Assembly (NCBI GenBank): GCA_050250375.1
Contig: JBFWOS010000001.1
Location: 1,086,361 to 1,150,360, forward strand
Origin: Candidatus Omnitrophota bacterium
Lineage (GTDB): Bacteria; Omnitrophota; Gorgyraeia; Zapsychrales; Zapsychraceae
DNA: 64,000 bases
Reading direction: 5' to 3'
Part shown: positions 1 through 64,000 of the stretch, piece after piece
How the letters are laid out: every line of letters starts with the position of its first letter
Position numbering within the stretch: position 1 is the first letter of the stretch
Made by a program: the position numbers and the translations under genes
The notes under the pieces: model-generated
What the model was told of the DNA's origin: nothing
Seen by the model: the letters and a program-made list of their open reading frames with translations, nothing else
Databases searched by the model: none

Positions 1-654
1 TGTTAAACGCGTAGTTAGAAGCAAAGGCGTCGGTCATCCAGATTTCACCCCATCCGGAAACCAGTCCGGTAATTCCAACCCGTTTCAGCGCTTCGATGGC
101 CGCAATAAACTCACTGAACGATTGGGGGGCTGTTTTGATTCCAGCTTTTTCCAGAAGTTTTTTATTATAAAGCATCTGGATATTGGTGACATCAATCGGG
201 ACCCCATAAATACCGGGTTCCACGCCGTAAACATTGTCGGCGGTAAAACGATTAACATCCAAAGCCTTTGGAAAAAGCGATTGCTCCCATTCGCCGTTAT
301 TCTTCTGGAATTCTTCCGTCAGGCTGGCAACAAATTCATATTTGATGAAATCCGCAAAGATTTCTTTTTTATCGAGAATGCCGTATATGTCGGGAAGGGT
401 GTTGGCCTGTGCGGAGGCGGTAATTCTTTGAGAATATGTATCAGGCGGGGCAAACAACTGGATTTTAATTTTAACGCCGGTCTCTTGTTCGTACTGCTGG
501 GCCAGGGTCTGAAAGGCCTTATCCCGGTCGGTCATCCAATGCCAGAGGGTAATTTCATTACTCTGCGCTTGGTTCCCTGTGGAACCACCCATCATTTTTA
601 TACCGACTACAACAAGAACAACAAGCACAACAATTACGAGCACTTTTTTCATAT
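1..654 (-). CDS. ABC transporter extracellular solute-binding protein (family 1, sugar-type), truncated at the window edge
   Basis: Reverse-strand translation from the ATG at 652-654 gives MKKVLVIVVLVVLVVVGIKMMGGSTGNQAQSNEITLWHWMTDRDKAFQTLAQQYEQETGVKIKIQLFAPPDTYSQRI..., i.e. signal peptide/lipobox-like N-terminus followed by the typical SBP_bac_1 start (ITLWHWM...). The plus-strand ORF 122-733 on the opposite strand is low-complexity and rejected. Confidence 0.7.
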
Positions 655-737
655 AAACTCCAATGATATTGAAAATGTTGAAGTTAGGAGTATATCACGG
701 TCAATATTAAATGTCAAAAGACTAAATGACTGATCTT

Positions 738-3434
738 TCAACTTAATATGACTTGTAATTTGACTTCCTCCGCTGATTTCTCAATTAGACTTCGCTCGAC
801 CATGAATGACACTGGCTGTCCCTGCTTCACAGGTAATGAATGGTCATTCAACCGAACGGCCTCGATTGTATAATCGCCGAAATCTTTTAATGATTTATTT
901 ATATATTCCACATCCAATCTCTTTCCGGCAAAGCTGCACTGGATTGATGCCTGACCATCCGCACTAAACTGTTCCCTGACCAATTTCGGGGACACCATTA
1001 AATGACCGTTTGAACCAAAGACCCCGAACATCTGTGTCAGCACCGTTAAGACAAGCCAGCTGGCCGAACCTGTCAGGTAATGATACATCCCACGCCCCTG
1101 CGAATCAAAATACTCCGGAATCCCGGGATAAATCCAGCTCTTATCTGTATCCATCGACATATTAAAAATAGATTGGAGGACTTCATATCCTTCACGGACA
1201 AAACCTTGTTTGTACAGGGCGAAGGCGTACATGACAATCATGTGGCTGAAAAATGCGCCGTTTTCTTTTGTCCCGAATGCAAAACCGAAAGCACGCCCCA
1301 AATCAAGATAATGAGAGATCTTAAAATCCGAATTGAGCCGATAGCCTCCCAACTCTTTATCTTTAAGAAATTGTTCTACCGCGGCAATCACTTGTTTGAC
1401 TTCATTTTCTTTTGCCAGTCCACTCATCAACGGGAATACCTGCCCGGTTAACGTCATCCTGGCCGTCTTCCCGACCAAACCTTCAACCTGCATCCCTTTG
1501 TTATCGTAATAGCCGTTGAACCACGTCAAATTTGAAACGGTCACCTTCTCCTGATGCCGGATATGATCAAAAATCCACTGCCCTTTTTTTCGCAAGTCAC
1601 TGACGATATCTTTTATTTTGATAGTAACTTTGTCCCCCGAAATCCTGGGTTCCACGGAATTAAAATACTTCTCAAAGAGTAACGTTCTTTTTTCCTGAAC
1701 GCTGTCATAATCAATCGGAGTATTAAACGTGTCCATTAACAAAGACAGTTCTTTGGCCAATGCTAATTCATGAATGTTTGATTCCCCGGACAAATGTTCG
1801 AGCATCTTGGCCAGCTGAAGCATATTCCCGGCATATTGACTGGCAAAGGCCACGCTTTCACCGCGTTCAAAGGCCATATCGAGCCCGTCATTCCAGTCCG
1901 CATTTTCCAGGCGGATAATATTATGTTCCCCCACATTATAAAACTGGACCAAATGCTGGACGAGAAGATGTTCGACAACCGTGCCTTCATAAATATCGTT
2001 ATTGATATCTCTTAACTTATTTTCGTTATCCGCAACCCACTGGCCGTCTTTTTTAAAATTCCTGGATAACTGGCGGTCTTTGAAATATGAGTTTGTTTCC
2101 AATAAGATATCAAAATCACCCGTCTGGTGGATATAAAGAAACAATGTCATCAACGGCCAGACCCCGTGGTCCATCCACACCCTTGATATGGCATTGCGGT
2201 CTGCAATAAATTCCCCCGGATTGGTCCCGATGATCGTTGCATTGGATCCGTCAATCCGGACACCGGCAAAATTGTTCAGCAGGGTCTCTTTGACCTGATG
2301 CGGCTCGATAAGGATCAGCGACAATAAATCCTGCCAGATATCCCTCCACCCTTTCCCCCCTTTTCCGTAATCATGATCCGGAAGGAATGAACACCCGAAA
2401 ATTCTTCGCAGGACCGGCTGCAAAACGACCCATCGCATCCAGGAATTAAAATCTTTATCCTGCGTCTTAACAACAACCGAATCCGTTTTCTTGATCCAGT
2501 ACGTCCGGTTCTCCATAAAAGCATTGTTGAATTGTTCAGAAAATTTAAACCGGTTGAACACGTCCATCGCCTGATTTTCATCAGCCGCGATTCCGATCAT
2601 GACAAAATATGTTTTTGATTCGTTCGGATTAAGCGTAAGATCATAAAACCTTACGGCTCCTACGGCTTCCTTGCCCTGCAAAGCACGGTCTTCCAGATCG
2701 GCCGGTTCATTATTGCGCAAAACAGCCTCAGGCCGTATAAAATCGCCTGCATATCCGCAAAAACTTTCGACTGTCGGAAAGGTCCCTTTAATCGGCTGTC
2801 CGCTGTCTTCAATTCCGAAAACAAAATAAACGTCACTATTGGCGGCATGTCCTTTTTCATTAAATTTCATCGTTGGGCATACCAATACCCCGTGCTCAAA
2901 CTGTTTTATGCGGTTAAGCAAACTGGTCACATGCTCGTGGTCATGTTTATTCGACAAAGAACGGGCGAACAGCGGAACAGCGACTGTCGGAGTCATTGAT
3001 TGGGGCGTTCCCGACTGATTGGTGACCACCACCCTCATCAATTCAACATTTTCTCCGCTAACCGGGATAAAGTTTAATACTTCAACCGAAATCTGCGATT
3101 GTGAGTCAAACTTAGAGACTTTATGCCATAACGGACCGGCCTCAACCTTGATGGCATTCGGATCACCGTGGGGGTCAGCTATACTGAAAATACCATTATT
3201 GATATTGAGATAAACGTTACGCAACGGCTGGCGCAGATCTTCCGTGGAAACCGGTTTTGTCAGGTAACGGTCTTTATCAAGCTTAATATCTCCTGATAAA
3301 AATGCCGTGATGGAAGATTTTAAATGATTGGATGTCGGGCCACACAACGGAAAATACATTGTACGGTTAAACCCGGCCTTTTCAGATTTGAAAGAAATCT
3401 GGTCTCCATAATAGTTATACAAAGGATGTGGCAT
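738..3434 (-). CDS. GH94-like glycoside phosphorylase (cellobiose/chitobiose phosphorylase superfamily; could be GH149/GH161-type)
   Basis: 898 aa. The (alpha/alpha)6-barrel region contains ENADWNDGLDMAFERGESV, matching the DWNDG catalytic-acid motif of cellobiose-phosphorylase-type enzymes. Length and multi-domain layout fit. It sits next to a sugar SBP. Confidence 0.55.
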   Translation of the reverse strand: MPHPLYNYYGDQISFKSEKAGFNRTMYFPLCGPTSNHLKSSITAFLSGDIKLDKDRYLTKPVSTEDLRQPLRNVYLNINNGIFSIADPHGDPNAIKVEAGPLWHKVSKFDSQSQISVEVLNFIPVSGENVELMRVVVTNQSGTPQSMTPTVAVPLFARSLSNKHDHEHVTSLLNRIKQFEHGVLVCPTMKFNEKGHAANSDVYFVFGIEDSGQPIKGTFPTVESFCGYAGDFIRPEAVLRNNEPADLEDRALQGKEAVGAVRFYDLTLNPNESKTYFVMIGIAADENQAMDVFNRFKFSEQFNNAFMENRTYWIKKTDSVVVKTQDKDFNSWMRWVVLQPVLRRIFGCSFLPDHDYGKGGKGWRDIWQDLLSLILIEPHQVKETLLNNFAGVRIDGSNATIIGTNPGEFIADRNAISRVWMDHGVWPLMTLFLYIHQTGDFDILLETNSYFKDRQLSRNFKKDGQWVADNENKLRDINNDIYEGTVVEHLLVQHLVQFYNVGEHNIIRLENADWNDGLDMAFERGESVAFASQYAGNMLQLAKMLEHLSGESNIHELALAKELSLLMDTFNTPIDYDSVQEKRTLLFEKYFNSVEPRISGDKVTIKIKDIVSDLRKKGQWIFDHIRHQEKVTVSNLTWFNGYYDNKGMQVEGLVGKTARMTLTGQVFPLMSGLAKENEVKQVIAAVEQFLKDKELGGYRLNSDFKISHYLDLGRAFGFAFGTKENGAFFSHMIVMYAFALYKQGFVREGYEVLQSIFNMSMDTDKSWIYPGIPEYFDSQGRGMYHYLTGSASWLVLTVLTQMFGVFGSNGHLMVSPKLVREQFSADGQASIQCSFAGKRLDVEYINKSLKDFGDYTIEAVRLNDHSLPVKQGQPVSFMVERSLIEKSAEEVKLQVILS

Positions 3435-3541
3435 TATTTGAAGTTCTTCGAATTATTGTGTTTTCATCCTGAATTAAACTTTGGAAAGTTTATCACGGCT
3501 GGGCAAGTCAGGTCAAGATTAAATAATACAGATTAGTTTAT

Positions 3542-3898
3542 TTATTGAGATATGGCGTTAGCGTGGAATTTATAAAGGCGGGCCATGCGTAAAAGTTCAA
3601 TTTTATGGAACTTCAATCCGATTTCCCAGAAATTTGCAGCGGTCTTCTTGATCCAGACGACTTCCCCCCGTAAATCCATCGGAGCCAAACCGTCCGGCAG
3701 ATCAATCTCTAAAGCGATCTTATCATTTAAAAAAAGGCGGTCTTTAGTTGTGAATTGCGCCCCGAAGGCAGACGCATTTCGCAGATAAACATTTTCTCCG
3801 AACGGTTCTCGTTCATCCTTGAATTTGGCGGGATAACGGGCTGAAAACCGCTCAAATAAACGCCGGTCATCTTTACGGATTTCTTCAAACATATCCAT
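3542..3898 (-). CDS. PilZ domain protein (c-di-GMP receptor)
   Basis: RxxxR motif (DDRRLFERF) plus N/DxSxxG motif (RNASAFGAQF). 118 aa single-domain PilZ. Confidence 0.6.
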   Translation of the reverse strand: MDMFEEIRKDDRRLFERFSARYPAKFKDEREPFGENVYLRNASAFGAQFTTKDRLFLNDKIALEIDLPDGLAPMDLRGEVVWIKKTAANFWEIGLKFHKIELLRMARLYKFHANAISQ

Positions 3899-3904
3899 AT
3901 TGTT

Positions 3905-4231
3905 TTATTTATGAAAATATTTTTGCAGACGGGCTTTGGAACCACGCATCACATCTTCAAATGTGACACCGATACGGTAATTGGATGATCCTGAAATTGC
4001 CCTGGCCCAAAGGACCCGGCCGATAACCAATACGGGCAAATCTTCTTCGCCTAAATCAAGTTCTATCGGAATTCGTTTATTAACAGGAATGCGGCGGGGA
4101 GAAACAAATCCGAGGCCTCCCTTGCTGATATCAATCACATTGCTGGAATCAAAAATACCGCCTTTTTTTCCATCAACGGGCACTTCACAACTCAATCTTT
4201 TATTTCTGCGTTTATTTAATTCTTTGTTCAT
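3905..4231 (-). CDS. PilZ domain protein (c-di-GMP receptor), tandem paralog
   Basis: KRRNKRLSCEV (RxxxR) and DISKGGLGF (DxSxGG). 108 aa. Confidence 0.6.
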   Translation of the reverse strand: MNKELNKRRNKRLSCEVPVDGKKGGIFDSSNVIDISKGGLGFVSPRRIPVNKRIPIELDLGEEDLPVLVIGRVLWARAISGSSNYRIGVTFEDVMRGSKARLQKYFHK

Positions 4232-4423
4232 AATAAGAAAATTAGACTTGGTTCCTTTAACCTTGCTTTTAGTCTAACAAGGTTGCTGAAATTTTCAATC
4301 AATATCTGAAAAAATTTTGACCTTGAATTTGTTTTTGGAATTAATAAAGCGACTACAGCTTTATTAGTTCAAATATAAAACAGTTTGTACGCAATTTCAA
4401 TAGCGGTTTCGGAATTTATTCAA

Positions 4424-4448
4424 AATATTGACCTTTTTGGTCAATATT
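4424..4448. promoter_or_regulatory. Perfect 10-5-10 palindrome, candidate operator or RNA hairpin
   Basis: aatattgacc-ttttt-ggtcaatatt. A further ttgacc half-site lies at ~4312. Located between the GT9 gene end and the PilZ pair, ~190 nt upstream of the PilZ start. Confidence 0.35.
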
Positions 4449-4474
4449 TTCTCTCGTCCGGACAATTTTTCATT

Positions 4475-5674
4475 TTATTTCATAAAAACCGAATCGTAGA
4501 CCTGTTCGGGTGAAATATCTTTTAAGCACAAATTATCCCGGCACGCCGAGTTGCGATGGTTAAAAACGGACAGACAAGGAGAACACGGGATTCCTGAATA
4601 AAATATTGTAATACGTTCACCGAGCGGCGCAAAGATCTTGGGAGTTTCCGGCCCAAAAAGGACAAATTGCCTGACTTTTGTCAATGCCGCCAGATGCGCC
4701 ATCCCGGAATCGTTCACAACCAAGGCTTTTGACACCGACATGAGGGCCAATAATTCCTGCAATGTTGTCTGCCCCATCAGATTAATGCACCTTTGGGGAT
4801 GATTTTGTGTTTGGGTGATCTGTTTTGCGCGTTCCGCCTTATCTTGCTGCCCGACAATCAACACATAGGTGTTATCGTGCGAAAGGATCTTTGTAACCAG
4901 CCGGGTAAAATACTCTAAAGGCCACTCCCTCAAAGGGATACGCCCTTCTCCCGGACATATCAGATAAATCTCCGCGGTTGCGTCAACCCCCAGGCCATTC
5001 AATTTTTTGTACAGAGATTTTTCCTGCTCTTTCGTATGTTGAAAAGAAACCAGATCAAAGCGGTTATCCTCTTTGAGAATTTCAGGCGACAACTTTTCGT
5101 TCTTTTCGACTGCCGTTCCCATCAGCAAATACATTTCACTGACATGGAGATGCGGATTGTATTGAATCTTATGTGTCAGCAGATCTCCGCGGTAAACCCC
5201 TTCAATTGTATACCGATGAAAGCCGACCCGTTTAAAAGCACCGCTCAGATAAGAAAGAATGGCTGTAAACCTGGAAAAAAATTCTAAATCAATCACGACA
5301 TCAAATTTTTCTTTACGTATCTTCCATAATAAGACAAATACACCTTTTACAAAAGCGGCGGGTGAACTTTCATCAATGGTCCACACATGGACTGGAATGG
5401 ATGGAACGAACACCTCAAATAGTTCCCGGTTACTTTTAAATGTTAAATAATGCAGTTCTGCTTGCGGATATTTTGTGTTCAACTTTTTAAGTAGGGGATA
5501 AGATAAAATGATCGCTCCGAGTTCCGATGGCTTGATGAACAAGATCTTAGACGGATCCTTTAGATCGCGGGAATCCGGAAAAAACAGACTCAATATCTTA
5601 TGCCATAACGTCAATATAAAACAAACGGGAATACCGATCAAATAATCCACCCGTTTCATAAATGTAAATCCCAT
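4475..5674 (-). CDS. Glycosyltransferase family 9 (heptosyltransferase-like)
   Basis: GT9 architecture. C-terminal VVNDSGMAHLAAL matches the conserved (D/N)SGxMHLAAA heptosyltransferase motif. There is an extra Cys-rich C-terminal tail. Confidence 0.7.
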   Translation of the reverse strand: MGFTFMKRVDYLIGIPVCFILTLWHKILSLFFPDSRDLKDPSKILFIKPSELGAIILSYPLLKKLNTKYPQAELHYLTFKSNRELFEVFVPSIPVHVWTIDESSPAAFVKGVFVLLWKIRKEKFDVVIDLEFFSRFTAILSYLSGAFKRVGFHRYTIEGVYRGDLLTHKIQYNPHLHVSEMYLLMGTAVEKNEKLSPEILKEDNRFDLVSFQHTKEQEKSLYKKLNGLGVDATAEIYLICPGEGRIPLREWPLEYFTRLVTKILSHDNTYVLIVGQQDKAERAKQITQTQNHPQRCINLMGQTTLQELLALMSVSKALVVNDSGMAHLAALTKVRQFVLFGPETPKIFAPLGERITIFYSGIPCSPCLSVFNHRNSACRDNLCLKDISPEQVYDSVFMK

Positions 5675-5681
5675 AACGCCT

Positions 5682-7058
5682 CTATTCCTTAAAAAAACTT
5701 TGGGTGATCACGTCCGCTATGTTTCCTGCAATCAGTTTAATGCCGTCGGTTGATAAATGGCCGAAATCTCCGGCAAAATTGTCTACAAAATATTGTTCAT
5801 ACGGCTTCTGACTCAGGGCGTCTTTGAAAATCTTCTCATTGTCCACAAACACAACATTTCTATCCTTACCTAACATTTTAACCAACGGATCTAATTTTCG
5901 CATGGGGTATTGGACACTGACCAACTTGATCCCCCGGCTCAATACAATTTCCTTAATCTGCCTGTAATTATCAACCGTTAACGGAGATAAATATTGGGCA
6001 TCCAGATCAGCGGCTTTAATAAACTTCTCTTCAGCCTCCTTGACTTTCCCTTGAATCAAGTAATAACTCGCCCACATCTTGCTAAAAATATAACTGTCAG
6101 GAAATTTCTCATCAGCCTTTTGTAAGACCTGCTCAAGCTTATCATATTCTTTCTGTTTAAAATAAATCTGAGCCAGCTTTTCATATGCTTCGTCCGAGTC
6201 AGGAATGTTCTGTATCATGGCTAAAACCGTTTCTTCCGCCAAGGAATATTTCATCGCGTAAAAATACCGCATGCTTAACAGACTATACGCTTCTTCATTC
6301 TTTGGATCAAGCTCTATGGCTCTTTTTAAATAGCTGACAGCCAAATCCATTTCCGCATAATACGAATAAATCCCCCCAAGGTTGGAATAAATCGGTGAAT
6401 AATCCGGATCAATCTTCATTGCTTTCTTTAATACCAATTCGGCCTCGTCAAATTCCAATCTATCCATATAATCATAGACCTGTTCCATCAATTTTGTCAT
6501 ACGAGGATCCTCATGAGACAAAACGTAATCCTCTTCCTTTTCAGAATTCCTGGATTGAGCATGTAGGCGAATATGATTCAACAACCGATATACCTTCAAC
6601 CGTTTCACGGCCAAAATAAACCAATTATCTTTATCATTTCCAAGCACTTCTTCCGTAACGTCGTTTCTTCCGTCATTAATTCCAATCATGGTGATAACCA
6701 TGTCCGGGGCGTATTTGCTCAGATTCTCTTTTAAATTAGAAAGGATAATACCGCTGGTTACACCCAGAATACCTTCATTAATGACCCGGAATTTGATTCC
6801 TAAATTTTTTTGATTTAATATTTTTTCCAGCTGATAGGGATACGAATGTTCCAGGGTTCCAGAAAACGTTGTCGATTCGCCGATACATAATATCCGGTAA
6901 GCTCCGGTTTCTTTCAAAGCCTGATGATTTTTATAAGATTGATAATATTTAAATACAAAGCCAGACAGTCGCATTCCGGTTTCGACAAAAATAACGGTCA
7001 TAATGAATCCAACCGCGATTAGAATAATTTTCTGCTTACCCGTTGTCTTGTCTTTCAT
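5682..7058 (-). CDS. TM-anchored SGNH/GDSL hydrolase with inserted TPR-repeat domain (paralog 1 of 4)
   Basis: N-terminal TM helix. Block I is ILCIGESTTFSG (catalytic Ser), block III is MIGINDG. A ~200-aa TPR region follows (repeated AEEAY...LG...Y pattern). Block V is FAGDFGHLS (DxxH). Confidence 0.7.
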   Translation of the reverse strand: MKDKTTGKQKIILIAVGFIMTVIFVETGMRLSGFVFKYYQSYKNHQALKETGAYRILCIGESTTFSGTLEHSYPYQLEKILNQKNLGIKFRVINEGILGVTSGIILSNLKENLSKYAPDMVITMIGINDGRNDVTEEVLGNDKDNWFILAVKRLKVYRLLNHIRLHAQSRNSEKEEDYVLSHEDPRMTKLMEQVYDYMDRLEFDEAELVLKKAMKIDPDYSPIYSNLGGIYSYYAEMDLAVSYLKRAIELDPKNEEAYSLLSMRYFYAMKYSLAEETVLAMIQNIPDSDEAYEKLAQIYFKQKEYDKLEQVLQKADEKFPDSYIFSKMWASYYLIQGKVKEAEEKFIKAADLDAQYLSPLTVDNYRQIKEIVLSRGIKLVSVQYPMRKLDPLVKMLGKDRNVVFVDNEKIFKDALSQKPYEQYFVDNFAGDFGHLSTDGIKLIAGNIADVITQSFFKE

Positions 7059-7068
7059 GAACTTTCTG

Positions 7069-7770
7069 TCATTTCTTCCTGAAGATTAATTGAATAAAAT
7101 CAGCCATCGCTGTTCCCACCACTTTAATATTCGCCCCCGTTGGTACTCCTCCTTCACGGACAAAATGCTCAATCGGCACTTCTTTAATCCTGGCTTTTTT
7201 AACACGGGCATTAATAAACACATGTGTATAAAACGCTCCGGCGTGCGAGTCAATCCCTTCCGTTTCTAAGAACTGTTTATGGAACAATTTAAACCCGCAA
7301 TTGATATCTTTAGACTTAATCCCGAAGGCCGCTCCAACGCAAAAGGTATATAATTTCCCTAACATAATCCGGTGGACCGGATCGACCCGCTTTGAACGGT
7401 AACCGGCTATAATGTCATAGTCTCTGGTATAATTGAGCATCGGATCGATGGAGTTAATCTTAATCTGGCCGTCAGAATCCATAAGCAGAATCCATTCGTG
7501 CCTGGATCGCTCAATCCCCGAAATTAACGCCTTTCCATACCCTTTATTTACCGGAAGAGTGACCACCGTAACATGGTTATAAGATTTCCCCAAATCTTTT
7601 AAGATATCAGGTGAGCGGTCAGTACTGCCATCGTCTACCAGGATTATTTCATACCCGGTAATATTCTTGTGGGAATGAAGATGATTGTATACTTCTTCAA
7701 CGGTCTTTCGGATATTGGATTCTTCATTATAAACCGGAAGAATGACAGATAGGGTCACTTGATCGCTCAT
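7069..7770 (-). CDS. Glycosyltransferase family 2, polyprenol-phosphate sugar synthase-like (DPM1/ArnC-like)
   Basis: LSVILPVYNEESNI ... EIILVDDGSTDRS (DxD-type GT-A fold). 233 aa, soluble. 4-nt overlap with the downstream radical SAM gene. Confidence 0.75.
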   Translation of the reverse strand: MSDQVTLSVILPVYNEESNIRKTVEEVYNHLHSHKNITGYEIILVDDGSTDRSPDILKDLGKSYNHVTVVTLPVNKGYGKALISGIERSRHEWILLMDSDGQIKINSIDPMLNYTRDYDIIAGYRSKRVDPVHRIMLGKLYTFCVGAAFGIKSKDINCGFKLFHKQFLETEGIDSHAGAFYTHVFINARVKKARIKEVPIEHFVREGGVPTGANIKVVGTAMADFIQLIFRKK

Positions 7771-9065
7771 ATCAACGTAATTAGACGCCCGACAAATAAC
7801 TTGAAACTTCGTATGAGCGTGAGCATGTTTGAACTGAGCAAATAGGCAGGCCTCAGATAGTACTTTAAATAAGTTTTACGGATATGCCGGTCGATGTATT
7901 TGTTAAAATTGATGTCAGGCATATAAACATTGCTTTTAAGATAAGGGTATACTTTATGAAATGATACAAAATTTGTGTTTAGTTCCTTGGCGAATTGAAA
8001 GGTTTCATTCCGGTCACTGTCCGATTCTTCCTTCAATCCGAACATATAAAAAGCCAGGGTCTTGATACCGGCCTGTTTGCACATCCTGACCCCTTCTTTG
8101 ATCTTCTCCGGAGAAATATGTTTATTTGTCAGATCCAGGTATTTCTTTGTGCCGCTTTCAACGCCAACATGGATCAATTGACAGCCGGCCGCTTTCATCT
8201 TCTTTAATATTTCCGGATCTACCGAATCAGCCCGGGTCTGGCAGCACCATTTGAAATCGTACTTCTTTTCGATGAGAAAATCACACATCCTTGAAACCTG
8301 CGCCTTATAATGTAGAAATTCAAGATCCATAAAATAAGCTGTTTTGACCCCGTGCTCCTCAACAGCAACCTGAATCTCTTTACAAATCTGTTCGCTGGTT
8401 TTGACCCGCAGTTTCGGTTCGTACATGATCTTGTTGCAGAATTTGCAGCCAAAATTACAGCCGCGGCCCAATTCGAACAGGACAAAATCTTTTCCGAGGA
8501 TTTCATAAAAGTATTTCCTGATATCCAGCAGATGAAACGCCGGAACGGGCAGATCGGTCAACTCAAAATTTCCCCGGTCCGGATTAGATTTGAAATGACC
8601 GTTTTCCCGATAACTGATGCCGGTGATTTGGGAAAGTTCCTGATCCTGACAGATATCATCCACAATGTATTCAGGCCCCCCGCGGATCACGGCCATAGCC
8701 CCGGTATTTTCTAATACCGTCACAGGGTCAACCGTCCCATGATAACCCATGATATAAAAATTATCCGTGTGTTCTTTAATTACTTTTACCGTTTCATAAA
8801 AAGCCGTCATATTAATATTGGGACATTGCCAGCGGTCAAGCGATGAGGATGTAATAAATATTTTATCGTAACCCATTAAATGGGTTTTTAATTTATGAGG
8901 TTTGATTCGCAAAGCATGCGCGTCGAGGATGCGGACAAAATGCCCTCTTTGCTCCAGGATCGCGGCACAATTAGCCAGGCACAGAGGCGGCCAGATACGG
9001 TTATACGTATGCTCTCCCTTTCCATAAGGGTACGGCCAGTAAGGTTTAATCAATAATATTTTCAT
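7767..9065 (-). CDS. B12-binding domain radical SAM protein
   Basis: N-terminal cobalamin-binding-like domain, then FELGRGCNFGCKFCNK (CxxxCxxC). Confidence 0.8.
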   Translation of the reverse strand: MKILLIKPYWPYPYGKGEHTYNRIWPPLCLANCAAILEQRGHFVRILDAHALRIKPHKLKTHLMGYDKIFITSSSLDRWQCPNINMTAFYETVKVIKEHTDNFYIMGYHGTVDPVTVLENTGAMAVIRGGPEYIVDDICQDQELSQITGISYRENGHFKSNPDRGNFELTDLPVPAFHLLDIRKYFYEILGKDFVLFELGRGCNFGCKFCNKIMYEPKLRVKTSEQICKEIQVAVEEHGVKTAYFMDLEFLHYKAQVSRMCDFLIEKKYDFKWCCQTRADSVDPEILKKMKAAGCQLIHVGVESGTKKYLDLTNKHISPEKIKEGVRMCKQAGIKTLAFYMFGLKEESDSDRNETFQFAKELNTNFVSFHKVYPYLKSNVYMPDINFNKYIDRHIRKTYLKYYLRPAYLLSSNMLTLIRSFKLFVGRLITLI

Positions 9066-9068
9066 AGT

Positions 9069-10286
9069 CTAAAAAAACTGTATGATTTTTCTTAACGTTT
9101 CAATAAACAACCGAACTTCTTCTTCCGTATTATACGCATAGAGGGATACTCTCAAACTCGGTGTCAGCCGGTGTCTTTTATACCCCGCGTGACAGCAGTG
9201 CACGCCGCTGCGGGTCATGATGTTTTCCGTCTGGTCCAGAATAATGGACAATTCACCTGAATCCATTCCTTCAACATAAAAATTGATAATCCCGGACCGT
9301 AAATCAGGATCCTGCGGTCCGATTATCCGGACTTTTGGCCAGCTTTTAATCGTGTCGGTCATCAGCCGGTTGAGCATGGATACATGCGCTCTGATTTCTT
9401 TCAGGCCTGTCTTCGTCAAATATTCGATGGCCGCCGTAACGCCTGACGCCCCCGCGTAATTCTGCAGACCAGCTTCAAACCGGTCGGGGACTTTCGATAA
9501 AACAAAAGAATTGGCGCTAACATCATCAACGGTTTCTCCTCCGATATACAACGGCTCCAGATTATCCAGATGTTTCTTCTTAGCATAAAGACATCCCATT
9601 CCGCTGGGGCCAAGCATCTTATGAAACGAAAAAGCGAAAAAGTCAGCATCAAGTTTTTGTACATCAATTGAATGATGGGCGATACTCTGCGCGCCGTCAA
9701 CCAAAACCAATGCGCCGTGTTCATGGGACAACCGGATTATATCCTCAATCGGAAACGTGTACCCCGTAATATGGCTCGTGTGCACGATGCTGACCAATTT
9801 AGCCCCTTCTTTTAAAAGAGCAACAAACCTTTCTTGATCGAATTTCAAATCCTCGGTCAGGCCAAAAATTCTTAAAACGGTCTCTTTCTTTCTTCCAATC
9901 ATCTGCCAGGGTAAAAAATTCGAATTGTGTTCCAGGCTGCTTGTCAGAACCACTTCACCCTTCAAAAAATTTATGCCGTTCGCGACAAGATTAATGGATT
10001 CCGTCGCATTCTTGGTGAAAACGATTTCATCCGCGCTCTTGGCGTTAATAAATCTCTGAACAGACTTCTTGGCCTGTTCATAGGCGGACGTTGTTTTCAG
10101 TCCGAATTTATGAACCGACCGTTTATGACAGCTGGGATGAACCATATAATACTCGTTCATGGCCTCCACCACCTGTCTCGGTCGTAACGTCACACAGGCA
10201 TTATCAAAATAAACCGGCTTTTTCCCTTTACTCACGCTTTCTAACGAAGGGAAATCTTTTCTCAATTGATTGCAATCAAAACCCAT
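9069..10286 (-). CDS. Cysteine desulfurase (class V aminotransferase, SufS/CsdA-like)
   Basis: PLP lysine motif SFHKMLGPSGMG. Active-site Cys region RSGVHCCHAG. Overall SufS-like length of 405 aa. Confidence 0.8.
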   Translation of the reverse strand: MGFDCNQLRKDFPSLESVSKGKKPVYFDNACVTLRPRQVVEAMNEYYMVHPSCHKRSVHKFGLKTTSAYEQAKKSVQRFINAKSADEIVFTKNATESINLVANGINFLKGEVVLTSSLEHNSNFLPWQMIGRKKETVLRIFGLTEDLKFDQERFVALLKEGAKLVSIVHTSHITGYTFPIEDIIRLSHEHGALVLVDGAQSIAHHSIDVQKLDADFFAFSFHKMLGPSGMGCLYAKKKHLDNLEPLYIGGETVDDVSANSFVLSKVPDRFEAGLQNYAGASGVTAAIEYLTKTGLKEIRAHVSMLNRLMTDTIKSWPKVRIIGPQDPDLRSGIINFYVEGMDSGELSIILDQTENIMTRSGVHCCHAGYKRHRLTPSLRVSLYAYNTEEEVRLFIETLRKIIQFF

Positions 10287-10290
10287 GATC

Positions 10291-10656
10291 TTACTTAAAC
10301 CATAATATGACCGGAAAAATTACGCTAATCCAGATCATCAAAAATATTGTTAGATTGAAATTTCTGTATATCATCCCGGAGAATTTCGGAGAAACGGAAA
10401 AAAACCTCCCGGCGATCTTGCACCGGTATAAAGGAATAAACGGCTTCTTATGAATAAGGTTCAGATTCGCCCGGATAACGACCATAAGAAAATTTTTCGT
10501 CCGTCTGGCCGTTGGAACGACAAAACTGAATAAATAAAAAAAGGGCAGCACAACAGCCGACGCAACCAGCATCGGCACAGACAGTGTCAGCAAACCGAAC
10601 AAATTCGGCCCCTTATCTTCCATACTATAACCGCAACAACCTGTTTCACCAATCAT
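10291..10656 (-). CDS. Hypothetical small membrane protein (two predicted TM segments)
   Basis: ORF fills the gap between the cysteine desulfurase and the PP-loop gene. Hydrophobic stretches LFGLLTLSVPMLVASAVVLPFFYLF and LTIFLMIWISVIFPVILWF. No recognisable family. Confidence 0.3.
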   Translation of the reverse strand: MIGETGCCGYSMEDKGPNLFGLLTLSVPMLVASAVVLPFFYLFSFVVPTARRTKNFLMVVIRANLNLIHKKPFIPLYRCKIAGRFFSVSPKFSGMIYRNFNLTIFLMIWISVIFPVILWFK

Positions 10657-10660
10657 AAGA

Positions 10661-11515
10661 TTACCTTTCGATCAGTTTATACAATCTGCTTTCCGGGCCT
10701 TTTTCCACAAACTGATCCAGCTCCCGGGTAAAAGTCGCGATCTTGTCCTTATAAAAGACAAGAGTCGCTTGCTGATATTCATCATAAGTATGATCCGCCA
10801 GGTACAACCATTTTACAAAAATATTAAAAAGAATAAACTGAAAACAGCGCGGCTGCATTTTACGGTCCAACGCGGTGCCTTTGACATTTTCAGACGGCAT
10901 CAGACCGAGTTCATAAAGCTTCCGCCCGGTCGTTTGTGTCTGCGTCGCTGTATTACAAGAAGTCTTGTTGTCCTGCGTAAAAAATCGCTCCAATCTGAGA
11001 CGGTCAGTAAATTCCAGATCCTGCGGGCCATCATATTTAAAGACCGGATTGGTGTAAGTAATCCCAAAACGGGCGTACATGTCCCCGTATTCATTAATGA
11101 TTGTAGCCATCTGGTCGGGAAAAAGGTGCATCCCCTGATTCGCGCCGTCACAGACATTGGGTATTTGGTTCTCGAGGCAAAAGATCGCGGTACGCACATG
11201 CATGGCCAGCTTGCATAATCCGCAAATAGTCAGCAGAAAAAAGCCATGTTTTTTAATATTGCTCAAATATCGTTCGTAAAACACATACCGTGTCAGTTTC
11301 TCTACCTTGATGATATGAAACTCAAATTTATTCTGACCGTATTTATCCTGCAGTTTTTTGACATTAATCATCGGATTGGTGACCGAAGAAAACGCAAACC
11401 GGTCGTAGGTGATCAAATGGATCTTGTCGTATTTTTCGGCCATTAACGCGGCCGTTAATGTCGAATCTGTCCCTCCGGAAAATAATGTCGCTGTTTCATT
11501 TCGTCTCATAAACAA
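10661..11515 (-). CDS. PP-loop ATP pyrophosphatase superfamily protein with CxxC...C cluster (TtcA/TtuA-like thiolation or LarE/QueC-like)
   Basis: N-terminal SGGTDST (SGGxDS PP-loop) within the first 20 aa. CGLC at ~100 and an isolated Cys at ~123. 284 aa. Confidence 0.65.
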   Translation of the reverse strand: MFMRRNETATLFSGGTDSTLTAALMAEKYDKIHLITYDRFAFSSVTNPMINVKKLQDKYGQNKFEFHIIKVEKLTRYVFYERYLSNIKKHGFFLLTICGLCKLAMHVRTAIFCLENQIPNVCDGANQGMHLFPDQMATIINEYGDMYARFGITYTNPVFKYDGPQDLEFTDRLRLERFFTQDNKTSCNTATQTQTTGRKLYELGLMPSENVKGTALDRKMQPRCFQFILFNIFVKWLYLADHTYDEYQQATLVFYKDKIATFTRELDQFVEKGPESRLYKLIER

Positions 11516-11696
11516 CCTGCTCCTGTTTTGCTTTCTCCAGCTCTTTCAGAATGAACTTCAAAATAACGATATACGAAAGGTAAATGAACTGGGTGATCCA
11601 CCCCAGAATTTCAATGTAGACACACCTCATCTTCCAGGGCATGATCAGTCCAAAACCGCATAAGAGTATCGCCAAAATTTTCCTGATCGTCTTCAT
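11496..11696 (-). CDS. Hypothetical small membrane protein
   Basis: 66-aa ORF with one long hydrophobic stretch, wedged between the PP-loop gene and a radical SAM gene. Overlaps the PP-loop start by 20 nt. Confidence 0.3.
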   Translation of the reverse strand: MKTIRKILAILLCGFGLIMPWKMRCVYIEILGWITQFIYLSYIVILKFILKELEKAKQEQVVYETK

Positions 11697-11701
11697 TTAT
11701 T

Positions 11702-13195
11702 TTATCCGCTGGCGGCCATAAAAGATTCTTTCTCCTGTTTACCCGTCTGTCCCTCCGTTACAGACTGCAGGATATACGCTTGTATGATCAATCCCAAAGC
11801 GTTCATTAAATTTTGGGCGTATTTCCACTTATCCGGATACTTTCTAAATCCCCGCCTGATACGGCTCCATTTGAAATAAAAACGCCGCTGTGCCTTTAAA
11901 ATCATCCGGTTTAAATCCTCAGGCGACACTTCCGCTTGTGAACGTTTAACCGAATAATAAGCGATATCTTTAATCTGTTCAAAGATTTTCCGGTTGTCGG
12001 CCGATTCCTTAAAACCGGATTCGTAAATTTTATTAACGTCGTCATAATCAGTCGCTTTAAAAAACGAAGCCACATCTAATTCAGAGTTGACGGCAAAATC
12101 GATGGTCCGGTTAATCTCTTCTTCCGATTCGGATAAATGCCCAAGCATAAAATACCCGCCGGTAATGATCCCTCTCTCTGAAGTCTTGGCAATCATCTCG
12201 TTCACCTGTTGGATATTCAGGTTCTTTCTAAAGGCCTTCTGCAATCGGGAAGATGCGGACTCGATCCCGTAAACTAATTTATAGGTTCCAGCCTGTTTCA
12301 ATAAATCCAGCAGTTCTTCCGTCATAATATCTGCCCTGACGCCATGAGGAAAGGCAAGACTGATGTTTAATCCGGCCTCAATGATCAACCGGCTGATCTT
12401 TTTAGCCCGTTCATTGTCATAGTTAAAAACGGCATCATAAATATGAAATTCTTTCGCCTCGAATCGGGTATGGAGATATTTTATTTCTTCGACCACATGT
12501 TCAGGGGAGCGGGCGAGAAATTTCTTTCCATAAGTTTCACGGCAAAACGTGCACTTAAAAGGACACCCCCGGGATGTAAGGATAGGAATATAAAAATCTT
12601 CCTTAAGCGCGCCGTTCCAATTGGAATACCGGGCATACTCTTTCACGTCGATTAGATCCCAGGCGAACGGGATTATATTGAACGCATCCAAATTTTCCGG
12701 ATATTCACGCGGGGATGTAGTCACAGTCCGATCGTCGTTCTTGTAGACCAATCCCGAAATATTTTGAAAGCCTCCCTTTTGGTTTCCCAAAACACCGATT
12801 AATTCTCCCACGGTCAGTTCAGGCTCCCCAACTACCACAAAATCAATATGCCGATCCTCACAAAGATATTGACTGGAAAATGTGGCCAACTGTCCAAACA
12901 CAACAACTTTAACCCAGGCCTTCCAACTCTTGGATAAAGCCGCCAGCCGATGGACCAGACCAGCCTCCCACGACAACGCGTAAAACACGACCACATCCGG
13001 ATCAAAATTCTCTATTTCCTTCCTGACATCATTCTCGGCCATATCGCCTATGCCGGTGTCCGTCACCTTGAACTCATACTTGTCCGGGAATCTTTCCTGG
13101 ATATGAGAAACGACATACAGAATCTCCAGAGGAGGGATCGGACCGCCCGTACCGACCGTAATATGCGTTCTAATTAAATGGATCTTCTTAATCAA
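11702..13195 (-). CDS. B12-binding domain radical SAM protein
   Basis: LTSRGCPFKCTFCRETYG motif. N-terminal Rossmann-like B12-binding region. Confidence 0.8.
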   Translation of the reverse strand: MIKKIHLIRTHITVGTGGPIPPLEILYVVSHIQERFPDKYEFKVTDTGIGDMAENDVRKEIENFDPDVVVFYALSWEAGLVHRLAALSKSWKAWVKVVVFGQLATFSSQYLCEDRHIDFVVVGEPELTVGELIGVLGNQKGGFQNISGLVYKNDDRTVTTSPREYPENLDAFNIIPFAWDLIDVKEYARYSNWNGALKEDFYIPILTSRGCPFKCTFCRETYGKKFLARSPEHVVEEIKYLHTRFEAKEFHIYDAVFNYDNERAKKISRLIIEAGLNISLAFPHGVRADIMTEELLDLLKQAGTYKLVYGIESASSRLQKAFRKNLNIQQVNEMIAKTSERGIITGGYFMLGHLSESEEEINRTIDFAVNSELDVASFFKATDYDDVNKIYESGFKESADNRKIFEQIKDIAYYSVKRSQAEVSPEDLNRMILKAQRRFYFKWSRIRRGFRKYPDKWKYAQNLMNALGLIIQAYILQSVTEGQTGKQEKESFMAASG

Positions 13196-13207
13196 CAGCT
13201 TGTCCTT

Positions 13208-14671
13208 TCACATCTGAAAAACATTTTCTTTTTTCAATACAGCATAAATAGTCTCGGACATAATCTTATGCCCTTCATTCGTGCAGTGGTCGTCATCGAA
13301 AAAATATTTGCTCTTTGGTTCCAGCCCTTTAAAAGCCGCCTGGTGATCAATCACCGGCAGATGATACTCATCGGCAATCTTCCGGAGAACCTTATTGGCC
13401 ATCATATAGTCTGTCGGGTATAACTGGACAAACAACCGGATATTTTTTTTCTGACATGTCACCGCAACGCTCTTTAAATCATCATAAATCCATTGTTCAA
13501 TTCCAGAGTCCCATTTTTGTTTGTCTTTATAAATATTCAGGTTATTTGTAAAATTTTTACTCAGGGACAGTAACGGATTTTCCTCCTTCATAGTCATCAA
13601 TTTCTGATAGATATCTCGAGAGTCGTAATAACTTTGCAATTCATATAACTTATTCAACTCTGAAAAAAAATAGTCGGCATCAGGATCAACCGCAATCGCC
13701 CGAAGATAATGATCAATCGCCTTGTTATAGTGCAATTTTTTCTTGTGCCAATTCGCCAACTCAAAATTATAATAGGCCAGACCATCATACACCTGTTCCG
13801 ACTGTTGATTCATTTGATACGTTTTTTGTAACAAATCCTCAGCTTTATCAATATTATCCGTCTTATAATAAAAATGAACCAGAGCCAACGCCCCTTCAAT
13901 CGGACTGACCTGTTTGTTTTTCAAAGTTTCCTCTAATAACTCAATTCCCTTTTGCGATTCTCCTGTGTTAAACAAATGCCAGGCTTGTTCAAGATAATTA
14001 TATTCTTGAGGGGTCTTGATCCCTTCCCAATGCTCAAGATGCCCCATGTAATTATCATGCCTGGTAAAAATACTCCGCGTTGGTTTGAGATTCCTGAGCA
14101 TTAATTTCTTTTTCTGAAATTCTATGCCGTCACTTTGATCAACAGCCCAACTGATCCTGATAAACCGGGCCATTTTGACAACACGCAGTTCAAAAAACCA
14201 ATTCTTTAAGGATGACCATTTACTTTTTTTTGCGTATGCCTCATACGCCCAAGGATTAAAACGATTGGTAGCCCCCGCCAGAAGTAAGACGACTTTAGGA
14301 TGATATTTCGAAATCATGGCCGGAATCCGCTGAACCAGTTCATGAGTGTTCAGTTCGCAAATGCCCTGATTGTGTATCTTTACATGGTTGATCTGATTTC
14401 GTTGAAACAATTCTCTTAAATGCGAGGTATAGGTTTCGTGGGCTTCAACCATTCCTCCATGCGTGAATGAATCCCCAACGGCGATAATATCGGTAACATG
14501 CCCCACGCTCTCCGCGGCTGACTCCGTTTCATCCGTACGGTATTCTTCATCGTATTCATAATAGATTTTACCCACCACCCGAAGTCCAACTTCAAGGATA
14601 GTAAGGAAAAAAATAAAGCTGAACACACTCAATAGGATTTTTACGAATAATGGCGTTTTAATTTTCGACAT
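13208..14671 (-). CDS. TM-anchored SGNH/GDSL hydrolase with inserted TPR domain (paralog 2)
   Basis: N-terminal TM. IIAVGDSFTHGG (GDS block I), LLAGATNRF (block III), TPR-like middle region, DDDHCTNEGH (DxxH block V). Confidence 0.65.
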   Translation of the reverse strand: MSKIKTPLFVKILLSVFSFIFFLTILEVGLRVVGKIYYEYDEEYRTDETESAAESVGHVTDIIAVGDSFTHGGMVEAHETYTSHLRELFQRNQINHVKIHNQGICELNTHELVQRIPAMISKYHPKVVLLLAGATNRFNPWAYEAYAKKSKWSSLKNWFFELRVVKMARFIRISWAVDQSDGIEFQKKKLMLRNLKPTRSIFTRHDNYMGHLEHWEGIKTPQEYNYLEQAWHLFNTGESQKGIELLEETLKNKQVSPIEGALALVHFYYKTDNIDKAEDLLQKTYQMNQQSEQVYDGLAYYNFELANWHKKKLHYNKAIDHYLRAIAVDPDADYFFSELNKLYELQSYYDSRDIYQKLMTMKEENPLLSLSKNFTNNLNIYKDKQKWDSGIEQWIYDDLKSVAVTCQKKNIRLFVQLYPTDYMMANKVLRKIADEYHLPVIDHQAAFKGLEPKSKYFFDDDHCTNEGHKIMSETIYAVLKKENVFQM

Positions 14672-14695
14672 AAAAGCCTTTCCTTAGATTTTATT

Positions 14696-14908
14696 TTAAA
14701 ACAAGGCGTAAATGGCCGGTAAAATAGACGAATTCCCAGCCAAATTTACAAAAATACTCAAAAAGGCCAATACAAACAACAAAGGCAAAAGCCACCATTT
14801 TTTATGTTCCTTGATCATTAAAAAAAGCTCAATCAATAAATCTTTGTTTGAACTGATTTTTGATTTTTTTCGTTTTGGTTTTAGGTCGTTTTTCTTTTCT
14901 TCGTTCAT
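14696..14908 (-). CDS. DUF5989-like small membrane protein
   Basis: 70 aa. ...KEHKKWWLLPLLFVLAFLSIFVNLAGNSSILPAIYALF resembles the small KKxWLxP...APFIYTLF family often found next to polysaccharide-modifying genes. Family assignment is from memory. Confidence 0.4.
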   Translation of the reverse strand: MNEEKKNDLKPKRKKSKISSNKDLLIELFLMIKEHKKWWLLPLLFVLAFLSIFVNLAGNSSILPAIYALF

Positions 14909-14936
14909 AATTTCCTGGTAAAGCCTAGTGTATTAT

Positions 14937-16220
14937 TCAACTTATTTTATTGAAGAATTTATTTTCAATCAAAACCTTATATATTGATTGGCTGATAATG
15001 GCATGCCCCAATTTATTCGGATGGATGGTGTCATGCTCAGGATCAAGAAACAAGTACTCATTACTTTTTTGAAAATAAGCGGAAAACTCATCAACAATAT
15101 CCACCAAAACTAACTGTTCTTCTCCGGCAATTTCCTGCATTATAATATTGTATTGTTTAGCCAGGGCTTTGCATTCATAAAGCTCCATGAGAACCGTCTT
15201 TTTAAAATAATTTTCGGCATCCGTTTTTTTGTTTAATTTCAAACTCAACTGTCCCAGATAATAATAAGCCCGGGCAGAATTCGGGTTTAATTCCAAAGCC
15301 GTTTTAAGACCCGCCAAAGCCCCCTCATAATCCTGTAGATTCGTTCTGCGGACAACTTGGTTGATTTTTTCATCAGCTTGCTTTTGGATTTCAGGCGAAA
15401 CATCTTCCGCTGACGGTAAATTCACCGGCATTTTTAACAGGACAACAGTGATGCCATTTTCTTTGGCCGTCTTGATTAAAGACTTCAGATTGTTCCGGTA
15501 ATCCAGGGCCGAAACTCTGCGTTGATTAACATATTCCCCGCTTCCGCGCTGACCAAAATACTGCAGTGACAATGCTTGCGATTGAAGGATAAATTTCTTA
15601 TAAGCAGTAAAAAATTTACTTCGATCTAAAAAATTTTCAATCGCGACCAATACGTCATTTTTAAGGCCTAACTCTTTATCACTCTTCCCATGGTTACGGT
15701 AAAAGCGGTATTTATCGACATCATTAATCACATATGCCACCGTAATTATATCCGGCGCAAGCGGCAGGATTTTTTCTTTAAAAAACCGTAGCCCCTGAAA
15801 TGAGCTGTAACCAATCTGTCCGGCATTAATGACCTCAATATTTGTACGGGTAAAAGTCTTACGCAGTGATTCTTCAAGCTGTTTGGCATAAACTTCATTT
15901 TGATCTACGCCCCAGCCGAACGTCGGTGATGCCCCCAGACAAACAATACGCACCTGTCCGTTCTTTTTTCCGAACGGACGATCACGCAGACCGAGTGCAT
16001 TTGTTCTTACCCGGGCTCCTTCAAAGACTATGTCCAGATGCGGTTTTTGTATCCAGAATAATCCGGTATCCTGCTGCAAAACGCTCCGGATCCTATCAAG
16101 ACGAGTTGGAGTCCCGGCCAGCCAATAGCCCGCCCCTTCGCCTAAGCATAAAAGGACCAGGAAAAAAATCAGCCCAATGAATGGGCCTCGACATTTATAC
16201 CATATTGAATTGTGTGTCAT
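14937..16220 (-). CDS. TM-anchored SGNH/GDSL hydrolase with inserted TPR domain (paralog 3)
   Basis: RIVCLGASPTFGWG (block I, Ser present), VAYVINDV (block III), TPR-like region (ARAYYYLGQLSLKLNK...), DPEHDTIHPNKLGH (block V). Confidence 0.6.
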   Translation of the reverse strand: MTHNSIWYKCRGPFIGLIFFLVLLCLGEGAGYWLAGTPTRLDRIRSVLQQDTGLFWIQKPHLDIVFEGARVRTNALGLRDRPFGKKNGQVRIVCLGASPTFGWGVDQNEVYAKQLEESLRKTFTRTNIEVINAGQIGYSSFQGLRFFKEKILPLAPDIITVAYVINDVDKYRFYRNHGKSDKELGLKNDVLVAIENFLDRSKFFTAYKKFILQSQALSLQYFGQRGSGEYVNQRRVSALDYRNNLKSLIKTAKENGITVVLLKMPVNLPSAEDVSPEIQKQADEKINQVVRRTNLQDYEGALAGLKTALELNPNSARAYYYLGQLSLKLNKKTDAENYFKKTVLMELYECKALAKQYNIIMQEIAGEEQLVLVDIVDEFSAYFQKSNEYLFLDPEHDTIHPNKLGHAIISQSIYKVLIENKFFNKIS

Positions 16221-16223
16221 AAG

Positions 16224-17627
16224 CTATTTAATATACAGCATGCCTTTCGATAACCGATAAAACACATCCAGATTATTAATATAAAATGAAAAATATTTGT
16301 ACATGTGGCTGATAAAAAATTTGGGATTCAAAAATATCTTTTTATAAAAAGCGGCCCGGATTTCGGATAATTTCTTGGAATCCAGAGCGCTGAAATTCTT
16401 CCGGGGGATATCATAATGAAACATTTCCATAATTTCAGTATCATCCACCTGAAGTTTAAGCTGTTCATAACTCGTTGAACCCGGGTATGGACTGAAAAAA
16501 TGGATCTGCATAATATCAGGTTTCAATTCTTTGACAAGGGTAAAGGTTTCCTGAATTTCTTGTTCTGTTTCCGTCGGACTTCCAATGATCAGCAGCGCAT
16601 GGCTGGCGATCCCCAATTCTTTTGTGTAGTCAAAAACCTTTTTGGCCTGGCTGTTCCAGTCAATCTTTTTAAATGATTTAGTCAGCGATTGTACAATCCG
16701 GCTGGAACCTGATTCAACGCCGAACCGCAACAATATGCACCCGGCTTCTTTCATCGTCTTTAAAAGTTCATAATCCACGTTGTCAATGCGTGAGTGCGCC
16801 AACCATTTAATATCCACCGAACGGCGTTTGAGTTCAGCACATAAATTCTGGACATGCTGTCTGGATATCGTCAACAGATCGTCATCAAAACTGATCATAT
16901 TAATTCCTTGAGCCTGAAGCTGTTCAATTTCGTCCACGATGTTTTTAGCCGACCGCAACCGGGCTTTCGCTCCGTAACTTTCACGGGTCACCGGAGAACA
17001 AAAGGTGCATTTATACGGACACCCCCGGGAAGAAAGGATGTGCCCCCAATGAAGTTTCTTGGAAAGCTTGACCGGGTAAATAAACCGGTAATCCTTAATT
17101 TCCTCCTCGGTGTATTCTGGGAACGGAAGACTATCGAGGTCCGTCACTAAAAAATTCGGCTGTTTGCCTTCTTTAAACTTTTTATAACGCTCTTTTTCCT
17201 CCGAATAAGTACTTTCCCCATGTTTAATCCGTTGAATCAAATTAAACACTTCAAATTCCGCTTCGCCGGACAGATAAATATCCAAATCCGACGGAATAAA
17301 CTTTGTTTCAATAGAACCGACCGCAATCGACAATACGTTAATTTTGTTTTTTAGTTCCGAATTAAACCATCGGAATTCCTTTAAAGTAGAAACATTTACT
17401 GAATAGACAACAATATCCGGCTTCCAATGACCTGCTCTAACCAACAACTCGGCATTCTCAATACGGCCGGTCATGGCATCAAACAATCTGACTTCTGCAA
17501 AATTTGATTTTACAATTAACGCCTGAATATACTTTAATGTATATGGAGGGGAACAGTGATTGGGATGTTTAATCCGCTTGCTGTTCGGAAGATTTAGTCG
17601 GACTAAGGCAACTTTGATATCAGACAC
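16224..17627 (-). CDS. B12-binding domain radical SAM protein
   Basis: LSSRGCPYKCTFCSPVTRESYG. Closely related to the 11702 and 28067 paralogs. Confidence 0.8.
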   Translation of the reverse strand: MSDIKVALVRLNLPNSKRIKHPNHCSPPYTLKYIQALIVKSNFAEVRLFDAMTGRIENAELLVRAGHWKPDIVVYSVNVSTLKEFRWFNSELKNKINVLSIAVGSIETKFIPSDLDIYLSGEAEFEVFNLIQRIKHGESTYSEEKERYKKFKEGKQPNFLVTDLDSLPFPEYTEEEIKDYRFIYPVKLSKKLHWGHILSSRGCPYKCTFCSPVTRESYGAKARLRSAKNIVDEIEQLQAQGINMISFDDDLLTISRQHVQNLCAELKRRSVDIKWLAHSRIDNVDYELLKTMKEAGCILLRFGVESGSSRIVQSLTKSFKKIDWNSQAKKVFDYTKELGIASHALLIIGSPTETEQEIQETFTLVKELKPDIMQIHFFSPYPGSTSYEQLKLQVDDTEIMEMFHYDIPRKNFSALDSKKLSEIRAAFYKKIFLNPKFFISHMYKYFSFYINNLDVFYRLSKGMLYIK

Positions 17628-17642
17628 GGCTCGTTCCTCGCT

Positions 17643-19070
17643 TTATTGTCCATGGACAAAAACTAATCTCATCGACTTTTTAAACACAACCTTAAACTGG
17701 CTGAACGATTTAATTTCTTTCAGAATATTAATAAAAATTCTAGGCCGTGTATAAAATTTCCAGAACGCCTTCCTCTGAAGTTTAACCAAAGTTTCCCGCG
17801 GGATATTTTTTGGAGCGTATACGACACTGTTTATATAAAGCGAATCATACCAATTCTTGATTACTTTACCTTCCTGCTTGAGTTTATCGTACTCTATTAT
17901 CCCCGGGAAAGGCGAAAAATTGAAAAAATTAGCCCGGTCAATATTGAGACTGGCGGCAAAATTAATTGTTGCTTCAACATCTTCAATCGTTTCTTCCGGG
18001 TGACCCAGCATAAAAAATCCAGTCACACGAATTTTTGTTGTACTCTTGATAAGGTCAACCTTCTCTCGAATGGTCTCCAGAGAAACACATTTCTTGGTTA
18101 TCTTTAGCATTTTGGCCGTCCCCCACTCAATGCCGACACCGAAAGAATAACAACCCGCTTTTTCCATAAGCCTCAACAAATCCGCGTCCAACGTATCCAA
18201 CCGGATGCCGTTGGGACACGACCAATGGATTTTCAAATTATGATCAAGTAATCCGTGACAGAAATCTTCAACTAGTTTATGTTGCAACGTAAAATTGTCA
18301 TCTAATATATTGATTTCTTCGACGCCATATTTGTTCACAAGCAGTTGAATCTCATCCAGGATATTTTCGATGGAGCGTGTTCGCATTTTTTTGCCCGACA
18401 TACGTCCGGCGGCACAAAATGTGCATGGATATGGACATCCTCTGGTTGCGATAATCGGCGCGACTTTTTTCCTTTTTGAAAACACTCCGATCGGGGCCAA
18501 CGGATAATTATTCGGGCTCATGATATCCCACGGCGGATACGGCAGACTGTCCAAATCATCAATCATAACCCGTGGATTACAGATAATCTTGCCGTCTTTT
18601 TCCCGCCAGACAAGATTATCGACATCTTTTAGCCTGGCCGAATTAAGAGGGTCACTTTCCGTTTGAATGATATCCATCAATTGACAAATACCATGTTCTG
18701 CTTCGCCTCTGAACGAAAAATCAACAGAGGTTAATATCTCCAAAGTCTCTACCGGCTCAAGGATCGCATGCGGACCTCCAACAGCTGTAAATATATTTTT
18801 ATTAACTTCTTTGATTGCTTCCGTATACTTCTTGACGGCCCCGACGTAGGTCGTGAATAAATTAAATCCGATAAAATCATAACTTTTATCTATGATGTAC
18901 TCTTGAAAATGCGCAACATCAATCCTGTCCCTGACACAATCCAGTATTTCCACTTCATGCCCGGCTTTTATCAACGAAGCCGCCAAATAACCCAGACTGA
19001 TATTCGGGATAACGATGACATTAAATTTCTTTAGCGACCACGGATTGACTAACAATATTTTCATTATCAC
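17643..19070 (-). CDS. B12-binding domain radical SAM protein
   Basis: IATRGCPYPCTFCAAGRMSG. 4-nt overlap (ATGA) with the upstream SPASM gene, consistent with translational coupling. Confidence 0.8.
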   Translation of the reverse strand: MIMKILLVNPWSLKKFNVIVIPNISLGYLAASLIKAGHEVEILDCVRDRIDVAHFQEYIIDKSYDFIGFNLFTTYVGAVKKYTEAIKEVNKNIFTAVGGPHAILEPVETLEILTSVDFSFRGEAEHGICQLMDIIQTESDPLNSARLKDVDNLVWREKDGKIICNPRVMIDDLDSLPYPPWDIMSPNNYPLAPIGVFSKRKKVAPIIATRGCPYPCTFCAAGRMSGKKMRTRSIENILDEIQLLVNKYGVEEINILDDNFTLQHKLVEDFCHGLLDHNLKIHWSCPNGIRLDTLDADLLRLMEKAGCYSFGVGIEWGTAKMLKITKKCVSLETIREKVDLIKSTTKIRVTGFFMLGHPEETIEDVEATINFAASLNIDRANFFNFSPFPGIIEYDKLKQEGKVIKNWYDSLYINSVVYAPKNIPRETLVKLQRKAFWKFYTRPRIFINILKEIKSFSQFKVVFKKSMRLVFVHGQ

Positions 19071-20152
19071 ACCCCAATTCTGTTTTTATAGGTCGGATGA
19101 TCGTGGATGAAAACCGGCAAATTTTCTACTCTGTCCAATGGATTGATATATTGATCAATGAAATTCTTATCCAAAGCGGCGATGCATGTTTTCTTTCGCT
19201 CACTAACCAATTTATGTGCCTGCAGTCTATCCCATATCTGTTCTAAACTTTCGTTACGGATATTGCCGTAAGAAATCTGAATGAACGCGCAGGGAATAAC
19301 ATGACCGAATGCCGTTATATAAATAATCTCTTTGCCGCACGGGCAACCATCTCCCAGAAAATTAACTTGTCCGGCCCAGCGGGCATGGGATGTCCTGACG
19401 ATTTTATGGAACGCTTCTTTGTTCTTTTCTGTCAGCAAAATATTCTCTTTCCCCCGCCATTCCCCGGATTTTGAGGCAGGATTAACTGTAATCGGCACAT
19501 TCAATTGTTCGGCAAACTTGATCACTTTCATTAAACCGTCATTTTCTAAATTCTGATTGGTGGCTACGGTACTAAGCATGAGTTCAATGCCGGATTCCCT
19601 AATCCATGGAATAGCCTGCATGATTTTCTCATAACATCCCTTAATTCCACGACTCTCATCGTGTTCTTTATGATCAGCGCTGTCCAGGCTGATCTGAACA
19701 ACATCCAGACCGGCTTCTTTTAATTCAAGAACTTTCTTTTTCGTTAACAGAACCCCATTGGTCGTGACGGCAACCAGCGATCTCGATTTTTTCGCAAAGC
19801 GAATAGCATCACATAAATGATGACACATCAGAGGCTCTCCGCCGATAAACTCAAAAGTAAATGCTCCCAATTTGATGGATTGAGTGATAATACTTTTGAC
19901 TTCCTCTAAACTTAATTGCGGGCTCTGGTCATTCTCAAGTGTCGTGGCAAAACAAAATTTACACTTGGCGTTACAACCCGCGATGATCGCAATATCAACT
20001 TTGCGCAAGACTTTCTTTTTTAGCACAAGTAAATCAAAATAATCCTTGGCTATCCGCGGCAAGACTACATAGCTTTTTGTGAGGATCCTACTGTGCTTTA
20101 GAATGTTTTTGAACTTGCTCACCGTTAATAACCTCTTTCGGAATTTGTTCAA
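19067..20152 (-). CDS. Radical SAM/SPASM (or twitch) domain protein, paralog A
   Basis: DIAIIAGCNAKCKFCFA (CxxxCxxC) after a ~45-aa N-terminal extension. C-terminal Cys-rich auxiliary-cluster region (GDGCPCGKE...CAF). 361 aa. Confidence 0.7.
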   Translation of the reverse strand: MNKFRKRLLTVSKFKNILKHSRILTKSYVVLPRIAKDYFDLLVLKKKVLRKVDIAIIAGCNAKCKFCFATTLENDQSPQLSLEEVKSIITQSIKLGAFTFEFIGGEPLMCHHLCDAIRFAKKSRSLVAVTTNGVLLTKKKVLELKEAGLDVVQISLDSADHKEHDESRGIKGCYEKIMQAIPWIRESGIELMLSTVATNQNLENDGLMKVIKFAEQLNVPITVNPASKSGEWRGKENILLTEKNKEAFHKIVRTSHARWAGQVNFLGDGCPCGKEIIYITAFGHVIPCAFIQISYGNIRNESLEQIWDRLQAHKLVSERKKTCIAALDKNFIDQYINPLDRVENLPVFIHDHPTYKNRIGV

Positions 20153-21245
20153 CGGGCATCGGTTTGATCCCTTCGGATGAATAGATATGTTTATTTATTT
20201 CAATAATTTTCTTGTCCCAGGCAGCACGGCATGATTTTTTCTGGTTTCCATCACAAACAATCTCATTTTTCATCATACGGTTCCATACCGTGTTCAACTT
20301 TTCCTTGTTGAGATTTCCATAAGAAATCGGCATCAACCCGCAAGGCTGCACTTCCGCATAAGGGCTGATCAAAATTTTCTCAGTTCCGCACGGACAAAAT
20401 TCATTCGTGTAATTGGTGCTGCCGGCCCAGCGGGTATGTGTTTGTTTCCGGATTTCCTGATAAACATTCCATTCTTCCGCATTCAATTCACTGTCTTGTT
20501 GTTTCGACCAGCCGCCGACCCGGGCGGAACAATTCACGTTTATCTTTAAATCAAGATCTTTAGCCAGCTGAACGGCCTGCCAAATCTCGCCGTTCGCAAT
20601 GTTTTTCTTGGTCATAATTGTGCTCAGAATGACCTTAATCCCGGCTTTTTTAAGCAAGGCAATCCCGTTGATTGCCCGCTCATAACACCCTTTTAATTTT
20701 CTAATTTCATCGATCTCATCGGGATTTATCGCCCCGCCCAAGTCAACCTGAATGACGTCCAGCCCGGATTTTTTAAGCTTTGTAACAACGTCTTGGGACA
20801 ATAAATACCCGTTGGTTGACATACCCGCAATCCCATGATTTTTTTTCACACACCGGATGGCGTCATAAATGTGCTTATAAACGAGCGGCTCGCCCCCCAA
20901 AAAGTTAAAAACAACGGCCCCCATTTGAGCCGCCTGTTCAATATAAGACTTTATTTCATCAATACCCATCGGTCTTTGGTGCTGCCGGCTCTCCCGCCCC
21001 TGCGCATTCCGCATGTCAACGGTGGCATCAATACAGCAATGCTCACATTTTGCGTTGCAGGCGGCTGTTATAGAAATATCAACGGCCCGGATAACTCTTT
21101 GCTTGAGGACAAAAATCTTGTAATAATTCTTGATCAAGCGGAATATTAGAAATGGATTTTTTACAATAAAACCAAGATAAAATTTGTAACTCTTAAGTTT
21201 TGTCTTGAAGGCTGATACTTTGGGCTGGTCTTTAACACTGTTCAT
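20088..21245 (-). CDS. Radical SAM/SPASM (or twitch) domain protein, paralog B
   Basis: DISITAACNAKCEHCC. Its N-terminal extension is homologous to that of paralog A (VSAFKTKLKSYKF...KIFVLKQRVIRAVD vs VSKFKNILKHSRI...DLLVLKKKVLRKVD). C-terminal Cys cluster (EFCPCGTE...CGL). Confidence 0.7.
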   Translation of the reverse strand: MNSVKDQPKVSAFKTKLKSYKFYLGFIVKNPFLIFRLIKNYYKIFVLKQRVIRAVDISITAACNAKCEHCCIDATVDMRNAQGRESRQHQRPMGIDEIKSYIEQAAQMGAVVFNFLGGEPLVYKHIYDAIRCVKKNHGIAGMSTNGYLLSQDVVTKLKKSGLDVIQVDLGGAINPDEIDEIRKLKGCYERAINGIALLKKAGIKVILSTIMTKKNIANGEIWQAVQLAKDLDLKINVNCSARVGGWSKQQDSELNAEEWNVYQEIRKQTHTRWAGSTNYTNEFCPCGTEKILISPYAEVQPCGLMPISYGNLNKEKLNTVWNRMMKNEIVCDGNQKKSCRAAWDKKIIEINKHIYSSEGIKPMPVEQIPKEVINGEQVQKHSKAQ

Positions 21246-21485
21246 CGTGCCTCCGGGTTTGATAGGTAGTATAAAAAAACTGACTTTACGTGCCTGTATG
21301 TCCAGTAGACTATTCTATAATTATGATTTTTATAATAGTTATATAAAGTATACCCTTCGAGGTATTCAAAAACAAGCAAAAAATCTCTGGAACTTTTGTC
21401 TGTTTTTATAAAATTGGAAACCTTATTTGAATCTTAACCGCATGCCAATAAATGAGATTTGACTTGTTTGGTCCTGATTGATTAA
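21246..21485 (-). promoter_or_regulatory. AT-rich intergenic region upstream of the 21245->4475 gene string (candidate operon promoter)
   Basis: 240-nt gap, the only sizeable one between 29575 and 4475. Downstream genes have 0-15 nt gaps or overlaps. No boxes verified. Confidence 0.3.
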
Positions 21486-22886
21486 TTAGAGTTTATTTAA
21501 GATCGTTTCTGCGATATTACGGGCTAATATTCCGTTTCCTTTTGGGGTGCAATGCCCGAAATCCCCGGCAAAATTATCAATAAAGATAGCATCATAACCC
21601 TCTTTTTGGACAGCGGCATTAAACACCATTTCATTATCGACAAAAATTATGTTGTTGTCGTGACCAACCAGAGTCTTTAATACGGCGACCTCCCGCCTAG
21701 GATACTGAACCAGAACTAATTTAAGATGGTTTTTGAAGACTTTTTCTTTAAGGATTTTATAATTATGTTTTGTAACAGGATTAAAGGAGCCCGCTTTCGC
21801 CTGCTTAGATTTTATCAAATACTCATTGGCCAACCGTAGATTATCTTGTGTCTCATAAAAGAGTTTCAAGGCTTTGTAAGAATCATGGGTTTCTTGCCTT
21901 TTGGCGCTGTTGGTAAATAACATTTCCGCTTTCTGGGTATCCCCGTCTTTTAAATAGCTCCACCCCAAAGACATGTCAATGTCATTATTGTCGTTGTCTA
22001 ATGATTTAGCCTGAACCAGTACATTAATCGCATCTTTCCACTGTTGATGAATGATATATATCTGGCCTAAGGTAATATACAAGTTCGAATTATTCGGATC
22101 CTTGCTTATCCCTTCTTTCATGACGATTTCAGATTCATTCAGTTTTCCGGCTAAGGCTAAGCATAGACCTAAATTAACATACGTATCTGCATCCCCCGGA
22201 AAATCTTTGAGAGTCTGCCGAAACAATTTCTCCGCATCATTAAATTTTCCTTCAGCAATCATCCCCCAGCCTGTTTCGAAATGAGGGCCATAACCTTCGG
22301 ATACATCCTCAATAATTCTCCGGTAAATAAATTCCAGTTCCTTGGATAAATTCCGGCCGCGGTTCTTGTTTATTTTATTTTGAACGGACAAATACAATAA
22401 ATGGAATAATTTATAAACCCTTAAATCTTTCGCCGCACCTTTGAAATACACTCCGATGTCATTCTTAAATTCAACGCGATCATCGGCAAAATCATTTATC
22501 CCCATCATAACGATAACCATGTCCGGTTTATAACTATTAAGGTACTCGTCCAATTTTGTCAGGATATAAGATGTTGTAATTCCCGGAATACCTTTGTTAA
22601 TCGTTCGGAATTGGATATCCGGTCTTTTCTCATTCAGAATTTTTTCGAGCTGTTTCGGATAGGAAAATTCTCCCCCCAAAGCTGTTGACGATTCCCCCAA
22701 ACATAAAATTTTATATGTACCCCCCTCACTCAGATTTTTCTTATTCTGAAGATCCTGGGAAAAAATGTATACAACTCCTCCCAAACGTAAACCGACCTCA
22801 AGCAGCACGAATAAAAATATCAGACTGCCGACAATCAACAGAAATTTTTGTCTCATGTCTTTACTCCCGTCCCCCGCGGATGACAA
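21486..22886 (-). CDS. TM-anchored SGNH/GDSL hydrolase with inserted TPR domain (paralog 4)
   Basis: YKILCLGESSTALGG, MMGINDF, TPR-like region, FAGDFGHCT (DxxH). Closest paralog of 5682-7058. Confidence 0.7.
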   Translation of the reverse strand: MSSAGDGSKDMRQKFLLIVGSLIFLFVLLEVGLRLGGVVYIFSQDLQNKKNLSEGGTYKILCLGESSTALGGEFSYPKQLEKILNEKRPDIQFRTINKGIPGITTSYILTKLDEYLNSYKPDMVIVMMGINDFADDRVEFKNDIGVYFKGAAKDLRVYKLFHLLYLSVQNKINKNRGRNLSKELEFIYRRIIEDVSEGYGPHFETGWGMIAEGKFNDAEKLFRQTLKDFPGDADTYVNLGLCLALAGKLNESEIVMKEGISKDPNNSNLYITLGQIYIIHQQWKDAINVLVQAKSLDNDNNDIDMSLGWSYLKDGDTQKAEMLFTNSAKRQETHDSYKALKLFYETQDNLRLANEYLIKSKQAKAGSFNPVTKHNYKILKEKVFKNHLKLVLVQYPRREVAVLKTLVGHDNNIIFVDNEMVFNAAVQKEGYDAIFIDNFAGDFGHCTPKGNGILARNIAETILNKL

Positions 22887-24207
22887 CCTCGATTAACTCG
22901 GAATTTTCAAGATACCGGGAGGTTTTATTTGTTTGCGGGTCAACCTTTCTTAATTGCGATATCTCTTTGACTATTCCAACTCCCCTGGCAAACCACGCTG
23001 TGCTAGTCGTTATATCGTACGTGCCGTCAGACTCAACCCATTTGTCATAATACTCGACTCTTATGCAACCCATAAATCTTCCGGCCTTGACCGTTACATC
23101 TTCTACGCCGGTAATTTTAAACTCGATTCTTCCTTCCGCAATGACACTTCCTTGTGAAAAGTCATCTGGTCTTGAATATTTCGAAAAAAATGCTTTCAAA
23201 ACATTAAATGACAAATCGGGAAGAATGTTACTCGGAGGGTCATAGATCTCCGAATTCCCTTCGTCAAATTCTTTATATTTTCGAATACCTGTCTCGTCAT
23301 AAGCAAAACACTTATATCCTTCTTGCGAAAAATAGACTTTCCACGTATCCTGCCCTCCAATATTTTCCCTGCCCCGGATTTGAAACTTGCGGATAAAACT
23401 ATTTTGATTCGAATCATCCACCCGGTAAACCCACCTATTCCCTTCATATAGAGGGTAATACTCGCTGGCTTTAAATTCACGTCCGGCATATTCAGAAGTC
23501 TCCTGGTCGTGTTCTTGCACGGAAACCGCAACTAGAGCTCCTGCCAAAACGAAAATCAGGATTGGAATGATTTTTAGCCAATTCATCTTTCTTATTTTTC
23601 GCATGAACAATATTCTTCTTAACGACCGGAGAATAATCAAACCATTAATAGATAAGAAAACCGGGAAATGATTTAGTTCATGATCATAATAGGTTATCCA
23701 GAATCCAAAAAGCAAACAGTTTCCGCCGATCGTATGCAGCAGGGACCACTTTTTTATTCCAAGCTCTTTTTGGGATCTGTCGTTTGACGTCAGCGCCATC
23801 CCCCCGGTAAACACGATGGCAATAACTCCCAGGATGTACTCCGGAATCGTCGTGTCTTTAATAAAAAACGGCGTGTCATAAACCATCTTTAAAAATAATC
23901 CGAAGAAATGGATAAAGAAAAATACGGAAAAAGCGATTCCAAAATATTTGCGTTGACGCAGTATCCAGTGTGTAAATTGATTAGGAAGAAAATAGCAGGC
24001 TGTTGAAGCCCCGAAGCTCAGCATAAACATTATTAACATGCTCTCTCCGGTTATTTTTAAAAACTTGTAGATTGTGTCAAGATTGTATTCGCCGAAAAAA
24101 ATAATGCCCGCGCTAAGCAAGGAAACAAAAATCGGCATAAAAATACTCATCCGGACTAATTTTGTATCGGACCAAACCTTCTTTTCCTGCAGACCATTCT
24201 TTGTCAT
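22861..24207 (-). CDS. Membrane protein: N-terminal ~6-TM domain with paired His (possible ferric-reductase/MsrQ-like heme b domain) plus C-terminal extracytoplasmic domain
   Basis: Helices contain FTHWILRQRKYF...FFIHFFG and LLHTIGGNCLLF...YYDHEL (His pairs spaced as in di-heme b proteins). After the last TM there is a ~220-aa beta-rich soluble domain. Confidence 0.3.
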   Translation of the reverse strand: MTKNGLQEKKVWSDTKLVRMSIFMPIFVSLLSAGIIFFGEYNLDTIYKFLKITGESMLIMFMLSFGASTACYFLPNQFTHWILRQRKYFGIAFSVFFFIHFFGLFLKMVYDTPFFIKDTTIPEYILGVIAIVFTGGMALTSNDRSQKELGIKKWSLLHTIGGNCLLFGFWITYYDHELNHFPVFLSINGLIILRSLRRILFMRKIRKMNWLKIIPILIFVLAGALVAVSVQEHDQETSEYAGREFKASEYYPLYEGNRWVYRVDDSNQNSFIRKFQIRGRENIGGQDTWKVYFSQEGYKCFAYDETGIRKYKEFDEGNSEIYDPPSNILPDLSFNVLKAFFSKYSRPDDFSQGSVIAEGRIEFKITGVEDVTVKAGRFMGCIRVEYYDKWVESDGTYDITTSTAWFARGVGIVKEISQLRKVDPQTNKTSRYLENSELIEVVIRGGRE

Positions 24208-24209
24208 TT

Positions 24210-25961
24210 TTACCAGCCGCTGGTGGGATTATAAAAAGAAAAATCGTTGAGCAGCCGCATATCCTGCCAAAAACTGTATATCAAAAACAATCCCACAATT
24301 ATTTTCAGGATTCTTTTAAACATTAACGGTTGCTGTTCAACATAAATCATCATGACAATCAACAACGGTGGAACTATCTGGGTCAAATGGTTCGTCTGTT
24401 TCCAGTCTACAATTGAAAAGAGGATTGCTCCGGAAAAAATCCAGGCGGCAAACAAAGAAACATATCGACCGGGAAATTTTATCAGACAAAAAATAAGAGT
24501 AAATACGGTTATGGGAAGATACGGGAATTCAAATTTAAATTCCAGCCATAGCCGTAAGAACCCGGGATAATCTTCAGCAAACAGGGTATTATGATGGAAG
24601 AGCCGATCAAACAGATGGACTTTCACATGCGATAGAATAAACGCATGATAATCAATCACCATCCCGTATACCCAGAACAGAACCGACCCCAGGGCAAATC
24701 CGATCGGTATAACTGATCGTTCCTTTAAACTTTTCAAAAACCCTTTCTCTTTCCTCTCTTTACGCGATTGGTACACTTGAATCAAGAACAGGGGCAAGAC
24801 CAAAACAACAATCTTCTGGTTGATCAAACCGGACAGGACTCCGGGAATATATTTCAGAAACTTCAGAGACCATTTTGAATTTTCCCATATCTCCGGACGG
24901 AAATATTGATAGGCCAGCACGACCATTAAACAATTCGTAAACGCCACATGCTCTGATAGACAGGATCTGACAAAGATGGCCGGGGTAAAAATATAGGCAT
25001 ATCCCCCGACAATTCCCAACAACCTGGACTGGGTTAAACCGGTGATCAACTTATACAAAATAAAGAAAACCAGAAGGCTCGCAAAAATATTGGATGCTCT
25101 CGCCGGGAATACATTCGGCCGGGAGAAAAAATGATTTTGGTCTTGCCAATTGATATATTCGATCAATCCCGTTTTTGTATAGGAATAATCAACCAGGTCA
25201 TTCCCGGACAGCTTCTTCAGCGTAAAATATTGCCCGTTAAAATTTCTTAAGTGAACTGTTTCACCCATAAATTCTGCCGTTGCTTCTTCCCCGGGAGACA
25301 ACTTAAGAACCTTTTCAGTCAGCACGGCTGAATCATAAAAATATTTATAATCATCCGTTTTATCCAGAAGAAATATGCTAAACGCGTTAAATAAATTTGT
25401 CATCGGCGGATGGGCAAAATAAAACGCCGACCCGATAAAATCATCACTAGTCAAATACGGTTTTAACTCATGAATCAAGCCATAGGCTGTCCCCTGATGC
25501 TCACCATCGAGGTCCAGTTTTTCCGGGATCGTCTTCATTCCCACAAAAATGCAGCTAAATATACAAACCAACGATAACCATAGGATGAGCGTTTCCTTGT
25601 AATCATAGCGAAACGTCTGAAAAACTTCCGCAGGGCGAGTTAGGATGATGCCGAGATTAACGATCATGCCCGTCAGCAGAAGAAAATGAACCGGCTTAGG
25701 GTTAATTCCGGCCGCCAAAAATCCGATTAGAATTATTGTCAGCACAGAGAAAGAAAAGACAAAAATAAAAAACACCAGAAAAACGCTGTCTTTGACATGT
25801 TTCTTTATCAGTCCGATCCAGGCCAGTCCGGGGACAATGTATATCACGGCGGTAACAACCAACGCTGATAAGAAATCACCCGCCTCTGTGTATAAAATCA
25901 AAATATTACTAAACAGGAACAAGTTACATAACAAGGCAATATGCCGGTTTCTGATAAACAT
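24210..25961 (-). CDS. Polytopic integral membrane protein (>=12 TM), possible GT-C-type glycosyltransferase or polymerase/ligase
   Basis: 583 aa, hydrophobic throughout, no soluble domain recognisable. Sits in the glycan locus. Confidence 0.35.
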   Translation of the reverse strand: MFIRNRHIALLCNLFLFSNILILYTEAGDFLSALVVTAVIYIVPGLAWIGLIKKHVKDSVFLVFFIFVFSFSVLTIILIGFLAAGINPKPVHFLLLTGMIVNLGIILTRPAEVFQTFRYDYKETLILWLSLVCIFSCIFVGMKTIPEKLDLDGEHQGTAYGLIHELKPYLTSDDFIGSAFYFAHPPMTNLFNAFSIFLLDKTDDYKYFYDSAVLTEKVLKLSPGEEATAEFMGETVHLRNFNGQYFTLKKLSGNDLVDYSYTKTGLIEYINWQDQNHFFSRPNVFPARASNIFASLLVFFILYKLITGLTQSRLLGIVGGYAYIFTPAIFVRSCLSEHVAFTNCLMVVLAYQYFRPEIWENSKWSLKFLKYIPGVLSGLINQKIVVLVLPLFLIQVYQSRKERKEKGFLKSLKERSVIPIGFALGSVLFWVYGMVIDYHAFILSHVKVHLFDRLFHHNTLFAEDYPGFLRLWLEFKFEFPYLPITVFTLIFCLIKFPGRYVSLFAAWIFSGAILFSIVDWKQTNHLTQIVPPLLIVMMIYVEQQPLMFKRILKIIVGLFLIYSFWQDMRLLNDFSFYNPTSGW

Positions 25962-25965
25962 AAGC

Positions 25966-26742
25966 TTAATAAATTTTCCTGATAATAAGGTTAGTCAAGC
26001 CGGGTGACAACCGGTTTAACAAATATAGCGGTATACACTTTTTTCCGATGACGACCATTTTTTTGTTCTTTTCAATGGCCGTCAGAATGGCCTGTGCAAC
26101 GGTGTCGGCACTGATCCCTGTTCTTTTATGTTGATACGGTTCATCACGGTACAAAACGTTTGGTTCGAATTCCGTTTCAACTTTCCCAGGACAGACCAAA
26201 ATAACCCGGATATTATCTTTCCTTGCATCTTCAGCCAGCGATTCGGTCAATCCGTTGACAGCAAACTTGGAAGACGAATACAATCCGCAATCATAAAATC
26301 CTTTGATTCCCGCCACCGAAGAAACATTCAGGATAACTCCTCCTCTCCGTTTCTTCATATATGGATAAACGGCACGGGTACAATACAATACTCCGTACAA
26401 ATTCGTAGCCAGCATGTCCCGATACAAATCCATCGGGCCCGTGATGATCGACCCCTTAAATCCCACACCGGCATTATTAATCAAGACATCCACTTGTCCG
26501 TATTTCCGGATCACTTGTTCCACCAAGTGCTGAACCTGATCTTCCTTCCCGACATCAGCCGGGATGACCATCGTATCACCACCGGTTAATTTACCTGCGA
26601 CAGCGTCAAGTTTATCTTTTCGGCGGGAAACAAGTACAACCCTGGCGCCTTTCTGGGATAACAACCCTGCACAGCTTTGTCCGATCCCCGAGGATGCACC
26701 TGTCACAATGACCACCTTGTTAGTAAAATCATATTTTTTCAT
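25966..26742 (-). CDS. Short-chain dehydrogenase/reductase (SDR) family oxidoreductase
   Basis: VVIVTGASSGIGQS (TGxxxGxG NAD(P)-binding motif). 258 aa. 4-nt overlap with the upstream DegT gene. Confidence 0.85.
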   Translation of the reverse strand: MKKYDFTNKVVIVTGASSGIGQSCAGLLSQKGARVVLVSRRKDKLDAVAGKLTGGDTMVIPADVGKEDQVQHLVEQVIRKYGQVDVLINNAGVGFKGSIITGPMDLYRDMLATNLYGVLYCTRAVYPYMKKRRGGVILNVSSVAGIKGFYDCGLYSSSKFAVNGLTESLAEDARKDNIRVILVCPGKVETEFEPNVLYRDEPYQHKRTGISADTVAQAILTAIEKNKKMVVIGKKCIPLYLLNRLSPGLTNLIIRKIY

Positions 26743-28055
26743 GAAAACTCCATCGGCTTGTTCATCGCCGGATAACCAAAATATTCTCTTATCACATTTG
26801 CCTGATAATAAATATCTTCATCCGATAAAAACTGTGAACACGGCAGCTCAATGATCTTTTCATCAACCAACTTCATTTGCGGATAACTTTCCTCATCATT
26901 TAAGAGCTCCGCGCAGTTACGCATGGACGATTCTTTCGAATCAATTCCTCTTAACAACAAATGCGTTCGGATCGCTTTTTTAAGAGGAGTAATTATATTA
27001 AACGACAACGCGATATGCTCCCTGTTTTCAACAATCGGTATCAGACCAATCTCTTTAACATCTTTCAGAAGATTTTCTAAAAGTTTTGCTTTAACGACGC
27101 GCCGGTCATTTGTTTCATCCAGCCTGGCCAGTTGGGAAAGCCCAAGTTGGGCTTGAAAGACTGTATACGGACTGATTTTGCTTTTGGAACGCGCATCCGC
27201 CGGGGTATATTTATCGCCTGTCAAGCGTTCAATCGGATCAAACTGAAACAAGTTAGAAAGAACGAGCCAGGGGTAGACAAAGAGCGAAAATAACAGCCGG
27301 TTCGTCAATGTTATCTGAAGTAATGATTTTAGATAATACCGGTAGCTTTTCAGCCGTTTATAGTCTCCGTGTACTCCATCCAGAATCTCTTTAAACTTAA
27401 AGAATCGCTTATTGTCTTTGCAGACGATCATTCCCCCGCCGAGTGTAACCAGACATTTTCCCGTTCCAAAACTGAACATTCCGAAATCCCCGAAACTTCC
27501 AATTTTCCGCCCCCTTTTTTCAGCCCCGCAGGCATGAGCTGCATCTTCAATAAGGATCAAATCATGCTTCATACAAATCGTTTGGATTTCCTGGATTTCA
27601 GCCGCACGGCCGAATAAATGGGTAACAACAATACCCCGGGTTTTAGGAGTGATTTTTTTCTCGATCATTCTGGAATCTATATTCAGAGTCTCCGAGTCGA
27701 TGTCTACAAATACCGGCTTCAACCCCTTACTCTTAAGCATGATCGGCATCACATGATAATTATAGGCCGCGAGAATGATCTCATCTCCCTGACACAGTCC
27801 GAGAGAATCGAGTAAACACGAAAAACCCTCCCGGACAGACGAAACGGCAGATGCATGCGGTACGCCGATATACTCTGCAAACCTTGTCTCGAATTCCAGA
27901 ATCTTGTCCGTTTTGTTCCTTGCTAAAAAAGATCCGCCCACGGATTTCAGATCTGCTTTGGAATAGGACACCAACCGTCTTGGAATGATTTTCAATTTTA
28001 CCCTTGTGTTTGTTTGATTAAATAATTTTTGATTCGATTTGGAAAACTCATTCAA
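26739..28055 (-). CDS. DegT/DnrJ/EryC1/StrS family PLP-dependent sugar aminotransferase (or dehydratase) with C-terminal extension
   Basis: LIEDAAHACGAEKRGRKIGSFGDFGMFSFGTGKCLVTLGGGMIV matches the family signature (EDAAqA.GA...G..G...FSF...K....GEGG) with the PLP lysine. Confidence 0.75.
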   Translation of the reverse strand: MNEFSKSNQKLFNQTNTRVKLKIIPRRLVSYSKADLKSVGGSFLARNKTDKILEFETRFAEYIGVPHASAVSSVREGFSCLLDSLGLCQGDEIILAAYNYHVMPIMLKSKGLKPVFVDIDSETLNIDSRMIEKKITPKTRGIVVTHLFGRAAEIQEIQTICMKHDLILIEDAAHACGAEKRGRKIGSFGDFGMFSFGTGKCLVTLGGGMIVCKDNKRFFKFKEILDGVHGDYKRLKSYRYYLKSLLQITLTNRLLFSLFVYPWLVLSNLFQFDPIERLTGDKYTPADARSKSKISPYTVFQAQLGLSQLARLDETNDRRVVKAKLLENLLKDVKEIGLIPIVENREHIALSFNIITPLKKAIRTHLLLRGIDSKESSMRNCAELLNDEESYPQMKLVDEKIIELPCSQFLSDEDIYYQANVIREYFGYPAMNKPMEFS

Positions 28056-28066
28056 AACTTTTTAAG

Positions 28067-29575
28067 TTATGATCTTACGGGCATCGGACTGACAACACCG
28101 ACAGAATTTTCCATCTTTTCATTCTCTCCATGAATTAAAAACATAATTCCGTCTTTGACAAGCTTTAAACTCCCCGGAGAATTACTCAGATAATATGGCA
28201 GATAGTTATAGAGATGTGAAAACACAAAAGAAGGCCTGAATAATATTTTTTTATAGAATACCCGTTGGATCTTTTTGAGAGCGGATAAATCTATTTGGCT
28301 CAAATTAACAATCGGCTTCAAGTAATGATGCGGAGATTGTAATTCTGAACTTTTGTCTGAATACCGTTTATAATCCACCGATCCGGGATAAAGTGTGAAA
28401 AAATGGACTTTTACCAGATTCGGCTGGATTTCCTGGCATAAGTCTATACTTTGCTGGATATCATGCTCTGATTCCGTTGGGCTCCCGACGATAAACATCG
28501 CGCACGAAGCGATTCCTGCCCGTCTTACATTATCAAACGCTTCCTTGACCTTTTGCCTCCAACCTGCCTGAAAAGAAGCTTTATGCAGCACATTCACGAT
28601 TTTTTGGGAACCCGATTCAATCCCGAACAAGAGCAGTTCGCAACCGGCATTTTTCATCACGGTTAATAATTCGGGAGGAACCTCATCAACGCGCGCATGA
28701 CAGGCCCATTTGATTTTAAGATTACGCCTGACAATCTCTTCACAAATTTTTGTAACATGATCTTTATTAAGTACAAAATCGTCGTCCTCAAAAGAAACCA
28801 CGTTAACGCCTATCCGGGTCAGCCGTTCTATCTCTTCAACCACTTTTTCCGGGCTGCGGGTTCTCAGCTTACGCCCGTAACTCTTTCTTACTGTCGGTGA
28901 ACAAAATGTACAGGCATGCGGACAGCCTCGTGATGTGGAGATGTATCCCGACACCATTTTTTGTGAAACCCGCATGGGATAAATATATGGGTACTTCGTC
29001 AATTCATCTTTACTCCAATCCAGGACCGGCAATTCGTCAATGTCATCTAACTGAATCAATTCATTACTTTTTATCTGGTTATAGTATGCTTTGACTGACT
29101 CAAAATCTTCCGGTGAATTTAAACGGTTAATCAGCGCATTTAATTCGATTTCAAACTCACCCCGGATAATCACGTCAAATAATTCCGGCAGGCTCAAATA
29201 AAACCGGTGTTTTTCAGAGACATCCGACCCGACCGCAACAATCGGCAAAGCCTTCTTTTTCTTAATTTTTCGGCACAATTCGATGGCGGCCTCAGATGAC
29301 GGTGAACCAATGGATACAACTATTAGATCAATTGCCTGCTGTTGAATTTGGTCCATAAGTCCATCAAAAGTCGGAGGATCAACCCAATAATCCAAAAGAG
29401 TAATATTATATTGACCTTGGTCCTGTAAAATCTTCTGAGCATATTTTAAAGGCAGGCAAGGCGCATAATGAACCGGATGCTTAATCTTTTTTCGATGGGA
29501 GTTCCCTGCCCGTATAAGAAGAATATTTTGATATTTTAGGACGGTGTTATTTATTGGTTTCATGTTCGAAATCAT
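28067..29575 (-). CDS. B12-binding domain radical SAM protein
   Basis: STSRGCPHACTFCSPTVRKSYG. N-terminal B12-binding-like domain. Confidence 0.8.
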   Translation of the reverse strand: MISNMKPINNTVLKYQNILLIRAGNSHRKKIKHPVHYAPCLPLKYAQKILQDQGQYNITLLDYWVDPPTFDGLMDQIQQQAIDLIVVSIGSPSSEAAIELCRKIKKKKALPIVAVGSDVSEKHRFYLSLPELFDVIIRGEFEIELNALINRLNSPEDFESVKAYYNQIKSNELIQLDDIDELPVLDWSKDELTKYPYIYPMRVSQKMVSGYISTSRGCPHACTFCSPTVRKSYGRKLRTRSPEKVVEEIERLTRIGVNVVSFEDDDFVLNKDHVTKICEEIVRRNLKIKWACHARVDEVPPELLTVMKNAGCELLLFGIESGSQKIVNVLHKASFQAGWRQKVKEAFDNVRRAGIASCAMFIVGSPTESEHDIQQSIDLCQEIQPNLVKVHFFTLYPGSVDYKRYSDKSSELQSPHHYLKPIVNLSQIDLSALKKIQRVFYKKILFRPSFVFSHLYNYLPYYLSNSPGSLKLVKDGIMFLIHGENEKMENSVGVVSPMPVRS

Positions 29576-29743
29576 TCATAACCCTTTGGAAATGATAAAT
29601 TAAAGACACATACACTATTAGGCGCGGAACAAATAATATTCGCTAAGTCTTTTATTTTGAATACTTTTGCATTTCAATAATAACACATTATCCCGGTTAT
29701 TTCATCAAGATTTTTAGGACGGATGGTCCTTTCCACAAATCAA

Positions 29744-31636
29744 TTATTCAAAGGGTTTTCCCAATTCAAATCTGGACTTGAGATCATCATGATATATGCT
29801 TTTAGCCTGATAAAACATCTTTCGAGCCTTACCCTGATATCCCAATTCTTGATAAATAGAACCCAAACGATAGTAACTGCGGGCGTCATCTGGATTAATG
29901 TCCAGGGTTTTCTGAAAAAACTCTACAGCCAGTTCATTCTGCCCCATTGAGGAATAACATTGTCCGATTTGAAAATAGGCTCTATAGTGTTTTGGATCTA
30001 AGGTTATAACCTGATTGAAATGCCGGATCGCTTCGGTATAATTCTTTGTCCTCAAATTAATCATCCCTAAATAATATTGCGCCCGAAGATGATAACCAGA
30101 TGATTTGTCAACCTTCTGCAATTCTTCAAAAGCGGTTTTATCTAAATTATTATAATAGTTGATAACTCCCAGATAATAATGAATATATGGGGCATCCTCC
30201 TGGATCAAGGCGAGACTATACCGGTAATTCAATTCCTGGTTCTGGCTATAAAACAAATTATACGGATGTATAAAGTCCGGTTCGATTTCCATTGCCTTAA
30301 ACCATGCGTCCAGTGATGAATTAAAATCATTCTTCTGAATAAATAACCATCCCAGATAACTCAGTGTTTCAATGTCGTTCGGTGAGTTTCGCAATAATCT
30401 TTTAACCTCGGCAATAGCCGGATCAAACATTTTTTTGTCTTCGTACATTCTGGCCGCGATATAATCATCATCAACAAAAGCTGAAAACCGGCGCGGCGGA
30501 TAACCCAGCCGATCAATAGTCAGAATAAAAATAGCGGCATTTATAACCAGATAAAATCCGTAAACAAGAACAACGGATTTGCAAACCCGGGAACGCCTAA
30601 ATCCTTCTGACAACATTTTGGCTGTGAAACAAACCGCTGGAATCAATACAATCGCCGCCCACCAAAACTCCCCCCACTTTAAGCCTGGCAGACTAAAAAA
30701 ACTCAACACACTGAAAACGACCGCAAAAATAAAATATAAAAGTTTGTAAAAATCATTTTTTATAAATTTAACAGAATATACCGTTCCAACCAGTAGAATA
30801 ATCCCCGTCAGACCGTCAATAATTGCATCCTCCCAACTGATTCTTAACCGATAGTCGACTCCTTCCAGCCAGGATAATGGCGCGATCAAGAAGAAGTTTA
30901 GTGCCGTCCGGTTGGGGATCCAGGCCGGCTTCAAATACATCTCGGGATTAAAAATCAACTGAGAGCTGCCGTAAATCGTGACCCATAAAATCCAGGGTGA
31001 AATCGTAACAATAAAGAATAAAAATGTTAAATAAAACTCCTTTGTTCGAAACCACTCTCTTTTTTTATTATCCGTAAATAAGAATAAAATCAATGCCGCC
31101 GCTAAAAGCAGACTTACTCCTTTTGTCAGAAAGGCCAATCCGCCTAGCGGTCCCAACCACAAAAACAGCTTTCGGTCGTTAGTTTTCACCGCTTTATGAT
31201 AGATCCAGATGATCAGCGTCGTTAAAAACAGCAACAGGCTGTTATTTTCCGACTTTACAGAAACATGCATATGAAACTGATTGAACGCTAGTAAAAATAC
31301 GGCCCAAAGGGCTTCCTGTTTTCCAATTTCCAGAACAAGGACATAAAGGACAACCAGCGTCAGGATACCAAACAACAAATGAAAAAAACGGACACCTAAA
31401 TTGGATTCGCCCAAAAACAGTGTTCCTATCTTGGTGGCATAGACGCTCAACAGCGGATGTGTTTCATAAGGGTCCTCAGCAGGAAGATTCAAATGATCCG
31501 GATTAAACGAAATTGAACGCGCGATTAATATCCCCTTACGCTCATCTTCTGTAAAAGGCGCGTTGAGAAGCATAATGCGCAATAATGAACCGATGAAAAT
31601 AAACGCAGTTAAAGTTATGTAATGTCTTTTCATCAA
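29744..31636 (-). CDS. GT-C-type membrane glycosyltransferase fused to C-terminal TPR repeats (TMTC/PMT_2-like)
   Basis: N-terminal ~11 TM helices followed by ~250 aa of TPR-like repeats (YYLGVINYYNN..., AQYYLGMINLRTKNYTEAIRHF..., AYFQIGQCY..., SYYRLGSIYQELG). Confidence 0.55.
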   Translation of the reverse strand: MMKRHYITLTAFIFIGSLLRIMLLNAPFTEDERKGILIARSISFNPDHLNLPAEDPYETHPLLSVYATKIGTLFLGESNLGVRFFHLLFGILTLVVLYVLVLEIGKQEALWAVFLLAFNQFHMHVSVKSENNSLLLFLTTLIIWIYHKAVKTNDRKLFLWLGPLGGLAFLTKGVSLLLAAALILFLFTDNKKREWFRTKEFYLTFLFFIVTISPWILWVTIYGSSQLIFNPEMYLKPAWIPNRTALNFFLIAPLSWLEGVDYRLRISWEDAIIDGLTGIILLVGTVYSVKFIKNDFYKLLYFIFAVVFSVLSFFSLPGLKWGEFWWAAIVLIPAVCFTAKMLSEGFRRSRVCKSVVLVYGFYLVINAAIFILTIDRLGYPPRRFSAFVDDDYIAARMYEDKKMFDPAIAEVKRLLRNSPNDIETLSYLGWLFIQKNDFNSSLDAWFKAMEIEPDFIHPYNLFYSQNQELNYRYSLALIQEDAPYIHYYLGVINYYNNLDKTAFEELQKVDKSSGYHLRAQYYLGMINLRTKNYTEAIRHFNQVITLDPKHYRAYFQIGQCYSSMGQNELAVEFFQKTLDINPDDARSYYRLGSIYQELGYQGKARKMFYQAKSIYHDDLKSRFELGKPFE

Positions 31637-33261
31637 TCGGAACTTGTCCTTTTAAAAATGTACACACCCTCATTATCTTTGGAAAATTGACGGATATGTT
31701 TAAACGTATGCCAGAACAGTTCCGGCCTTGTTAGATCATACCAATAGAGATTTATTTGTTTCACCGGCATAAAATCGATCCCCCGGGAAGAATAATTCTG
31801 CATTATTTGTTCGGCTTGATAAAGATAAATCCCAAAAGCAACGATATAGTCAGGAACTTCTTCCCCTTTGAAATGAATCCGGGGCAAGTCCTTAAATTGG
31901 GTGCTTTCTTTTTCGATTTGCCAGGCGTACAGCGGCTCCGGCGCATGATACATTAACGGGTATGCCGCATAATCCGGGGTCACCCACAGATTGTCCTGCG
32001 AAGAAATATTCTGACGAATCCATTGAGCCGTTTCCCAGTACGCGCTGGGGGGAGGATTTAGAATTTCCAAAATGTAATTAAAAATCGTTGACCGAATCGT
32101 GCCCCGGGCAATGACCTGACTAAAAATCGTTTTATCATCAATACCGGCTAGAGACCCCCCGTGTAAAATGTTCGTGAAAAATGACAGAACAATGATACTC
32201 AAAGCTATTAATTTTGAGTGAACCCGAATAAGATGCACGCTCAGTACAGTGATCAAAATCCCCAAAGGAATTAAAGGAACCAGATAACGGACAAACGCCA
32301 CCGACAATAAACTAATCGGTTGGGGAGACATAACCGAAACCACCAAAACATAAATAAAGAAAACCTGAAAACAGCGCCATAACCGCCTGTCTTTATGAAA
32401 AAGCGCTAAACCAGGCGCTAATAATCCGATAATTGCCCCCACACCTAATTCACAACGGTTAAAATCCCTCCAATTCCATAAAAACAAAAATCCTTTTTCA
32501 ATAATCCATGGCTTTCTGGGGACACCCCAAACATCAATCGATAAAGGATTATAAAAACTGACGAGGACTGCTCCTAATACCAATTGACTGGTTAAAAACA
32601 AAATTATTTGTTTTCTGTTCCACGGTTTTTCTTTATTTCCCCAGAAAAAATAATCGGCCGTTAAACCACCCACAACCCCGGCATAACATAGATAATTCGA
32701 ACATAACAACAAAAAAGAAAACAGGCTCAAAATAACGGTTGTTTTTGTACGGTTATCGCGAAAATGATAAAAATACGCCACAAGGACAGAAAACAACACG
32801 GCTGGGCCAAAGTAACGGCACTGGCGAAAAAACAGAAAAAATGAAACATTCGTCAAAAAACCTAAACACATAAGGATCCAGGTTATCTGCGGGGCCTGGC
32901 TGCGTCTCAACCAGAATAAGACAACCCCTAACGTCACTAATCCACAAAATGCAAATGGCATCCTGGCCGCTAATGCTGATCCCGGCGCCTGCCCCACAAA
33001 CGGCGCTGCCAGATAAAAAGATAATGGCGGGATAAACCGATTACGAAAATCTTTCAATTCTACCCCGGAATTATACGCGACAATATTTTGCCCGATCTTA
33101 GCGCTTGTATCACCGGTCCTCCAGACGGACTGGGCAAATAAAGCGGTCGTCGCCTCGTCATCCCATAAGGCGTATGATCCCAGGTTACAAAATAATAGAA
33201 ATGAGGCCGCCAAGAGAACAACAATACTCAGGAAGACTTGGGTTTGATTATTTGGAGGCAT
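31633..33261 (-). CDS. GT-C membrane glycosyltransferase, ArnT/PMT (GT39/GT83)-like
   Basis: First periplasmic loop carries LWDDEATTALFAQ, the DE-containing signature of ArnT/PMT-type GT-C enzymes. Polytopic, 542 aa. Confidence 0.6.
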   Translation of the reverse strand: MPPNNQTQVFLSIVVLLAASFLLFCNLGSYALWDDEATTALFAQSVWRTGDTSAKIGQNIVAYNSGVELKDFRNRFIPPLSFYLAAPFVGQAPGSALAARMPFAFCGLVTLGVVLFWLRRSQAPQITWILMCLGFLTNVSFFLFFRQCRYFGPAVLFSVLVAYFYHFRDNRTKTTVILSLFSFLLLCSNYLCYAGVVGGLTADYFFWGNKEKPWNRKQIILFLTSQLVLGAVLVSFYNPLSIDVWGVPRKPWIIEKGFLFLWNWRDFNRCELGVGAIIGLLAPGLALFHKDRRLWRCFQVFFIYVLVVSVMSPQPISLLSVAFVRYLVPLIPLGILITVLSVHLIRVHSKLIALSIIVLSFFTNILHGGSLAGIDDKTIFSQVIARGTIRSTIFNYILEILNPPPSAYWETAQWIRQNISSQDNLWVTPDYAAYPLMYHAPEPLYAWQIEKESTQFKDLPRIHFKGEEVPDYIVAFGIYLYQAEQIMQNYSSRGIDFMPVKQINLYWYDLTRPELFWHTFKHIRQFSKDNEGVYIFKRTSSD

Positions 33262-34906
33262 CAGTCACGGAATCCTTAGGTTCAAACACATAATGAACAT
33301 TTATCGTGTGATGATAATATGACAGCTCAAAACATGGAAATATATGGGTTTGCTTATAATATTGGTTAATTGCATCCTTAAACCGGGGTGTCCAGCGGTC
33401 GTACTCCATCCCCACCCCTGTCATGATGATTATTCCAAACCGATGGTTCTTCAGATCGTTAATTATTCGGCCTTCATCCCATTTTCCATCTAGGGCCAAC
33501 TGAGCCATGGAGAAGGACTGATAGACAGACTCTTTCCCGTTTTGAAGGGCATATCCCATATATTCAGATAACACTTCCCCGGATGAGTCGCGAATCAATT
33601 CAGTCATATCGTTTGAGGCCTGACGGTATTCCGCTGACGGCAGGGTAAAATCAATCCGTTTGTGAAGAATTAATAGTTGTATAATGAGTAACATGAAAAA
33701 AAATAAACCCAGCAGATGGGCTTCCCATTTTAGAGCTCCCCTCTCGAACCGGCTTAAAAGTAAACCTGTCAACACGCAATTTGCGGCCCAGAACTCCAAA
33801 AAGTAATTTATGGATGCCCCCAATTTCCCCGCGGTTATTGTGACCAGCAGCGAAAACAACCAAAAGAACTCGGGAACAGACATTTCCCTTTTCTTAAAAG
33901 CGATAACGACTGACAAGGCCGATATCCCCGTCAAAACCCAATGTGTATTCCAGAACTCTTTAAACCATTTGAAAAAATCACTCAGCTCAAACGAACTCAT
34001 CGTATAAAATACAGTGTGCCGGATAAACTCTCCATGGGTAACACAATTAAGCGCAAAGAGAACCCCGGCCGTTATCCCAAAGAACAAAAGCAGAAATAAT
34101 TTAAAATACTCTACGTTTCGTTTCCTATCTTGTCCCTTTATAATGTTCCATCCGTACCAAGCCGCACAAGCTACCGGTGCGGCAATCATACTTTGACGTG
34201 AATATAACGCGGCGCTAAAGCATAATACGGATAAAAAAATCGCAACAAAATCCTTAGGCTGATCTTGATTTGTGACAAGACTAATCCCGGCCAGGACAAA
34301 CATCAAAGCAAACACATCAATCCGGCAAAGGACTGACCAACAGATCAACCAGCTGGACGTAAAAAAGATTAAACCGGCAATCAGAGCCGACACCTGCTGC
34401 CGGGTGACATTGTTAACAATCTTATAGATAAAATAACCGGACAAGACAGCGGCCCCGACCGAAAGCATTCGTCCCAGCATAATTTTCGGGCCAAAAACCT
34501 TAATCAGACCTGCCAGGATAAATTCGAAGAACGGCGTATAGTTCATGACGAAATACGGCTCCCGGTCAATGGGAGAATATATATTTTCTCCCTTTGACAA
34601 CAACCAGGCCCGATTAATGATCAACCCTTCCCCGACATCAAGATCATACGGATAGACGATCAAATTAAATGCATAGGCCGCATAGTTCAGGAAGTTATAC
34701 ACCAGAACAGCCGCCATAACCCATAAAAAAATTCTGACTATCCAGTTTTCCTGAGAAGGTGTTTTGGGTAATTGAGACATTCTAGTTTGATTTCCTGATT
34801 TAAACTCAATCCTACCAGACAATATTAATTCTGCTCTTGAAGAATCTCGGGTTTGCTTAAAAAGGGAACCGCTTGATTTTTGACTAAATTTATTACTGCC
34901 AAACAA
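33248..34906 (-). CDS. Polytopic membrane protein, putative GT-C glycosyltransferase
   Basis: Polytopic membrane protein with a soluble 45-aa N-terminus. A likelier start is the Met at ~34780 (MSQLPK...), which removes the 82-nt overlap with the upstream gene. Contains PYDLDVGEGLIINRAW in the first loop. Confidence 0.4.
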   Translation of the reverse strand: MFGSNKFSQKSSGSLFKQTRDSSRAELILSGRIEFKSGNQTRMSQLPKTPSQENWIVRIFLWVMAAVLVYNFLNYAAYAFNLIVYPYDLDVGEGLIINRAWLLSKGENIYSPIDREPYFVMNYTPFFEFILAGLIKVFGPKIMLGRMLSVGAAVLSGYFIYKIVNNVTRQQVSALIAGLIFFTSSWLICWSVLCRIDVFALMFVLAGISLVTNQDQPKDFVAIFLSVLCFSAALYSRQSMIAAPVACAAWYGWNIIKGQDRKRNVEYFKLFLLLFFGITAGVLFALNCVTHGEFIRHTVFYTMSSFELSDFFKWFKEFWNTHWVLTGISALSVVIAFKKREMSVPEFFWLFSLLVTITAGKLGASINYFLEFWAANCVLTGLLLSRFERGALKWEAHLLGLFFFMLLIIQLLILHKRIDFTLPSAEYRQASNDMTELIRDSSGEVLSEYMGYALQNGKESVYQSFSMAQLALDGKWDEGRIINDLKNHRFGIIIMTGVGMEYDRWTPRFKDAINQYYKQTHIFPCFELSYYHHTINVHYVFEPKDSVTDASK

Positions 34907-36630
34907 ATGGTCAATGCCGTGACGATTAATCCGATTATAAAAGTTTCAGGAAGATAGTATAATCTGATCTGATAAGTCCCGGGCGGCAACAGGACGGAAA
35001 TCAACCCATGGATTTCTGTTACTGGTGTTTTCTTACCAGCAACCTCCGCCTTCCATCCCTGATGATAATTTTGATTGATCATCAATAGATTCGCCTCATT
35101 CAAGTTAACCGAGAATCTTTGTTCGTTTGGTGAGAAATATTCTTGGTCAATTTCCCCGTACGGTCGGTCCAAATAAAATTCTCCCCTGTAATCCGGTTCC
35201 CCCATCACTTTCACATCTCCCTGCTTAAGTTGCATTACTTCGTAAGCCTCAATTATCCCGCCGTTACTAAGAAAAACGGGATATATTGAACTGTTCACCA
35301 AATAGTCCTCATAAAACAAAACTTCCCTGTATCTCTGAGCAAATATAATATTTTCCCGAAGCTGTACAGATTCAACTCTAAACGCATTCTGAAACACCGA
35401 AGAGTTTGATTCGTATAAATCATATGTAACCAACATAAAAAGAGCCATCGGTATAACAAATAAATAATTCTTATGTTGATTACTTTTCTTTTGCATGTAT
35501 TGGTCAAATGCATAAAACGTCATCCCGGCAATAATCGAAAGATAGAAAATAAACCCAAGGATAAACCTGGAGGGGACAGTCAAAGAATCATACACTGGAA
35601 ATTTGTGAAGCATGGACCAAAGGTTTAACAATGGCGAATTACCCATCGCAATGATGAACGTGATCAGACCAGAACAAATCAACGGCCATTGCTTTTCGAA
35701 AAACTTTATAGTCCCCCACATACATAAAATTAACGGAATATATCCGACGTAAGCCCCGTATTCATGCCATTCGTAAACCAATCCCATCCTGTAACCATCC
35801 AGCCAATTCATCATATCCAATATGCTTTGGTCAGGATTCAATAGCATATGAAACAACACGTTTATCGAAACGGCGCTGTCATCAGACATCACCCGCGGAT
35901 TATGTCCAATGAAATCCAACATCGGGATCAATTTAACGGCACAAAAGAGAAATGTCCCGGCAAGAATGACGCCCAATGATTTAACCGGGAACCATTGCCG
36001 CATCTGGATGGACTTTAAAAAAGCAAACAGAACTATAAAAACCATCATAATATTAAAAACATCCACACTTCCATTGAGCAGGATCAGGCTTAGAAAAATG
36101 ATTCCCCCCAAAATATTTTTTGATTCTTCTAAACTTTTTAAATAAAATAAAAAAAACCACGGGACAAACGCCATGGCCAGCCATTCTGTGTGCCCTTCTG
36201 TGAGATGCAGCGAGAACAAAGAAGAGCCCATAAAAATAAACGATGATAAATACCCTCCCATTCCCCGAACACCGAGATGTTTGGTCAAAATATACATTCC
36301 GCAGAAACCTAAAAAAAGATGCACAGTAATTTGTATTTTTAACCCCATGATCGGTCCAAAAAATAATACGAAGATGAAAAACGGAGAAAGAAACGGTGAA
36401 TGCGGATGGGCAAGCATAACATTCCCGCCATTCACATAAGGATTCCAGAGAGGAAATTGGTGATACGTTAAAATGGTTTTATGCGGAACCGCATTCCACA
36501 TAATAAATTGATCCCAGTCCTTCTGCCCGAACAGTTCGTTGTTTTCAAAAATGGAATGAGAAAAAATGATAGCAGCCAGTGCAAAAAGAAGCATCGTGAT
36601 GAAAAAATTATTTTTCATAAAGTTCAACAT
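34825..36630 (-). CDS. Polytopic membrane protein with C-terminal extracytoplasmic domain (YfhO/GT-C-like)
   Basis: ~12 TM segments followed by a ~170-aa soluble C-terminal domain. Sits in the GT-C array. Confidence 0.35.
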   Translation of the reverse strand: MLNFMKNNFFITMLLFALAAIIFSHSIFENNELFGQKDWDQFIMWNAVPHKTILTYHQFPLWNPYVNGGNVMLAHPHSPFLSPFFIFVLFFGPIMGLKIQITVHLFLGFCGMYILTKHLGVRGMGGYLSSFIFMGSSLFSLHLTEGHTEWLAMAFVPWFFLFYLKSLEESKNILGGIIFLSLILLNGSVDVFNIMMVFIVLFAFLKSIQMRQWFPVKSLGVILAGTFLFCAVKLIPMLDFIGHNPRVMSDDSAVSINVLFHMLLNPDQSILDMMNWLDGYRMGLVYEWHEYGAYVGYIPLILCMWGTIKFFEKQWPLICSGLITFIIAMGNSPLLNLWSMLHKFPVYDSLTVPSRFILGFIFYLSIIAGMTFYAFDQYMQKKSNQHKNYLFVIPMALFMLVTYDLYESNSSVFQNAFRVESVQLRENIIFAQRYREVLFYEDYLVNSSIYPVFLSNGGIIEAYEVMQLKQGDVKVMGEPDYRGEFYLDRPYGEIDQEYFSPNEQRFSVNLNEANLLMINQNYHQGWKAEVAGKKTPVTEIHGLISVLLPPGTYQIRLYYLPETFIIGLIVTALTICLAVINLVKNQAVPFLSKPEILQEQN

Positions 36631-38284
36631 ACACCCCGTCTTTTGTTTTTTTAAGGGTTTTCGTATAATGCATATCCATATAGCGCCTTACATTTTGTGA
36701 ATTTAATCCCAATATTTTGGATTCTACCCCATCATTATGCCAACTGGCAATAATCAACCATACCCGTTCAAAATTTTGATCAACGGTCGAATCATCCATG
36801 AGTAACATTGTTCCGTTCGGCAAAGGAACAAAGACTTGCATTTGATCGATTTTATCCTGAGGGATCATCCGCAACAAAGCGTTAATCTTTAAAAAACGAT
36901 TATCAAACCTCTGCATTAATTTCGGAAACATAAAAAACCGAAATTGTTCAAACGACAACGGTAGTTTTTCTCCTGAATGTTTTAACAAATATGAGAAAAC
37001 CATCACATACGCCTGGGTATCCGTAACGACTATCCGGTCTCCCTTTTTAAAATGATCTTTAACATAATCAAACTGCGACCAATAATTTTTTTTAGGGACG
37101 ACCCCTGTAAAATAAAGCGCACGGGCCGGATGGTCAAACATGTAATTCCTGTAATAATTATAAAGACAAGAAACCTGCAGAAGTAAAATACAAATGACCA
37201 CGAAGTTCTGGTCTTTTTTTGAAGTTATCCCCTCTATCCCTTTCGCGATCAGTAAAAAATAATATGGTGAGAAAATCAATAGTTGGCGGTTGATATATAA
37301 CGGAATAACTTTCAAAGATAAAAAATAAATTAAAATAATTGGAGCAACGCCCAAGAGTAAAATCAAAACCGCTTTTGTGCGGGATTCGTTAAAACACACG
37401 TAAAACCCCCAGAAAAACAGAATAAGAAATATCACCAGACCAATGCTATATTGAATAATTCCAGCCGAATATCCGAGGCTGAAAATCATCCAGGTGAACA
37501 AAAACATGCCGGGTGTAGGCGAAGGCAGCCAGAAGTCTTCCTTGACAAAACTGACCTGACTGCTAAAAACAGGAAGATAAAAAGAACTGACTGCGGCCAT
37601 GATGACCATCGCCAAAAACCATTTTTTCATTTTTGGTTTATTGTCCTTAAAATTCATGGCCACGACAAATATACTTAACAAAAAAACAGCATAATATGTA
37701 GCAAACAACGATAAAACACCCAATATGGAAAATCCGATCCAATATCGCCATTGATCTGTGTTCAAGGCACGAATGAACAAATAGACCATAGACAAAGTCA
37801 AAAATACGGCCAAAGAGTACACCCTGGCTTCCTGGGCATACCATATATGGACGGGACTAATAGCCATTACCAGCAACGCATAAACGCTTACCTTTTGATT
37901 AAAAAACAATCTGGACAATTGATAAAAGACTCCCAATGCCAAAATACTAAACATGACAGATAGAATGCGCAGCGATTCCCCGTCCCCAAAAAATCGGCTG
38001 ACCTGATATATCAAACCATAATAAAGAGTTGAATGTGGATCATTATGAATACGATCTCTAAAAATAGTAGACCCGTTCAGATGTGATAATTGAGCCATCT
38101 TGTGAATATTATCATATGAGAACAAATCCGTTCCCAATTCATCAAACCATAGGTCATAGGCATATAGTCCATAAACTCTTACAATTATTGCACATATAAA
38201 AATAATTAAAATTATAAATTTTGGCTGACGCATCTTCAAAATAATATTTTTATTATTATTAATATTTATCAATGTAATATACAC
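36608..38284 (-). CDS. GT-C membrane glycosyltransferase, ArnT/PMT-like
   Basis: N-terminal loop YAYDLWFDELGTDLFSY (DE motif as in ArnT/PMT). Polytopic with a C-terminal soluble domain. Confidence 0.5.
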   Translation of the reverse strand: MYITLININNNKNIILKMRQPKFIILIIFICAIIVRVYGLYAYDLWFDELGTDLFSYDNIHKMAQLSHLNGSTIFRDRIHNDPHSTLYYGLIYQVSRFFGDGESLRILSVMFSILALGVFYQLSRLFFNQKVSVYALLVMAISPVHIWYAQEARVYSLAVFLTLSMVYLFIRALNTDQWRYWIGFSILGVLSLFATYYAVFLLSIFVVAMNFKDNKPKMKKWFLAMVIMAAVSSFYLPVFSSQVSFVKEDFWLPSPTPGMFLFTWMIFSLGYSAGIIQYSIGLVIFLILFFWGFYVCFNESRTKAVLILLLGVAPIILIYFLSLKVIPLYINRQLLIFSPYYFLLIAKGIEGITSKKDQNFVVICILLLQVSCLYNYYRNYMFDHPARALYFTGVVPKKNYWSQFDYVKDHFKKGDRIVVTDTQAYVMVFSYLLKHSGEKLPLSFEQFRFFMFPKLMQRFDNRFLKINALLRMIPQDKIDQMQVFVPLPNGTMLLMDDSTVDQNFERVWLIIASWHNDGVESKILGLNSQNVRRYMDMHYTKTLKKTKDGVYVELYEK

Positions 38285-38355
38285 CAGAATGGAATTGAAT
38301 TGAACGAAATTCTAAAGAGTTATATGAAGAACATCAATCTTGTGCGGAAAAATGA

Positions 38356-38586
38356 TTATTGGTAGCAAATGCCGGAGAAAACCGAAGCACCACCGGGCGT
38401 ACTTCCTGTATTCACCCAATTCGTGGTTGTCCCGCCACAGGCGGTAGGCCCCAAAGATGTCGCCAGCGATAACGTCGCGCATTGGGCTTGCACATCTTTC
38501 GGTTCAGACAGGACAACATAGCCAAAAAGACTTACAAAGACCATATATATGATTAGCAGCGAATAAATTATTCTATCTTTGTTCAT
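38356..38586 (-). CDS. Small secreted Cys-rich peptide, paralog 3
   Basis: 76 aa. Signal peptide ending VQA-Q. Mature peptide with 3 Cys, Thr/Gly/Ser-rich. Confidence 0.5.
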   Translation of the reverse strand: MNKDRIIYSLLIIYMVFVSLFGYVVLSEPKDVQAQCATLSLATSLGPTACGGTTTNWVNTGSTPGGASVFSGICYQ

Positions 38587-38601
38587 ATTAAAGCCCCTAG
38601 C

Positions 38602-38862
38602 TTAATTTTGAAAACATAAATATGCGTTAATCGGCACACCGTATGGTCCCGCAGTATATCCCATAATTTGTGGACCACTGGGCTGAGCCGTGCCCGGACA
38701 ACCTGGTATACATCCGGCACCTGTACAGGTTTCAATCGTTATTTGAAAACACGTAGTCTGGGCATTGACAATACTTGGTTTATATAAAACCGCATAAAGA
38801 AGCAAATAAACGAATACCATCGTCGTTGAAATGAACATATATATGGTTCGTTTTCTATTCAT
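38602..38862 (-). CDS. Small secreted Cys-rich peptide, paralog 2
   Basis: 86 aa. Signal peptide ending VNA-Q. Mature peptide QTTCFQITIETCTGAGCIPGCPG... with 5 Cys. Confidence 0.55.
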   Translation of the reverse strand: MNRKRTIYMFISTTMVFVYLLLYAVLYKPSIVNAQTTCFQITIETCTGAGCIPGCPGTAQPSGPQIMGYTAGPYGVPINAYLCFQN

Positions 38863-38876
38863 AAAAAATAACCTTT

Positions 38877-39140
38877 TTATGGATTAAAGCATAAACCTGT
38901 TTTCATCTGTACTCCATATACACCAGGGGTGTATCCACTATTGACAATATCCGATGATAATAAACCGTTCAATGGACATATAGGTGTACACGTTGCTCCT
39001 ATGCATGTTGCTAGGGTGATTCTATAACACACCTGCGCTTCAACTTCTTTTGGTTTACTCAAAAAAGAATATAAAAAAGTATACGCCGCAACAATCATCA
39101 CTGGAATAAATAAATAGATCAAACGCCTTTTAGACATCAT
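38877..39140 (-). CDS. Small secreted Cys-rich peptide, paralog 1
   Basis: 87 aa. Sec-type signal peptide (n-region KRR, h-region, cleavage-like VEA-Q). Mature ~52 aa with 5 Cys, Thr/Gly-rich. Confidence 0.55.
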   Translation of the reverse strand: MMSKRRLIYLFIPVMIVAAYTFLYSFLSKPKEVEAQVCYRITLATCIGATCTPICPLNGLLSSDIVNSGYTPGVYGVQMKTGLCFNP

Positions 39141-39219
39141 CTTCTCCTGAAAAAACCTATCAAAATTATATCATCCTGTATAAACTCTATCAAGCTCCGG
39201 AATCACATCATCAACCAAC

Positions 39220-40563
39220 TTAAGGTTGACAGGCTCCCCCCGGACAATTCGCAGCACCGGCACAACAATCACCATTATTTACCCCTCCGACACAAACACC
39301 GGTTTGACCCGGAAGACAACAATATGGTCCTCCTGGAGCCCCGCCGCCGACACAGTTATTACTACAGCAATCCGCAGGAACCGCACAATCAATTCCATTT
39401 GGAGTACAGGATCCAGCCGTATCAAACTGGCAACACCCTAGAACTTCTTGATTCCCTGCATTACAGCCACTTATATCTGCTACACCAGTTCCACACGCAT
39501 TCTGTTGAACAGCCATACAACAATATCCGCCCCCTCCAATCCATTCACACCAAGGAAAAAATTCACATCTGGCAAAACGATTGTCGATGGCCGGTGTAGG
39601 ATATAACAAAGCCACGTTTGTTAAAAAAGATGTGCATGGCGTGTGTTCTTGACAGCCGCTGAACGGATTCCAATTGCAGGCAGATCCATAAATCTGTTCA
39701 CATTGGTCAAAGGGTAAGCCCACGCAACCTGTTGGTTCAGGGGGGGCGGGCGGGGGTATTCGTACACCGCAATCACCGGCCGAAAGCGTACAATCTATAA
39801 TACACACACCTAAAATATTGATTGATCCCGACGGACATTCACAGGATGTTGCCCCAAAACCCGGAACAAACGAAGTCGCACATTCCCACTGACATTTGGG
39901 TGCACTCCCGACAGGAGCACTGCACTTACCTTCTTCAACAAAAACAACATTCTGACTGGCAGGCAAATTGATATTGTCTTGAGGACAGATGTCCGTAGCG
40001 TATTCAGGGTCTCCTGGATTGGGTGGATTTAAACATTGATTTAAACAATTTCTATTAAATTGGCATTCCACTCGGGTGGGATTGTTGTGATCAGGATCGC
40101 CCCCGCAAGAATATAAGGCAGGAACCTCATCGGCGGCACATCCCTGAGTACCGCAATTAATTGGCACAGGCAATTGAACGGGCGTGGTACAACAAGCCGG
40201 CGTTTCAGTACATAAATAATTTAAGCCGCCCGGAGGGGAATTATAACCCAGAGGATTACAAATCCATGCTTGAGTGGCTTCGTATTCTTCACATGTTCCA
40301 TAACCGCAACATGGCGGTAAACTGCATGGTTCTTGATAACTACAAGTCCCGGTAACATCGATGACTCCAGGGGGACTTGCCCCGATTGGATCTTGGAAGG
40401 AATCTGTGACAGAGTCCTCCCAGCCTTTGATATTGGCATTCCAAGAACGGATTACGTAAGGGCTCATGACATAAACCCCGGCCAGGACTAAAATAATCAA
40501 AAGGGCATATTCAATAATACTCTGCCCTTTTTCAGAAAACAATTTTTGAAAAAGCTTCCGCAT
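39220..40563 (-). CDS. Flp-pilin-like (class III signal peptide-like) N-terminus fused to a ~400-aa Cys/Pro/Gly-rich extracellular domain
   Basis: N-terminus KGQSIIEYALLIILVLAGVYV fits the Flp motif G-x4-EY followed by a hydrophobic helix. The rest has >50 Cys (CC, CxC, CxxC patterns) and low hydrophobicity. Confidence 0.5.
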   Translation of the reverse strand: MRKLFQKLFSEKGQSIIEYALLIILVLAGVYVMSPYVIRSWNANIKGWEDSVTDSFQDPIGASPPGVIDVTGTCSYQEPCSLPPCCGYGTCEEYEATQAWICNPLGYNSPPGGLNYLCTETPACCTTPVQLPVPINCGTQGCAADEVPALYSCGGDPDHNNPTRVECQFNRNCLNQCLNPPNPGDPEYATDICPQDNINLPASQNVVFVEEGKCSAPVGSAPKCQWECATSFVPGFGATSCECPSGSINILGVCIIDCTLSAGDCGVRIPPPAPPEPTGCVGLPFDQCEQIYGSACNWNPFSGCQEHTPCTSFLTNVALLYPTPAIDNRFARCEFFPWCEWIGGGGYCCMAVQQNACGTGVADISGCNAGNQEVLGCCQFDTAGSCTPNGIDCAVPADCCSNNCVGGGAPGGPYCCLPGQTGVCVGGVNNGDCCAGAANCPGGACQP

Positions 40564-40693
40564 AGATAATAGTCCTATTAAGTAATGTTAGTATATATCA
40601 ATACTTTTTATTATTCAAGAAAAGTTATCTTTTGGAATGCGTTGTAAAAATCTTCAATATTGTATAACTAACCGTAGATATCGTTACGAAAAC

Positions 40694-43600
40694 CTATAGA
40701 CTTTGATGGCATTGAAGCAATACATCCGCTCCTAATTTCCAGCAATGATACAGGTCTCCCAGGAACGCCGCTGGACACGGAGCCCCTTCATTTATTGTAT
40801 AGCCGGGATACCCGGAGAAAGCCGCCCCGCAGGCAGGAGAGAATGGAATCAACTGTGTTGTTTGCTGAATTTTAATCCATTCCCCGTCCTCCGCACAAGC
40901 ACCCGCATCAACTGAATACCCGGAATTACATTGATATTCACATTTTGGAGCCCCGCAGGTAATCACCAGAGATCTGTTCATATTCGTCCCACCCGGGATA
41001 TTCGTATCATCCCCGGAACAATATGCTGCATTGGCCGGTACGCTACCGATACAAATATTCGGGTCGCACACTCCACCGCCGTCATGATATGTATCCGTGC
41101 AGATGTATTCACATTTCGTTCCAACCGTGCACGCAGGCACAACCGTTCGTGGCACGTCGGAATTGCCGGGGATATTAGCATCGTCTCCGGAACATATTGT
41201 TGTGTTTGCAGGCACAGCTCCTATACATTGGTTAAGATTGGTACACCCTGAACCATCGAAATTAAATCCGTCATCACAAATATATTCACATTTTGTTCCA
41301 GCAGTACAAGCTGCCACGACCGTGCGCCCGACATCAGCATTCCCCGGAATATTGATATCATCTCCGGAACAAATCGTCGCATTAATTGGAATAGCCCCTG
41401 TACATATATTTACATCACATGAAGCCCCTCCGAAATTATATCCATCATTACAAATATATTCACATTTAGTTCCAGCCGTACAAGCACCCACCAGAGTACG
41501 GGAAACATCAGAATTGCCCGGGATATTTGTTCCGTCACCGGAACATATGGACGCGTTGGAAGGAGTTGCTCCTGTACAGACATTGACATCACATTGGTTG
41601 GCTCCTCCGTCGTGATATCCGCTGTTGCAAGTATACTCACACAAAGTTACTGTACAAGCCGATACGGTTGTAACCGGCGTATCCGCCAATAATCCGGTGT
41701 TATCTCCCGGACAAATCAGTGCGTTCGCATCAGGTGTTCCTGTACACATGAACGGACGGCACGTGTTCGCGTCTTTGGTAAATCCCGGATCACAGGTGTA
41801 TTCACACTTTGTTCCGCCGGTACATGCATTCGCCACGGTCCGGCCGACATTTAAATTTCCCGGAATGTTTGTATCATCTCCGCTGCATAACGTCGCGTTG
41901 GATGGAACCGTTCCGGTACAAATATTGACGTCACAAACCCCACCGGACTCGTGGAATCCGTCATTACACAAATATTGACAATAAATCGGCAACGTACAAG
42001 CGCCTACGGCCGTGCGGACAACGTCCGAGTTCCCAGGAATTCCGGTATCGTCCCCTGCACAGAGTGTTGCGTTTGACGGAACAGTCCCCGTACAGGCATT
42101 TAAATCACACACCCCGGCGTCATAATTGTATCCGTTGCTGCAGGTATATTCACATTTTGTTCCAATCGTACAGACCGGAACCAAAGTTCGAGCCACATCA
42201 CTGTTCCCAGGAATATTCGTGCCATCCCCCGTACACAATCCCGCATTTGGCGGTACCGCCCCGGTACAGACATTGGCCACACAAATCGTTCCGTTAAAAT
42301 TGAAACCACTGCTGCAGGTATATTCACATTTTGTTCCGGCCGTACAAGCCGCCACCAAGGTTCGGGTAACATCACCATTACCGGGAATATTAATGTTATC
42401 CCCGATACACAAAGTTGCATTAGCCGGCGGCGCTCCGGTACAAACATTGGCATCACATTGATTAATTCCGGCGTCCTTATATCCGCTGTTGCATGTATAT
42501 TCACACATCGTTGCTGTACAGGCTGATACTGTTGTGACCGGCGTATCCGCCAGTAACCCAATATTATCTCCCGGACAGATGGTTGAATTCGAAGCCGGGG
42601 TGCCGATACAATCAAACGTTTCCACCACACAAGCTGTACCGGCGAGATTTAATTCATATCCGGGGTCACAAATGTATTCACACTTGGTCGCTGTACAAGC
42701 GCCAACAAGTGTTAAAGCTAAATTGGCCCTTCCGGTTATATTGGTCCCATCCCCCGCACACAATGTTGCATTAGACGGCGCTGATCCGGTACAAACATTA
42801 ACGTCACACTGGTTAACCCCCGCATCATGATATTCCGTGTTACACCGGTATTCACATTTTGTACCAAACGTACAGGTATTTACCGTCGAAACTGACACAT
42901 CCACGGTCAATCCTGCATTATCTCCAGCACACAGTACAGAATTCGGATCAGGCACTCCGGTACATGCCGGCGCACGACAATCGTTTCCATCAAGAACAAA
43001 ACCGGCATTACATTCATATTCACATTGTGTTCCGGCCGTACACCCTCCTGTAATAACGGCTGTTTTGGGAGTATTCGCCGGCAAATCATCATTATCATTC
43101 AGACAGATTGTGCTATTTGTCGGATCCGGGCCGGTACATAGATAAAGGGGAACACAGGTTATTCCACTGCGGACATAAAACGGCCGGCAGACATGCTCGC
43201 ACTTCACGGGCTGGGTACACGTATCGACTAAGGTATTCGGGGTGTCTGCTGTAAGGCCGGTATCATCCGGTTCGCATATGGTATCAAGATCATAATCGAC
43301 ACAGCACAAATTAGAATGGGCGGGTGCGGGACCGGTACATTGAAACAGAACACAGGCAGTACCATCACTGTAATATCCCGGGTCGCATAAATATTCACAT
43401 TTAGTTCCCGCTGTACATGCGCTGACCGGAGTCCGTGGAGTATCTGCACTTAAACCCGTATCATCGCCGGCACAGAGTGATGAATTAGTTGGAACAGCCC
43501 CGGTACAGACATACGGCACACAACTACCAGCGGAATAATAGTAACCGGCATTACAGCTATATTCACATTTTGTCGGGCCGGTACAAGAAGCAACAAGCGT

Positions 43601-44956
43601 AATCGGAACATCTCCTCTGGTCAGGCCGGCATTATCTCCCGAGCATATTGACGCGTTCGCCGGAGCTGCGCCGGTACAGACAAAAGTACAACTTCCACAG
43701 GTGTACTCATCTCCGCACGGGTTAATACTGCAATCTCCGGTATAATTATATCGGCAGTTTGAACCCGATACCTGACAACCGTCGCTTAAACTGACCGGAC
43801 AATCGGTATAACTGGCACAAGCCGGTGCGATCGCGTAACAGGCCTGAACCGGAGGTTCCAAACAATATCTGCATTCACCGGATGATAATTTTGTATAATC
43901 ATCGCATAAATATTCACATTTTGTTCCGGCCGTACAGGTCGCTACTGAAGAATTCGGTGTATTTGCTGTCAGTCCGGCATTATCTCCCGGGCATAAAGTA
44001 GAATTAATCGGGACCGCGCCGGTACAAGAACAAAAACCGCAATCGGCATTACAACTAAATCCACTGTTGACTGTCCCGCAAGTCTCCGTCCCGGTACAGC
44101 ACCCGTCCCCGCAGACATCGGTCGTGCAATCCCCAGGACAGGTACACTTATTTTCCACTCCGTTACAAATTAAATCCCCGCAAACCGGCACCGCGCAATC
44201 CGACGCACAGCTCACACTATCTTCCGTACCGTCGCATGTTCCGTCCCCGCAGCATGGCGAACAGCTCCCACACGTGCCGCATTGACCGGTGCAATCAAAA
44301 TGGGAATCCCCGCAGGAACACGCCCCGCATTCAACACAGGGATTATACCCCGGCCCGGCCCCGCCGGTGCAGTGTTCAGTACCGACAGCACAAAACCCGT
44401 CACCGCAGACAATCGGACAGGCCCCGCAGTCACTCGTACACATCGGGTCCCCTGTCTCCGGAGCAGGCAACATGCTATCGTTAGATCCGCAGCTTTCCTG
44501 AAAACCCCAATACGTTACGGCATTGGAACACACCCCATCACCGCAAGTCGGACATTCGGCCATAGTCACACCGAGAAATGAACCTCCCAGCACAGCGGCT
44601 TTAAAACTGTTCCACTGGGTCTGAGTCGCCGTGGGAATAAAATATTCTATAATGGACGTGTTGGATATATCCCAGCATTCCGCTTCACCAACATTAGGTG
44701 TTGTGTTGGAGGTATAACTCAAATTAATTCGTAGAGAAGGAATCGTTCCAAGACCTGCATTCCCATCGAGCATATATCCGCCGTTTTCCCATCCATAAAT
44801 CCGGCAGTTGACATTTCCTGACGGGCCGTCATCACAATAACATCCCGTAGCCGGCGGCACACAAGGATCACCGACCGCTGAAAATGCCGCAGAGGCAAAA
44901 CCCAGCATTATGGTTGTAATGAGACCGCCTATTTTTCCCCAAGAACGTTTTTTCAT
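40694..44956 (-). CDS. Giant secreted cysteine-rich repeat protein (about 17 tandem six-Cys modules of roughly 57 aa)
   Basis: N-terminal signal peptide (MKKRSWGKIGGLITTIMLGFASAAFSA). The repeat consensus is roughly CTGxxPxNxxLCxGDxxxIPGNxDVxRTxVxACTxGTKCEYxCxxGYxxDGxxCDVN. Many spurious overlapping ORFs on both strands come from the repetition. Confidence 0.8.
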   Translation of the reverse strand: MKKRSWGKIGGLITTIMLGFASAAFSAVGDPCVPPATGCYCDDGPSGNVNCRIYGWENGGYMLDGNAGLGTIPSLRINLSYTSNTTPNVGEAECWDISNTSIIEYFIPTATQTQWNSFKAAVLGGSFLGVTMAECPTCGDGVCSNAVTYWGFQESCGSNDSMLPAPETGDPMCTSDCGACPIVCGDGFCAVGTEHCTGGAGPGYNPCVECGACSCGDSHFDCTGQCGTCGSCSPCCGDGTCDGTEDSVSCASDCAVPVCGDLICNGVENKCTCPGDCTTDVCGDGCCTGTETCGTVNSGFSCNADCGFCSCTGAVPINSTLCPGDNAGLTANTPNSSVATCTAGTKCEYLCDDYTKLSSGECRYCLEPPVQACYAIAPACASYTDCPVSLSDGCQVSGSNCRYNYTGDCSINPCGDEYTCGSCTFVCTGAAPANASICSGDNAGLTRGDVPITLVASCTGPTKCEYSCNAGYYYSAGSCVPYVCTGAVPTNSSLCAGDDTGLSADTPRTPVSACTAGTKCEYLCDPGYYSDGTACVLFQCTGPAPAHSNLCCVDYDLDTICEPDDTGLTADTPNTLVDTCTQPVKCEHVCRPFYVRSGITCVPLYLCTGPDPTNSTICLNDNDDLPANTPKTAVITGGCTAGTQCEYECNAGFVLDGNDCRAPACTGVPDPNSVLCAGDNAGLTVDVSVSTVNTCTFGTKCEYRCNTEYHDAGVNQCDVNVCTGSAPSNATLCAGDGTNITGRANLALTLVGACTATKCEYICDPGYELNLAGTACVVETFDCIGTPASNSTICPGDNIGLLADTPVTTVSACTATMCEYTCNSGYKDAGINQCDANVCTGAPPANATLCIGDNINIPGNGDVTRTLVAACTAGTKCEYTCSSGFNFNGTICVANVCTGAVPPNAGLCTGDGTNIPGNSDVARTLVPVCTIGTKCEYTCSNGYNYDAGVCDLNACTGTVPSNATLCAGDDTGIPGNSDVVRTAVGACTLPIYCQYLCNDGFHESGGVCDVNICTGTVPSNATLCSGDDTNIPGNLNVGRTVANACTGGTKCEYTCDPGFTKDANTCRPFMCTGTPDANALICPGDNTGLLADTPVTTVSACTVTLCEYTCNSGYHDGGANQCDVNVCTGATPSNASICSGDGTNIPGNSDVSRTLVGACTAGTKCEYICNDGYNFGGASCDVNICTGAIPINATICSGDDINIPGNADVGRTVVAACTAGTKCEYICDDGFNFDGSGCTNLNQCIGAVPANTTICSGDDANIPGNSDVPRTVVPACTVGTKCEYICTDTYHDGGGVCDPNICIGSVPANAAYCSGDDTNIPGGTNMNRSLVITCGAPKCEYQCNSGYSVDAGACAEDGEWIKIQQTTQLIPFSPACGAAFSGYPGYTINEGAPCPAAFLGDLYHCWKLGADVLLQCHQSL
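40950..43750 (-). repeat. Intragenic tandem coding repeats (~170-nt period) inside the giant Cys-rich gene
   Basis: Recurrent nucleotide blocks such as ggtacaaaatgtgaatat / cggaacaaaatgtgaatatac visible every ~170 nt on the plus strand. Confidence 0.7.
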
Positions 44957-44988
44957 CTTTTGTTTTTTCCAGGCCGATTTTTATAAAT

Positions 44989-46170
44989 TCAGCGGGAAGA
45001 ATCCATTTCCATGCCGCGCTTGATTTGATTAATTTCTTTTCTCAAAGAATCAATCTCTTCACTTTGATGTTCGATCAATACCTGCTGTTCTTTAATCGCT
45101 TCAATCATCGGAGCGATCAAATTTCCGTATTTCACATATTTTCTGCCGGACGTTTCATCCGTATGAACCAACTCAGGATAAACTTTTTCGACATCCTGGG
45201 CGGTAATCCCGATATCCTGTTGGCCATTCTCTTTCCAGGTATAACTCAAACCTTCAATTTGTTTAATACCGCTCAACCCTAAAACCGGTTTAAAATTCTC
45301 CTTCAGACGGGCATCCGAAGAATATAAATAAGCATTCGCCGTAACGGTCCCGTTAACATCAAATTCGGTGGTCGGAGCGGCATTTAAAACCCCGATCCTC
45401 CGGGTAGATTGAAGGATCGTCAATAAATGGCTGGCATTATCCGCATCATAAACGTAAAATTGGGCCCCTCCGCCGATGTCACTGTGAACATCAAAACCAC
45501 CGCCAGGAGCTATGGCCAAATCACCGTTGGTCGTGGAAATCGCCGGATTTGCCCCGTTAAAAATCAAATCATTGGTCAACTCAACATCACCGTTGACCTC
45601 CAGCTCCGATGTAGGACTGGTTGTACCGATTCCGACATTTCCCGCACTTGTTATACCCAGACGAAACGCCTCAGCCCCTTCAGCACCGCCCCAAATTGAA
45701 AATCCGTCGGTCAAGCTGGTTTGATGCGCGCGCAATTCCCAAACGGAGTCGGCGGCATCTGTGTTCTGAATCCTGATCGCCGTAAAATCCGTAGCTGCGC
45801 TCTGAACATGCAGTTTGGTCGCCGGAATATTTGTCCCGATGCCTATATCTGCGGTAGACCATGATATGGGATAAAGATCCGTACCGTCCAAAGTCCATTC
45901 ACCAACAGAGTTGGTATAAGAAGTTCCGTCGCAAAACTGTAAATCCCCTGAAACATCAACATACATGGTCCCGGTCGTTGAAACGCTGCAAGCCGGTGGA
46001 GACGCATTCGGGGCCAGTCTTAATGATTGATATACACCAAAGGGAGACGGATAATACGTTGTCATCGTCAAAGTCTCTGCCTGGGCTAAAACCGGCATCA
46101 CCATCAAGGTGATGGTAAGCATCGTGATTCTATATTTTTTTATCATGTCCCTGCCTTTTTGTTGCGTCAA
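44989..46170 (-). CDS. Secreted fibre-like protein with C-terminal peptidase S74 intramolecular chaperone auto-processing domain
   Basis: Signal peptide (MIKKYRITMLTITLMVMPVLAQA). C-terminus SDARLKENFKPVLGLSGIKQIEGLSYTWKE...DIGITAQDVEKVYPELVH...YGNLIAPMIEAIKEQQ matches the SDxRxK...IGxIAQE chaperone-of-endosialidase/tail-fibre domain. Gly/Thr/Ser-rich middle. Confidence 0.7.
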   Translation of the reverse strand: MTQQKGRDMIKKYRITMLTITLMVMPVLAQAETLTMTTYYPSPFGVYQSLRLAPNASPPACSVSTTGTMYVDVSGDLQFCDGTSYTNSVGEWTLDGTDLYPISWSTADIGIGTNIPATKLHVQSAATDFTAIRIQNTDAADSVWELRAHQTSLTDGFSIWGGAEGAEAFRLGITSAGNVGIGTTSPTSELEVNGDVELTNDLIFNGANPAISTTNGDLAIAPGGGFDVHSDIGGGAQFYVYDADNASHLLTILQSTRRIGVLNAAPTTEFDVNGTVTANAYLYSSDARLKENFKPVLGLSGIKQIEGLSYTWKENGQQDIGITAQDVEKVYPELVHTDETSGRKYVKYGNLIAPMIEAIKEQQVLIEHQSEEIDSLRKEINQIKRGMEMDSSR

Positions 46171-46457
46171 AAAAAAACCTATCCTTCATCCAAGAAGAAT
46201 AGGCTTATCATTGACTATGATGCTGGCAACTGGCTATCCTAAAAAAACTAGGACCCTTTAGCTTTGTGCCCCACCTTCTCAGATGGTTTACCTTTTGCAT
46301 GTATTTTCTGTTCTCTAGTATATAAAGCATAACATACGCTCTTTTCATTTGCCAGATTACTTTAACATGGGTAATATTAGGATTGAACAAAAATGTCATA
46401 AATGTTATACTCGGTAAATCTTCGAAAAGTTCATAACTATAATCCTTTCAATAAAAA
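46171..46457. promoter_or_regulatory. Divergent intergenic region (likely promoters for the fibre gene and the cvpA-like gene)
   Basis: 287-nt AT-rich spacer between divergently oriented genes. No specific boxes verified. Confidence 0.3.
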
Positions 46458-47216
46458 ATGAACAATTCAATCGATATTGCCGTCTTGGTCTTATTCCTTT
46501 ATTACTTTTGGCGAGGTTGGAAGAAGGGGCTATTAGGCTCTGTTCTCGGTCCGATTTCCTTGATTTTAGGTTGTATCCTCAGCTATGCCTATTTCCTGAA
46601 AACCCAAAATGTGGTTATCTCATTAGCCATCAGTCTGTTTAGCCCCATATTTCTTCAGGGGACAGTGGCTATCCTCTTAAAAATATGGTCAATCCCGACA
46701 CCAAAAAAAAATACATTGTCCCTGACCAGCCGTTTGATTGGATCGGCCGTCAGTCTGGCCTGGAGCGGAGGAATGATCATTGTCCTTATTTTGCTAATTA
46801 TGGTCATCCCTTCCGGATTTCCTTATGCCGGGAAGACCCGTGATGTGTTGTCGGAAACAAAAACTTATGCCCTGATCAACTATTATGCCCATCAGAATTC
46901 ATTACAAAACGAACCGGAAAAAATGGAACGTCTGGTTAAAACAGATGAATTTAAAAAAGTCATCGAAGATGATCATTTCAAAGAAATTATGAACGACCCA
47001 GACATACAAAAATATCTGAAAGAAAAAGATATTGAAGGACTGATGAATGATAAACACGCGCGGGAAAAAATGGCCGGCATGTTAAACAACCGGGATTTAG
47101 TCATGATGCTGTTTGAATTTCAGAAAAAAATGATTGAAGACAGTATGGGGCTAGAGGGGTTTGAAACGAAAGACCCGCCAAAACCAAAGACGATCACGAT
47201 TGAAAACCGGCTGTAA
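46458..47216 (+). CDS. cvpA: CvpA family membrane protein (colicin V production protein-like) with C-terminal soluble extension
   Basis: N-terminus MNNSIDIAVLVLFLYYFWRGWKKGLLGSVLGPISLILG matches the CvpA pattern (DIIILLILLxSxxRGFRRG...). 4 TM helices, then a Lys/Glu-rich tail. Confidence 0.55.
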   Translation: MNNSIDIAVLVLFLYYFWRGWKKGLLGSVLGPISLILGCILSYAYFLKTQNVVISLAISLFSPIFLQGTVAILLKIWSIPTPKKNTLSLTSRLIGSAVSLAWSGGMIIVLILLIMVIPSGFPYAGKTRDVLSETKTYALINYYAHQNSLQNEPEKMERLVKTDEFKKVIEDDHFKEIMNDPDIQKYLKEKDIEGLMNDKHAREKMAGMLNNRDLVMMLFEFQKKMIEDSMGLEGFETKDPPKPKTITIENRL

Positions 47217-47222
47217 CTCCCT

Positions 47223-48617
47223 TTATTTTCCTATACAAAACTGTGAGAAAATGTTATCGAGCAAGTCGTAATCAATATTTCTTCCGGTGATACCATCCAG
47301 ATAATTAACGCCGACTTTTATTTCTTCAGAGACAAATTCCAAGGATAATCCGTCTGACAGGTATTCCTGGGCTTTATTTAAGGACTGCCGGCAATCTTTC
47401 AACGCCGCAATATGCCGCATATTACTGACCAACAGGTTTTGTGAAGAAACCTGCTTGCCTTGCAAAACGTTGTCGACGATTGACTTCTTTAGTTGATCAA
47501 TATCCGTTAATTTTAACGCGGAAATTGATTGAATTATTTTTCCCGGAGCAACATTGATCAAATCCTGCTTGGTCGTTTTCTGGGGTAAGTCGGATTTGTT
47601 CAGGATGAGAATTAAATTTTGCTCTTTAAACTGTCGGATAAGATTGTGATCGGCCTCATCCAGAGGCTGGGAACCATCCACCAAAAGTAAAACTAAATCC
47701 GCTCCCTGGATATGAAGGTGACTGCGCCTGACCGCTTCTTCTTCGATAACATCCCTCGGATCTAATATACCTGCGGTGTCAACAAACAAAAACGGAAATC
47801 CGTTGATATGGGTCGTTTCTTCGATCGTATCCCGAGTAGTCCCGGCGATATTTGAAACAATCGCCCGCTCCGTTTTTAAAAAAACATTCAGCAATGAAGA
47901 TTTACCGACATTGGGTTTTCCGCATAAAACAATCTTGATCCCTTCCTTAAGTAACCGTCCCTGGTCGGCTGATGACAGTAATTGAATGACCTTTTCTTTA
48001 GCGGATTCTATATCCTTTTTCAGCCGATCCCTGCCCTTTGAATCAATTTCATCTTCCGGAAAATTAACAATAGCCTCCATTTCGATGTAAACATTCATCA
48101 GCCGTTCACGAATATATGTGAGTTCCGAGGACAATTCACCTCGCAATTGGTTCGTGCTTATTCTCAAGAAGGTATCGGTTTTCGATTGAATAATATCCAG
48201 CACTGCCTCGGCCTGCGTCAAATCAATGCGTCCGTTCAGAAATGCCCTCTTAGTAAATTCACCAGGGTGAGCAAGCCTGGCCCCGTAATCATGCGCCAAA
48301 TTCAATATGGCCCGCAGGGAAACAATCCCACCGTGACAACTGATCTCGACGACATCCTCTTTCGTATAACTTTTGGGGGACCTCATAACCGTCAAAAGGA
48401 CTTCATCCACCGTTTTCTCATCTTGAGAGACAACCCAGCCGTAATGTGTCGTATAACTTTTAAACGCGGAGAATTGCTTCGAACTACAGGACCGGAACAT
48501 TTTTGCGGCTATTCCCAAGGCTTCTTTTCCGCTTAAACGAATGATACCGATTCCTCCCTGTCCGCTCGGAGTGGATATCGCTACGATTGTGTCATTTAAC
48601 CCTTCATATTGATACAT
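47223..48617 (-). CDS. mnmE: tRNA modification GTPase MnmE
   Basis: N-terminal TIVAISTPSGQGGIGIIRLSG, G-domain GKPNVGKSSLLN, C-terminal CIGK. Confidence 0.9.
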   Translation of the reverse strand: MYQYEGLNDTIVAISTPSGQGGIGIIRLSGKEALGIAAKMFRSCSSKQFSAFKSYTTHYGWVVSQDEKTVDEVLLTVMRSPKSYTKEDVVEISCHGGIVSLRAILNLAHDYGARLAHPGEFTKRAFLNGRIDLTQAEAVLDIIQSKTDTFLRISTNQLRGELSSELTYIRERLMNVYIEMEAIVNFPEDEIDSKGRDRLKKDIESAKEKVIQLLSSADQGRLLKEGIKIVLCGKPNVGKSSLLNVFLKTERAIVSNIAGTTRDTIEETTHINGFPFLFVDTAGILDPRDVIEEEAVRRSHLHIQGADLVLLLVDGSQPLDEADHNLIRQFKEQNLILILNKSDLPQKTTKQDLINVAPGKIIQSISALKLTDIDQLKKSIVDNVLQGKQVSSQNLLVSNMRHIAALKDCRQSLNKAQEYLSDGLSLEFVSEEIKVGVNYLDGITGRNIDYDLLDNIFSQFCIGK

Positions 48618-49993
48618 AATTGTCCTATCCTGCCTGGAGCCCTGTTTAAAAGCAAACCCCTCGCCTCACTGGCCACAAAGATTGATCCGGTAATTAAAAT
48701 AATCCCGTCGTGAGGACATTCATTCCAAGCCAGCTTCAATGCGTCCGCCACAGAATTTGTCTTAATAAGATCGAGACCTGAAAACAAATGTGATAACTCT
48801 TCATCTTTAAATTCATACGCTCTTTTATTATCCGCTTTCGTAATATAAACCCTGGAAGCAATATTTTTGACGGCCGTGCATATTTCACTGATCTTTTTAT
48901 CGTTCGACACACCTAAGATCAGATGGACTTTCTGATCGCCGAAGTATAAACGCACTGTCCCTGCCAACCGCAACATGGAATCTTCATTGTGCGCCGCGTC
49001 CAGGATAACAAACGGGTTCTTTCCGAGAATCTCAAACCGTATAGGCCAAAAGGCTGTTTTTAATCCCCGATAAATCGCCTCTCTTGAAATCAAAAATCCT
49101 TTCTTATTAATCAATTCAGCCACACTGACAGCCGCCGCGGCATTACTGCATTGATGGACTCCCAACAATAAAATTTCCAAGTCTTGATAATCCGACTTTG
49201 CCGTTTTCAAATGAACAGTCTGATTCAAAAAATTCTGTTCGATTTTTTTAATCATTATGTCTTCAGCAACATTGACGGGTTTAATCCCAAACTGCTCGCA
49301 CCGTTTAAGAATAACTTCCATGGCCTGCGTCCGTTGCGGGGCAATAACGACATCCTGGTATTTTTTGATGATGGCCGCTTTTTCATAAGCAATCTTATCT
49401 AGAGTATCTCCAAGGATATGGGTATGTTCCAGGCTGATCGGAGTAATCACCGCGACCATTGAGTCGATAACGTTGGTCGCATCCAACCTTCCGCCAAGCC
49501 CTGTTTCAATAACGGCAAAATCAATCTGCTCCTGATTAAAATAATAAAACGCTAAGGCGGTATAAACTTCATAAAAAGTAAGCCGGCCGTGCGTGCGATC
49601 ACTCCTGACTTCTTCAATAACAGACTGAATAGAAGTCAAAACCTGTGCCAGACGATCATCAGAAATGCTGTCAGGAAATACTGCCTCGGTTGCCGGTTCA
49701 GCCCCCAAGGTTAAAATACGAATTCTTTCGTTATACGATTGAATATGCGGCGACGTATACAAACCCACTTTATACCCCGCTTCCTTAAGAATATGCGCGA
49801 CCATGACAGACGTCGACCCTTTTCCTTTTGAACCGGCGATATGAACCGTTTTTAAATTTTTGTGAGGATTACCTAAGGCTAGCAGCAGTTTATGAACACG
49901 CTCCAACTTAAATATCTTATTGGTAACATTATCCAAAGATTGTTCGAGGTCGATGAATGAATTCAGGTATGTCCGAGCTTGTTGGGGAGTCAT
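48596..49993 (-). CDS. folC: Folylpolyglutamate synthase/dihydrofolate synthase (Mur ligase family)
   Basis: HIAGSKGKGST P-loop. Mur-ligase middle and C-terminal domains. 465 aa. Confidence 0.8.
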   Translation of the reverse strand: MTPQQARTYLNSFIDLEQSLDNVTNKIFKLERVHKLLLALGNPHKNLKTVHIAGSKGKGSTSVMVAHILKEAGYKVGLYTSPHIQSYNERIRILTLGAEPATEAVFPDSISDDRLAQVLTSIQSVIEEVRSDRTHGRLTFYEVYTALAFYYFNQEQIDFAVIETGLGGRLDATNVIDSMVAVITPISLEHTHILGDTLDKIAYEKAAIIKKYQDVVIAPQRTQAMEVILKRCEQFGIKPVNVAEDIMIKKIEQNFLNQTVHLKTAKSDYQDLEILLLGVHQCSNAAAAVSVAELINKKGFLISREAIYRGLKTAFWPIRFEILGKNPFVILDAAHNEDSMLRLAGTVRLYFGDQKVHLILGVSNDKKISEICTAVKNIASRVYITKADNKRAYEFKDEELSHLFSGLDLIKTNSVADALKLAWNECPHDGIILITGSIFVASEARGLLLNRAPGRIGQLCINMKG

Positions 49994-50012
49994 GACAGGC
50001 CTCCATAAGCAA

Positions 50013-51569
50013 TTAATGCTTAAAATGCCTTACCGATGTGAAGACCATGGCTAATTTATGGCGATCAGCGGCGGCGATGACTTCTTTGTCAGCGATTGAT
50101 CCGCCGGTCTGGATAATCGCGCTAACGCCGGCTTTGGCCGCCAGATCAATGTTGTCCGTTTTTGGGAAAAAAGCGTCTGAGATCAAAATAGAATTTTTCG
50201 CCTGTTTGCCGGCTTTGTTGACGGCCGTGTGGACGCTCTCCACCCGGGAGGTTTGGCCGCATCCAATTCCGACCACACGTTTACTTTTTACGAGCAGAAT
50301 CGCGTTTGATTTTACATTCTTGATGACCTGCCATCCGAATTTCATGGCTTCAAGCTGCGGGGCTGTTGGTTTTTTCTTGGTAACAATTTTCAGATCTTCA
50401 TCCTTTAAAATATGCTCATCTTTTTCCTGAAGAAGTAAACCCCCGTAAATCTTCTTACTGTCAAAAGGCTCTTTGATCATTTTCTTAAAATCAAATTCAA
50501 TCAATCTCAAATTCTTTTTAACGCCCAGGATAGCCTTGGCTTTACTGCTGAATTTCGGGGCAATAATACATTCCATAAAACCGCTTTTGTTGATCAACTC
50601 AGCGGTCTCTTCGTCAACCGTCCGGTTCAAACCGATAATTCCCCCGAATGCAGAAACAGGATCACACGCCCACGCCTGTTTATAGGCACTGGCTATTGAC
50701 TGGTCCTGCGCAATACCCGTCGGATTATTATGTTTAATAATAACGGCCGTGGGTTCCTTAAAATCCTTGATAAATTCGATCGCCGCGTTTAAATCCAGAA
50801 AATTGTTAAATGAAAGCTCTTTACCGTGCAATTGTTTGATGTCGGCCAATCCATAGGCTTCCGGACCGGACATATATAACGCGGCTTTTTGGTGAGGATT
50901 TTCACCATAACGCAAAGTCTGCCGTTTTTCATATTTCTGGTCATACTGGACCGGCAGAGGATCAAAATCAGATCCCGTCAACCGTGACTTAAGAAATTTC
51001 TGGATAATTTCATCATAACGGGCCGTATAACCGAAGGCCTCAACGGCTAATTTATACAAAACCGAATCCGGGAGCAATCCATTGTTTTGTTTTAGTTCCT
51101 CCAGGACCGTATCATAATGGTCAGGATTACAGACAACGGCCACACTGCGATAATTCTTTGCCGCGGAACGTAACATCGACGGCCCACCGATATCAATGTT
51201 CTCGATGGCTTCCTCCAAATGAACATTCTTCTTTTGTGTAACCTTTTCAAAAGGATAAAGATTAACCACGACCATATCGATCATCCCGATCCCGTGTTTT
51301 TTGATCTGTTCCATGTGGTCTTTGTTATTGCGGACAGCCAAAAGACCCCCGTGAATTTTGGGATGCAGGGTTTTAACGCGGCCGTCCAGCATCTCGGGAA
51401 AACCGGTATACTCCGATACGTCCTGAACCGATACACCCGCCTCACGAATCAGCCGGGCCGTCCCTCCGGTTGAAAGGATTTCGACATTCAGGTCCGACAA
51501 ACCTTTAACAAACGGTATCAGTCCTTTTTTATCAGAAACACTGATGAGTATTCGATGAACTTTAAGCAT
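50013..51569 (-). CDS. purH: Bifunctional AICAR transformylase/IMP cyclohydrolase
   Basis: N-terminal MGS-like domain ALISVSDKKGL...LSTGGTA. 518 aa. Confidence 0.9.
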   Translation of the reverse strand: MLKVHRILISVSDKKGLIPFVKGLSDLNVEILSTGGTARLIREAGVSVQDVSEYTGFPEMLDGRVKTLHPKIHGGLLAVRNNKDHMEQIKKHGIGMIDMVVVNLYPFEKVTQKKNVHLEEAIENIDIGGPSMLRSAAKNYRSVAVVCNPDHYDTVLEELKQNNGLLPDSVLYKLAVEAFGYTARYDEIIQKFLKSRLTGSDFDPLPVQYDQKYEKRQTLRYGENPHQKAALYMSGPEAYGLADIKQLHGKELSFNNFLDLNAAIEFIKDFKEPTAVIIKHNNPTGIAQDQSIASAYKQAWACDPVSAFGGIIGLNRTVDEETAELINKSGFMECIIAPKFSSKAKAILGVKKNLRLIEFDFKKMIKEPFDSKKIYGGLLLQEKDEHILKDEDLKIVTKKKPTAPQLEAMKFGWQVIKNVKSNAILLVKSKRVVGIGCGQTSRVESVHTAVNKAGKQAKNSILISDAFFPKTDNIDLAAKAGVSAIIQTGGSIADKEVIAAADRHKLAMVFTSVRHFKH

Positions 51570-51608
51570 GGTCGTGGTGGATTAAAAAAACTTTATTCGT
51601 GGCCAATA

Positions 51609-52121
51609 TCAAATATTTAATTGCTTAATGACTTCAACGGTAAACGCAGTCAAATCTTCAGGTTTGCGGGAAGTGATGAGATTTTTGTCAACAACAACTT
51701 CCTGATCGGACCAATCAGCCCCGGCGGCAATAAGATCATCCTTAATGGCAAAAAAGCTGGTTGCCTTTTTGCCTTTCAAAATTCCAGCCGAAACAAGCAT
51801 CCACCCGCCGTGGCAGATGGCCGCTACGATCTTATTCTGATCATAAATTTCCCTGACGAATTGCGCCATTCTGGGCACCCGGCGCATAAAATCAGGAGCG
51901 AATCCTCCCGGGACAATTACTCCGTCAAACTGATCGGCGTTAACTTCTGAAATGGAACAATCCGCTTTTGCCGGATACCCCTCCTTACTGCCGTAACTGT
52001 TTTTCGTGCCGGATCCGACCAACTTAACGTCAATTCCGTTTTCACGCAAACGCAGCCAAGGGTACCAGACCTCAAGCACTTGATATTGATCTTCTATTAA
52101 TATGGCGATTGACTTTGTCAT
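51609..52121 (-). CDS. DJ-1/PfpI family protein
   Basis: AAICHGGWMLVSAGILKGKKATSF (nucleophile-elbow Cys-His). The start is reassigned to the Met of MTKSIAILIED at 52121 because the annotated 52151 start overlaps a strong hairpin. Confidence 0.75.
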   Translation of the reverse strand: MTKSIAILIEDQYQVLEVWYPWLRLRENGIDVKLVGSGTKNSYGSKEGYPAKADCSISEVNADQFDGVIVPGGFAPDFMRRVPRMAQFVREIYDQNKIVAAICHGGWMLVSAGILKGKKATSFFAIKDDLIAAGADWSDQEVVVDKNLITSRKPEDLTAFTVEVIKQLNI

Positions 52122-52137
52122 TTTATGATTGGAAATG

Positions 52138-52168
52138 AATAAGGGACGCAAGAACTGCGTCCCTTATT
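52138..52168 (-). terminator. Hairpin downstream of rpsU (12-bp perfect stem)
   Basis: aataagggacgc-aagaact-gcgtcccttatt, followed on the coding (minus) strand by a cATTTCC T-containing tract. Confidence 0.5.
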
Positions 52169-52206
52169 AGATATACTTAGAGACCGCAAATGATCTCTTT
52201 TATAAA

Positions 52207-52362
52207 CTATCGTTTACCTTTTAGCCGTTTTTTCTCGGATGGCTTGCTGTAAAAACGTCTGTCTTTCAGTTCCATCATGAATCCGTCTTTCTGACAGGCC
52301 TTTTTAAAGATACGCATAGCTTTCTCAAAACTGTTATTGTCGTTTACTTTAACTTCTATCAT
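52207..52362 (-). CDS. rpsU: 30S ribosomal protein S21 (short form, 51 aa)
   Basis: Reverse translation gives MIEVKVNDNNSFEKAMRIFKKACQKDGFMMELKDRRFYSKPSEKKRLKGKR, matching the S21 pattern (MPxVKVREN.S...ALRRFKRSCEKAG...E.RRR.FYEKP.E.RK). Absent from the ORF track because it is under 60 aa. Confidence 0.7.
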   Translation of the reverse strand: MIEVKVNDNNSFEKAMRIFKKACQKDGFMMELKDRRFYSKPSEKKRLKGKR

Positions 52363-52524
52363 CGGGTATATTCACCACCTTTATCGGTTAATCGTTTTCT
52401 ATAGGAAGGTTGTATTATATACCAGATTGTTAAATTGTAAAGGATTTTTCAACCGCCAGCTTCGGATCAAAACTCACAGGACAAATTCTTCGTTACTCTA
52501 TGAAATTAAATGATTTATAAGAAT

Positions 52525-52827
52525 CTAAATTGCCATGGCGCCATCTTCGCCTGTACGAATCTTGATGACATTCTCCAGAGGAATAACCGCGATTTTACCG
52601 TCACCGGTCGATCCTGTTTTGGCAACCTGCCGGACCATTTCAACAACTTTATCCACCTGGAACTCATCAACGTAAATATCAATCTTTCTTTTGGGCTGAA
52701 GACCGTTGCGGTGCCTTCCGAAACCTTTTGCCTCCGTGACCGTCAGACCGCCGACTCCGGAGTCTTCCAGGACTTTAATCACAGCATTAAATTTTTCTTC
52801 TCTAACGATAATTTCTAACTTTTTCAT
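52525..52827 (-). CDS. P-II (GlnB/GlnK) family signal-transduction protein
   Basis: MKKLEIIVREEKFNAVIKVLEDSGVGGLTVTEAKGFGRH...GDGKIAVIPLENVIKIRTGEDGAMAI. The T-loop is shorter than in canonical GlnB. The start is moved to the second ATG (52827) because the first lies in a conserved leader element. Confidence 0.7.
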   Translation of the reverse strand: MKKLEIIVREEKFNAVIKVLEDSGVGGLTVTEAKGFGRHRNGLQPKRKIDIYVDEFQVDKVVEMVRQVAKTGSTGDGKIAVIPLENVIKIRTGEDGAMAI

Positions 52828-52875
52828 ATGAAACTCCCGTTCATTTTTCTTCATTCTCTAGTTAAGAAGAAAATG
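52828..52875 (-). promoter_or_regulatory. Conserved leader/RBS element (copy 1 of 3) upstream of the P-II gene
   Basis: Plus-strand ctcccgttcatttttcttcattc...aagaagaaaatga is near-identical to the copies at 60000-60045 and 60520-60565. In coding orientation it reads TCATTT...GAATGAAGAAAAATGAACGGGAG then N5 then ATG. Confidence 0.45.
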
Positions 52876-52877
52876 AC

Positions 52878-52908
52878 CTGCCTCGCCTTGCTCGGCAAGG
52901 CGGGCGTG
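52878..52908 (-). terminator. GC-rich hairpin after the KamA-like gene
   Basis: cgccttgc-tcg-gcaaggcg (8-bp stem) within ctgcctcgccttgctcggcaaggcgggcgtggc. On the minus strand it is followed by aggcaggTCATTTTCTTCTT. Confidence 0.5.
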
Positions 52909-52946
52909 GCACGCCATAGAAATGACGGCCTTAAGAAATTTTAAAT

Positions 52947-54116
52947 TTATTCAGGATCATGATAATAAAATTCATCATGATTGAAATTACGTAACGTGTA
53001 TGTACTTTTTTCTTTTTTAACCACATAATTCGGTGAAATGGGAATTTTTCCACCGCCGCCGGGTCCGTCCACCACATACGTCGGCACGGCGTAACCCGTT
53101 GTGTGTCCGCGTAACTGCTCCATGATGTTAATACCGGTCGAGATCTCCGTCCTAAAATGCTTTGAACCGAGAATCGGGTCACACTGATAAATGTAATACG
53201 GCCTGATCCTTATTTTTAGGAGTTCGTGCATCAACTTTTTCATAATCTCCGGCTGGTCGTTGACCCCTTTGAGCAACACTGTCTGACTTCCCATGGGTAT
53301 CCCCGCGTCGGCAATCAAATCACAAGCGAACTTCACGCGGGGAGTGATTTCTTCCGCATGATTGAAATGAATACTCATCCAAATCGGACTATACTTTTTC
53401 AGCATGTTAATCAGCTGCGGGGTTACCCGCTGCGGCAATGTTACCGGAATTCTCGTGCCGATTCTGACAAACTCAACATGCTCAATGGATTTGATTTCCT
53501 GGATAATATGCTCAAGCACACGGTCGCTCAAGGTCAACGGATCTCCGCCGGAAATTAACACATCTCTTATTTCTTTGTGACTCCTGATGTAGTCAAAAGC
53601 CTTTTGATACGATTCCATACTCAACGATCGTTCACCATCCCCGACCATTCTTGAACGCGTGCAATACCGGCAATACATGGCACACATCTCATTGACCAAA
53701 AAAAGGACTCGGTCCGGGTAACGGTGCACCAGGCCATGAATGGGAGAATGTTTGTCCTCACCACAGGGATCCGCCATTTCTTCCGGGGCTGCCGTTAACT
53801 CATCTACCTGGGGGATACTTTGTAAACGGATCGGACACGTCGGATCGTCCGGACGGATCAGGGCCGCAAAATAAGGCGGAATAGCCATCGTCAGTTTTTT
53901 TCCGCAGCCGACAATACCGGCTTTTTCTTTTTTTGTTAGGTTCACAATACTTTCCAGAACTTCCTTGCTGCGGATCCTGTTGCGAATCTGCCAACGCCAA
54001 TCGTTCCAATCTGATTCCGTGGCCCCGTCAAAAAACTCAAGGACTCTCATTTCCTGAGATGTAAGTGGTATCTGGGAAATTTGCAATTCTTGGTCAAGGG
54101 CGTCCATTGGATTCAT
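52947..54116 (-). CDS. KamA-family radical SAM protein (lysine 2,3-aminomutase-like)
   Basis: CAMYCRYCTRSRM (CxxxCxxC). N-terminal WNDWRWQIRNRI. 389 aa. Confidence 0.75.
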   Translation of the reverse strand: MNPMDALDQELQISQIPLTSQEMRVLEFFDGATESDWNDWRWQIRNRIRSKEVLESIVNLTKKEKAGIVGCGKKLTMAIPPYFAALIRPDDPTCPIRLQSIPQVDELTAAPEEMADPCGEDKHSPIHGLVHRYPDRVLFLVNEMCAMYCRYCTRSRMVGDGERSLSMESYQKAFDYIRSHKEIRDVLISGGDPLTLSDRVLEHIIQEIKSIEHVEFVRIGTRIPVTLPQRVTPQLINMLKKYSPIWMSIHFNHAEEITPRVKFACDLIADAGIPMGSQTVLLKGVNDQPEIMKKLMHELLKIRIRPYYIYQCDPILGSKHFRTEISTGINIMEQLRGHTTGYAVPTYVVDGPGGGGKIPISPNYVVKKEKSTYTLRNFNHDEFYYHDPE

Positions 54117-55165
54117 TAAGCATTTATCTCCTGGTAAAAGGGTTTTAACAATTCTTGTTCTGTTTGATCAATGAGACCGTAACGGGCCAGTGATATATTT
54201 AATATTATGTTTAATATTTGATTAAAATCAAGCCCAAACAATTGAGGAAAGACATGAAACACATCTTCTTTATCCATGGTCGGAAGAGGGTTAATCTCCA
54301 AAACATACGGCCTTCCCTCTTTAGAGACACGAAAATCAATCCTCGCCAGATCCCGGCAATCCACCGATCTAAAAACCTTCACCGCAATTTCCTGTATTTC
54401 TTTCGTTAATTCCGGCGTTATCTGGGCCGGACACACATATTTTAAGGCCGCCGAATAAATCCGCTCGTTGGTATATATCCGGTCATCCAATTCCAAATTG
54501 CCGTCAATACAGATCTGAACAACCGGCATGGCTACCGGAGTTGCATTTCCCAATACTGGAACCGTAAATTCCCTTCCGGCAATAAATTGTTCAACCAGAG
54601 CTGGCTGGCTGTACGTCCGGTTAATAAAATCGACCCTTCGTTTCAATTCTGTAATATTTTGAACCCTTGATTCATTATTAATTCCTTTGGAAGACCCTTC
54701 ATGTTTGGTTTTGACCATCAAAGGAAAGCCAATCGTGTTCAGTTGTTCAAGGTCATCGGTTGACTCTGCTGAAAAATATCCCGGGGTCGGGATATTCTGC
54801 CCCATAAACACTTTCTTGGCCATAATCTTGTCTAGAGTAACCCCCAACGACAACGCATCCGCCCCCAAATAAGGGATCTGATTCATTTCCAGAATAATCG
54901 GTACCTGTGATTCACGGTTACGGCCCGACCGGCCTTCGCACATGTTATAGACGAAATCGACATTCAGGTCTTCCACGCACTGGATAAGCTGATGGAAATT
55001 TCCAATCCGGATCACTTCATGTCCGCCGCTTTCGATCGCAGCGATAATCATTTCCAGCGTCTCGGGTTTATCAAATTCCGCGTTGATGTCTGCAGGGTCA
55101 CTATCTTTTTTGACCCAATCTGTTTTTAAATCGTATGTTATTCCAATTTTCATGATGTTTACCAA
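54116..55165 (-). CDS. ATP-grasp enzyme of the D-Ala-D-Ala ligase family
   Basis: Ddl-like N-domain (KIGITYDLKTDW...), central and C-terminal ATP-grasp pattern (FIAGREFTVPVLG..., ARIDFRV...YVLEINPLP). Its stop overlaps the KamA gene by 1 nt and its start overlaps mgtE by 7 nt. Confidence 0.55.
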   Translation of the reverse strand: MVNIMKIGITYDLKTDWVKKDSDPADINAEFDKPETLEMIIAAIESGGHEVIRIGNFHQLIQCVEDLNVDFVYNMCEGRSGRNRESQVPIILEMNQIPYLGADALSLGVTLDKIMAKKVFMGQNIPTPGYFSAESTDDLEQLNTIGFPLMVKTKHEGSSKGINNESRVQNITELKRRVDFINRTYSQPALVEQFIAGREFTVPVLGNATPVAMPVVQICIDGNLELDDRIYTNERIYSAALKYVCPAQITPELTKEIQEIAVKVFRSVDCRDLARIDFRVSKEGRPYVLEINPLPTMDKEDVFHVFPQLFGLDFNQILNIILNISLARYGLIDQTEQELLKPFYQEINA

Positions 55166-56508
55166 AGGATTAAAGTTGCGATTTTAAAATACACTAAAAG
55201 TGAAACAATATCAACAATACATGTGATAAAAGGCCCGGACATCAAGGCCGGGTCCAATTTTAATTTCTTGAACAAGATCGGCAATAATGCCCCCAATGAC
55301 GCCGCCAGCATTACGGAAGTAATCATAGACAGTCCGACAACAATTCCGAGTTTTAGGTCACGTTTCAAAAAGAAAGCCATGAATGAAGCCAATAATCCCA
55401 TTGAGGTGCCTACCATTGCCCCGACCATCAACTCTTTCCGCCAGACTTTCATGAAATCCCGCAACTCAATATCTTCTGTTGCCAAGCCCCTAATGACAAC
55501 CGTTGACGTTTGAGTGCCGGCATTTCCGCCCGCCCCCAGCAATAAGGGAATAAAAAAACTTAAAGCCATTACCGTTTGAAGCGTTTCGGCATTGTTCTGC
55601 AGAACCCAAGCCGAAATAAACCCCACAAAAATCAAAATCATCAGCCAGAGTGTTCTTTGCCGGGCGACCTTAAACGGATTGGCCTTCATATAATCGACAT
55701 AAACCCCGGCGGCCGCCAACTTATACATATCTTCGGTCGTCTCTTCCTCAACGACGTCCATAACATCGTCAACCGTCACGATGCCGACCAGCCGGCTTTC
55801 ATTGTCCACGATCGGGATTGCCAAAAAATCATAATCGGACAATTTCCTGGCCACAGCTTCTTTGTCATCATCGACATTCGCACTGATGACATGAGTATTC
55901 ATAATGTCTTCAATTTTTTTGGTCGATGGCGCGATGATGATGTCTCTTAACGAAACAAAACCCAACAATTTTCGGTCATTATCGATGACATAAATATAAT
56001 AAATGGTCTCACTGTCAATAGCCTGGATCTTGATTTTCTCGATGGCTTCATTGACTGTGATATTTTTTGGGAGAAACGCATACTCCGTTGTCAGAATGGA
56101 TCCGGCGGTCTCTTCTTTATACTTGGTCAATTTCTTTATATCGAGACGTTCGGCCCTGGCCACCAGCGGTAGAATTTCTTCAAGGCGTTCCTGCGGCAAA
56201 TAGACAATAAAATCCGCCCGCTCATCCGGCGACATTTCCTCTAAAACATCGGCCATCCATTCTTTATCGAAACAGTTGAATATTTCTTTCTTACGCTCAT
56301 CATCAAACTGTTCAAAAAGCTCAATCCCGGTCGGGATACCTAAAGCCTTGATGCATTCGGCGATTTGGTTGTCTTCCAGATTCTCACAAAGAACATAAAT
56401 ATCATACGTGTGCATATCCGAAAATAAATTCCGGATCTTTTCAACCTTTTCCGGCGATTCAAGGATCGAATGAATTTGCGGGGTTATTAAAGCTCCTCTT
56501 TTCTGCAC
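55159..56508 (-). CDS. mgtE: Magnesium transporter MgtE
   Basis: MgtE_N, tandem CBS domains (FVSLRDIII..., GIVTVDDVMDVV), C-terminal 5-TM domain. Confidence 0.85.
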   Translation of the reverse strand: MQKRGALITPQIHSILESPEKVEKIRNLFSDMHTYDIYVLCENLEDNQIAECIKALGIPTGIELFEQFDDERKKEIFNCFDKEWMADVLEEMSPDERADFIVYLPQERLEEILPLVARAERLDIKKLTKYKEETAGSILTTEYAFLPKNITVNEAIEKIKIQAIDSETIYYIYVIDNDRKLLGFVSLRDIIIAPSTKKIEDIMNTHVISANVDDDKEAVARKLSDYDFLAIPIVDNESRLVGIVTVDDVMDVVEEETTEDMYKLAAAGVYVDYMKANPFKVARQRTLWLMILIFVGFISAWVLQNNAETLQTVMALSFFIPLLLGAGGNAGTQTSTVVIRGLATEDIELRDFMKVWRKELMVGAMVGTSMGLLASFMAFFLKRDLKLGIVVGLSMITSVMLAASLGALLPILFKKLKLDPALMSGPFITCIVDIVSLLVYFKIATLILW

Positions 56509-56518
56509 GTGGCATCCT

Positions 56519-57181
56519 TTACCGGCTGATGGTTACATTTGATTTCGCGCAATATCGGCTGACACTGCACCTCGAGCACAACGGCGAAACAGGCTTACAA
56601 ACGTTCTGTCCCCAGGTGACCAGCAAAGCATTATAATCTATCCAATGTTTTTTAGGCAACTTCTTTCTTAAGGCCCATTCTGTTTCTTCCGGAGATTTTG
56701 TCTGTATGTAACCGAAACGGTTGGAAATCCGGTGGACGTGTGTATCAACGCACATGGCCGGGATATTAAACCCTTCCGTCAAAACTAAATTAGCTGTTTT
56801 GCGTCCGACGCCTTTCATCGTCAATAATGTTTCAATATCATCGGGGACTTTATGATTAAATTTCTCGATAATGTCTTTGCAGATACCAAGGATGGTCCGG
56901 GCCTTCGTCTTGTAAAAACCAACCGGAAAAATTGCCTTTTCAATCTGGGAGGCTGATAACTTGATCATGGTCTCAGGAGTATCGGCCAGTTTGAATAATC
57001 GTTCCGAAGCCGGCAGCGTTGTTTCGTCTTTTGTCCGCAGACTCATAATGCAGGAAATCAGAACCAAAAATGGGCTCTTCCACCTTTTACCGACAAGAGT
57101 CACTGACGGATCCGGCAGGCCTTTCATTTGTTCTCTTATATTAAGAATCACCGTATCAATATTTCGATTCGTAACAGGCAT
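56519..57181 (-). CDS. nth: Endonuclease III (HhH-GPD DNA glycosylase with 4Fe-4S cluster)
   Basis: LLTMKGVGRKTANLVL (HhH), VDTHVHRISNR, C-terminal CKPVSPLCSRCSVSRYC. Confidence 0.85.
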   Translation of the reverse strand: MPVTNRNIDTVILNIREQMKGLPDPSVTLVGKRWKSPFLVLISCIMSLRTKDETTLPASERLFKLADTPETMIKLSASQIEKAIFPVGFYKTKARTILGICKDIIEKFNHKVPDDIETLLTMKGVGRKTANLVLTEGFNIPAMCVDTHVHRISNRFGYIQTKSPEETEWALRKKLPKKHWIDYNALLVTWGQNVCKPVSPLCSRCSVSRYCAKSNVTISR

Positions 57182-57217
57182 AATTATCCAACAGCCCTGC
57201 TGGCTGTGCGCCGGGCA

Positions 57218-57880
57218 TTATTTTATAATTTTTTTCTTGAGTTTATCCGGTATCCCGATATCCGCCACAATGACTTTGCCCGTTTTCTGCGGACCTTCAC
57301 TCTGATAAAAACCGCACTTGGGAAAACTGAAAGTTACGGTAAGGTTCGCTTTTACACACACTCCGTGTATTTTCCCGTTCGTGCCGTCCAGTCCAGACGG
57401 GATGTCAACGGCAACAACCTTTTTTGCTTCACGGTTAATCGTTTCAATAATTCTTTTATAAGGATCGGTAATTTCGCGGTTTAATCCTACCCCGAAAATC
57501 GCATCGACCACGACATCAGCTTCTCTGATCAGAGTCAAGGAGCGTGTCGTTAGCCGTGCTGTTTCCCGGACCGGATGCTTCAACTGCCTCAGGATCCTGT
57601 AATTAACCAACGCATCCTGCTTCAGATCTGCGGAACGACCGATTAAAATTATATTTGTTTTAACCCCAGCGTTGATCAAATGCCTAGCCGTGACAAAACC
57701 GTCTCCCGCGTTATTCCCTTGGCCGCAAATGACGATGACAACAGCAGGCCGAAAATTTTTCATCACTTCTTCGTAAACCCGACGCCCCGCATTTTCCATT
57801 AAAACCAGAGAAGGGAAACCATAGTGATTAATCGCGATTTCATCCAGCTTCTGTATTTGTTTAACCGTCACCGCCTTCAT
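57218..57880 (-). CDS. nnrE: NAD(P)H-hydrate epimerase (YjeF N-terminal domain only)
   Basis: LMENAGRRVYEEV...VVIVICGQGNNAGDGFVTARHL. 220 aa. Confidence 0.7.
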   Translation of the reverse strand: MKAVTVKQIQKLDEIAINHYGFPSLVLMENAGRRVYEEVMKNFRPAVVIVICGQGNNAGDGFVTARHLINAGVKTNIILIGRSADLKQDALVNYRILRQLKHPVRETARLTTRSLTLIREADVVVDAIFGVGLNREITDPYKRIIETINREAKKVVAVDIPSGLDGTNGKIHGVCVKANLTVTFSFPKCGFYQSEGPQKTGKVIVADIGIPDKLKKKIIK

Positions 57881-58809
57881 GACAATCCGAGAGAATCGTA
57901 TCCCAATTCCTGCAGAATGGAAATATCATCCCGCCAGCGTTTACTGACCTTGACATGTGTTTCCAGAAAAACTTTCTGCTCCAATAAGTATTCCAGGTCT
58001 GTTCTGGCCAGCATCCCGACGTTTTTCAGGGTCTGCCCGTTTTTTCCGATGACGATTTCTTTCTGTGTACTTCTTTCGACGTAAATTAATGCCTTAATAT
58101 GCATCGTATTCCCCTTGGCGGGGAGCATCTGTTCAATAAAAACCCCGATCGAATGGGGCAATTCCTCCCGCAGCGTCATGAAAAATTTCTCTCGAATGAT
58201 ATCCGCAATCGCCATCTTTTGCGGCAAATCGGTGATAATATCATCCGCGTAAAAGGCCGGACCTTCCGGCAAATATTCAAAGATAACGTCAATCAATTTA
58301 TCAACATTAATCCCTTTTTCCCCGGATAGGGCGACCAAAGAAATATTTTTCATCTCTGTAATGGGCGTGCCCACAACCTTTTCGTAAAACTGGATGTATT
58401 GATCAACGGCCGCGCTTTTAATGTCCACTTTATTGAGCCCCAGAATAACCGGCACTTTGACATCCTTGACTTTCGCGGCAATATTTTCCTCTTCTTTTCC
58501 AATCCGGCGGCTGGGATCAACCAGATAAATTAAACAATCCACCTGATCAATCGTGGAGACAGAGGCATTGTTCATATACTTATCCAGATTGTCCCCCCCG
58601 GGATGATAACCGGGCGTATCAATAAAAACGATCTGCCCGCGCTGGTCATTGTACATACCCCTGATCTGGTTACGAGTGGTCTGAGGGACCTTGGAAACAA
58701 TTGCTATTTTTTCCCCGACAATCTTATTCAGCAAGGTGGATTTACCGACATTCGGCCGCCCGACGATGGAAACCATCCCCGCCTTGGTTTTGACTTTTTT
58801 CTCTTTCAT
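57877..58809 (-). CDS. era: GTPase Era
   Basis: MVSIVGRPNVGKSTLLNKIVG, G-domain motifs, C-terminal KH domain. 310 aa. Confidence 0.9.
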   Translation of the reverse strand: MKEKKVKTKAGMVSIVGRPNVGKSTLLNKIVGEKIAIVSKVPQTTRNQIRGMYNDQRGQIVFIDTPGYHPGGDNLDKYMNNASVSTIDQVDCLIYLVDPSRRIGKEEENIAAKVKDVKVPVILGLNKVDIKSAAVDQYIQFYEKVVGTPITEMKNISLVALSGEKGINVDKLIDVIFEYLPEGPAFYADDIITDLPQKMAIADIIREKFFMTLREELPHSIGVFIEQMLPAKGNTMHIKALIYVERSTQKEIVIGKNGQTLKNVGMLARTDLEYLLEQKVFLETHVKVSKRWRDDISILQELGYDSLGLS

Positions 58810-59081
58810 TGTTTTAAACCGCCTCTGTATTTTACAGTGACAACCACGACCCCGGAAAAAAGGACCATATTGATGATACTGTATGTTTTGTAAACAAGAT
58901 CCGTTGATGTAAGCGCCGAAGGCAGCATAATGATAAAACAGGAAAAGACACCAATGGCCCAGGTCATACTGATATCTTCCGATGACTTGCGTTTAACAAT
59001 CCTGATAATCAACGGGAGGCTGAAAAACGGAAGCACAACCGCACCGATCATCCCGGAAATATAAATCCAACTAGTTCCCAT
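58806..59081 (-). CDS. Small 3-TM membrane protein, SemiSWEET/PQ-loop-like
   Basis: 91 aa. FSLPLIIRIVKRKSSEDISMTW resembles the PQ-loop (LPQ..R..KTK...GIS) with Q replaced by L. 4-nt overlap with era. Confidence 0.4.
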   Translation of the reverse strand: MGTSWIYISGMIGAVVLPFFSLPLIIRIVKRKSSEDISMTWAIGVFSCFIIMLPSALTSTDLVYKTYSIINMVLFSGVVVVTVKYRGGLKQ

Positions 59082-59086
59082 AATAT

Positions 59087-59994
59087 TTACACCACCGGCA
59101 TAATATGTTTACACAATTCTTTTAACCGGCCGTTGACGCCGGTCATTGTCAGATCAGCGGTCTTGGCCATACCGAAACCTTCCACATTGTACGATGATAG
59201 CGTAGTCGCGTACAAAAGCGCTTTATGGAGCGCCTTCTGTGTGACCCTCCCCGTCTGGGACAAATAGCCCATTAACCCGCCGGCGAATGAATCCCCGGCC
59301 CCGGTCGGGTCAACCACGGTTTCCACAGGATAAGCCGAAAAAGCAAAATGATGCTGATCACTGTAAAACATCACGCCGTTTTCTCCCTTTTTAATGACAA
59401 CCATCCCCGGCCCCATACGGCGGATTGCCTTGGCCGCCTTATGGAGATTTGTCTCTTCCGTCAACAACTTAGCCTCGCGGTCATTCACGATCATCAGATG
59501 AACCTTCTTCATTAAATTTTTAACAGACTTGTTTTTAATATCAATCCAAAGATTCATCGTATCCATACCGATGAATTTCGGGTTGCTCATTAATTTAAGG
59601 AAACTCATCTGGATATCCGGGTCAAAATTCGCCAAAAATACATTCGGTATTTTCTTTTGTTCAGCGGCGACTTGAGGCGTGTATTGCTCCAGAACTCCCA
59701 ACACCGTCGTATGTGTGATGGCTGTGTTCAAATCTTCCTTTTTATATTCTCCCGTCCAGGAAAACGTCTTCCCGTCAGAGATGGTCACCGAATCCAGGTT
59801 AATCCCTTTTTTCTTGAAAAACTTCAGATGCTTATCAGGAAAGTCTTTTCCAATGACACTCACCAGGTTCACCGGTGTAAACAGCCGGGCACAGACAGAG
59901 AAATGACTGGCCGAACCTCCCAGAAGGGATTCCTTTTTTCCTGAAGGTGTTACAAGGTTATCTAAAGCGACTGTACCGATAGTGATTAAACTCA
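59087..59994 (-). CDS. PfkB-family carbohydrate kinase
   Basis: VVDPTGAGDSFAGGLMGYL (DTxGAGDxF signature) and N-terminal GG motif region. Start moved to the Met of MSLITIG (59994) because the upstream 9 codons belong to the conserved leader element. Confidence 0.75.
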
Positions 59995-60042
59995 TATTAC
60001 TCTCCCGTTCATTTTTCATCATTCCGTTTTGAAAGAAATGAA
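59995..60042 (-). promoter_or_regulatory. Conserved leader/RBS element (copy 2 of 3) upstream of the PfkB kinase gene
   Basis: tctcccgttcatttttcatcattccgttttgaaagaaatgaacc. In coding orientation GGTTCATTTCTTTC...GAATGATGAAAAATGAACGGGAGAGTAATATG. GTTCATTT and AAATGAAC can pair, sequestering the region next to the GGGAG SD. Confidence 0.45.
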
Positions 60043-60071
60043 CCTGCCTCGCTCGGCAAGGCGGGCGAGGC
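60043..60071 (-). terminator. GC-rich hairpin after the YjbQ-like gene (homologous to the 52878-52908 hairpin)
   Basis: gcctcgc-tcggcaaggcggg-cgaggc within cctgcctcgctcggcaaggcgggcgaggc. On the minus strand it is followed by aggTTCATTTCTTTC. Confidence 0.45.
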
Positions 60072-60093
60072 TAGCCCTCACTAATTTTTAAAA

Positions 60094-60516
60094 TCAAGGG
60101 CTGCCGATTATTTTGATTAACACCCGTTTTTTCCGGCGGCCGTCGAATTCACCGTAGAATATTTGTTCCCAGGGGCCGAAATCCAACTTCCCGTTGGTTA
60201 CCGCAACAACCACTTCCCGCCCCATGACCTGTCTTTTCAAATGGGCATCTGCGTTGTCTTCACCGGTGTCATTGTGACGATATTGGTCAACCGGGGCATG
60301 CGGGGCCAATTTCTCAAGCCACTTGTCATAATCCTGCAATAATCCCCGTTCGTCATCATTGATATAAACGCTGGCGGAAATATGCATGGCGTTAACGAGA
60401 CACAGCCCCTCTTTGATCCCGCTTTTATCAATCGCTTTCTGAACATCCGGCGTGATATTGAGATACTCACGCCTTGTCTGCGTATTAAACCACAACTCTT
60501 CCCGGTAACTTTTCAT
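60094..60516 (-). CDS. YjbQ/UPF0047 family protein
   Basis: From [10 protein letters not shown]: ...[37 protein letters not shown]...[51 protein letters not shown] matches the UPF0047 pattern. Start moved to 60516. Confidence 0.65.
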
Positions 60517-60599
60517 CTGTTCTCCCGTTCGTCTTTCATTATTTCCTTTTAGAAGGAAATGAACGAGGCCCGCTTCTGGATTCAAAATCCGGAGCGGCC
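60517..60599 (-). promoter_or_regulatory. Conserved leader/RBS element (copy 3, more diverged) plus small hairpin after the GT-C gene
   Basis: tctcccgttcgtctttcattatttccttttagaaggaaatgaacg. In coding orientation a tiny overlapping uORF ATGAAAGACGAACGGGAGAACAGATGA (MKDERENR, stop overlapping the gene ATG). Hairpin ggattcaaaatcc at 60575-60590. Confidence 0.4.
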
Positions 60600-62351
60600 T
60601 TAAAATCCAATGTCCTGCGGCAAATCCAATTCATCTTTATGATCAATAATGTTCAAAATGAAAGCGTGATACTTTTGATCCGGCAGAACCGTTTTAATGT
60701 CTTCCCATACCTTTCGGGCGGACGGTTCATCCCCTTTCATCAGGTAAATTTGCGTCAAATAACAATACCCACGGTAGGAAGGTGTTAATTCTATACTTTT
60801 TTTAATCTGAAATAAAGCTTTATCTATATCCCCCTTCAATAAATGGATCCGGCCTAAACCCAGATGCAACATGGCATATTCCGGGTAAAAACGGATCCCT
60901 TCTTCCAGATACCGCTGCCCCTCGTCTAATTCCCGCAGTGTACATAACCCCAAAATATAATATGTCCGCGGGTCTTTTAATCCCAGCCGCATCCCCTTTA
61001 GAATAACTTCCTTGGCTTTTTCCAATTCCCCAATCCGTTGATAAGTGATCCCCATAAACAGATGACTGCTCGGATCATTCGGGTGGTTCTGGTATAAACG
61101 AAAAGCCATGATATAGTCGTGACGCCACATGGCGTTGATCTGAACTGTGATGATTCCGCTCGCTCCAATATACCCTAAAGCCAAAATGTAGATAAAATGC
61201 CGCGCCCCGGTCTTCTCATTCAGCCAACGACCTATATCCAGAATTAACCGGGCCAGGATAAAAAGAATGCCCACCGATGGCAAATACATAAAACGGTGCG
61301 CCATCGGGTTCACCAGCGGGATAATATTGGACACCGGGATCAGGGTAATCAGAAACCAGCCCGCAAAAAACTTTATTTCTTTCTGACCCGCGGCCATTTT
61401 ATAGAATAAAAAGAAACTGAGAAAAATAATTAATAAAATCAGCCAGGTGGTCGTCCCCCATGGCTGTCCGATTTGAGGCAGGTAAACCGGCGGCATGACT
61501 TTGACCAGCATCGGAATAAAAAATCCGCTCAGATAATCTCCAAAGATATGAATACAAACCGAAACATGACTTAATAGATTTCCATGAAACCAGCCGATTG
61601 ATCCGGCCGTTTTGTTCGGGAATACAATTAAATAAACGTAGAGATAGACCAAGCATATGGCGACGTATCCGATGTATCGTTTGAGGCGTTCCCCGAAATT
61701 ATCTCTTTTCTCCCCGGGATTGATCCATTGGTCATAAATCAGCAACAAGGCCGGAAAGATAATCACCGATTCTTTAGTAAATACAGCGAATAAAAAGCTG
61801 AACAACGACAACGACCCCATCATTATTTTCTTGGATTGAGAACGGAATAAGATATAAGAGACAAGGGCCGCCAACAAAAAAAAAGTGGATACCAGGTCCG
61901 CCCTGTATCCGATACTGCAGACCGCTTCACTTTTATACGGGTGCACCGCAAACAATAAAGCGGTCAAGAATGAAATGTTGCCGGCCCGGGTGATCAGAAA
62001 CACCAGCGCATAAACCGCGCAAACATTGGCCAGATGCCACAACAAATTTGTCAGGTGGTAACCGAATGGTTTTAACTGCCAAATAAAATAATCCAGAAAA
62101 TATGTCAGCGACAGAACCGGCCGGTAAGCAACCGATCCGGAAAAATAACGGCTCTTGTCCTGAACATTGAGTGCCTCAACAGAACTGGTCAAATATTTTG
62201 AGGTAAACAAATCTTTTGCGTTAGACCATGATGTATAAAAATCATTATCGATGATCAAGAAATTGTCATCCCCGACAAACCCGTTCAACAATGAATTCCC
62301 AAACACAAATACGGTTAAAGCAAATAGGATGATAATTGGTTTTCGATACAT
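60600..62351 (-). CDS. GT-C-type polytopic membrane protein with C-terminal TPR repeats (TMTC/PMT_2-like)
   Basis: ~11 TM helices, then TPR-like repeats ([60 protein letters not shown]). Same architecture as 29744-31636. Confidence 0.55.
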
Positions 62352-62357
62352 AAACAG

Positions 62358-62828
62358 TTAAGGTTTGGTAATGATAAAATGATAAAGAATATTACAAAGG
62401 AAAAAAGCCGTGAGAATTAATACAGCATAAAGTAAAAACTTAAACCGGGCTGATTGCCGTAGGAGGGTCAGCGCGTCATCAGCCTTGACAGAGCGGTACT
62501 TCAACCCCAGGACATAACGCACACCTGAAGGAGTTTCTTTTTTTTCATACCATGAAATCTGGGCAATCGCGTTAACGGGACGTTGCGATAATGGGAGATG
62601 AAACTTCAAGACAAGTAAAATATGCTGCTGGTTCAGATATTTGATGGTGGATTCACTCAGCGTATGGGTTTCCAGGCAAACTCCGCCCTTGCTGACATTG
62701 ACCGTGTGCCCTTTTTGACTGCCGACCCCCGGCAGGAGTATGTCCTGCTCATCCATCACGGAGAAATCAACGGGAATCTTTTGGGCAACCCTGAAATATT
62801 TTCTTTTTTCTGAAGTGACGTCGCTCAT
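62358..62828 (-). CDS. PilZ domain protein with C-terminal TM anchor
   Basis: EKRKYFRV (RxxxR-like), NVSKGGVCL (DxSxGG-like), C-terminal hydrophobic helix LLYAVLILTAFFLCNILYHFII. Confidence 0.5.
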   Translation of the reverse strand: MSDVTSEKRKYFRVAQKIPVDFSVMDEQDILLPGVGSQKGHTVNVSKGGVCLETHTLSESTIKYLNQQHILLVLKFHLPLSQRPVNAIAQISWYEKKETPSGVRYVLGLKYRSVKADDALTLLRQSARFKFLLYAVLILTAFFLCNILYHFIITKP

Positions 62829-62839
62829 CGCATCAATTA

Positions 62840-63952
62840 TTATTTAAACTCCCTGGCAAAATTTATCCTTTTTTGGATCGGCGGATGATCATAAAAAAAT
62901 AATTCGATGAACGGGTTTGGCTGAAACTCCGACAGATTCATCCGTCCCAGCTTGTTCATCATGGTGATAAATACATTCGGCTTGCCGGTCATCTCCAAGC
63001 TGAATCGGTCGGCGGATTTTTCCAGGCGGCAACTGTACCAATTGGTGAACGGGGTGATGACTAAACCAAAAACAGAAAATGCTAAAACAAATAACGGTAA
63101 GGAGGCGATGTCATCAATTCCGTGAAAACCGAAAACACCGGATGCCCCTTTTAAAATCTTGTCAATGATATACAGACCGGAAAATATCAACCCGGCGCTG
63201 ACCATCAGCAGTTTTAAAATATCCCGGTGGCAATAATGCCCCAACTCATGCGCAACCACGGCCTCGATTTCTTCATTTTCAAATTCCGACAGCAACGTAT
63301 CACTCAGCACGACCCGGCGTGAATTTCCAAGCCCGCAGATAAAGGCGTTCGCTTTTTTAGTCTTGCTTGAAAAATCAATCGCGTAAATGTCCTTTAGGTT
63401 CGTTTTACATTCCTTAAACAGGGTATGAATACGGTGTTTGAGCGCTTCATTATCGACATTCTTATATTTATAGAACAACGGGACGATCACATTCGGCGTT
63501 AGTTTCGCCAGGACAAAACTTACAAACACCCAGAAAAAACCTGCGGCCAGCCACCAGGTATTTTCCATCCGTCCGAGAAACCAATAGACCGTACAGACCA
63601 GGACGATGGCGAGCACCAAACCCAACAAGGATTTCTTTACATCATCTTTGAACCATTGCCCAAACGTCTGGTTCGACAGCCCGAACCTGTGTTCCCAAAT
63701 ATACCCGTTTAAAAAGCTGAGAGGAAAATGGATGATATACGAAAGCGCTCCCAGCCAAACGACATAAAAAGCATTCCCCGCAACCGAAGGGCCGATAAAC
63801 GAATACGCCGCCTTCTTGATGGCAAACGTCATTCCGCTGTAAAGCAACCCCGAGAGCAAAATTATATCCAATAAAAAACCCGCAAAAAAAATCCGATATT
63901 TCATACCGTGATACTTTTGTGGGTCTTTGGTTGGATTATCCATTATTTTCAA
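62840..63952 (-). CDS. M48 family zinc metallopeptidase (Ste24/HtpX-like)
   Basis: VVAHELGHYCHRD (HExxH). Multiple TM helices. C-terminal FFYDHPPIQKRINFAREF typical of M48A. Confidence 0.8.
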   Translation of the reverse strand: MKIMDNPTKDPQKYHGMKYRIFFAGFLLDIILLSGLLYSGMTFAIKKAAYSFIGPSVAGNAFYVVWLGALSYIIHFPLSFLNGYIWEHRFGLSNQTFGQWFKDDVKKSLLGLVLAIVLVCTVYWFLGRMENTWWLAAGFFWVFVSFVLAKLTPNVIVPLFYKYKNVDNEALKHRIHTLFKECKTNLKDIYAIDFSSKTKKANAFICGLGNSRRVVLSDTLLSEFENEEIEAVVAHELGHYCHRDILKLLMVSAGLIFSGLYIIDKILKGASGVFGFHGIDDIASLPLFVLAFSVFGLVITPFTNWYSCRLEKSADRFSLEMTGKPNVFITMMNKLGRMNLSEFQPNPFIELFFYDHPPIQKRINFAREFK

Positions 63953-64000
63953 CAGGGGCCGTTCGTTTCTTGTACAATGTCGTAAAATATTTCTGAAAAC

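Follow-up and report, generated by a model that had tools for sequence, protein, structure and literature searches.

Membrane-anchored SGNH enzymes with a repeat domain inside the fold, and a candidate acyl-shuttle microprotein, in an envelope sugar gene cluster of an uncultured Omnitrophota bacterium

In an uncultured Omnitrophota bacterium, a gene cluster for cell-envelope sugars encodes four membrane-anchored enzymes of the SGNH (esterase) type that carry a repeat domain within the fold. The cluster lies in a stretch of 64,000 nucleotides (the window), and all features located below are on its minus strand. Fold, catalytic residues, insert positions, family breadth, gene linkage and motif conservation were established directly. 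As the best reading we propose that an acyl relay in the periplasm modifies an envelope glycoconjugate, a tentative proposal to which we give somewhat less than an even chance. With the same reserve, the four proteins may be seen as inner-membrane-anchored serine acyl-transfer SGNH enzymes belonging to a conserved module for the tailoring of envelope glycoconjugates. A role as plain esterases is a serious rival to this relay.

N-part and C-part SGNH HMMs match only four ORFs in the whole window, here named after their lower coordinate: 5682 (5682 to 7058, 458 aa), 13208 (13208 to 14671, 487 aa), 14937 (14937 to 16220, 427 aa) and 21486 (21486 to 22886, 466 aa). These are exactly the four paralogs pointed out in an earlier sequence-only reading of this DNA. 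Each has a single N-terminal transmembrane (TM) helix. The Pfam family Lipase_GDSL_2 covers the N-terminal part of all four, Lipase_GDSL (profile positions ~136-207) the C-terminal part of 13208 and 14937, and TPR families match between the two SGNH parts. Alignment of the paralogs shows that block I (G-x-S), block II (N-x-G; N101 and G103 in 13208 numbering) and block V (D-x-x-H) are invariant. The nucleophile is found in a GDS in 13208 (Ser68), a GAS in 14937 (Ser98) and a GES in 5682 (Ser62) and 21486 (Ser66), and block V supplies D459/H462, D397/H400, D431/H434 and D442/H445, respectively. The His is followed by Cys in 13208 (Cys463) and 21486 (Cys446). Block III reads GxN or GxND across the paralogs and their relatives; the motif set listed earlier stands for blocks I and V, but its GxND is wrong for 13208, which has GATN at residues 133-136. 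Conservation extends to 160 family members, with Ser kept in 155, His in 158, Asp in 132 and the block II Gly in 157, and the block III Asn is kept as well. The four proteins are members of the SGNH/GDSL hydrolase superfamily with a complete catalytic set: Ser, Asp and His are all present on alignment, as the earlier reading supposed for Ser and His.

Apart from these motifs the paralogs are far apart. Full-length identity between 5682 and 21486 is 35%, and only 66 C-terminal residues can be aligned between 13208 and 14937. Judged by sequence, they fall into three distant subfamilies: type A (13208; split Pfam matches, AlphaFold (AF2), Foldseek and orthologue alignment), type B (14937; AF2, Foldseek and orthologue alignment) and type C (5682, from Pfam TPR and Lipase_GDSL_2 matches and the four-paralog alignment, and 21486, from Pfam and alignment). 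The NCBI-annotated start of 14937 gives a shorter protein of 380 aa; in the orthologue alignment E28, D51 and W56, upstream of the NCBI start, are invariant.

The AlphaFold models show that the N- and C-terminal segments form one SGNH fold in 13208 (pLDDT 86.2, pTM 0.78) and in 14937 (pLDDT 91.3, pTM 0.88). In these two proteins both halves jointly build a three-layer α/β/α fold with five parallel strands; the insert position in 5682 and 21486 was read from sequence and alignment. The chain of 13208 consists of the TM helix (aa 8-37), the SGNH N-part (aa 59-140), the insert (aa ~141-408) and the C-part (aa 409-482), with strands β1 to β5 at residues 60-66, 97-101, 127-131, 412-417 and 440-442. 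According to the AF2 secondary structure its helical/TPR lobe (aa 141-408; positions 13448 to 14251) lies between block III/β3 and β4. The layout of 14937 comprises a TM helix (aa 6-34), a small four-stranded β unit (aa 48-72), a helical insert of ~70 aa after block III (aa 165-227) and a TPR-like segment of ~95 aa (aa 276-367) between β4 (aa 258-263) and β5 (aa 371-374). Foldseek alignments to TesA, the acetyl xylan esterase AlAXEase and 3rjt cross the insert at target-normalised TM-scores of 0.66-0.79; against esterase targets of ~200 aa the two models reach 0.72-0.79, and 14937 against SGNH esterases 0.74-0.79. The expectation that structure prediction would reveal a single SGNH fold holding a TPR lobe was thus borne out in both models. 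It had also been claimed that all four share the same build; this applies to 13208, 5682 and 21486, in which the insert lies between block III/β3 and β4, but not to 14937 with its TPR segment between β4 and β5.

Pfam TPR families score above their gathering cut-offs in 5682, 21486 and 14937, and just below in 13208. The family profile of 13208 matches consensus TPR proteins in the PDB (profile positions ~196-375), and Foldseek with its model also finds CTPR structures. By these matches to profiles of tandem 34-residue helix-turn-helix repeats, the insert can be classed as a TPR repeat domain.

The split architecture occurs in 157 of the 166 top relatives, with inserts ranging from 145 to 604 aa, and by this sequence count the TPR-split SGNH form is common in metagenomes rather than rare. 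Our literature search found no paper describing it, and a review of SGNH proteins mentions TPR nowhere (PMC9487903). The insertion had been called unusual, a description that has to be toned down. There is also a precedent: NmApe1 (Neisseria meningitidis Ape1) likewise has an accessory binding domain within the SGNH fold instead of appended to it (PMC9487903). The NmApe1 insert, however, is a β-sandwich CBM35 at another position and not a TPR solenoid, and Ape1 is a soluble periplasmic esterase. In the AlgK-AlgX alginate modification complex TPR and SGNH are found on different polypeptides, whereas the four window proteins have the TPR built into the SGNH chain. The likeness is the joint action of a TPR protein with an SGNH-type acetyltransferase on a periplasmic polymer (PMC9734138).

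A single N-terminal hydrophobic segment is present in 153 of 160 SGNH relatives, and in 138 of these 153 its N-side is the more positively charged. Based on this simple charge rule, which was used for all topology predictions given here, the SGNH domain probably resides outside the cytoplasm; the earlier view that the anchor places it there is therefore probable. The TM helix of 13208 is as conserved among orthologues (0.61) as the catalytic core (0.63-0.65). This would fit specific TM-TM contacts such as those modelled for DltD and DltX (PMC13653941).

The neighbouring radical-SAM (rSAM) genes might suggest a different arrangement. Directly downstream of 13208, after a 12-nt gap, lies a B12-binding radical-SAM enzyme (11702 to 13195; Pfam B12-binding and Radical_SAM) that stays below the cut-off of every named NCBIfam family. 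A class-B-like radical-SAM enzyme (16224 to 17627; Pfam Radical_SAM) is found directly upstream of 14937 with a gap of 3 nt; it has sub-threshold NCBIfam matches to HpnJ and BchE, and its orthologue in locus L001 shows a faint B12-binding match. Moreover, a B12-rSAM gene lies within 3 kb of 16 of the 23 relatives of 13208. From such proximity it might be argued that the SGNH domains are cytoplasmic and act with these enzymes, as literal rSAM-SGNH pairs, on a lipid- or nucleotide-linked intermediate. We regard this as very improbable: the charge bias predicts N-in, C-out, and in most loci DUF5989 separates the SGNH and rSAM genes, the relatives of 11702-13195 coming after DUF5989. Two of the four paralogs, furthermore, have no adjoining B12-rSAM gene. 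The statement that each paralog adjoins one is true of 13208 and 14937, but 21486 has an rSAM-SPASM gene and the gene of a 448-aa membrane protein as neighbours, and 5682 is flanked by GT9 and GT2 genes.

Between 14937 and 13208, as noted before, lies a small ORF resembling DUF5989 (14696 to 14908, 70 aa). It is a true DUF5989 (Pfam PF19451, residues 23-70, 54.3 bits against a cut-off of 27, E = 1.4e-14). The ORF starts 28 nt after 14937 and ends 24 nt before 13208, and Shine-Dalgarno-like sequences precede both it and 13208. Its product consists of a basic N-terminal tail, a KKWWLLP motif, one TM segment and the invariant C-terminus SILPAIYALF-COOH. The codons of the last six residues (A-I-Y-A-L-F, positions 14699 to 14716) encode a candidate acyl-shuttle motif around Tyr67, as suggested by alignment and by the C-termini of the family. 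L63, P64, A65, I66, Y67, A68 and F70 are invariant in 34 of 34 aligned sequences, and the C-terminus of 200 of 202 family members fits x-[IVLM]-Y-x-x-F-COOH. The strict form FXYXXF is seen in 23 of the 202, mostly carbamoyltransferase-linked ones; in the window protein, as in most members, position 1 is Ala and not Phe. On average the family has 6.4 K/R in the 25 residues before the TM segment and almost no charge in the last 14. The window protein, with one hydrophobic segment, follows this pattern (strongly basic N-side, uncharged 12-residue tail), so that the charge rule predicts an outside C-terminus. Taken together with the charge bias of the SGNH proteins, the SGNH active site and the DUF5989 tail are both predicted to be extracytoplasmic.

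Analysis of 77 loci with A-type DUF5989 genes shows a close association with SGNH genes: 65 have an SGNH gene within 2.5 kb and 56 have one directly upstream, overlapping by 4 nt in 21 of the latter. The conserved unit comprises SGNH, DUF5989, B12-rSAM, a ~60-aa membrane ORF and a PP-loop ATPase. The suggestion of rSAM-SGNH functional pairs was too narrow. In the window the ~60-aa ORF (11496 to 11696; motif LPW+xRxxYxExLGW) has no Pfam match; its sequence overlaps with the beginning of the PP-loop gene, and in many loci a homologue is found at this position. The PP-loop ATPase-like protein (10661 to 11515, 284 aa) has SGGTDS and CGLC motifs, weak Pfam matches (DUF7411, QueC, Asn_synthase) and a PDB match to 9kq6, an asparagine-synthetase-domain protein (E = 1e-7); such a gene is found within 2.5 kb of 38 of the 77 DUF5989 genes. 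Sometimes the unit also includes a Cys-rich membrane protein of about 120 aa and a class-V PLP enzyme. The former is represented here by a 121-aa protein without Pfam match (10291 to 10656) that has a conserved N-terminal G-D-T-G-C-C-G-F motif and an R-C motif and was aligned with its homologues. The latter is cysteine-desulfurase-like (9069 to 10286; Pfam Aminotran_5, E = 5e-112, and synteny) with SFHK and HCCHAG motifs, and the two are paired in 9 of 41 DUF5989 loci. Further copies of the module are found in Omnitrophota, Elusimicrobia, Myxococcota and other MAGs. Cluster neighbours include GT2, GT9 and several PMT_2/YfhO-type GT-C enzymes, one GT-C having its own TPRs, and these surroundings fit an exported-glycan context.

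The end of DUF5989 resembles a motif with a described function, a tyrosine acyl shuttle by which other bacteria bring acyl groups to the far side of the membrane. DltX, which ends in NQAKFIYNEF (PMC13653941), and PatA contain the acyl-shuttle motif FXYXXF (PMC12148441), from which the acyl group passes to the Ser of DltD (425 aa) and of PatB, both SGNH proteins with an N-terminal anchor (PMC12148441, PMC13653941). Both DltX and DUF5989 are single-TM microproteins of ~50-70 aa with a C-terminal hexapeptide (FIYNEF and AIYALF) and an invariant Tyr four residues from the end, here predicted to be extracytoplasmic. In both systems the SGNH protein measures ~425-490 aa with one N-terminal TM anchor, and an ATP-using activating enzyme is encoded alongside (DltA there, the PP-loop ATPase in the window). 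NgPatA has FIYANF, identical to AIYALF at four of six residues, and PatB is a membrane-anchored periplasmic SGNH protein that takes acyl from the Tyr of this motif to an envelope polymer (PMC12148441). By analogy, the DUF5989 C-terminus points to acyl transfer.

There are also differences from these systems. The window lacks both the MBOAT protein (DltB) and the carrier protein (DltC); its SGNH proteins have a TPR insert, and the hosts are diderm whereas Dlt hosts are Gram-positive. PatA carries the motif fused to its MBOAT, with no separate microprotein, and PatB has β-hairpin wings, not TPR. Sequence searches revealed no homology to DltX or DltD. At E <= 1 the microprotein matches no Pfam family besides DUF5989, and at E <= 10 its profile retrieves no relevant PDB chain, and thus no link to the DltX family was found. 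Structure and profile matches of the SGNH domains are to generic esterases, with none to DltD or PatB. Finally, this family keeps Gly in block II, where PatB and the AT3-SGNH protein OatA of S. pneumoniae have Ser or Asn, so that the active site looks hydrolase-like.

In the acyl relay that we prefer, the PP-loop ATPase (or, in sister loci, a carbamoyltransferase) would activate a group in the cytoplasm, possibly after its modification by the B12-rSAM and PLP enzymes. The group would then pass to the invariant Tyr of the extracytoplasmic AIYALF tail, from which the catalytic Ser of the adjacent SGNH enzyme would take it and deliver it to a hydroxyl of a glycan or glycolipid that the GT2, GT9 and GT-C enzymes assemble, with the TPR lobe holding the acceptor polymer or a partner protein. 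We infer the topology, that acyl-tyrosine forms as an intermediate, that the enzymes are transferases and not hydrolases, and what serves as donor and as acceptor. The relay is supported by the complete SGNH catalytic set, the predicted outside topology, the IYxxF conservation, the SGNH-DUF5989 linkage, the conserved TM helix, the recurrence of the module and the periplasm-acting GT-C enzymes in the same operon. It is weakened by the simplicity of the charge rule, the Ala at hexapeptide position 1, the missing DltX homology, the esterase-type structure matches and the hydrolase-like Gly. Another weak point is the loading of the Tyr across the membrane, for which no catalyst was found: no cluster protein has a Pfam match to MBOAT or Acyl_transf_3 (AT3), with unassigned membrane proteins searched to E <= 5, and neither family appears in the Pfam lists of related loci L001-L007.

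Several of these points favour the serious rival, in which plain periplasmic esterases (de-O-acylases or decarbamoylases) remove ester-linked groups from an exported glycan or glycoprotein of the cluster, the TPR acts as substrate clamp and DUF5989 as an unrelated membrane partner or regulator. The retained block II Gly and block III Asn, the structural proximity to acetyl xylan esterases, TesA and other esterases, and the absence of MBOAT/AT3 donor machinery all agree with it. In addition, SxtL, the GDSL protein beside sxtK in the saxitoxin cluster, was annotated as a decarbamoylase (PMC2679770). Nonetheless, the near-absolute conservation of IYxxF, the translational coupling of DUF5989 and SGNH and the conserved SGNH TM helix are left unexplained, and to keep four esterases of three ancient subfamilies within a single biosynthetic operon for removal alone would be an odd investment. 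We consider this role possible but rather unlikely. Hydrolysis, the earlier proposal of O-acyl editing, stays one option, but the DltX/PatA-like end of DUF5989 points to transfer instead.

Lipids could also be the substrate. Phospholipases, lysophospholipases or lipid acyltransferases might remodel lipids methylated or cross-linked by the B12-rSAM enzymes, the cluster then making a modified glycolipid in place of a polymer. Relatives carry the name "lysophospholipase L1-like esterase" in several sources, TesA is among the structural matches, the rSAM proteins match HpnJ, HpnR and a lipid-biosynthesis B12/rSAM family of NCBIfam below threshold, and the anchor would hold the active site near the bilayer. 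Yet those names are generic and the NCBIfam matches all far below cut-off, TPR lobes usually bind proteins or polymers, and glycosyltransferases dominate the cluster. Overall, we judge this explanation improbable.

A further parallel to the acyl relay is found in the cyanobacterial saxitoxin genes sxtI-J-K-L, which encode, in this order, a carbamoyltransferase, a 134-aa protein, a 54-aa protein and a GDSL lipase of ~426 aa (PMC2679770, PMC2684587). Similarly, loci of Halobacteriovorax, Vibrio ruber and Nitrospirae combine a carbamoyltransferase, an SxtJ-like segment, DUF5989 and SGNH. Carbamoyltransferase/SxtJ genes lie beside DUF5989 in loci L005, L069, L071, L049 and L052 and near 20 of 27 F-type DUF5989 genes. 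The SxtJ-like assignment is based on a weak Pfam SxtJ match of the L005 fusion protein and, elsewhere, on ORFs of ~121-142 aa that match this fusion. In the window neither a carbamoyltransferase (NodU/CmcH-type) nor SxtJ was found; instead, the PP-loop ATPase and the ~60-aa membrane ORF take their place. SxtK may be a DUF5989, an equation made by size and position only.

A broader and more doubtful version of the relay would make DUF5989, with SxtK as its probable namesake, a tyrosine acyl/carbamoyl shuttle of a third class of transmembrane acylation, independent of MBOAT and AT3. An ATP-dependent activator in the cytoplasm (PP-loop ATPase with its ~60-aa membrane partner, or carbamoyltransferase with SxtJ) would load the shuttle, which would feed one or several anchored SGNH transferases that decorate envelope glycoconjugates, the in-fold TPR lobes selecting the acceptor. 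If true, this would give a function to the long-unexplained sxtJ, sxtK and sxtL genes. The plain esterase role is the editing view of the sequence-only reading and matches the role once proposed for SxtL.

Family HMMs built from the N-part (blocks I-III) and the C-part (β4 to block V) of the SGNH domain were run on the ORFs of the window and match exactly four of them, the minus-strand paralogs 5682, 13208, 14937 and 21486 (named by start coordinate). In each of the four, Pfam places Lipase_GDSL_2 on the N-terminal portion and TPR families between the SGNH parts; in 13208 and 14937 it also places Lipase_GDSL at the extreme C-terminus. The motifs G-x-S, N-x-G and D-x-x-H are invariant across the four proteins. 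In the AlphaFold model of 13208 (24-sequence alignment, pLDDT 86.2, pTM 0.78) a TM helix (residues 8-37) is followed by β1-β3 (60-131), a region of helices only (134-408) and a C-terminal part with β4 (412-417), β5 (440-442) and a closing helix. Foldseek aligns SGNH esterases of ~200 aa over the whole span of this model, insert included, with target-normalised TM-scores of 0.78 for TesA (6lfc_D), 0.72 for AlAXEase and 0.66 for 3rjt. Since the alignments span the insert, the N and C halves of 13208 make one SGNH fold, and the inserted TPR lobe proposed in the sequence-only reading is borne out. The 13208 family profile matches consensus TPR proteins at positions ~196-375.

The same reading assigned one build to all four paralogs, which is correct for the catalytic motifs and incorrect for the position of the insert. 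The model of 14937 (44 sequences, pLDDT 91.3, pTM 0.88) contains a TM helix (6-34), a small four-strand unit (48-72), β1-β3 (90-162), a helical insert of ~70 aa after β3 and then β4 (258-263); its TPR-like segment of ~95 aa (276-367) comes after β4, before β5 and His400. Full SGNH esterases match this model at 0.74-0.79. TPR-type inserts therefore sit in two different loops of the fold. Judging from sequence and alignment, the insert of 5682 and 21486 probably lies between β3 and β4. These two proteins share 35% identity over their full length, 13208 and 14937 can be aligned over just 66 C-terminal residues, and the four paralogs belong to three old subfamilies. NCBI annotates 14937 with 380 aa from a start 47 codons downstream, by which the TM helix is lost; homologues and the invariant residues E28, D51 and W56 support a form of 427 aa that includes the helix.

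An exhaustive profile search against 1.84 billion cluster representatives yielded 4,574 matches at E <= 1e-30, a figure inflated by TPR-only proteins. Both SGNH halves, 145-604 aa apart (median 265), are found in 157 of the 166 best relatives, and the architecture, initially regarded as unusual, is in fact widespread in metagenomes. The catalytic Ser is kept in 155 of 160 relatives, the His in 158, the Asp in 132 and the block II Gly in 157. These results document an SGNH subfamily, large and unnamed, whose catalytic fold is interrupted at two sites by a TPR solenoid of varying length (145-604 aa). We found no paper on an SGNH protein with an inserted TPR; a 2022 review of these enzymes covers CBM insertions within the fold (NmApe1) and makes no mention of TPR. 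In NCBIfam there are weak matches alone, to the Leptospira SGNH families LA_2486 and LA_2490. The source names of the relatives are solely 'hypothetical', 'GDSL-type esterase/lipase' and 'lysophospholipase L1-like'. A lipid-directed role fits less well than the relay and the esterase role discussed below, and we regard it as improbable.

A single N-terminal hydrophobic segment is present in 153 of the 160 relatives, its N-side being the more positive in 138 of the 153, and by the charge rule the topology is predicted to be N-in, domain-out. Conservation of the TM helix among 13208 orthologues (0.61) is close to that of the catalytic core (0.63-0.65). By analogy, a helix conserved in this way would fit specific helix-helix contacts such as those modelled for DltD-DltX. 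At the outer end of the helix an E-x-[GAS]-x-R motif occurs in 117/160 relatives (LEVGLR at aa 26-31 of 13208). A Cys directly follows the catalytic His (D-x-x-H-C) in 144/160 relatives, for example Cys463 of 13208 and Cys446 of 21486. Cys463 and Cys105, the latter in the block II loop, are invariant among 13208 orthologues. A disulfide between them was considered as a sign of periplasmic location and rejected, as the two do not co-vary: 87 of the 160 relatives have both cysteines, 57 Cys463 alone and 11 Cys105 alone. The SGNH set combines competent serine-esterase active sites with a membrane anchor and a TPR lobe within the fold.

Between 13208 and 14937 lies a 70-aa ORF (14696-14908, minus strand), the one ORF of the window matched by the DUF5989 HMM (PF19451). 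It consists of a basic N-terminal tail, KKWWLLP, a single TM segment and the invariant terminus LPAIYALF-COOH, and its conservation is very high for its size. An x-[IVLM]-Y-x-x-F end is found in 200 of 202 distinct DUF5989 members; 161 end in AIYALF and 23 in the strict form F-[IV]-Y-[TS]-x-F. This end lies 33 residues past WW in 172 of the 202. On average 6.4 K/R occur in the 25 residues ahead of the TM segment, and the stretch after it is virtually uncharged. By the charge rule, the DUF5989 tail and the SGNH domain would thus both be periplasmic. Homology to a solved chain was considered, and no such PDB match was found; a literature search gave zero papers naming 'DUF5989'.

The neighbourhood recurs with whole-cluster synteny, 43% identity and one extra SGNH-TPR gene in a second Omnitrophota MAG, and also in an unrelated JGI metagenome, in Elusimicrobia and in an ENA assembly. 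Scanning species-representative genomes with the 13208 orthologue alignment gave 22 loci with long matches (L008-L028, L030) from Omnitrophota, Elusimicrobia, Myxococcota and MAGs labelled Rickettsiales. The recurrent order, read with window-derived HMMs, is SGNH-TPR, DUF5989, B12-rSAM, a ~60-aa membrane ORF and a ~280-aa PP-loop protein, followed either by a 120-aa Cys-rich membrane protein and a class-V PLP enzyme or by a second SGNH of the 14937 type. Within 3 kb of the 13208 relatives (these loci and L003), DUF5989 is present in at least 13/23, B12-rSAM in at least 16/23 and the PP-loop gene in at least 11/23, these being minimum counts since a good number of the contigs are short. In the window, adjacency to a B12-rSAM gene, claimed earlier for each paralog, is true of 13208 and 14937 only; 21486 neighbours an rSAM-SPASM gene and a membrane protein, and 5682 neighbours GT2 and GT9 genes. 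An SGNH domain facing the cytoplasm as partner of the rSAM enzymes would run against the predicted topology; it fits less well and is very improbable.

A metagenome scan anchored on DUF5989 gave 80 loci, 41 of them of at least 6 kb. These 41 contain SGNH in 31 cases (TPR-bearing in 21), PP-loop in 27, B12-rSAM in 25 and carbamoyltransferase in 12. The tail type of DUF5989 tracks the gene context: of the 77 genes with an A-type tail (AIYALF-like), 65 have SGNH within 2.5 kb, 51 B12-rSAM, 38 PP-loop and 8 carbamoyltransferase, against 10, 3, 3 and 20, respectively, of the 27 with an F-type tail (strict FXYXXF). Across the proteins P0024-P0143 and loci L005-L151, AIYALF goes with SGNH, B12-rSAM and PP-loop, and FIY[TS]xF with carbamoyltransferase and SxtJ; in some loci (L090, L100-L102) both types stand side by side. 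An SGNH gene is immediately upstream of the A-type gene in 56/77 cases (32 of 13208 type, 24 of 14937 type), and in 21 of the 56 a 4-nt overlap between the two genes indicates translational coupling. In the window DUF5989 is flanked by both SGNH types, one on either side, which is the rarer arrangement. SGNH is tightly and widely linked to DUF5989 and ATP-using enzymes.

This combination resembles described systems. Just two routes have been described for acylating extracytoplasmic polymers, MBOAT + SGNH pairs and AT3-SGNH fusions, both with a tyrosine carrier (PMC12148441). [quoted passage not shown] The C-terminus of PatA likewise bears FXYXXF (FIYANF in NgPatA) and feeds the SGNH protein PatB, and other MBOAT/SGNH pathways are stated to be without a DltX-like microprotein (PMC12148441, PMC13653941). 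In its predicted layout, with a single TM segment and a C-terminal Tyr motif, DUF5989 resembles DltX. Unlike the MBOAT/AT3 systems, however, the present module has a carrier-like microprotein and an anchored SGNH protein without either membrane acyltransferase: Pfam gave no MBOAT or AT3 protein in the window and the Pfam-annotated related loci.

We tentatively propose an acyl or carbamoyl relay from DUF5989 to SGNH and onto an envelope glycoconjugate, although we put its probability somewhat below even. Cytoplasmic activation of the group would fall to the PP-loop ATPase (adenylate-forming class), or to carbamoyltransferase in sister loci, and the tail tyrosine of DUF5989 would carry the activated group. 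From there the group would pass to the SGNH serine and on to a glycan or glycolipid that the GT2, GT9 and GT-C enzymes produce. The acceptor or a partner may be bound by the TPR lobe, and the several SGNH subfamilies may serve different positions or acceptors. Since MBOAT and AT3 are absent, the membrane-crossing loading step is left without a known catalyst, the only candidates being the ~60-aa ORF, the 121-aa CCGF protein and SxtJ. Several observations weigh against the relay. The block II Gly, replaced in PatB and S. pneumoniae OatA, is kept in the present SGNH family; the DUF5989 motif usually begins with Ala, against Phe in DltX; no homology was detected between DltX, DltD or PatB and DUF5989 or the window SGNH proteins; and the topology derives from the charge rule. 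DltD or PatB homology of the SGNH domains was rejected in the same way, generic esterases being the sole matches. A plain periplasmic esterase role is accordingly a serious rival; it leaves DUF5989 without explanation, however, and we hold it to be somewhat less probable than the relay.

A second likeness concerns saxitoxin genes. sxtI (carbamoyltransferase), sxtJ (134 aa), sxtK (54 aa) and sxtL (a GDSL lipase of ~426 aa, guessed to be a decarbamoylase) are consecutive (PMC2679770, PMC2684587), and the same set is found around F-type DUF5989 in a Halobacteriovorax-like contig, Vibrio ruber DSM 16370, Vibrio sp. MEBiC08052 and Nitrospirae MAGs. Size and position suggest that SxtK may be a DUF5989 protein. 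No paper was found that links DltX-like shuttles with carbamoyltransferases. In the two vibrios (L069, MEBiC08052; L071, DSM 16370) an SxtJ-like ORF, DUF5989, carbamoyltransferase and SGNH form a compact row at ~7250-10780, which mirrors sxtJ/K/I/L outside any toxin cluster and, the hosts being cultured, provides a tractable system.

The finding is real and extends beyond a curiosity of domain architecture: the SGNH proteins are putative envelope-modifying enzymes, and they offer a testable lead to an MBOAT-independent, DltX-like acyl/carbamoyl relay. The proposed module would be fed by a PP-loop ATPase or carbamoyltransferase in place of MBOAT/AT3. If the resemblance is functional, it would define a new route by which envelope glycans are acylated or carbamoylated in the poorly known phyla Omnitrophota, Elusimicrobia and Myxococcota, explain a widespread DUF and suggest roles for SxtJ, SxtK and SxtL.

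From ~4.4 kb to 38 kb of the window all genes are on the minus strand and tightly packed. The glycosyltransferases encoded are of the GT9 and GT2 families and include at least four membrane enzymes of PMT_2/YfhO GT-C type; the radical-SAM enzymes comprise five of class-B type and two rSAM-SPASM enzymes. Also present are a class-V PLP enzyme, a DegT aminotransferase, an SDR and several membrane proteins without assignment. Such gene content suggests a pathway in which an envelope glycoconjugate is assembled and decorated at the outer face of the inner membrane. The four GT-C genes (29744, 33248, 34825 and 36608) occupy 29744-38284, the first encoding C-terminal TPRs, and are interleaved with a 542-aa membrane protein without Pfam match (31633-33261); the GT-C stretch may also include 24210-25961. 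Positive AT skew is strong over 24-40 kb. The 13208 protein is identical to hypothetical protein AB7S78_08675, encoded on a 1.23-Mb contig of a Candidatus Omnitrophota MAG. For the rSAM enzymes NCBIfam yields no assignment, every match being far under cut-off.

The sub-module at 9069-13195 (minus) recurs in L001, L003, L006, L007, L072, L077 and other loci. It comprises B12-rSAM, the ~60-aa membrane ORF (LPW+xRxxYxExLGW), the ~280-aa PP-loop ATPase with CxxC, a ~120-aa membrane protein starting G-D-T-G-C-C-G-F and a cysteine-desulfurase-like class-V PLP enzyme. PP-loop enzyme and desulfurase together hint at thiolation or adenylation chemistry. Pfam has no family for any of its small proteins, and comparison of the 121-aa membrane protein with SxtJ gave no Pfam match, even at E <= 10. 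A role as ThiS/MoaD-like sulfur carrier or RiPP precursor serving the PP-loop and cysteine-desulfurase-like genes was rejected for the ~60-aa ORF, which forms a hydrophobic hairpin and has no Gly-Gly end. The sole solved relative of the PP-loop protein (10661-11515, minus) is PDB 9kq6, an 'asparagine synthetase domain-containing protein' (E = 1e-7; 5 entries, 70 chains).

At 40694-46170 (minus) a 1420-aa protein with a Sushi-like repeat match is followed by a 393-aa Peptidase_S74 (endosialidase chaperone) protein. The pair lies in a stretch with a GC of 0.49, against ~0.41, and may represent a tail-fibre-like or adhesin module that was possibly acquired. The region directly downstream of the cluster (738-4231, minus) codes for a glycan phosphorylase-like protein of family GH94 (898 aa) and a pair of small proteins with PilZ domains. 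These three genes also come after the cluster in the related MAG (L001/L002), which hints at c-di-GMP control.

Follow-up and report, generated by a model that had tools for sequence, protein, structure and literature searches.

The locus considered here raises the question of what two adjoining radical SAM enzymes, encoded beside a B12-binding radical SAM gene in a Candidatus Omnitrophota bacterium, act upon. The earlier note on the window (the whole stretch of 64,000 nucleotides that was analysed) described them as paralogous SPASM/twitch enzymes and offered as substrates either a sugar or Cys-rich proteins awaiting export. On the minus strand, the first of them, rSAM-A (20088..21245; 385 aa, delineated by its ORF and Pfam matches), begins at ATG 21245, with a GGAGG 5-6 nt upstream. 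The second, rSAM-B (19067..20122, minus strand), is read here as a 351-aa protein from GTG 20122: its homologues, one of them 100% identical, are all 351-354 aa long with an equivalent start, and a Shine-Dalgarno sequence, AAAGAGG (20138-20132), lies 9 nt 5' of this codon within the rSAM-A coding sequence. The longest rSAM-B ORF, from TTG 20152 (19067-20152, minus strand), underlies the 361-aa numbering used for some residues below and also the 65-nt overlap previously reported for the pair, which is an artefact of that ORF; the genes actually share 35 nt (20088..20122, minus strand), with the Shine-Dalgarno sequence just upstream of the overlap (20132-20138). The homologues at loci L003 and L004 have the identical 35-nt overlap, but since those at L001 and L002 (68% identical) are separated by a 232-nt gap, it is not a conserved feature. 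The two proteins are 36% identical over 356 aa (E 4e-85), and the rSAM-A lineage is found only in close Omnitrophota relatives.

Both proteins match the Pfam Radical_SAM (83-85 bits), Fer4_12 and, weakly, SPASM models. Their CxxxCxxC cluster motifs (C63, C67 and C70 in rSAM-A, 21036..21059; C50, C54 and C57 in the 351-aa rSAM-B, 19952..19975; both minus strand) occupy invariant alignment columns, and across both lineages these cysteines (C60, C64, C67) and the residues G104-G105-E106 are unchanged. The hallmarks of the radical SAM superfamily, CxxxCxxC and the SAM-binding GGE motif, are hence present in both enzymes, which are predicted from these features to be active and cytoplasmic.

The C-terminal region bears on the choice between SPASM and twitch. 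The SPASM domain is characterised by a seven-Cys motif, CX9-15GX4C - gap - CX2CX5CX3C - gap - C, with two auxiliary clusters, while the twitch domain is a truncated SPASM domain, in which a Cys-flanked beta-hairpin is followed by a helix and a Cys, with one auxiliary cluster (PMC6231123). In rSAM-A this region, delineated by alignment and AF2 model (20229..20396, minus strand), comprises C284-x-C286, C302, C331 and C339, and the model places a beta-hairpin (290-293, 298-300) between C286 and C302 and a helix (317-326) ahead of C331 and C339. In rSAM-B (19184..19345, minus strand; alignment, HMMER comparison with SkfB, AF2) it comprises C260-x-C262, C278 (as CX12GX4C) and C313; in the 361-aa numbering the model runs from C270 and C272 through strands 276-279 and 284-286 to C288, helices 303-317 and C323. 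The top PDB structure matches of both models (pLDDT 87.6 for rSAM-A and 86.8 for rSAM-B; pTM 0.88 for each) are SkfB, BlsE and MoaA, of which the first and the last belong to the twitch class (PMC6231123). The Pfam SPASM match does not extend beyond the first half of the domain, and the second-cluster motif CX2CX5CX3C is absent from rSAM-A, rSAM-B and 146 of the 147 family representatives. With CX12GX4C present and CX2CX5CX3C missing, the SPASM class proposed earlier had to be given up, motif and AF2 model both indicating a twitch domain; the broader view of the pair as auxiliary-cluster radical SAM enzymes holds; CX12GX4C and one later Cys are kept on alignment. To call the C-terminal regions Cys-rich is an overstatement: auxiliary cysteines are indeed present, but they number four in rSAM-B and five in rSAM-A, with three conserved family-wide, and the Omnitrophota clade has a fourth in the form of the CxC. 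We therefore assign the C-terminal domain to the twitch type, with a single auxiliary Fe-S cluster predicted on the strength of these models.

Ahead of the cluster motif lies an N-terminal extension, which spans residues 1-62 in rSAM-A (21060..21245, minus strand; net +11, predicted helices 12-29 and 32-46) and residues 1-49 in the 351-aa rSAM-B (19976..20122, minus strand; net +9, basic and helical by alignment and AF2), where it displays the family motif ...R...(N/D)Y(F/Y)...VL...V(L/I)R.VDI. The segments preceding CxxxCxxC, when compared alone (45-60 aa), are 36% identical with an E-value of 1e-8, which upholds both the homology of the two basic extensions and the paralogy of the enzymes. 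Pfam matches no PqqD/RRE domain in rSAM-A or rSAM-B, the extension being short and all-helical in the AF2 models. A search of other genomes overturned the idea that it is unique to the pair, as it is the mark of a large family. When the 147 top-scoring representatives were compared with a profile built from Omnitrophota sequences only, 126 matched it from position <=20, and full-length members were found at 65 metagenome loci. Cluster representatives matching at E<1e-30 number 1,580, and family genes occur in tandem at 11 of 27 loci. [quoted passage not shown] As had been surmised, the pair falls outside all characterised families, with no NCBIfam model near its cut-off for either protein (the highest-scoring, AhbD, reaches 109-124 bits vs 500).

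rSAM-A and rSAM-B open an operon that continues with two B12-class radical SAM genes, SGNH acyl-hydrolases, DUF5989 and a further B12-radical SAM gene. Its transcription likely begins in the AT-rich 240-nt intergenic region upstream of rSAM-A (21246..21485, minus strand), delineated by a sequence scan; one weak sigma-70-like site lies there at 21347-21320, in a scan whose overall yield is not significant (43 sites found vs 31.7 +/- 5.9 expected). The first B12-binding enzyme (17643..19070, minus strand; Pfam B12-binding and Radical_SAM, no NCBIfam model above cut-off) meets rSAM-B at the junction GGGGTGTGATAATGAAA, in which the rSAM-B stop TGA occupies 19069-19067. It starts either at GTG 19070 (475 aa, with a 4-nt GTGA overlap) or at ATG 19064 (473 aa, with a 2-nt spacer), the latter being the call in its homologues; the tight packing described before is confirmed, but the ATGA overlap is replaced by one of these two arrangements. 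The second B12-class enzyme (16224..17627, minus strand, from profile matches) follows after 15 nt; Pfam detects no B12-binding domain in this copy, and its L001 and L002 homologues have a PF02310 match. Downstream of it, a tightly packed unit (10661..16220, minus strand), whose gene order is repeated in L001-L004, encodes an SGNH/TPR protein (14937-16220), DUF5989 (14696-14908), another SGNH/TPR protein (13208-14671), a B12-radical SAM enzyme (11702-13195), a 66-aa membrane ORF (11496-11696) and a 284-aa PP-loop-like protein (10661-11515), with a terminator-like hairpin at 10426-10409. Around the operon extends an envelope-glycan locus of ~35 kb with a DegT-family sugar aminotransferase (26739-28055, minus strand) and an SDR (25966-26742, minus strand), both syntenic with the radical SAM block in related genomes, a polyprenyl-phosphate-type GT2 (7069..7770, minus strand; 233 aa), GT9 and six GT-C membrane transferases. 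The best matches of the GT2 are the polyprenyl-phosphate sugar synthases PgfS, ArnC, PpgS and AglJ, all under their cut-offs.

This setting recurs elsewhere. The synteny of the window is seen again on the related contigs examined, and at 37 non-redundant loci a B12-radical SAM gene lies within 5 kb of the family gene in 65%, a methyltransferase in 32%, a GT2 in 16% and DegT in 14%. Based on crude ORF calls, with ORFs <110 aa left out of the Pfam count, the 135 neighbours include 45 Radical_SAM, 26 B12-binding, ~12 methyltransferase and 8 GT2 matches, as well as Asn_synthase, DegT, PMT_2, YfhO and YdjC; the top 25 Pfam neighbour families hold no lipid-synthesis or RiPP family. Two loci come from distant lineages. 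At the marine locus L005 the order is NTP-transferase, UDP-glucose dehydrogenase, cytidylyltransferase, epimerase, methyltransferase, B12-radical SAM, family gene, GT4 and Wzx, with 4 nt shared between the B12-radical SAM gene and the family gene, and L068 combines a family-DegT fusion with another gene of the family, a free-standing DegT and two B12-radical SAM genes. Family domains are fused to DegT sugar aminotransferases (P0088, P0103, P0191), in P0058 to a PgfS/ArnC-type GT2 and, in at least 8 proteins, to class-I methyltransferases, the last being generic UbiE/UbiG-like domains that are uninformative on the substrate.

Taken together, we lean towards the pair being radical sugar-tailoring enzymes of an envelope-glycan pathway. 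Of the two substrates first proposed, the sugar is better supported than peptide crosslinking by the DegT and GT2 fusions, the glycan neighbours and the want of a peptide partner; this is evidence of guilt by association, as the family has no member of established substrate. Fold, motifs, family breadth, gene neighbourhoods and domain fusions are results of the analysis; the class of substrate and the type of reaction are inferred. A 5'-deoxyadenosyl radical would abstract a hydrogen from a carbon of a sugar carried on a nucleotide or polyprenyl phosphate, and the basic hairpin might pack on the barrel and touch the phosphates of the substrate or the membrane surface. The chemistry we would favour is that of BtrN, in which a carbinol would be oxidised by two electrons to give a keto-sugar and the electron would pass to the auxiliary cluster, although dehydrogenation of this specific type is a tentative and, taken by itself, doubtful proposition. 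DegT could next aminate this product, the adjoining B12 enzymes could C-methylate it, or both steps could take place, and the two paralogues may act at different sugar positions or in successive steps. Against such a role, the SDR adjoining DegT could make the keto-sugar without the radical SAM enzymes. More speculatively, and with distinctly less assurance than the sugar assignment itself, the recurrent cassettes, in which one or two N-hairpin twitch enzymes are accompanied by one or two B12-radical SAM enzymes and in some cases by DegT, a methyltransferase or a polyprenyl-phosphate GT2, might represent a hitherto undescribed anaerobic pathway by which envelope sugars are heavily tailored while attached to nucleotides or polyprenyl phosphates, a pathway common to Omnitrophota, DPANN archaea and further uncultured lineages. 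If so, the substrate phosphate would be bound by the auxiliary cluster or by the basic hairpin, and the sugars could carry C-methyl or amino groups or be deoxygenated.

A substrate of the same class, a sugar, could alternatively undergo non-oxidative chemistry, with the pair acting as epimerases, diol-dehydratases, deaminases or C-C rearranging enzymes (cf. NeoN/HygY, AprD4, DesII, MoaA) and the open Fe site of a three-Cys cluster binding the substrate. We regard this as unlikely on balance, while recognising that three auxiliary cysteines are conserved family-wide, as in MoaA, and that DesII, viperins and MoaA are among the structural neighbours. The syntenic SDR recalls the logic of AprD4 and its partner AprD3, and C163 (351-aa numbering, in 'GCY'), conserved in the Omnitrophota clade, is a potential H-atom donor; yet it is not conserved in the wider family, and the fourth auxiliary Cys of the clade, in the CxC, is compatible with full ligation. 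The main rival outside sugar chemistry holds that the pair, with the B12 methylases, modifies a membrane lipid or polyprenyl chain in the manner of Hbs/Hgm, with the basic amphipathic N-terminus as a membrane anchor. The resemblance to Hbs (an AhbD-like enzyme with an N-terminal extension, a gene clustered with that of a B12-radical SAM enzyme, and Omnitrophota homologues), AhbD as the best NCBIfam match of both proteins, GDGT-MAS as a weak PDB match and the abundance of membrane proteins in the neighbourhood all point this way, as do the nearest full-SPASM relatives (P0013, P0014, P0235), with their extensions of ~113-132 aa and 7-8 C-terminal cysteines. The extension of ~45 rather than ~100 aa and the twitch rather than SPASM domain do not, and the DegT and GT2 fusions together with the NTP-transferase, UDP-glucose dehydrogenase, Wzx and GT4 neighbours indicate carbohydrate, with lipid-synthesis families missing from the top 25 Pfam neighbours; we consider a lipid substrate improbable.

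Three small Cys-containing peptides with Sec signals are encoded in the window at 38356-39140, and the pair could be pictured as RiPP maturases that crosslink or epimerise such peptides. SkfB, SuiB, CteB and EpeE are structural neighbours, and proteusin clusters likewise combine B12-radical SAM enzymes with a class-I methyltransferase. The peptides, though, lie 17 kb from the pair, beyond GT-C and other genes, and neither homologues of them nor any recurrent small-ORF family were found beside family genes at 65 independent loci, where the neighbours are radical SAMs, methyltransferases and glycosyltransferases. Neither the N-terminal RRE nor the adjacent precursor peptide of a RiPP maturase was found, and the fusions within the family are to DegT and GT2 domains, leaving the crosslinking of secreted Cys-rich peptides suggested earlier very improbable. 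Assigning the pair to one of the established maturase or cofactor families, anSME, AhbD/NirJ or MoaA, has in its favour that these supply the top NCBIfam and PDB sequence matches, and is effectively refuted by cut-offs and the missing motif, the scores being 4-5 times under those for AhbD and NirJ2 and ~3 times under that for MoaA. The anSME assignment, which the earlier note had singled out as fatal to its own reading, fails on the absent second-cluster motif and its absence from the 25 NCBIfam matches listed; in agreement with that note, no sulfatase is matched among the scanned window ORFs >=150 aa. Heme and molybdopterin genes are likewise missing from the window, which counts against AhbD/NirJ and MoaA.

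Among known systems, SkfB, a twitch sactisynthase (PDB 6efn), is the closest match in sequence (2.7e-13) and by Foldseek (1.5e-15, TM ~0.6), and in the HMMER alignment C288 and C323 of rSAM-B (361-aa numbering) correspond to its ligands Cys351 and Cys387 (ligands per PMC6231123). SkfB carries an RRE at its N-terminus and is accompanied by a precursor peptide, in contrast to rSAM-A and rSAM-B with their short helical hairpin and no peptide partner. MoaA (GTP 3',8-cyclase) shares the twitch domain, a three-Cys auxiliary cluster, basic N-terminal residues before the cluster motif and a sugar phosphate substrate, and is among the top three structural matches; it differs in score (87-92 bits vs a cut-off of 284), molybdopterin context and a shorter N-terminus. 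DesII and BlsE, also structural neighbours, carry out radical tailoring of NDP-sugars or sugar nucleosides in deoxy- and amino-sugar pathways, but at 11-18% identity and without the family N-terminal motif they are separate families. Within its pathway the DesII step falls between those of the aminotransferase DesI and an N-methyltransferase, in that order.

Hbs, the H-GDGT bridge synthase, is an AhbD-like enzyme with full SPASM domain, 7-8 Cys and an N-terminal domain of ~100 aa (COG4001), which clusters with the B12-radical SAM methylase Hgm and acts on tetraether lipids. It is found together with tes or mss, and homologues of it exist in Omnitrophota (bioRxiv 10.1101/2023.10.20.563219). Like it, the pair consists of auxiliary-cluster radical SAM enzymes with N-terminal extensions that adjoin a B12-radical SAM gene; compared by description only, Hbs was rejected as an identity for the pair, given extensions of 49-62 aa, 4-5 C-terminal cysteines, a twitch domain and glycan-gene neighbours. 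That a SPASM enzyme is also paired with a B12-radical SAM enzyme in lipid chemistry, as in Hbs/Hgm, counts against the sugar reading.

For the sugar-tailoring role that we favour, the pertinent parallel is BtrN, the 2-deoxy-scyllo-inosamine dehydrogenase of the butirosin pathway. This radical SAM enzyme of the twitch type oxidises a carbinol of an aminocyclitol; its auxiliary cluster has four Cys, while that of MoaA has three, with an open Fe site and redox-neutral chemistry (PMC9012708). BtrN is smaller (~250-270 aa), lacks the N-terminal extension and lies outside the top 50 Foldseek matches, and its sequence match is weak and confined to the core, at residues 47-162 of the query (E 1.8e-6). 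By alignment, the three-Cys pattern of the family resembles MoaA as much as the four-Cys BtrN; for the fully Cys-ligated, low-potential auxiliary cluster that characterises BtrN-type dehydrogenases, the Omnitrophota clade offers four candidate ligands (C260, C262, C278 and C313, 351-aa numbering). What the pair shares with BtrN is the radical SAM core joined to a twitch domain with one predicted auxiliary [4Fe-4S] cluster and, putatively, a carbohydrate-like carbinol substrate. The keto product of BtrN passes next to a DegT-family aminotransferase, a step that would fit both the DegT fusions of the family and its adjacency to DegT genes.

The radical SAM genes rSAM-A (20088-21245, minus strand, 385 aa) and rSAM-B (19067-20152, minus strand) are neither unique nor specially coupled; they are one instance of a large family without a characterised member, which is marked by an N-terminal helical hairpin and has as its habitual partner a B12-binding radical SAM enzyme (B12-rSAM) in glycan loci. 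Both products give Radical_SAM, Fer4_12 and partial SPASM matches in Pfam and, as the earlier note had it, they are paralogous (36% identity over 356 aa, E 4e-85) and share a homologous N-terminal extension, the segments before the cluster motif being 36% identical when aligned alone (E 1e-8). The overlap between the two genes, put at 65 nt in that note, is 35 nt: rSAM-B starts at GTG 20122, since its homologues, all 351-354 aa long, begin at the equivalent position and AAAGAGG, a good Shine-Dalgarno sequence, is found 9 nt upstream of this GTG. The resulting 351-aa form matches an NCBI protein of an Omnitrophota genome at 100% identity. Homologues on the related contigs L003 and L004 have the same 35-nt overlap, and the overlap is incidental, as the two genes stand 232 nt apart in L001 and L002. 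At the junction with the B12-rSAM gene (17643-19070, minus strand), which reads GTGTGATAATG, the supposed ATGA overlap gives way to a 4-nt GTGA overlap if that gene starts at GTG 19070, or to a 2-nt spacer after the rSAM-B stop if it starts at ATG 19064, as called in its homologues. The run of spacers of at most 35 nt extends over at least nine more genes, an AT-rich 240-nt gap lies upstream of rSAM-A and a terminator-like hairpin follows a 284-aa gene. rSAM-A appears to be the first gene of a long operon; the promoter scan returned sites not above background, and the promoter evidence for such an operon is weak.

Rather than being peculiar to the pair, as had been proposed, the N-terminal extension is a signature of the family: 126 of 147 cluster representatives match an Omnitrophota-only profile starting no later than position 20. 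When 1.84 billion cluster representatives were searched exhaustively with a profile, we recovered 1,580 proteins at E<1e-30 (clusters defined at 50% identity), with more than 150 representatives at E<1e-67, mostly aligned from the first profile positions. These span bacteria and archaea (e.g., Aenigmatarchaeota), and the family motif is roughly (K/R)KP.L..R...NYF...(V/L)L....LR.V(E/D).A.T..C...C..C. Over the 45 residues that precede the cluster motif the median net charge is +7, and in the AF2 models the extension folds with confidence into two to three helices, at a pLDDT of about 80-95; as it is all-helical, with no beta-strands, it is not an RRE. A GTDB scan found three close Omnitrophota species only; at the remaining 57 loci the matches were weaker and for the most part partial, and no full-length member with the extension turned up at the ones that were re-scored. 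Three weaker members (P0206, P0214 and P0226) show no N-terminal match and have uninformative gene contexts. We also observed a sister subfamily of about 335-340 aa (210-260 bits) without most of the extension (L097, L102, L117, L076, L147, L164 and others), whose gene is almost always followed by one for an unannotated ~253-aa protein; GT2 and B12-rSAM genes are often close by.

By the published definitions of the SPASM and twitch domains (PMC6231123), the C-terminal domain is of the twitch type, because the CX2CX5CX3C half of the SPASM motif is absent from rSAM-A, rSAM-B and 146 of the 147 representatives; the SPASM label of the earlier note falls. In a 50-sequence family alignment (351-aa numbering), C50, C54 and C57 of the radical SAM cluster are kept, as are C260 and C278, and C313 nearly always is; the C-terminal pattern comprises the CX9-15GX4C half of the SPASM motif and one later cysteine. 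In the HMMER alignment to SkfB, two rSAM-B cysteines fall on the SkfB ligands Cys351 and Cys387 (PMC6231123). The Omnitrophota clade has in addition a CxC cysteine and a core cysteine ('GCY'), and the rSAM-A lineage a CX8C pair as well as 14 inserted residues that follow the cluster motif and are modelled poorly. No NCBIfam model came near its cut-off for either protein, the best being AhbD (109-124 bits against a cut-off of 500), NirJ2, MoaA and GeoRSP. Sequence matches in the PDB are to SkfB (2.7e-13), CteB, BlsE, viperins and MoaA, with BtrN matching for the core region only. The AF2 models are confident (pLDDT 86.8 for rSAM-B and 87.6 for rSAM-A, pTM 0.88 each), and Foldseek ranks their matches identically, SkfB before BlsE before MoaA, then SPASM enzymes, viperins, DesII and anSME, at TM-scores of only about 0.5-0.6; BtrN is not among the top 50 matches of either. 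Identities as anSME or cofactor-family enzymes are not supported by the evidence.

The gene order conserved in Omnitrophota runs GT-C/TPR, DegT, SDR, 580-aa membrane proteins, rSAM-A, rSAM-B, two B12-class genes, SGNH, DUF5989, SGNH and a further B12-class gene. On a marine contig, a B12-rSAM gene overlaps a family gene by 4 nt, with NTP-transferase, UDP-glucose dehydrogenase, cytidylyltransferase, epimerase, methyltransferase, GT4 and Wzx genes as neighbours; on another distant contig, DegT occurs both fused to a family domain and as a separate gene, together with a second family member and two B12-rSAMs. A metagenome survey, for which we wrote a degenerate DNA pattern of the twitch motif by hand, yielded 116 loci, 65 of them with full-length family members. 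Across 37 non-redundant loci whose flanks reach 3 kb or more, a B12-rSAM lies within 5 kb of the family gene in 65%, another radical SAM is a neighbour in 35%, a class-I methyltransferase in 32%, GT2 in 16% and DegT in 14%, all minimum values, since a neighbour received its label from similarity to window proteins. Pfam matches of 135 neighbouring ORFs are led by Radical_SAM (45), B12-binding (26), methyltransferases (about 12) and GT2 (8), and include Asn_synthase, DegT, PMT_2, YfhO and YdjC; their top 25 families contain none of RiPP or lipid synthesis. We found no recurrent small-ORF family beside the family genes, where the window's secreted Cys peptides also have no homologues. The family domain is itself fused to DegT (P0088, P0103, P0191), to a PgfS/ArnC-like GT2 (P0058), to class-I methyltransferases in at least eight proteins, and to other radical SAM domains; the fused methyltransferases give generic UbiE/UbiG/MenG-like NCBIfam matches that are uninformative on substrate. 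Tandem family pairs occur at 11 of 27 assessable loci. We considered and rejected the idea that these are everywhere an ancient orthologous A/B pair: the A-then-B orthology holds in the L118 pair only, the other metagenome pairs join a B-like gene to a third, divergent paralogue type, and the rSAM-A lineage is limited to close Omnitrophota relatives. Our literature search found no described cluster of radical SAM, B12 and glycan genes, and a recent preprint on Omnitrophota contains no discussion of the locus studied here.

The window belongs to a Candidatus Omnitrophota MAG. Nearly all of its genes lie on the minus strand, and the pair sits inside a very large envelope-glycan locus (roughly 4.4-38.3 kb), with a GH94 gene (738-3434) just downstream. 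The locus encodes five B12-class radical SAM proteins, one SDR, one DegT aminotransferase, GT9, a 233-aa GT2, a NifS-like desulfurase, a PP-loop-like protein, four SGNH/GDSL-TPR proteins, one DUF5989 protein and six GT-C (PMT_2/YfhO-like) membrane proteins; the scanned window ORFs of at least 150 aa contain no sulfatase family match, in line with the earlier note. The four SGNH/GDSL paralogues (5682-7058, 13208-14671, 14937-16220 and 21486-22886, minus strand) have a hydrophobic N-terminus and a hydrolase domain split by TPR repeats. One adjoins the DUF5989 mini-protein (14696-14908), a domain on which our literature search found nothing and which also occurs at L072, an unrelated locus, next to a gene of the family. 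The six large polytopic membrane proteins lie in succession (24210-38284, minus strand) in a stretch of marked positive AT skew; four have PMT_2/YfhO (GT-C) matches, two have none, and one carries a TPR fusion. The second B12-class protein (16224-17627, minus strand) is without a detectable Pfam B12-binding domain, which its L001 homologue has, and its NCBIfam matches, all well below cut-offs, include HpnJ and the AprD4 diol-dehydratase family. A candidate sulfur-insertion module (7767-11696, minus strand), which might serve thio-sugar chemistry, comprises a further B12-class radical SAM protein (7767-9065), the NifS-like cysteine desulfurase (9069-10286), a 284-aa PP-loop protein with an SGGTDS motif, and a conserved hydrophobic ORF of 66 aa (11496-11696) that probably encodes a membrane protein and is present in L003 too; all are on the minus strand.

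Elsewhere in the window, three small ORFs in tandem (38356-39140, minus strand) encode paralogues of 76, 86 and 87 aa, each with an N-terminal signal/anchor ending in (V/E)(N/E/Q)AQ and a mature part of ~41-51 aa with 3-5 cysteines; none of the three has a Pfam match. Three unusual surface-protein genes stand in succession (39220-46170, minus strand), encoding a 447-aa Cys-rich protein with a Flp-type-prepilin-like N-terminus (G-QSII-EY, then a hydrophobic stretch), a 1,420-aa protein that has Sushi-like repeats and is encoded in a stretch of higher GC (0.49), and a third protein, which has a Peptidase_S74 intramolecular-chaperone domain. A lysine-2,3-aminomutase-like radical SAM gene and a D-Ala-D-Ala-ligase-type ATP-grasp gene, which overlap by 1 nt (52947-55165, minus strand), have no relation to the glycan locus.

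To our knowledge, a sugar substrate has been established for few twitch radical SAM enzymes, and nearly all of these belong to antibiotic pathways. Here, we delimit a large family with a clear sequence signature and a reproducible B12-radical SAM partnership inside glycan loci, and thereby offer enzymology a defined target and a tractable hypothesis, namely that envelope sugars are oxidised or rearranged anaerobically and without NAD, and then aminated and C-methylated. The family may be part of the reason why ultra-small uncultured bacteria, Omnitrophota among them, have unusual cell surfaces. The work overturns no existing concept, and the function of the family is one that we infer. What had been observed at the outset stands as to paralogy and the shared extension, though not as to uniqueness, special coupling or the SPASM assignment, and its interpretation is supported in part.

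Our analysis favours sugar tailoring as the function of the pair, which was among the substrates first proposed; peptide crosslinking, the other, is unsupported, as is a RiPP maturase reading more generally, there being no recurrent small ORF and the extension not being an RRE. A family enzyme would abstract hydrogen from a sugar carbinol, with subsequent oxidation through the auxiliary cluster, for which BtrN offers a precedent (PMC9012708). The resulting keto-sugar could then undergo DegT amination and/or B12-dependent C-methylation, and the polyprenyl-phosphate-type GT2 and many GT-C enzymes of the locus suggest that the modified sugar might reach the periplasm on polyprenyl phosphate by an Arn/Pgf-like route. 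The three conserved auxiliary cysteines would fit MoaA-like substrate binding and redox-neutral chemistry no less than a BtrN-like oxidation, so that the enzymes may instead be epimerases or dehydratases.

The main rival to sugar tailoring from outside sugar chemistry is lipid modification on the Hbs/Hgm model, where a SPASM enzyme that resembles AhbD and is extended at its N-terminus stands beside a B12 methylase, in Omnitrophota too; the nearest full-SPASM relatives of rSAM-A and rSAM-B do look Hbs-like. The pair itself, however, fails the definition of Hbs: the latter combines an extension of ~100 aa with a SPASM domain, whereas rSAM-A and rSAM-B combine one of ~45 aa with a twitch domain.

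Follow-up and report, generated by a model that had tools for sequence, protein, structure and literature searches.

Five adjoining glycosyltransferase genes (G1 to G5), analysed here within a 64-kb window of DNA from an uncultured Omnitrophota bacterium, encode anciently diverged GT-C-fold enzymes, and every ortholog of one of them, G5, has directly upstream genes for small secreted Cys-containing peptides of a family not described before; this pairing is new here. With moderate confidence, we read the array as a periplasmic glycosylation system that works on polyprenyl-phosphate sugars, in which the upstream peptides are the most likely acceptor of G5 and the other four enzymes extend the glycan, or modify Cys-rich surface proteins, or an envelope glycan.

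Eukaryotes offer the well-studied cases of protein glycosylation by GT-C enzymes with lipid-linked monosaccharides (PMT, TMTC, TMEM260 and DPY19); bacterial cases are known from actinobacteria, to which streptococci were added more recently. We know of no acceptor for most bacterial PMT_2 and YfhO genes. The strict co-conservation of one enzyme family with one small peptide family thus provides a testable candidate enzyme-acceptor pair. In Omnitrophota, a supposedly host-attached phylum, large loci also join many radical-SAM enzymes to periplasmic glycosyltransferases, which suggests unusual envelope sugars. The source bacterium is known as a MAG only.

Table 1. Positions in the window of the GT-C array, its neighbours and other features discussed in the text.
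Feature	Position	Strand	Description
GT9	4475..5674	minus	heptosyltransferase-like; Pfam Glyco_transf_9 at 6e-30
GT2	7069..7770	minus	233 aa; candidate polyprenyl-phosphate-sugar synthase; Pfam Glycos_transf_2 at 7e-31
24210 protein	24210..25961	minus	polytopic, 583 aa; no Pfam hit; 207 representatives
SDR	25966-26742	minus	sugar-tailoring block (25966..29575, directly downstream of G1); Pfam and NCBIfam
DegT-type sugar aminotransferase	26739-28055	minus	same block; Pfam and NCBIfam
B12-binding radical SAM	28067-29575	minus	same block; Pfam and NCBIfam
G1	29744..31633	minus	629 aa; PMT_2-type GT-C with TPRs fused at the C-terminus; first-loop FTEDE
G2	31633..33261	minus	GT-C, 542 aa; first-loop LWDDE; widespread family without Pfam recognition
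G3	33248..34780	minus	PMT_2-type GT-C, 510 aa; first-loop YPYDLDVGEG
G4	34825..36630	minus	YfhO-family GT-C, 601 aa; first-loop DWD; C-terminal beta-sandwich and terminal TM helix
G5	36608..38233	minus	PMT_2-type GT-C, 541 aa; first-loop YDLWFDELG
Three small secreted-peptide genes	38877-39140, 38602-38862, 38356-38586 (span 38356..39140)	minus	candidate G5 acceptors
Promoter match	39165..39193	minus	sigma-70-like, TTGATA-17-TATAAT with TG; consensus match only
447-aa protein	39220..40563	minus	11% Cys; N-terminus EKG/QSIIEYALLI...; no Pfam hit at E<=1
1420-aa secreted protein	40694..44956	minus	Sushi-like repeats, about 17 in number and each about 57 aa long; Cys and Thr 11% each
Secreted fibre-like protein	44989..46170	minus	C-terminal Peptidase_S74 intramolecular chaperone domain, Pfam 1.1e-14
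G6	60600..62351	minus	polytopic, C-terminal TPRs, first-loop GDD motif; among housekeeping genes

The five GT-C enzymes

The array occupies 29744-38284, all on the minus strand, where a preliminary description of this DNA had placed five adjoining ORFs; orthologs and public gene calls put the true starts of G3 and G5 downstream of the ORF starts. Overlaps are 23 nt for G5/G4, 14 nt for G3/G2 and 1 nt for G2/G1, or 4 nt if the longer ORF is taken for G1. The top-scoring promoter-like site on the minus strand between 28 and 47 kb lies directly upstream of the first peptide gene. Because of this site, and because the genes overlap or are tightly spaced, the three peptide genes and G1-G5 probably form one transcription unit, as judged from the sequence.

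Each protein runs from TM1 through a loop of 55-76 aa and a TM bundle to a C-terminal soluble domain. GT-C enzymes typically carry a conserved Asp-containing motif (DE, DD or DxD) in a long extracytoplasmic first loop. A first-loop acidic motif, claimed earlier for two or three of the genes, is present in all five proteins and conserved within each family. These motifs sit where the catalytic pairs of ArnT (D55/E56) and Pmt1 (D77/E78) sit (PMC7801869). Pfam and fold searches with two high-confidence models identified G1-G5 as GT-Cs that resemble established members of the superfamily in sequence or structure. The word "paralogs" used previously is misleading: an all-vs-all BLASTP among G1-G5 gave nothing significant, so these are not recent paralogs, and a profile-profile comparison of G2 with G4 was null.

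Four of the five genes already have generic GenBank names. G1, labelled "family 39" like G5 (a generic label), matches PMT_2 at 4.4e-26 and keeps its DE motif in orthologs. The C-terminal TPR fusion described for it was confirmed by Pfam (TPR_1/2/8 at about 1e-22, residues roughly 480-620); with 9 TM segments by a crude count, these TPRs would be outside the cytoplasm. G2 is hypothetical in GenBank. It belongs to a widespread GT-C family missed by Pfam, which occurs in the PVC group and other phyla, often as tandem copies, and in which W33, D35 and E36 of the motif are invariant (30 homologs). G3, an "ArnT family glycosyltransferase" in GenBank, scores above the PMT_2 gathering threshold (1.1e-7, 32.7 bits), and [YF]P[YF]DxDxGEG is conserved in 4 orthologs. 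G4 is named YfhO by NCBI and falls in that family; the YfhO model (39.0 bits, cut-off 28.5) spans its last 76 residues only, structure comparison confirmed the GT-C fold, and D40 of the DWD motif is invariant. The family to which an enzyme belongs does not settle its acceptor: YfhO-type enzymes act on proteins as well as on teichoic acids (PMC12041528). G5 (GenBank "glycosyltransferase family 39 protein") matches PMT_2 at 7e-9 (36.5 bits, cut-off 26.1) and keeps a W-x-[DE]-E motif in its orthologs.

Several other family assignments were rejected. For GT39 PMT/POMT, PMT_2 (PF13231) was the only match, with no hit to PMT (PF02366), MIR or PMT_4TMC at E<=0.1. For GT83, no ArnT equivalog model hit G1-G5. 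Neither Pfam nor NCBIfam matched an O-antigen ligase/polymerase or PglL-type (Wzy_C) model to G1-G5 or to the 24210 protein. The lack of ligase/polymerase and ArnT matches for G1-G5 agrees with the earlier proposal. The 24210 protein is probably a sixth, divergent GT-C, judging by a DHD motif in a long loop (D150 invariant, D152 at least 90%) and by weak matches to TMEM260 (PDB E 0.061; Pfam in 2/22 members), PTPS_related (8e-6, 1/22) and Mannosyl_trans4. A protein of this type adjoins a PMT_2+TPR gene in locus L165.

A peptide family paired with G5

The 14 G5 orthologs are spread over 13 loci, and each is preceded on its own strand by 1-3 peptide genes, 66-767 nt upstream, in five gene orders. 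An HMM trained on the window-type clade only and run on 17,210 small ORFs recovered 14 further members, each of them upstream of a G5 ortholog. In 2.58 Mb of loci no peptide gene was found away from a G5 ortholog, and none was found in loci that have G2 or G4 orthologs without G5. Omnitrophota and unassigned metagenome contigs account for all 13 loci, which limits the link to a single lineage, although gene order varies within it.

The peptides have Sec-type signal peptides with AxA-type sites and mature parts of 40-60 aa, and match nothing in Pfam or NCBIfam. In the three from the window the AxA-type site is followed by Q, and the mature part has 42-52 aa with 3 or 5 Cys; across the family, 3 or 5 Cys occur in 22/24 mature peptides. 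This odd count leaves room for an unusual linkage, such as an S-linked sugar or covalent tethering. Speaking against a role as acceptors, Ser/Thr content is only moderate (median 17%), and the peptides have none of the long disordered Ser/Thr tracts usually seen in bacterial proteins known to be modified by GT-Cs. Because they are encoded directly upstream of every G5 ortholog, the peptides are candidate glycosylation targets, and G5 probably glycosylates them.

Protein targets had also been suggested from adjacency to secreted proteins. This does not establish proteins as acceptors: the large Cys-rich proteins stay next to the array in one clade only, where the flanking purH, Mur-ligase and mnmE genes have stayed in place too, so that their adjacency is synteny by descent and says little. 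The 447-aa protein, whose N-terminus we take to be of the Flp-prepilin type, belongs to a family of only 17 proteins in the database.

Sugar supply, proposed pathway and alternative acceptors

The GT2 gene at 7069 had been put forward as the right type to make a polyprenyl-phosphate-sugar donor. Its best NCBIfam matches (PgfS, ArnC, PpgS, AglJ and Dol-P-hexose transferase) are indeed makers of such sugars, but every match falls below its curated cut-off. The gene is 22 kb from the array in this window; in other genomes its orthologs directly adjoin G2 or G4 orthologs (beside G2 in L009, L012 and L013, with GT2 genes near G4 relatives in L165 and L166). In 160 related loci, genes of the G2 and G4 families have GT2 (polyprenyl-phosphate-sugar-synthase-like), DegT, B12/radical-SAM and GT9 genes as steady neighbours; 27/80 loci have a GT2 homolog no more than 10 kb from a G4 relative, 15/80 have DegT and 6-14/80 have B12-radical-SAM genes at such a distance.

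We propose that G1-G5 form the periplasmic arm of a polyprenyl-phosphate-sugar pathway, for which we infer the sugar donor, the flipping step and every acceptor. A nucleotide sugar would be tailored in the cytoplasm by the DegT, SDR and B12/radical-SAM enzymes of the ~35-kb cluster, placed on polyprenyl phosphate by the GT2 and flipped across the membrane. Outside the cytoplasm, each GT-C would then use its first-loop Asp/Glu motif to pass the sugar to an acceptor. The acceptor of G5 would most likely be the upstream peptides, making this peptide/protein glycosylation; G1-G4 would act in one of the three ways named at the outset. A more speculative and rather doubtful extension is that G5-type GT-Cs are dedicated glycosyltransferases for disulfide-stabilised secreted Omnitrophota peptides (mature N-terminal Gln, 3 or 5 Cys, Cys near the C-terminus), with the rest of the cluster, which comprises four or five more GT-Cs, seven radical-SAM enzymes, DegT, an SDR, a GT2, a GT9 and four SGNH-TPR proteins, building and attaching a heavily tailored, radical-SAM-modified amino sugar; the product might be a glycopeptide/glycoprotein surface layer or an adhesin set of host-dependent nanobacteria.

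Envelope glycans or glycolipids are decorated in the periplasm with lipid-linked sugars by Gtr, ArnT, Rhizobium RgtA-D and YfhO/CsbB. It is possible, if less probable than the pathway above, that G1-G5 likewise decorate LPS core, lipid A, or an O-antigen-like or teichoic-acid-like polymer, the peptide and Cys-rich genes being functionally unrelated. The GT9 gene (120.5 bits against the heptosyltransferase II model, cut-off 134.6) recurs beside G2 and G5 orthologs (L009, L012, L013, L015 and L085). In L165 a G4 relative lies among WecA-like, Wzm/Wzt-type ABC transporter, three GT1-family, DegT, GT2 and YdjC-family genes, besides the PMT_2+TPR gene, and in L166 near WbqC, CapK_C and DegT. The recurrent GT2, DegT, B12-radical-SAM and GT9 neighbours, with the WecA-like and Wzm/Wzt-like genes of L165, point to a sugar-tailoring and envelope-glycan module, and the wider neighbourhoods of G2 and G4 relatives resemble glycan or LPS loci. 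The window has four SGNH(GDSL)-TPR paralogs, and SGNH domains commonly add acyl groups to extracytoplasmic glycans or remove them. Among NCBIfam models, mannosyltransferase MT1671 comes nearest to G5, by a weak full-length match; it corresponds to Rv1635c, which acts on a lipoglycan. No Cys-rich protein was found near G4 relatives in 80 metagenome loci, and teichoic acids are among the acceptors of YfhO homologs (PMC12041528). However, decoration of envelope glycans leaves the strict and specific pairing of peptides with G5 across five gene orders unexplained, and no Wzm/Wzt, Wzx/Wzy, WecA or lpx genes were seen in the 64-kb window. ArnT equivalog matches were lacking for G1-G5, and the ArnB and ArnC models matched DegT and GT2 only far below their cut-offs (123 bits, cut-off 631, and 72 bits, cut-off 529); the window genes scanned included no ArnA- or ArnD-like gene (formyltransferase, deformylase). 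The earlier proposal of a multi-enzyme protein O-glycosylation system is thus upheld in part: peptide genes lie directly upstream of every G5 ortholog, whereas the context of G2 and G4 is glycan-type and the large Cys-rich proteins are neighbours by descent.

We consider it unlikely that the peptides are instead partners of G5 (accessory or regulatory subunits), or disulfide-rich exports (adhesin, toxin or signal) matured in another way, for example by radical-SAM/SPASM enzymes, with G5 co-transcribed for another purpose. The seven radical-SAM genes of the cluster (two SPASM-type and five B12-type or other) could supply such maturation, the odd Cys count hints at a covalent fate beyond simple disulfide pairing, and some family members carry the C-terminal Cys-rich module of the 447-aa Flp-like protein; the moderate Ser/Thr content is also consistent with this. 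Yet Sec-type signal peptides take the peptides out of the cytoplasm, where radical-SAM enzymes act, and G5 tracks the peptides more tightly than any radical-SAM gene does.

An oligosaccharyltransferase-like G4 that N-glycosylates N-x-S/T sites recurring in the 1420-aa protein's Sushi-like repeats (a faint match to Pfam Sushi; 11/14 scored repeats share P-x-N-[AS]-[ST]-[LI]-C at one repeat position) is very improbable: the assignment of G4 to STT3/PglB/AglB failed for want of an STT3 Pfam hit, with structural similarity limited to the general GT-C core; its W-H-E-Y-G-A-Y stretch (residues 288-294) is in a loop inside the TM domain, whereas STT3 WWDYG follows the last TM helix, in a periplasmic domain; the total of 21 sequons is not far above the 16-17 or so that composition would roughly give; in L006 just 4/9 repeats retain the +2 Ser/Thr; and G4 relatives occur without such proteins nearby.

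Comparison with known systems

ArnBCADTEF makes lipid A aminoarabinose, and Rhizobium RgtA-D/RgtE comprises several GT-C paralogs that add GalA to LPS core and lipid A. The G5-peptide pairing has no counterpart in either system, and the window has no ArnT, ArnB or ArnC equivalog scores.

TMTC1-4 are eukaryotic O-mannosyltransferases that combine a GT-C domain with C-terminal TPRs, and prokaryotic homologs of such architecture are common (PMC7801869). G1 and G6 share a GT-C-type domain with a first-loop acidic pair, then TPRs expected to be non-cytoplasmic. The TMTC likeness proposed for G1 is one of domain architecture; G1 is a PMT_2 member with DE rather than DD, and of the TMTC-type (GT105) features the DD form is found in G6 only. 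No TMTC-specific match was seen, DUF1736 giving no reported hit at E<=0.1 (E<=1 for G6). G6 had been called a sixth TMTC-like gene. Its TPRs and DD motif, the latter kept in relatives, agree with this, but Pfam finds the TPRs only, the membrane domain being without a match, and just 1/6 relatives reaches PMT_2; a weak BLAST match (E 1.7e-4) links G6 to the PMT_2 region of G3.

In streptococci, Pgf and GtrB/PgtC2 use a GT-A enzyme, PgfS or GtrB, with the YfhO-type GT-Cs PgfM1, PgfM2 or PgtC2 for protein O-glycosylation, and the S. mutans pgf cluster encodes PgfS, PgfM1/PgfM2 and adhesins, so that the GT-C is encoded beside its protein substrate (PMC12041528). A lipid-linked sugar made by a GT2, its extracytoplasmic transfer to secreted or membrane proteins by one or more GT-Cs with a loop DxD, and substrate genes within the cluster are likewise predicted here; G4 is a YfhO-family member, and PgfS is what the window's GT2 matches best in NCBIfam. 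Unlike Pgf, with its two YfhO homologs, the window comes from a diderm and has five GT-Cs unrelated to one another, its candidate acceptors are 40-60 aa Cys-containing peptides rather than long disordered Ser/Thr-rich regions, and its cluster additionally holds many radical-SAM enzymes.

In P. aeruginosa group IV strains, TfpW is reportedly a GT-C-type enzyme whose gene is next to pilA, which encodes the protein modified. TfpW adds D-arabinofuranose to type IV pilins (bioRxiv 10.1101/2020.04.19.049825). The G5-linked peptides have Sec signal peptides rather than prepilin leaders, a Flp-like leader being found only on the 447-aa neighbour. By description, TfpW and G5, in its predicted role, are alike in that a polytopic membrane glycosyltransferase would have a small secreted or surface protein as its substrate.

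Architecture of the array and its neighbourhood

The preliminary description placed five back-to-back ORFs for membrane proteins at 29744-38284, and these are indeed consecutive and on the minus strand, which carries nearly all genes of the window. We number these GT-C genes G1 to G5 by ascending window coordinate. Neighbouring genes share a few bases at G5/G4, G3/G2 and G2/G1, and 44 nt separate G4 from G3. Pfam PMT_2 matched G1, G3 and G5 (92.4, 32.7 and 36.5 bits; gathering cut-off 26.1), and TPRs were clear at the C-terminus of G1. GenBank labels were generic for four of the five ('glycosyltransferase family 39' twice, 'ArnT family' and 'YfhO family'). Searches of PDB sequences with G1, G2 and G5 singly, and with the G2 and G4 family profiles, returned TPR matches or none; as these were uninformative, a fold search was needed.

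We established fold, motifs, layout and co-conservation for the five GT-Cs. In each, one helix leads into a loop of 55-76 aa, after which come a bundle of helices and, C-terminally, a soluble domain, and every family has a conserved acidic motif in this first loop: [x]DE in G1; LWDDE in G2 (W33, D35 and E36 invariant); [YF]P[YF]D-x-[DN]-x-GEG in G3; D-W-D in G4 (D40 invariant); and W-x-[DE]-E in G5. The catalytic residues D55/E56 in ArnT and D77/E78 in Pmt1 occupy this same position (PMC7801869). G4 also carries, in a loop within its membrane domain (residues 288-296), a family-invariant W-x-E-x-G-A-Y-x-G (WHEYGAYVG) that recalls the oligosaccharyltransferase WWDYG. All-versus-all BLASTP among the five found no significant similarity, nor did comparing the G2 family with the G4 family at profile-profile level; the five are thus not recent duplicates, and the earlier wording 'paralogs' has been dropped. 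G2 represents a widespread GT-C family unrecognised by Pfam.

Coordinates of the cluster and associated features (window positions)
Feature	Coordinates	Strand	Remarks
GH94-family gene	738-3434	-	Cellobiose/chitobiose phosphorylase or glucan-synthase type; far end of cluster
SGNH/GDSL hydrolase + TPR paralogs (four)	5682-7058, 13208-14671, 14937-16220, 21486-22886	-	
Radical-SAM genes (seven)	7767-9065, 11702-13195, 16224-17627, 17643-19070, 19067-20152, 20088-21245, 28067-29575	-	Within 22 kb
NifS-like cysteine desulfurase	9069-10286		
Polytopic gene 24210	24210-25961	-	583 aa, roughly 13 TM; unannotated family, 207 representatives
G1	29744-31633	-	PMT_2 + C-terminal TPRs
G2	31633-33261	-	Hypothetical in GenBank
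G3	33248-34780	-	Start placed downstream of original ORF start by orthologs and public gene calls
G4	34825-36630	-	YfhO family (GenBank label)
G5	36608-38233	-	Start placed as for G3
Small peptide ORFs (three)	38356-38586, 38602-38862, 38877-39140	-	
447-aa protein	39220-40563	-	11% Cys, 10% Pro
1420-aa secreted protein	40694-44956	-	About 17 Sushi-like Cys-rich repeats of about 57 aa
Secreted fibre-like protein	44989-46170	-	C-terminal Peptidase_S74 (endosialidase chaperone) domain

Downstream of G1 come a B12-binding radical-SAM gene, a DegT sugar aminotransferase, an SDR and then gene 24210; further on lie six more radical-SAM genes, four SGNH(GDSL)-TPR paralogs, the cysteine desulfurase, a GT2, a heptosyltransferase-like GT9 and the GH94 gene. 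Three of the seven radical-SAM genes matched the Pfam B12-binding domain, two best matched B12-type models and two were SPASM-type, with none reaching an equivalog cut-off; in Omnitrophota loci, GT-C genes repeatedly have homologs of these genes as neighbours. Homologs of the SGNH-TPR proteins, which may acylate or de-acylate an extracytoplasmic glycan, were also found near G2 or G4 relatives (L015, L104, L114). The earlier proposal that the GT2 at 7069 makes the lipid-linked donor is borne out in part: its best matches (PgfS, ArnC, PpgS, AglJ and a Dol-P-hexose transferase) all make polyprenyl-phosphate sugars, but each scored below its curated cut-off.

Gene 24210 is probably a sixth, divergent GT-C of the cluster. 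The family has a DHD motif in a long loop (D150 invariant, D152 nearly so). Pfam and NCBIfam gave no direct match to 24210 itself; weak GT-C-type matches arose among relatives only, and those of the family were to TMEM260 (PDB, E 0.061) and, in a few members, to Pfam TMEM260-like, PTPS_related and Mannosyl_trans4. For the gene at 60600, previously called TMTC-like, the TPRs and a conserved TMTC-like DD motif agree with that name, but the membrane domain had no Pfam match. PMT_2 was reached by only one of six relatives of this gene, which is surrounded by housekeeping genes.

Upstream of G5 are three small ORFs, the 447-aa Cys protein, the 1420-aa repeat protein and the S74 fibre-like protein, with housekeeping genes beyond. 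The S74 protein heads this run of Cys-rich surface proteins, and its domain is typical of trimeric phage-tail or surface fibres. The N-terminus of the 447-aa protein (EKG followed by QSIIEYALLIILVLAGV) resembles a Flp/Tad-type prepilin leader; no tad genes were found in the window, and Pfam and NCBIfam gave no direct match to this Flp-like protein. A database of 5.8 billion sequences contains only 17 members of its family, and no GT-C gene lies close to one of the distant members (L169).

Gene order around relatives in other genomes

We compared all window proteins with the ORFs of two sets of 80 loci each, one drawn from genomes and centred on G2 relatives, the other drawn from metagenomes and centred on G4 relatives. 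The full order (large Cys-rich protein, Flp-like protein, small ORFs, G5-G4-G3-G2-G1, rSAM/DegT/SDR, 24210-like gene) recurred in L005, L006, L011, L167 and L168; this is descent within one clade and says little on function. Synteny of the large Cys-rich proteins was rejected as weak functional evidence because L167 and L168 also keep purH, a Mur ligase, mnmE and cvpA alongside. These large proteins were never found in the 80 G4 metagenome loci. The array itself varies, with two G1 copies in L011, a different order in L007 and no G1 seen between G2 and the rSAM gene in L168.

Outside this clade, the partners that recurred with G2 and G4 relatives were, as counted in the 80 G4 loci, GT2 (27/80), DegT (15), SPASM rSAMs (14), B12-rSAMs (6-14 each), G5 (8), GT9 (7) and G1-like genes (7), and L009, L012 and L013 had the order rSAM-G2-GT2-GT9-G5. 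In L165 the G4 relative is surrounded by DegT, GT2, three GT1-family genes, rSAMs, a WecA-like gene and a Wzm/Wzt-type transporter, together with a YdjC-family gene and genes of the 24210-like and PMT_2+TPR kinds; WbqC and CapK_C are further neighbours in L166. Since such partners recur around G2 and G4 relatives, the array belongs to a large conserved sugar-tailoring and envelope-glycosylation module. Between the G3 and DegT orthologs of L007 lies a 281-aa ORF (8217-9062, plus strand) beginning MHWLMIENILTIDCEDWYH, which may be a polysaccharide-deacetylase/ArnD-like protein; the YdjC-family gene of L165 is in a similar position, and the window has no counterpart.

The density of the array, next to genes for secreted proteins, had been considered telling. 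Pirellulales loci held two to four tandem G2 paralogs and Isosphaeraceae loci several G1-, G6- and G2-like ORFs in tandem (G6 being the gene at 60600), some apparently fragmented (MAG loci L040, L047, L022, L082 and L083). Tandem GT-C arrays are common in this superphylum, as are multi-copy arrays in Planctomycetota, and such density by itself is not unusual.

Secreted peptides paired with G5

The small ORFs upstream of G5 encode precursors with a basic N-terminus, a ~20-aa hydrophobic stretch and a Gln directly after an AxA-type cleavage site. Across the family the mature peptide is 42-59 aa long and has a semi-conserved [ST]-G-[YF]-T-x-G-x-Y-G stretch. Its first Cys comes no more than a few residues past the cleavage site and its last is 2-7 residues short of the C-terminus; of the 24 members, 22 contain 3 or 5 Cys. 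Pfam and NCBIfam gave no match to the family.

Every G5 ortholog scoring >330 bits (14 genes in 13 loci) was preceded on its own strand, at a distance of 66-767 nt, by 1-3 peptide ORFs (window, L005, L006, L007, L009, L011, L012, L013, L015, L085/L086, L167, L168); three distant G5-like genes had none. The orders were: (a) peptides-G5-G4-G3-G2-G1; (b) G2-GT2-GT9-peptide-G5; (c) rSAM-GT9-peptides-G5-G4; (d) peptides-G5-G2-G4-G3-...-DegT-G1; and (e) two peptide-G5 units either side of G2-GT9. An HMM built solely from class (a) recovered 14 members in the other classes (E <= 0.01) among 17,210 small ORFs of 2.58 Mb, and every one of them precedes a G5 ortholog. Where G2 or G4 orthologs occurred without G5, no peptides were found. 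L011 and L168 encode fusions of a peptide domain with a Cys-rich module resembling the C-terminal part of the Flp-like protein, and this links the peptides to that protein. A scan of the minus strand of 28-47 kb for sigma-70-like promoters placed the best match, by consensus only, directly ahead of the first peptide gene. The SPASM/rSAM genes had prompted a reading of the peptides as RiPPs; it is not favoured because they have Sec signal peptides and track G5, not any rSAM.

Proposed pathway, acceptors and known systems

In the pathway we propose, a nucleotide sugar would be tailored in the cytoplasm by DegT, SDR and B12-rSAMs, loaded by GT2 onto polyprenyl phosphate as the putative donor, and presumably flipped across the membrane. 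Each GT-C would then transfer the sugar outside the cytoplasm via its first-loop acidic residues to a predicted acceptor. For G5, the most economical acceptor on genomic grounds would be the co-conserved peptides. G1-G4 may lengthen the same glycan, or their targets may be the Cys-rich surface proteins, LPS or an envelope polymer. The protein O-glycosylation proposed in the preliminary description gains partial support from evidence other than its own, the peptide-G5 co-conservation.

The strongest alternative, which we put at about one third, is a glycan or LPS acceptor, as suggested by the GT9 link, the glycan-type neighbourhoods of relatives and the known modification of teichoic acids by YfhO enzymes; it does not explain the peptide-G5 pairing. 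The peptides could also be partners of G5, not its substrates. An OST-like role for G4 at the N-x-S/T sites of the 1420-aa protein is unlikely: most repeats have P-x-N-[AS]-[ST]-[LI]-C, with the sequon at a fixed place in the repeat (11/14 scored in the window, 9/13 in L167, 4/9 in L006), a partial conservation, whilst G4 is without OST hallmarks and the sequon total is near a rough composition-based estimate.

G5 and the peptides offer a specific, testable candidate enzyme-substrate pairing, drawn from MAG sequence; in the Omnitrophota literature on glycosyltransferases, radical SAM or the cell envelope we found no description of the cluster. Two known systems set a precedent, with the GT-C gene close to that of the protein which it modifies. 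TfpW arabinosylates type IV pilins, and its gene adjoins pilA. In the pgf cluster, YfhO-type PgfM1 and PgfM2 are encoded beside adhesin substrates (PMC12041528).

Of the classes named as alternatives in the preliminary description, membership failed for O-antigen ligases/polymerases (Wzy_C) and for ArnT with an arn operon, where all arn models scored far below cut-off and neither ArnA nor ArnD turned up among the window genes. The same holds for STT3 and for GT39 PMT proper, the five GT-Cs having no PMT or MIR domain, and the likeness to TMTC is architectural only. The logic of the system matches that of the three-component Gtr, Arn and Pgf-type systems.
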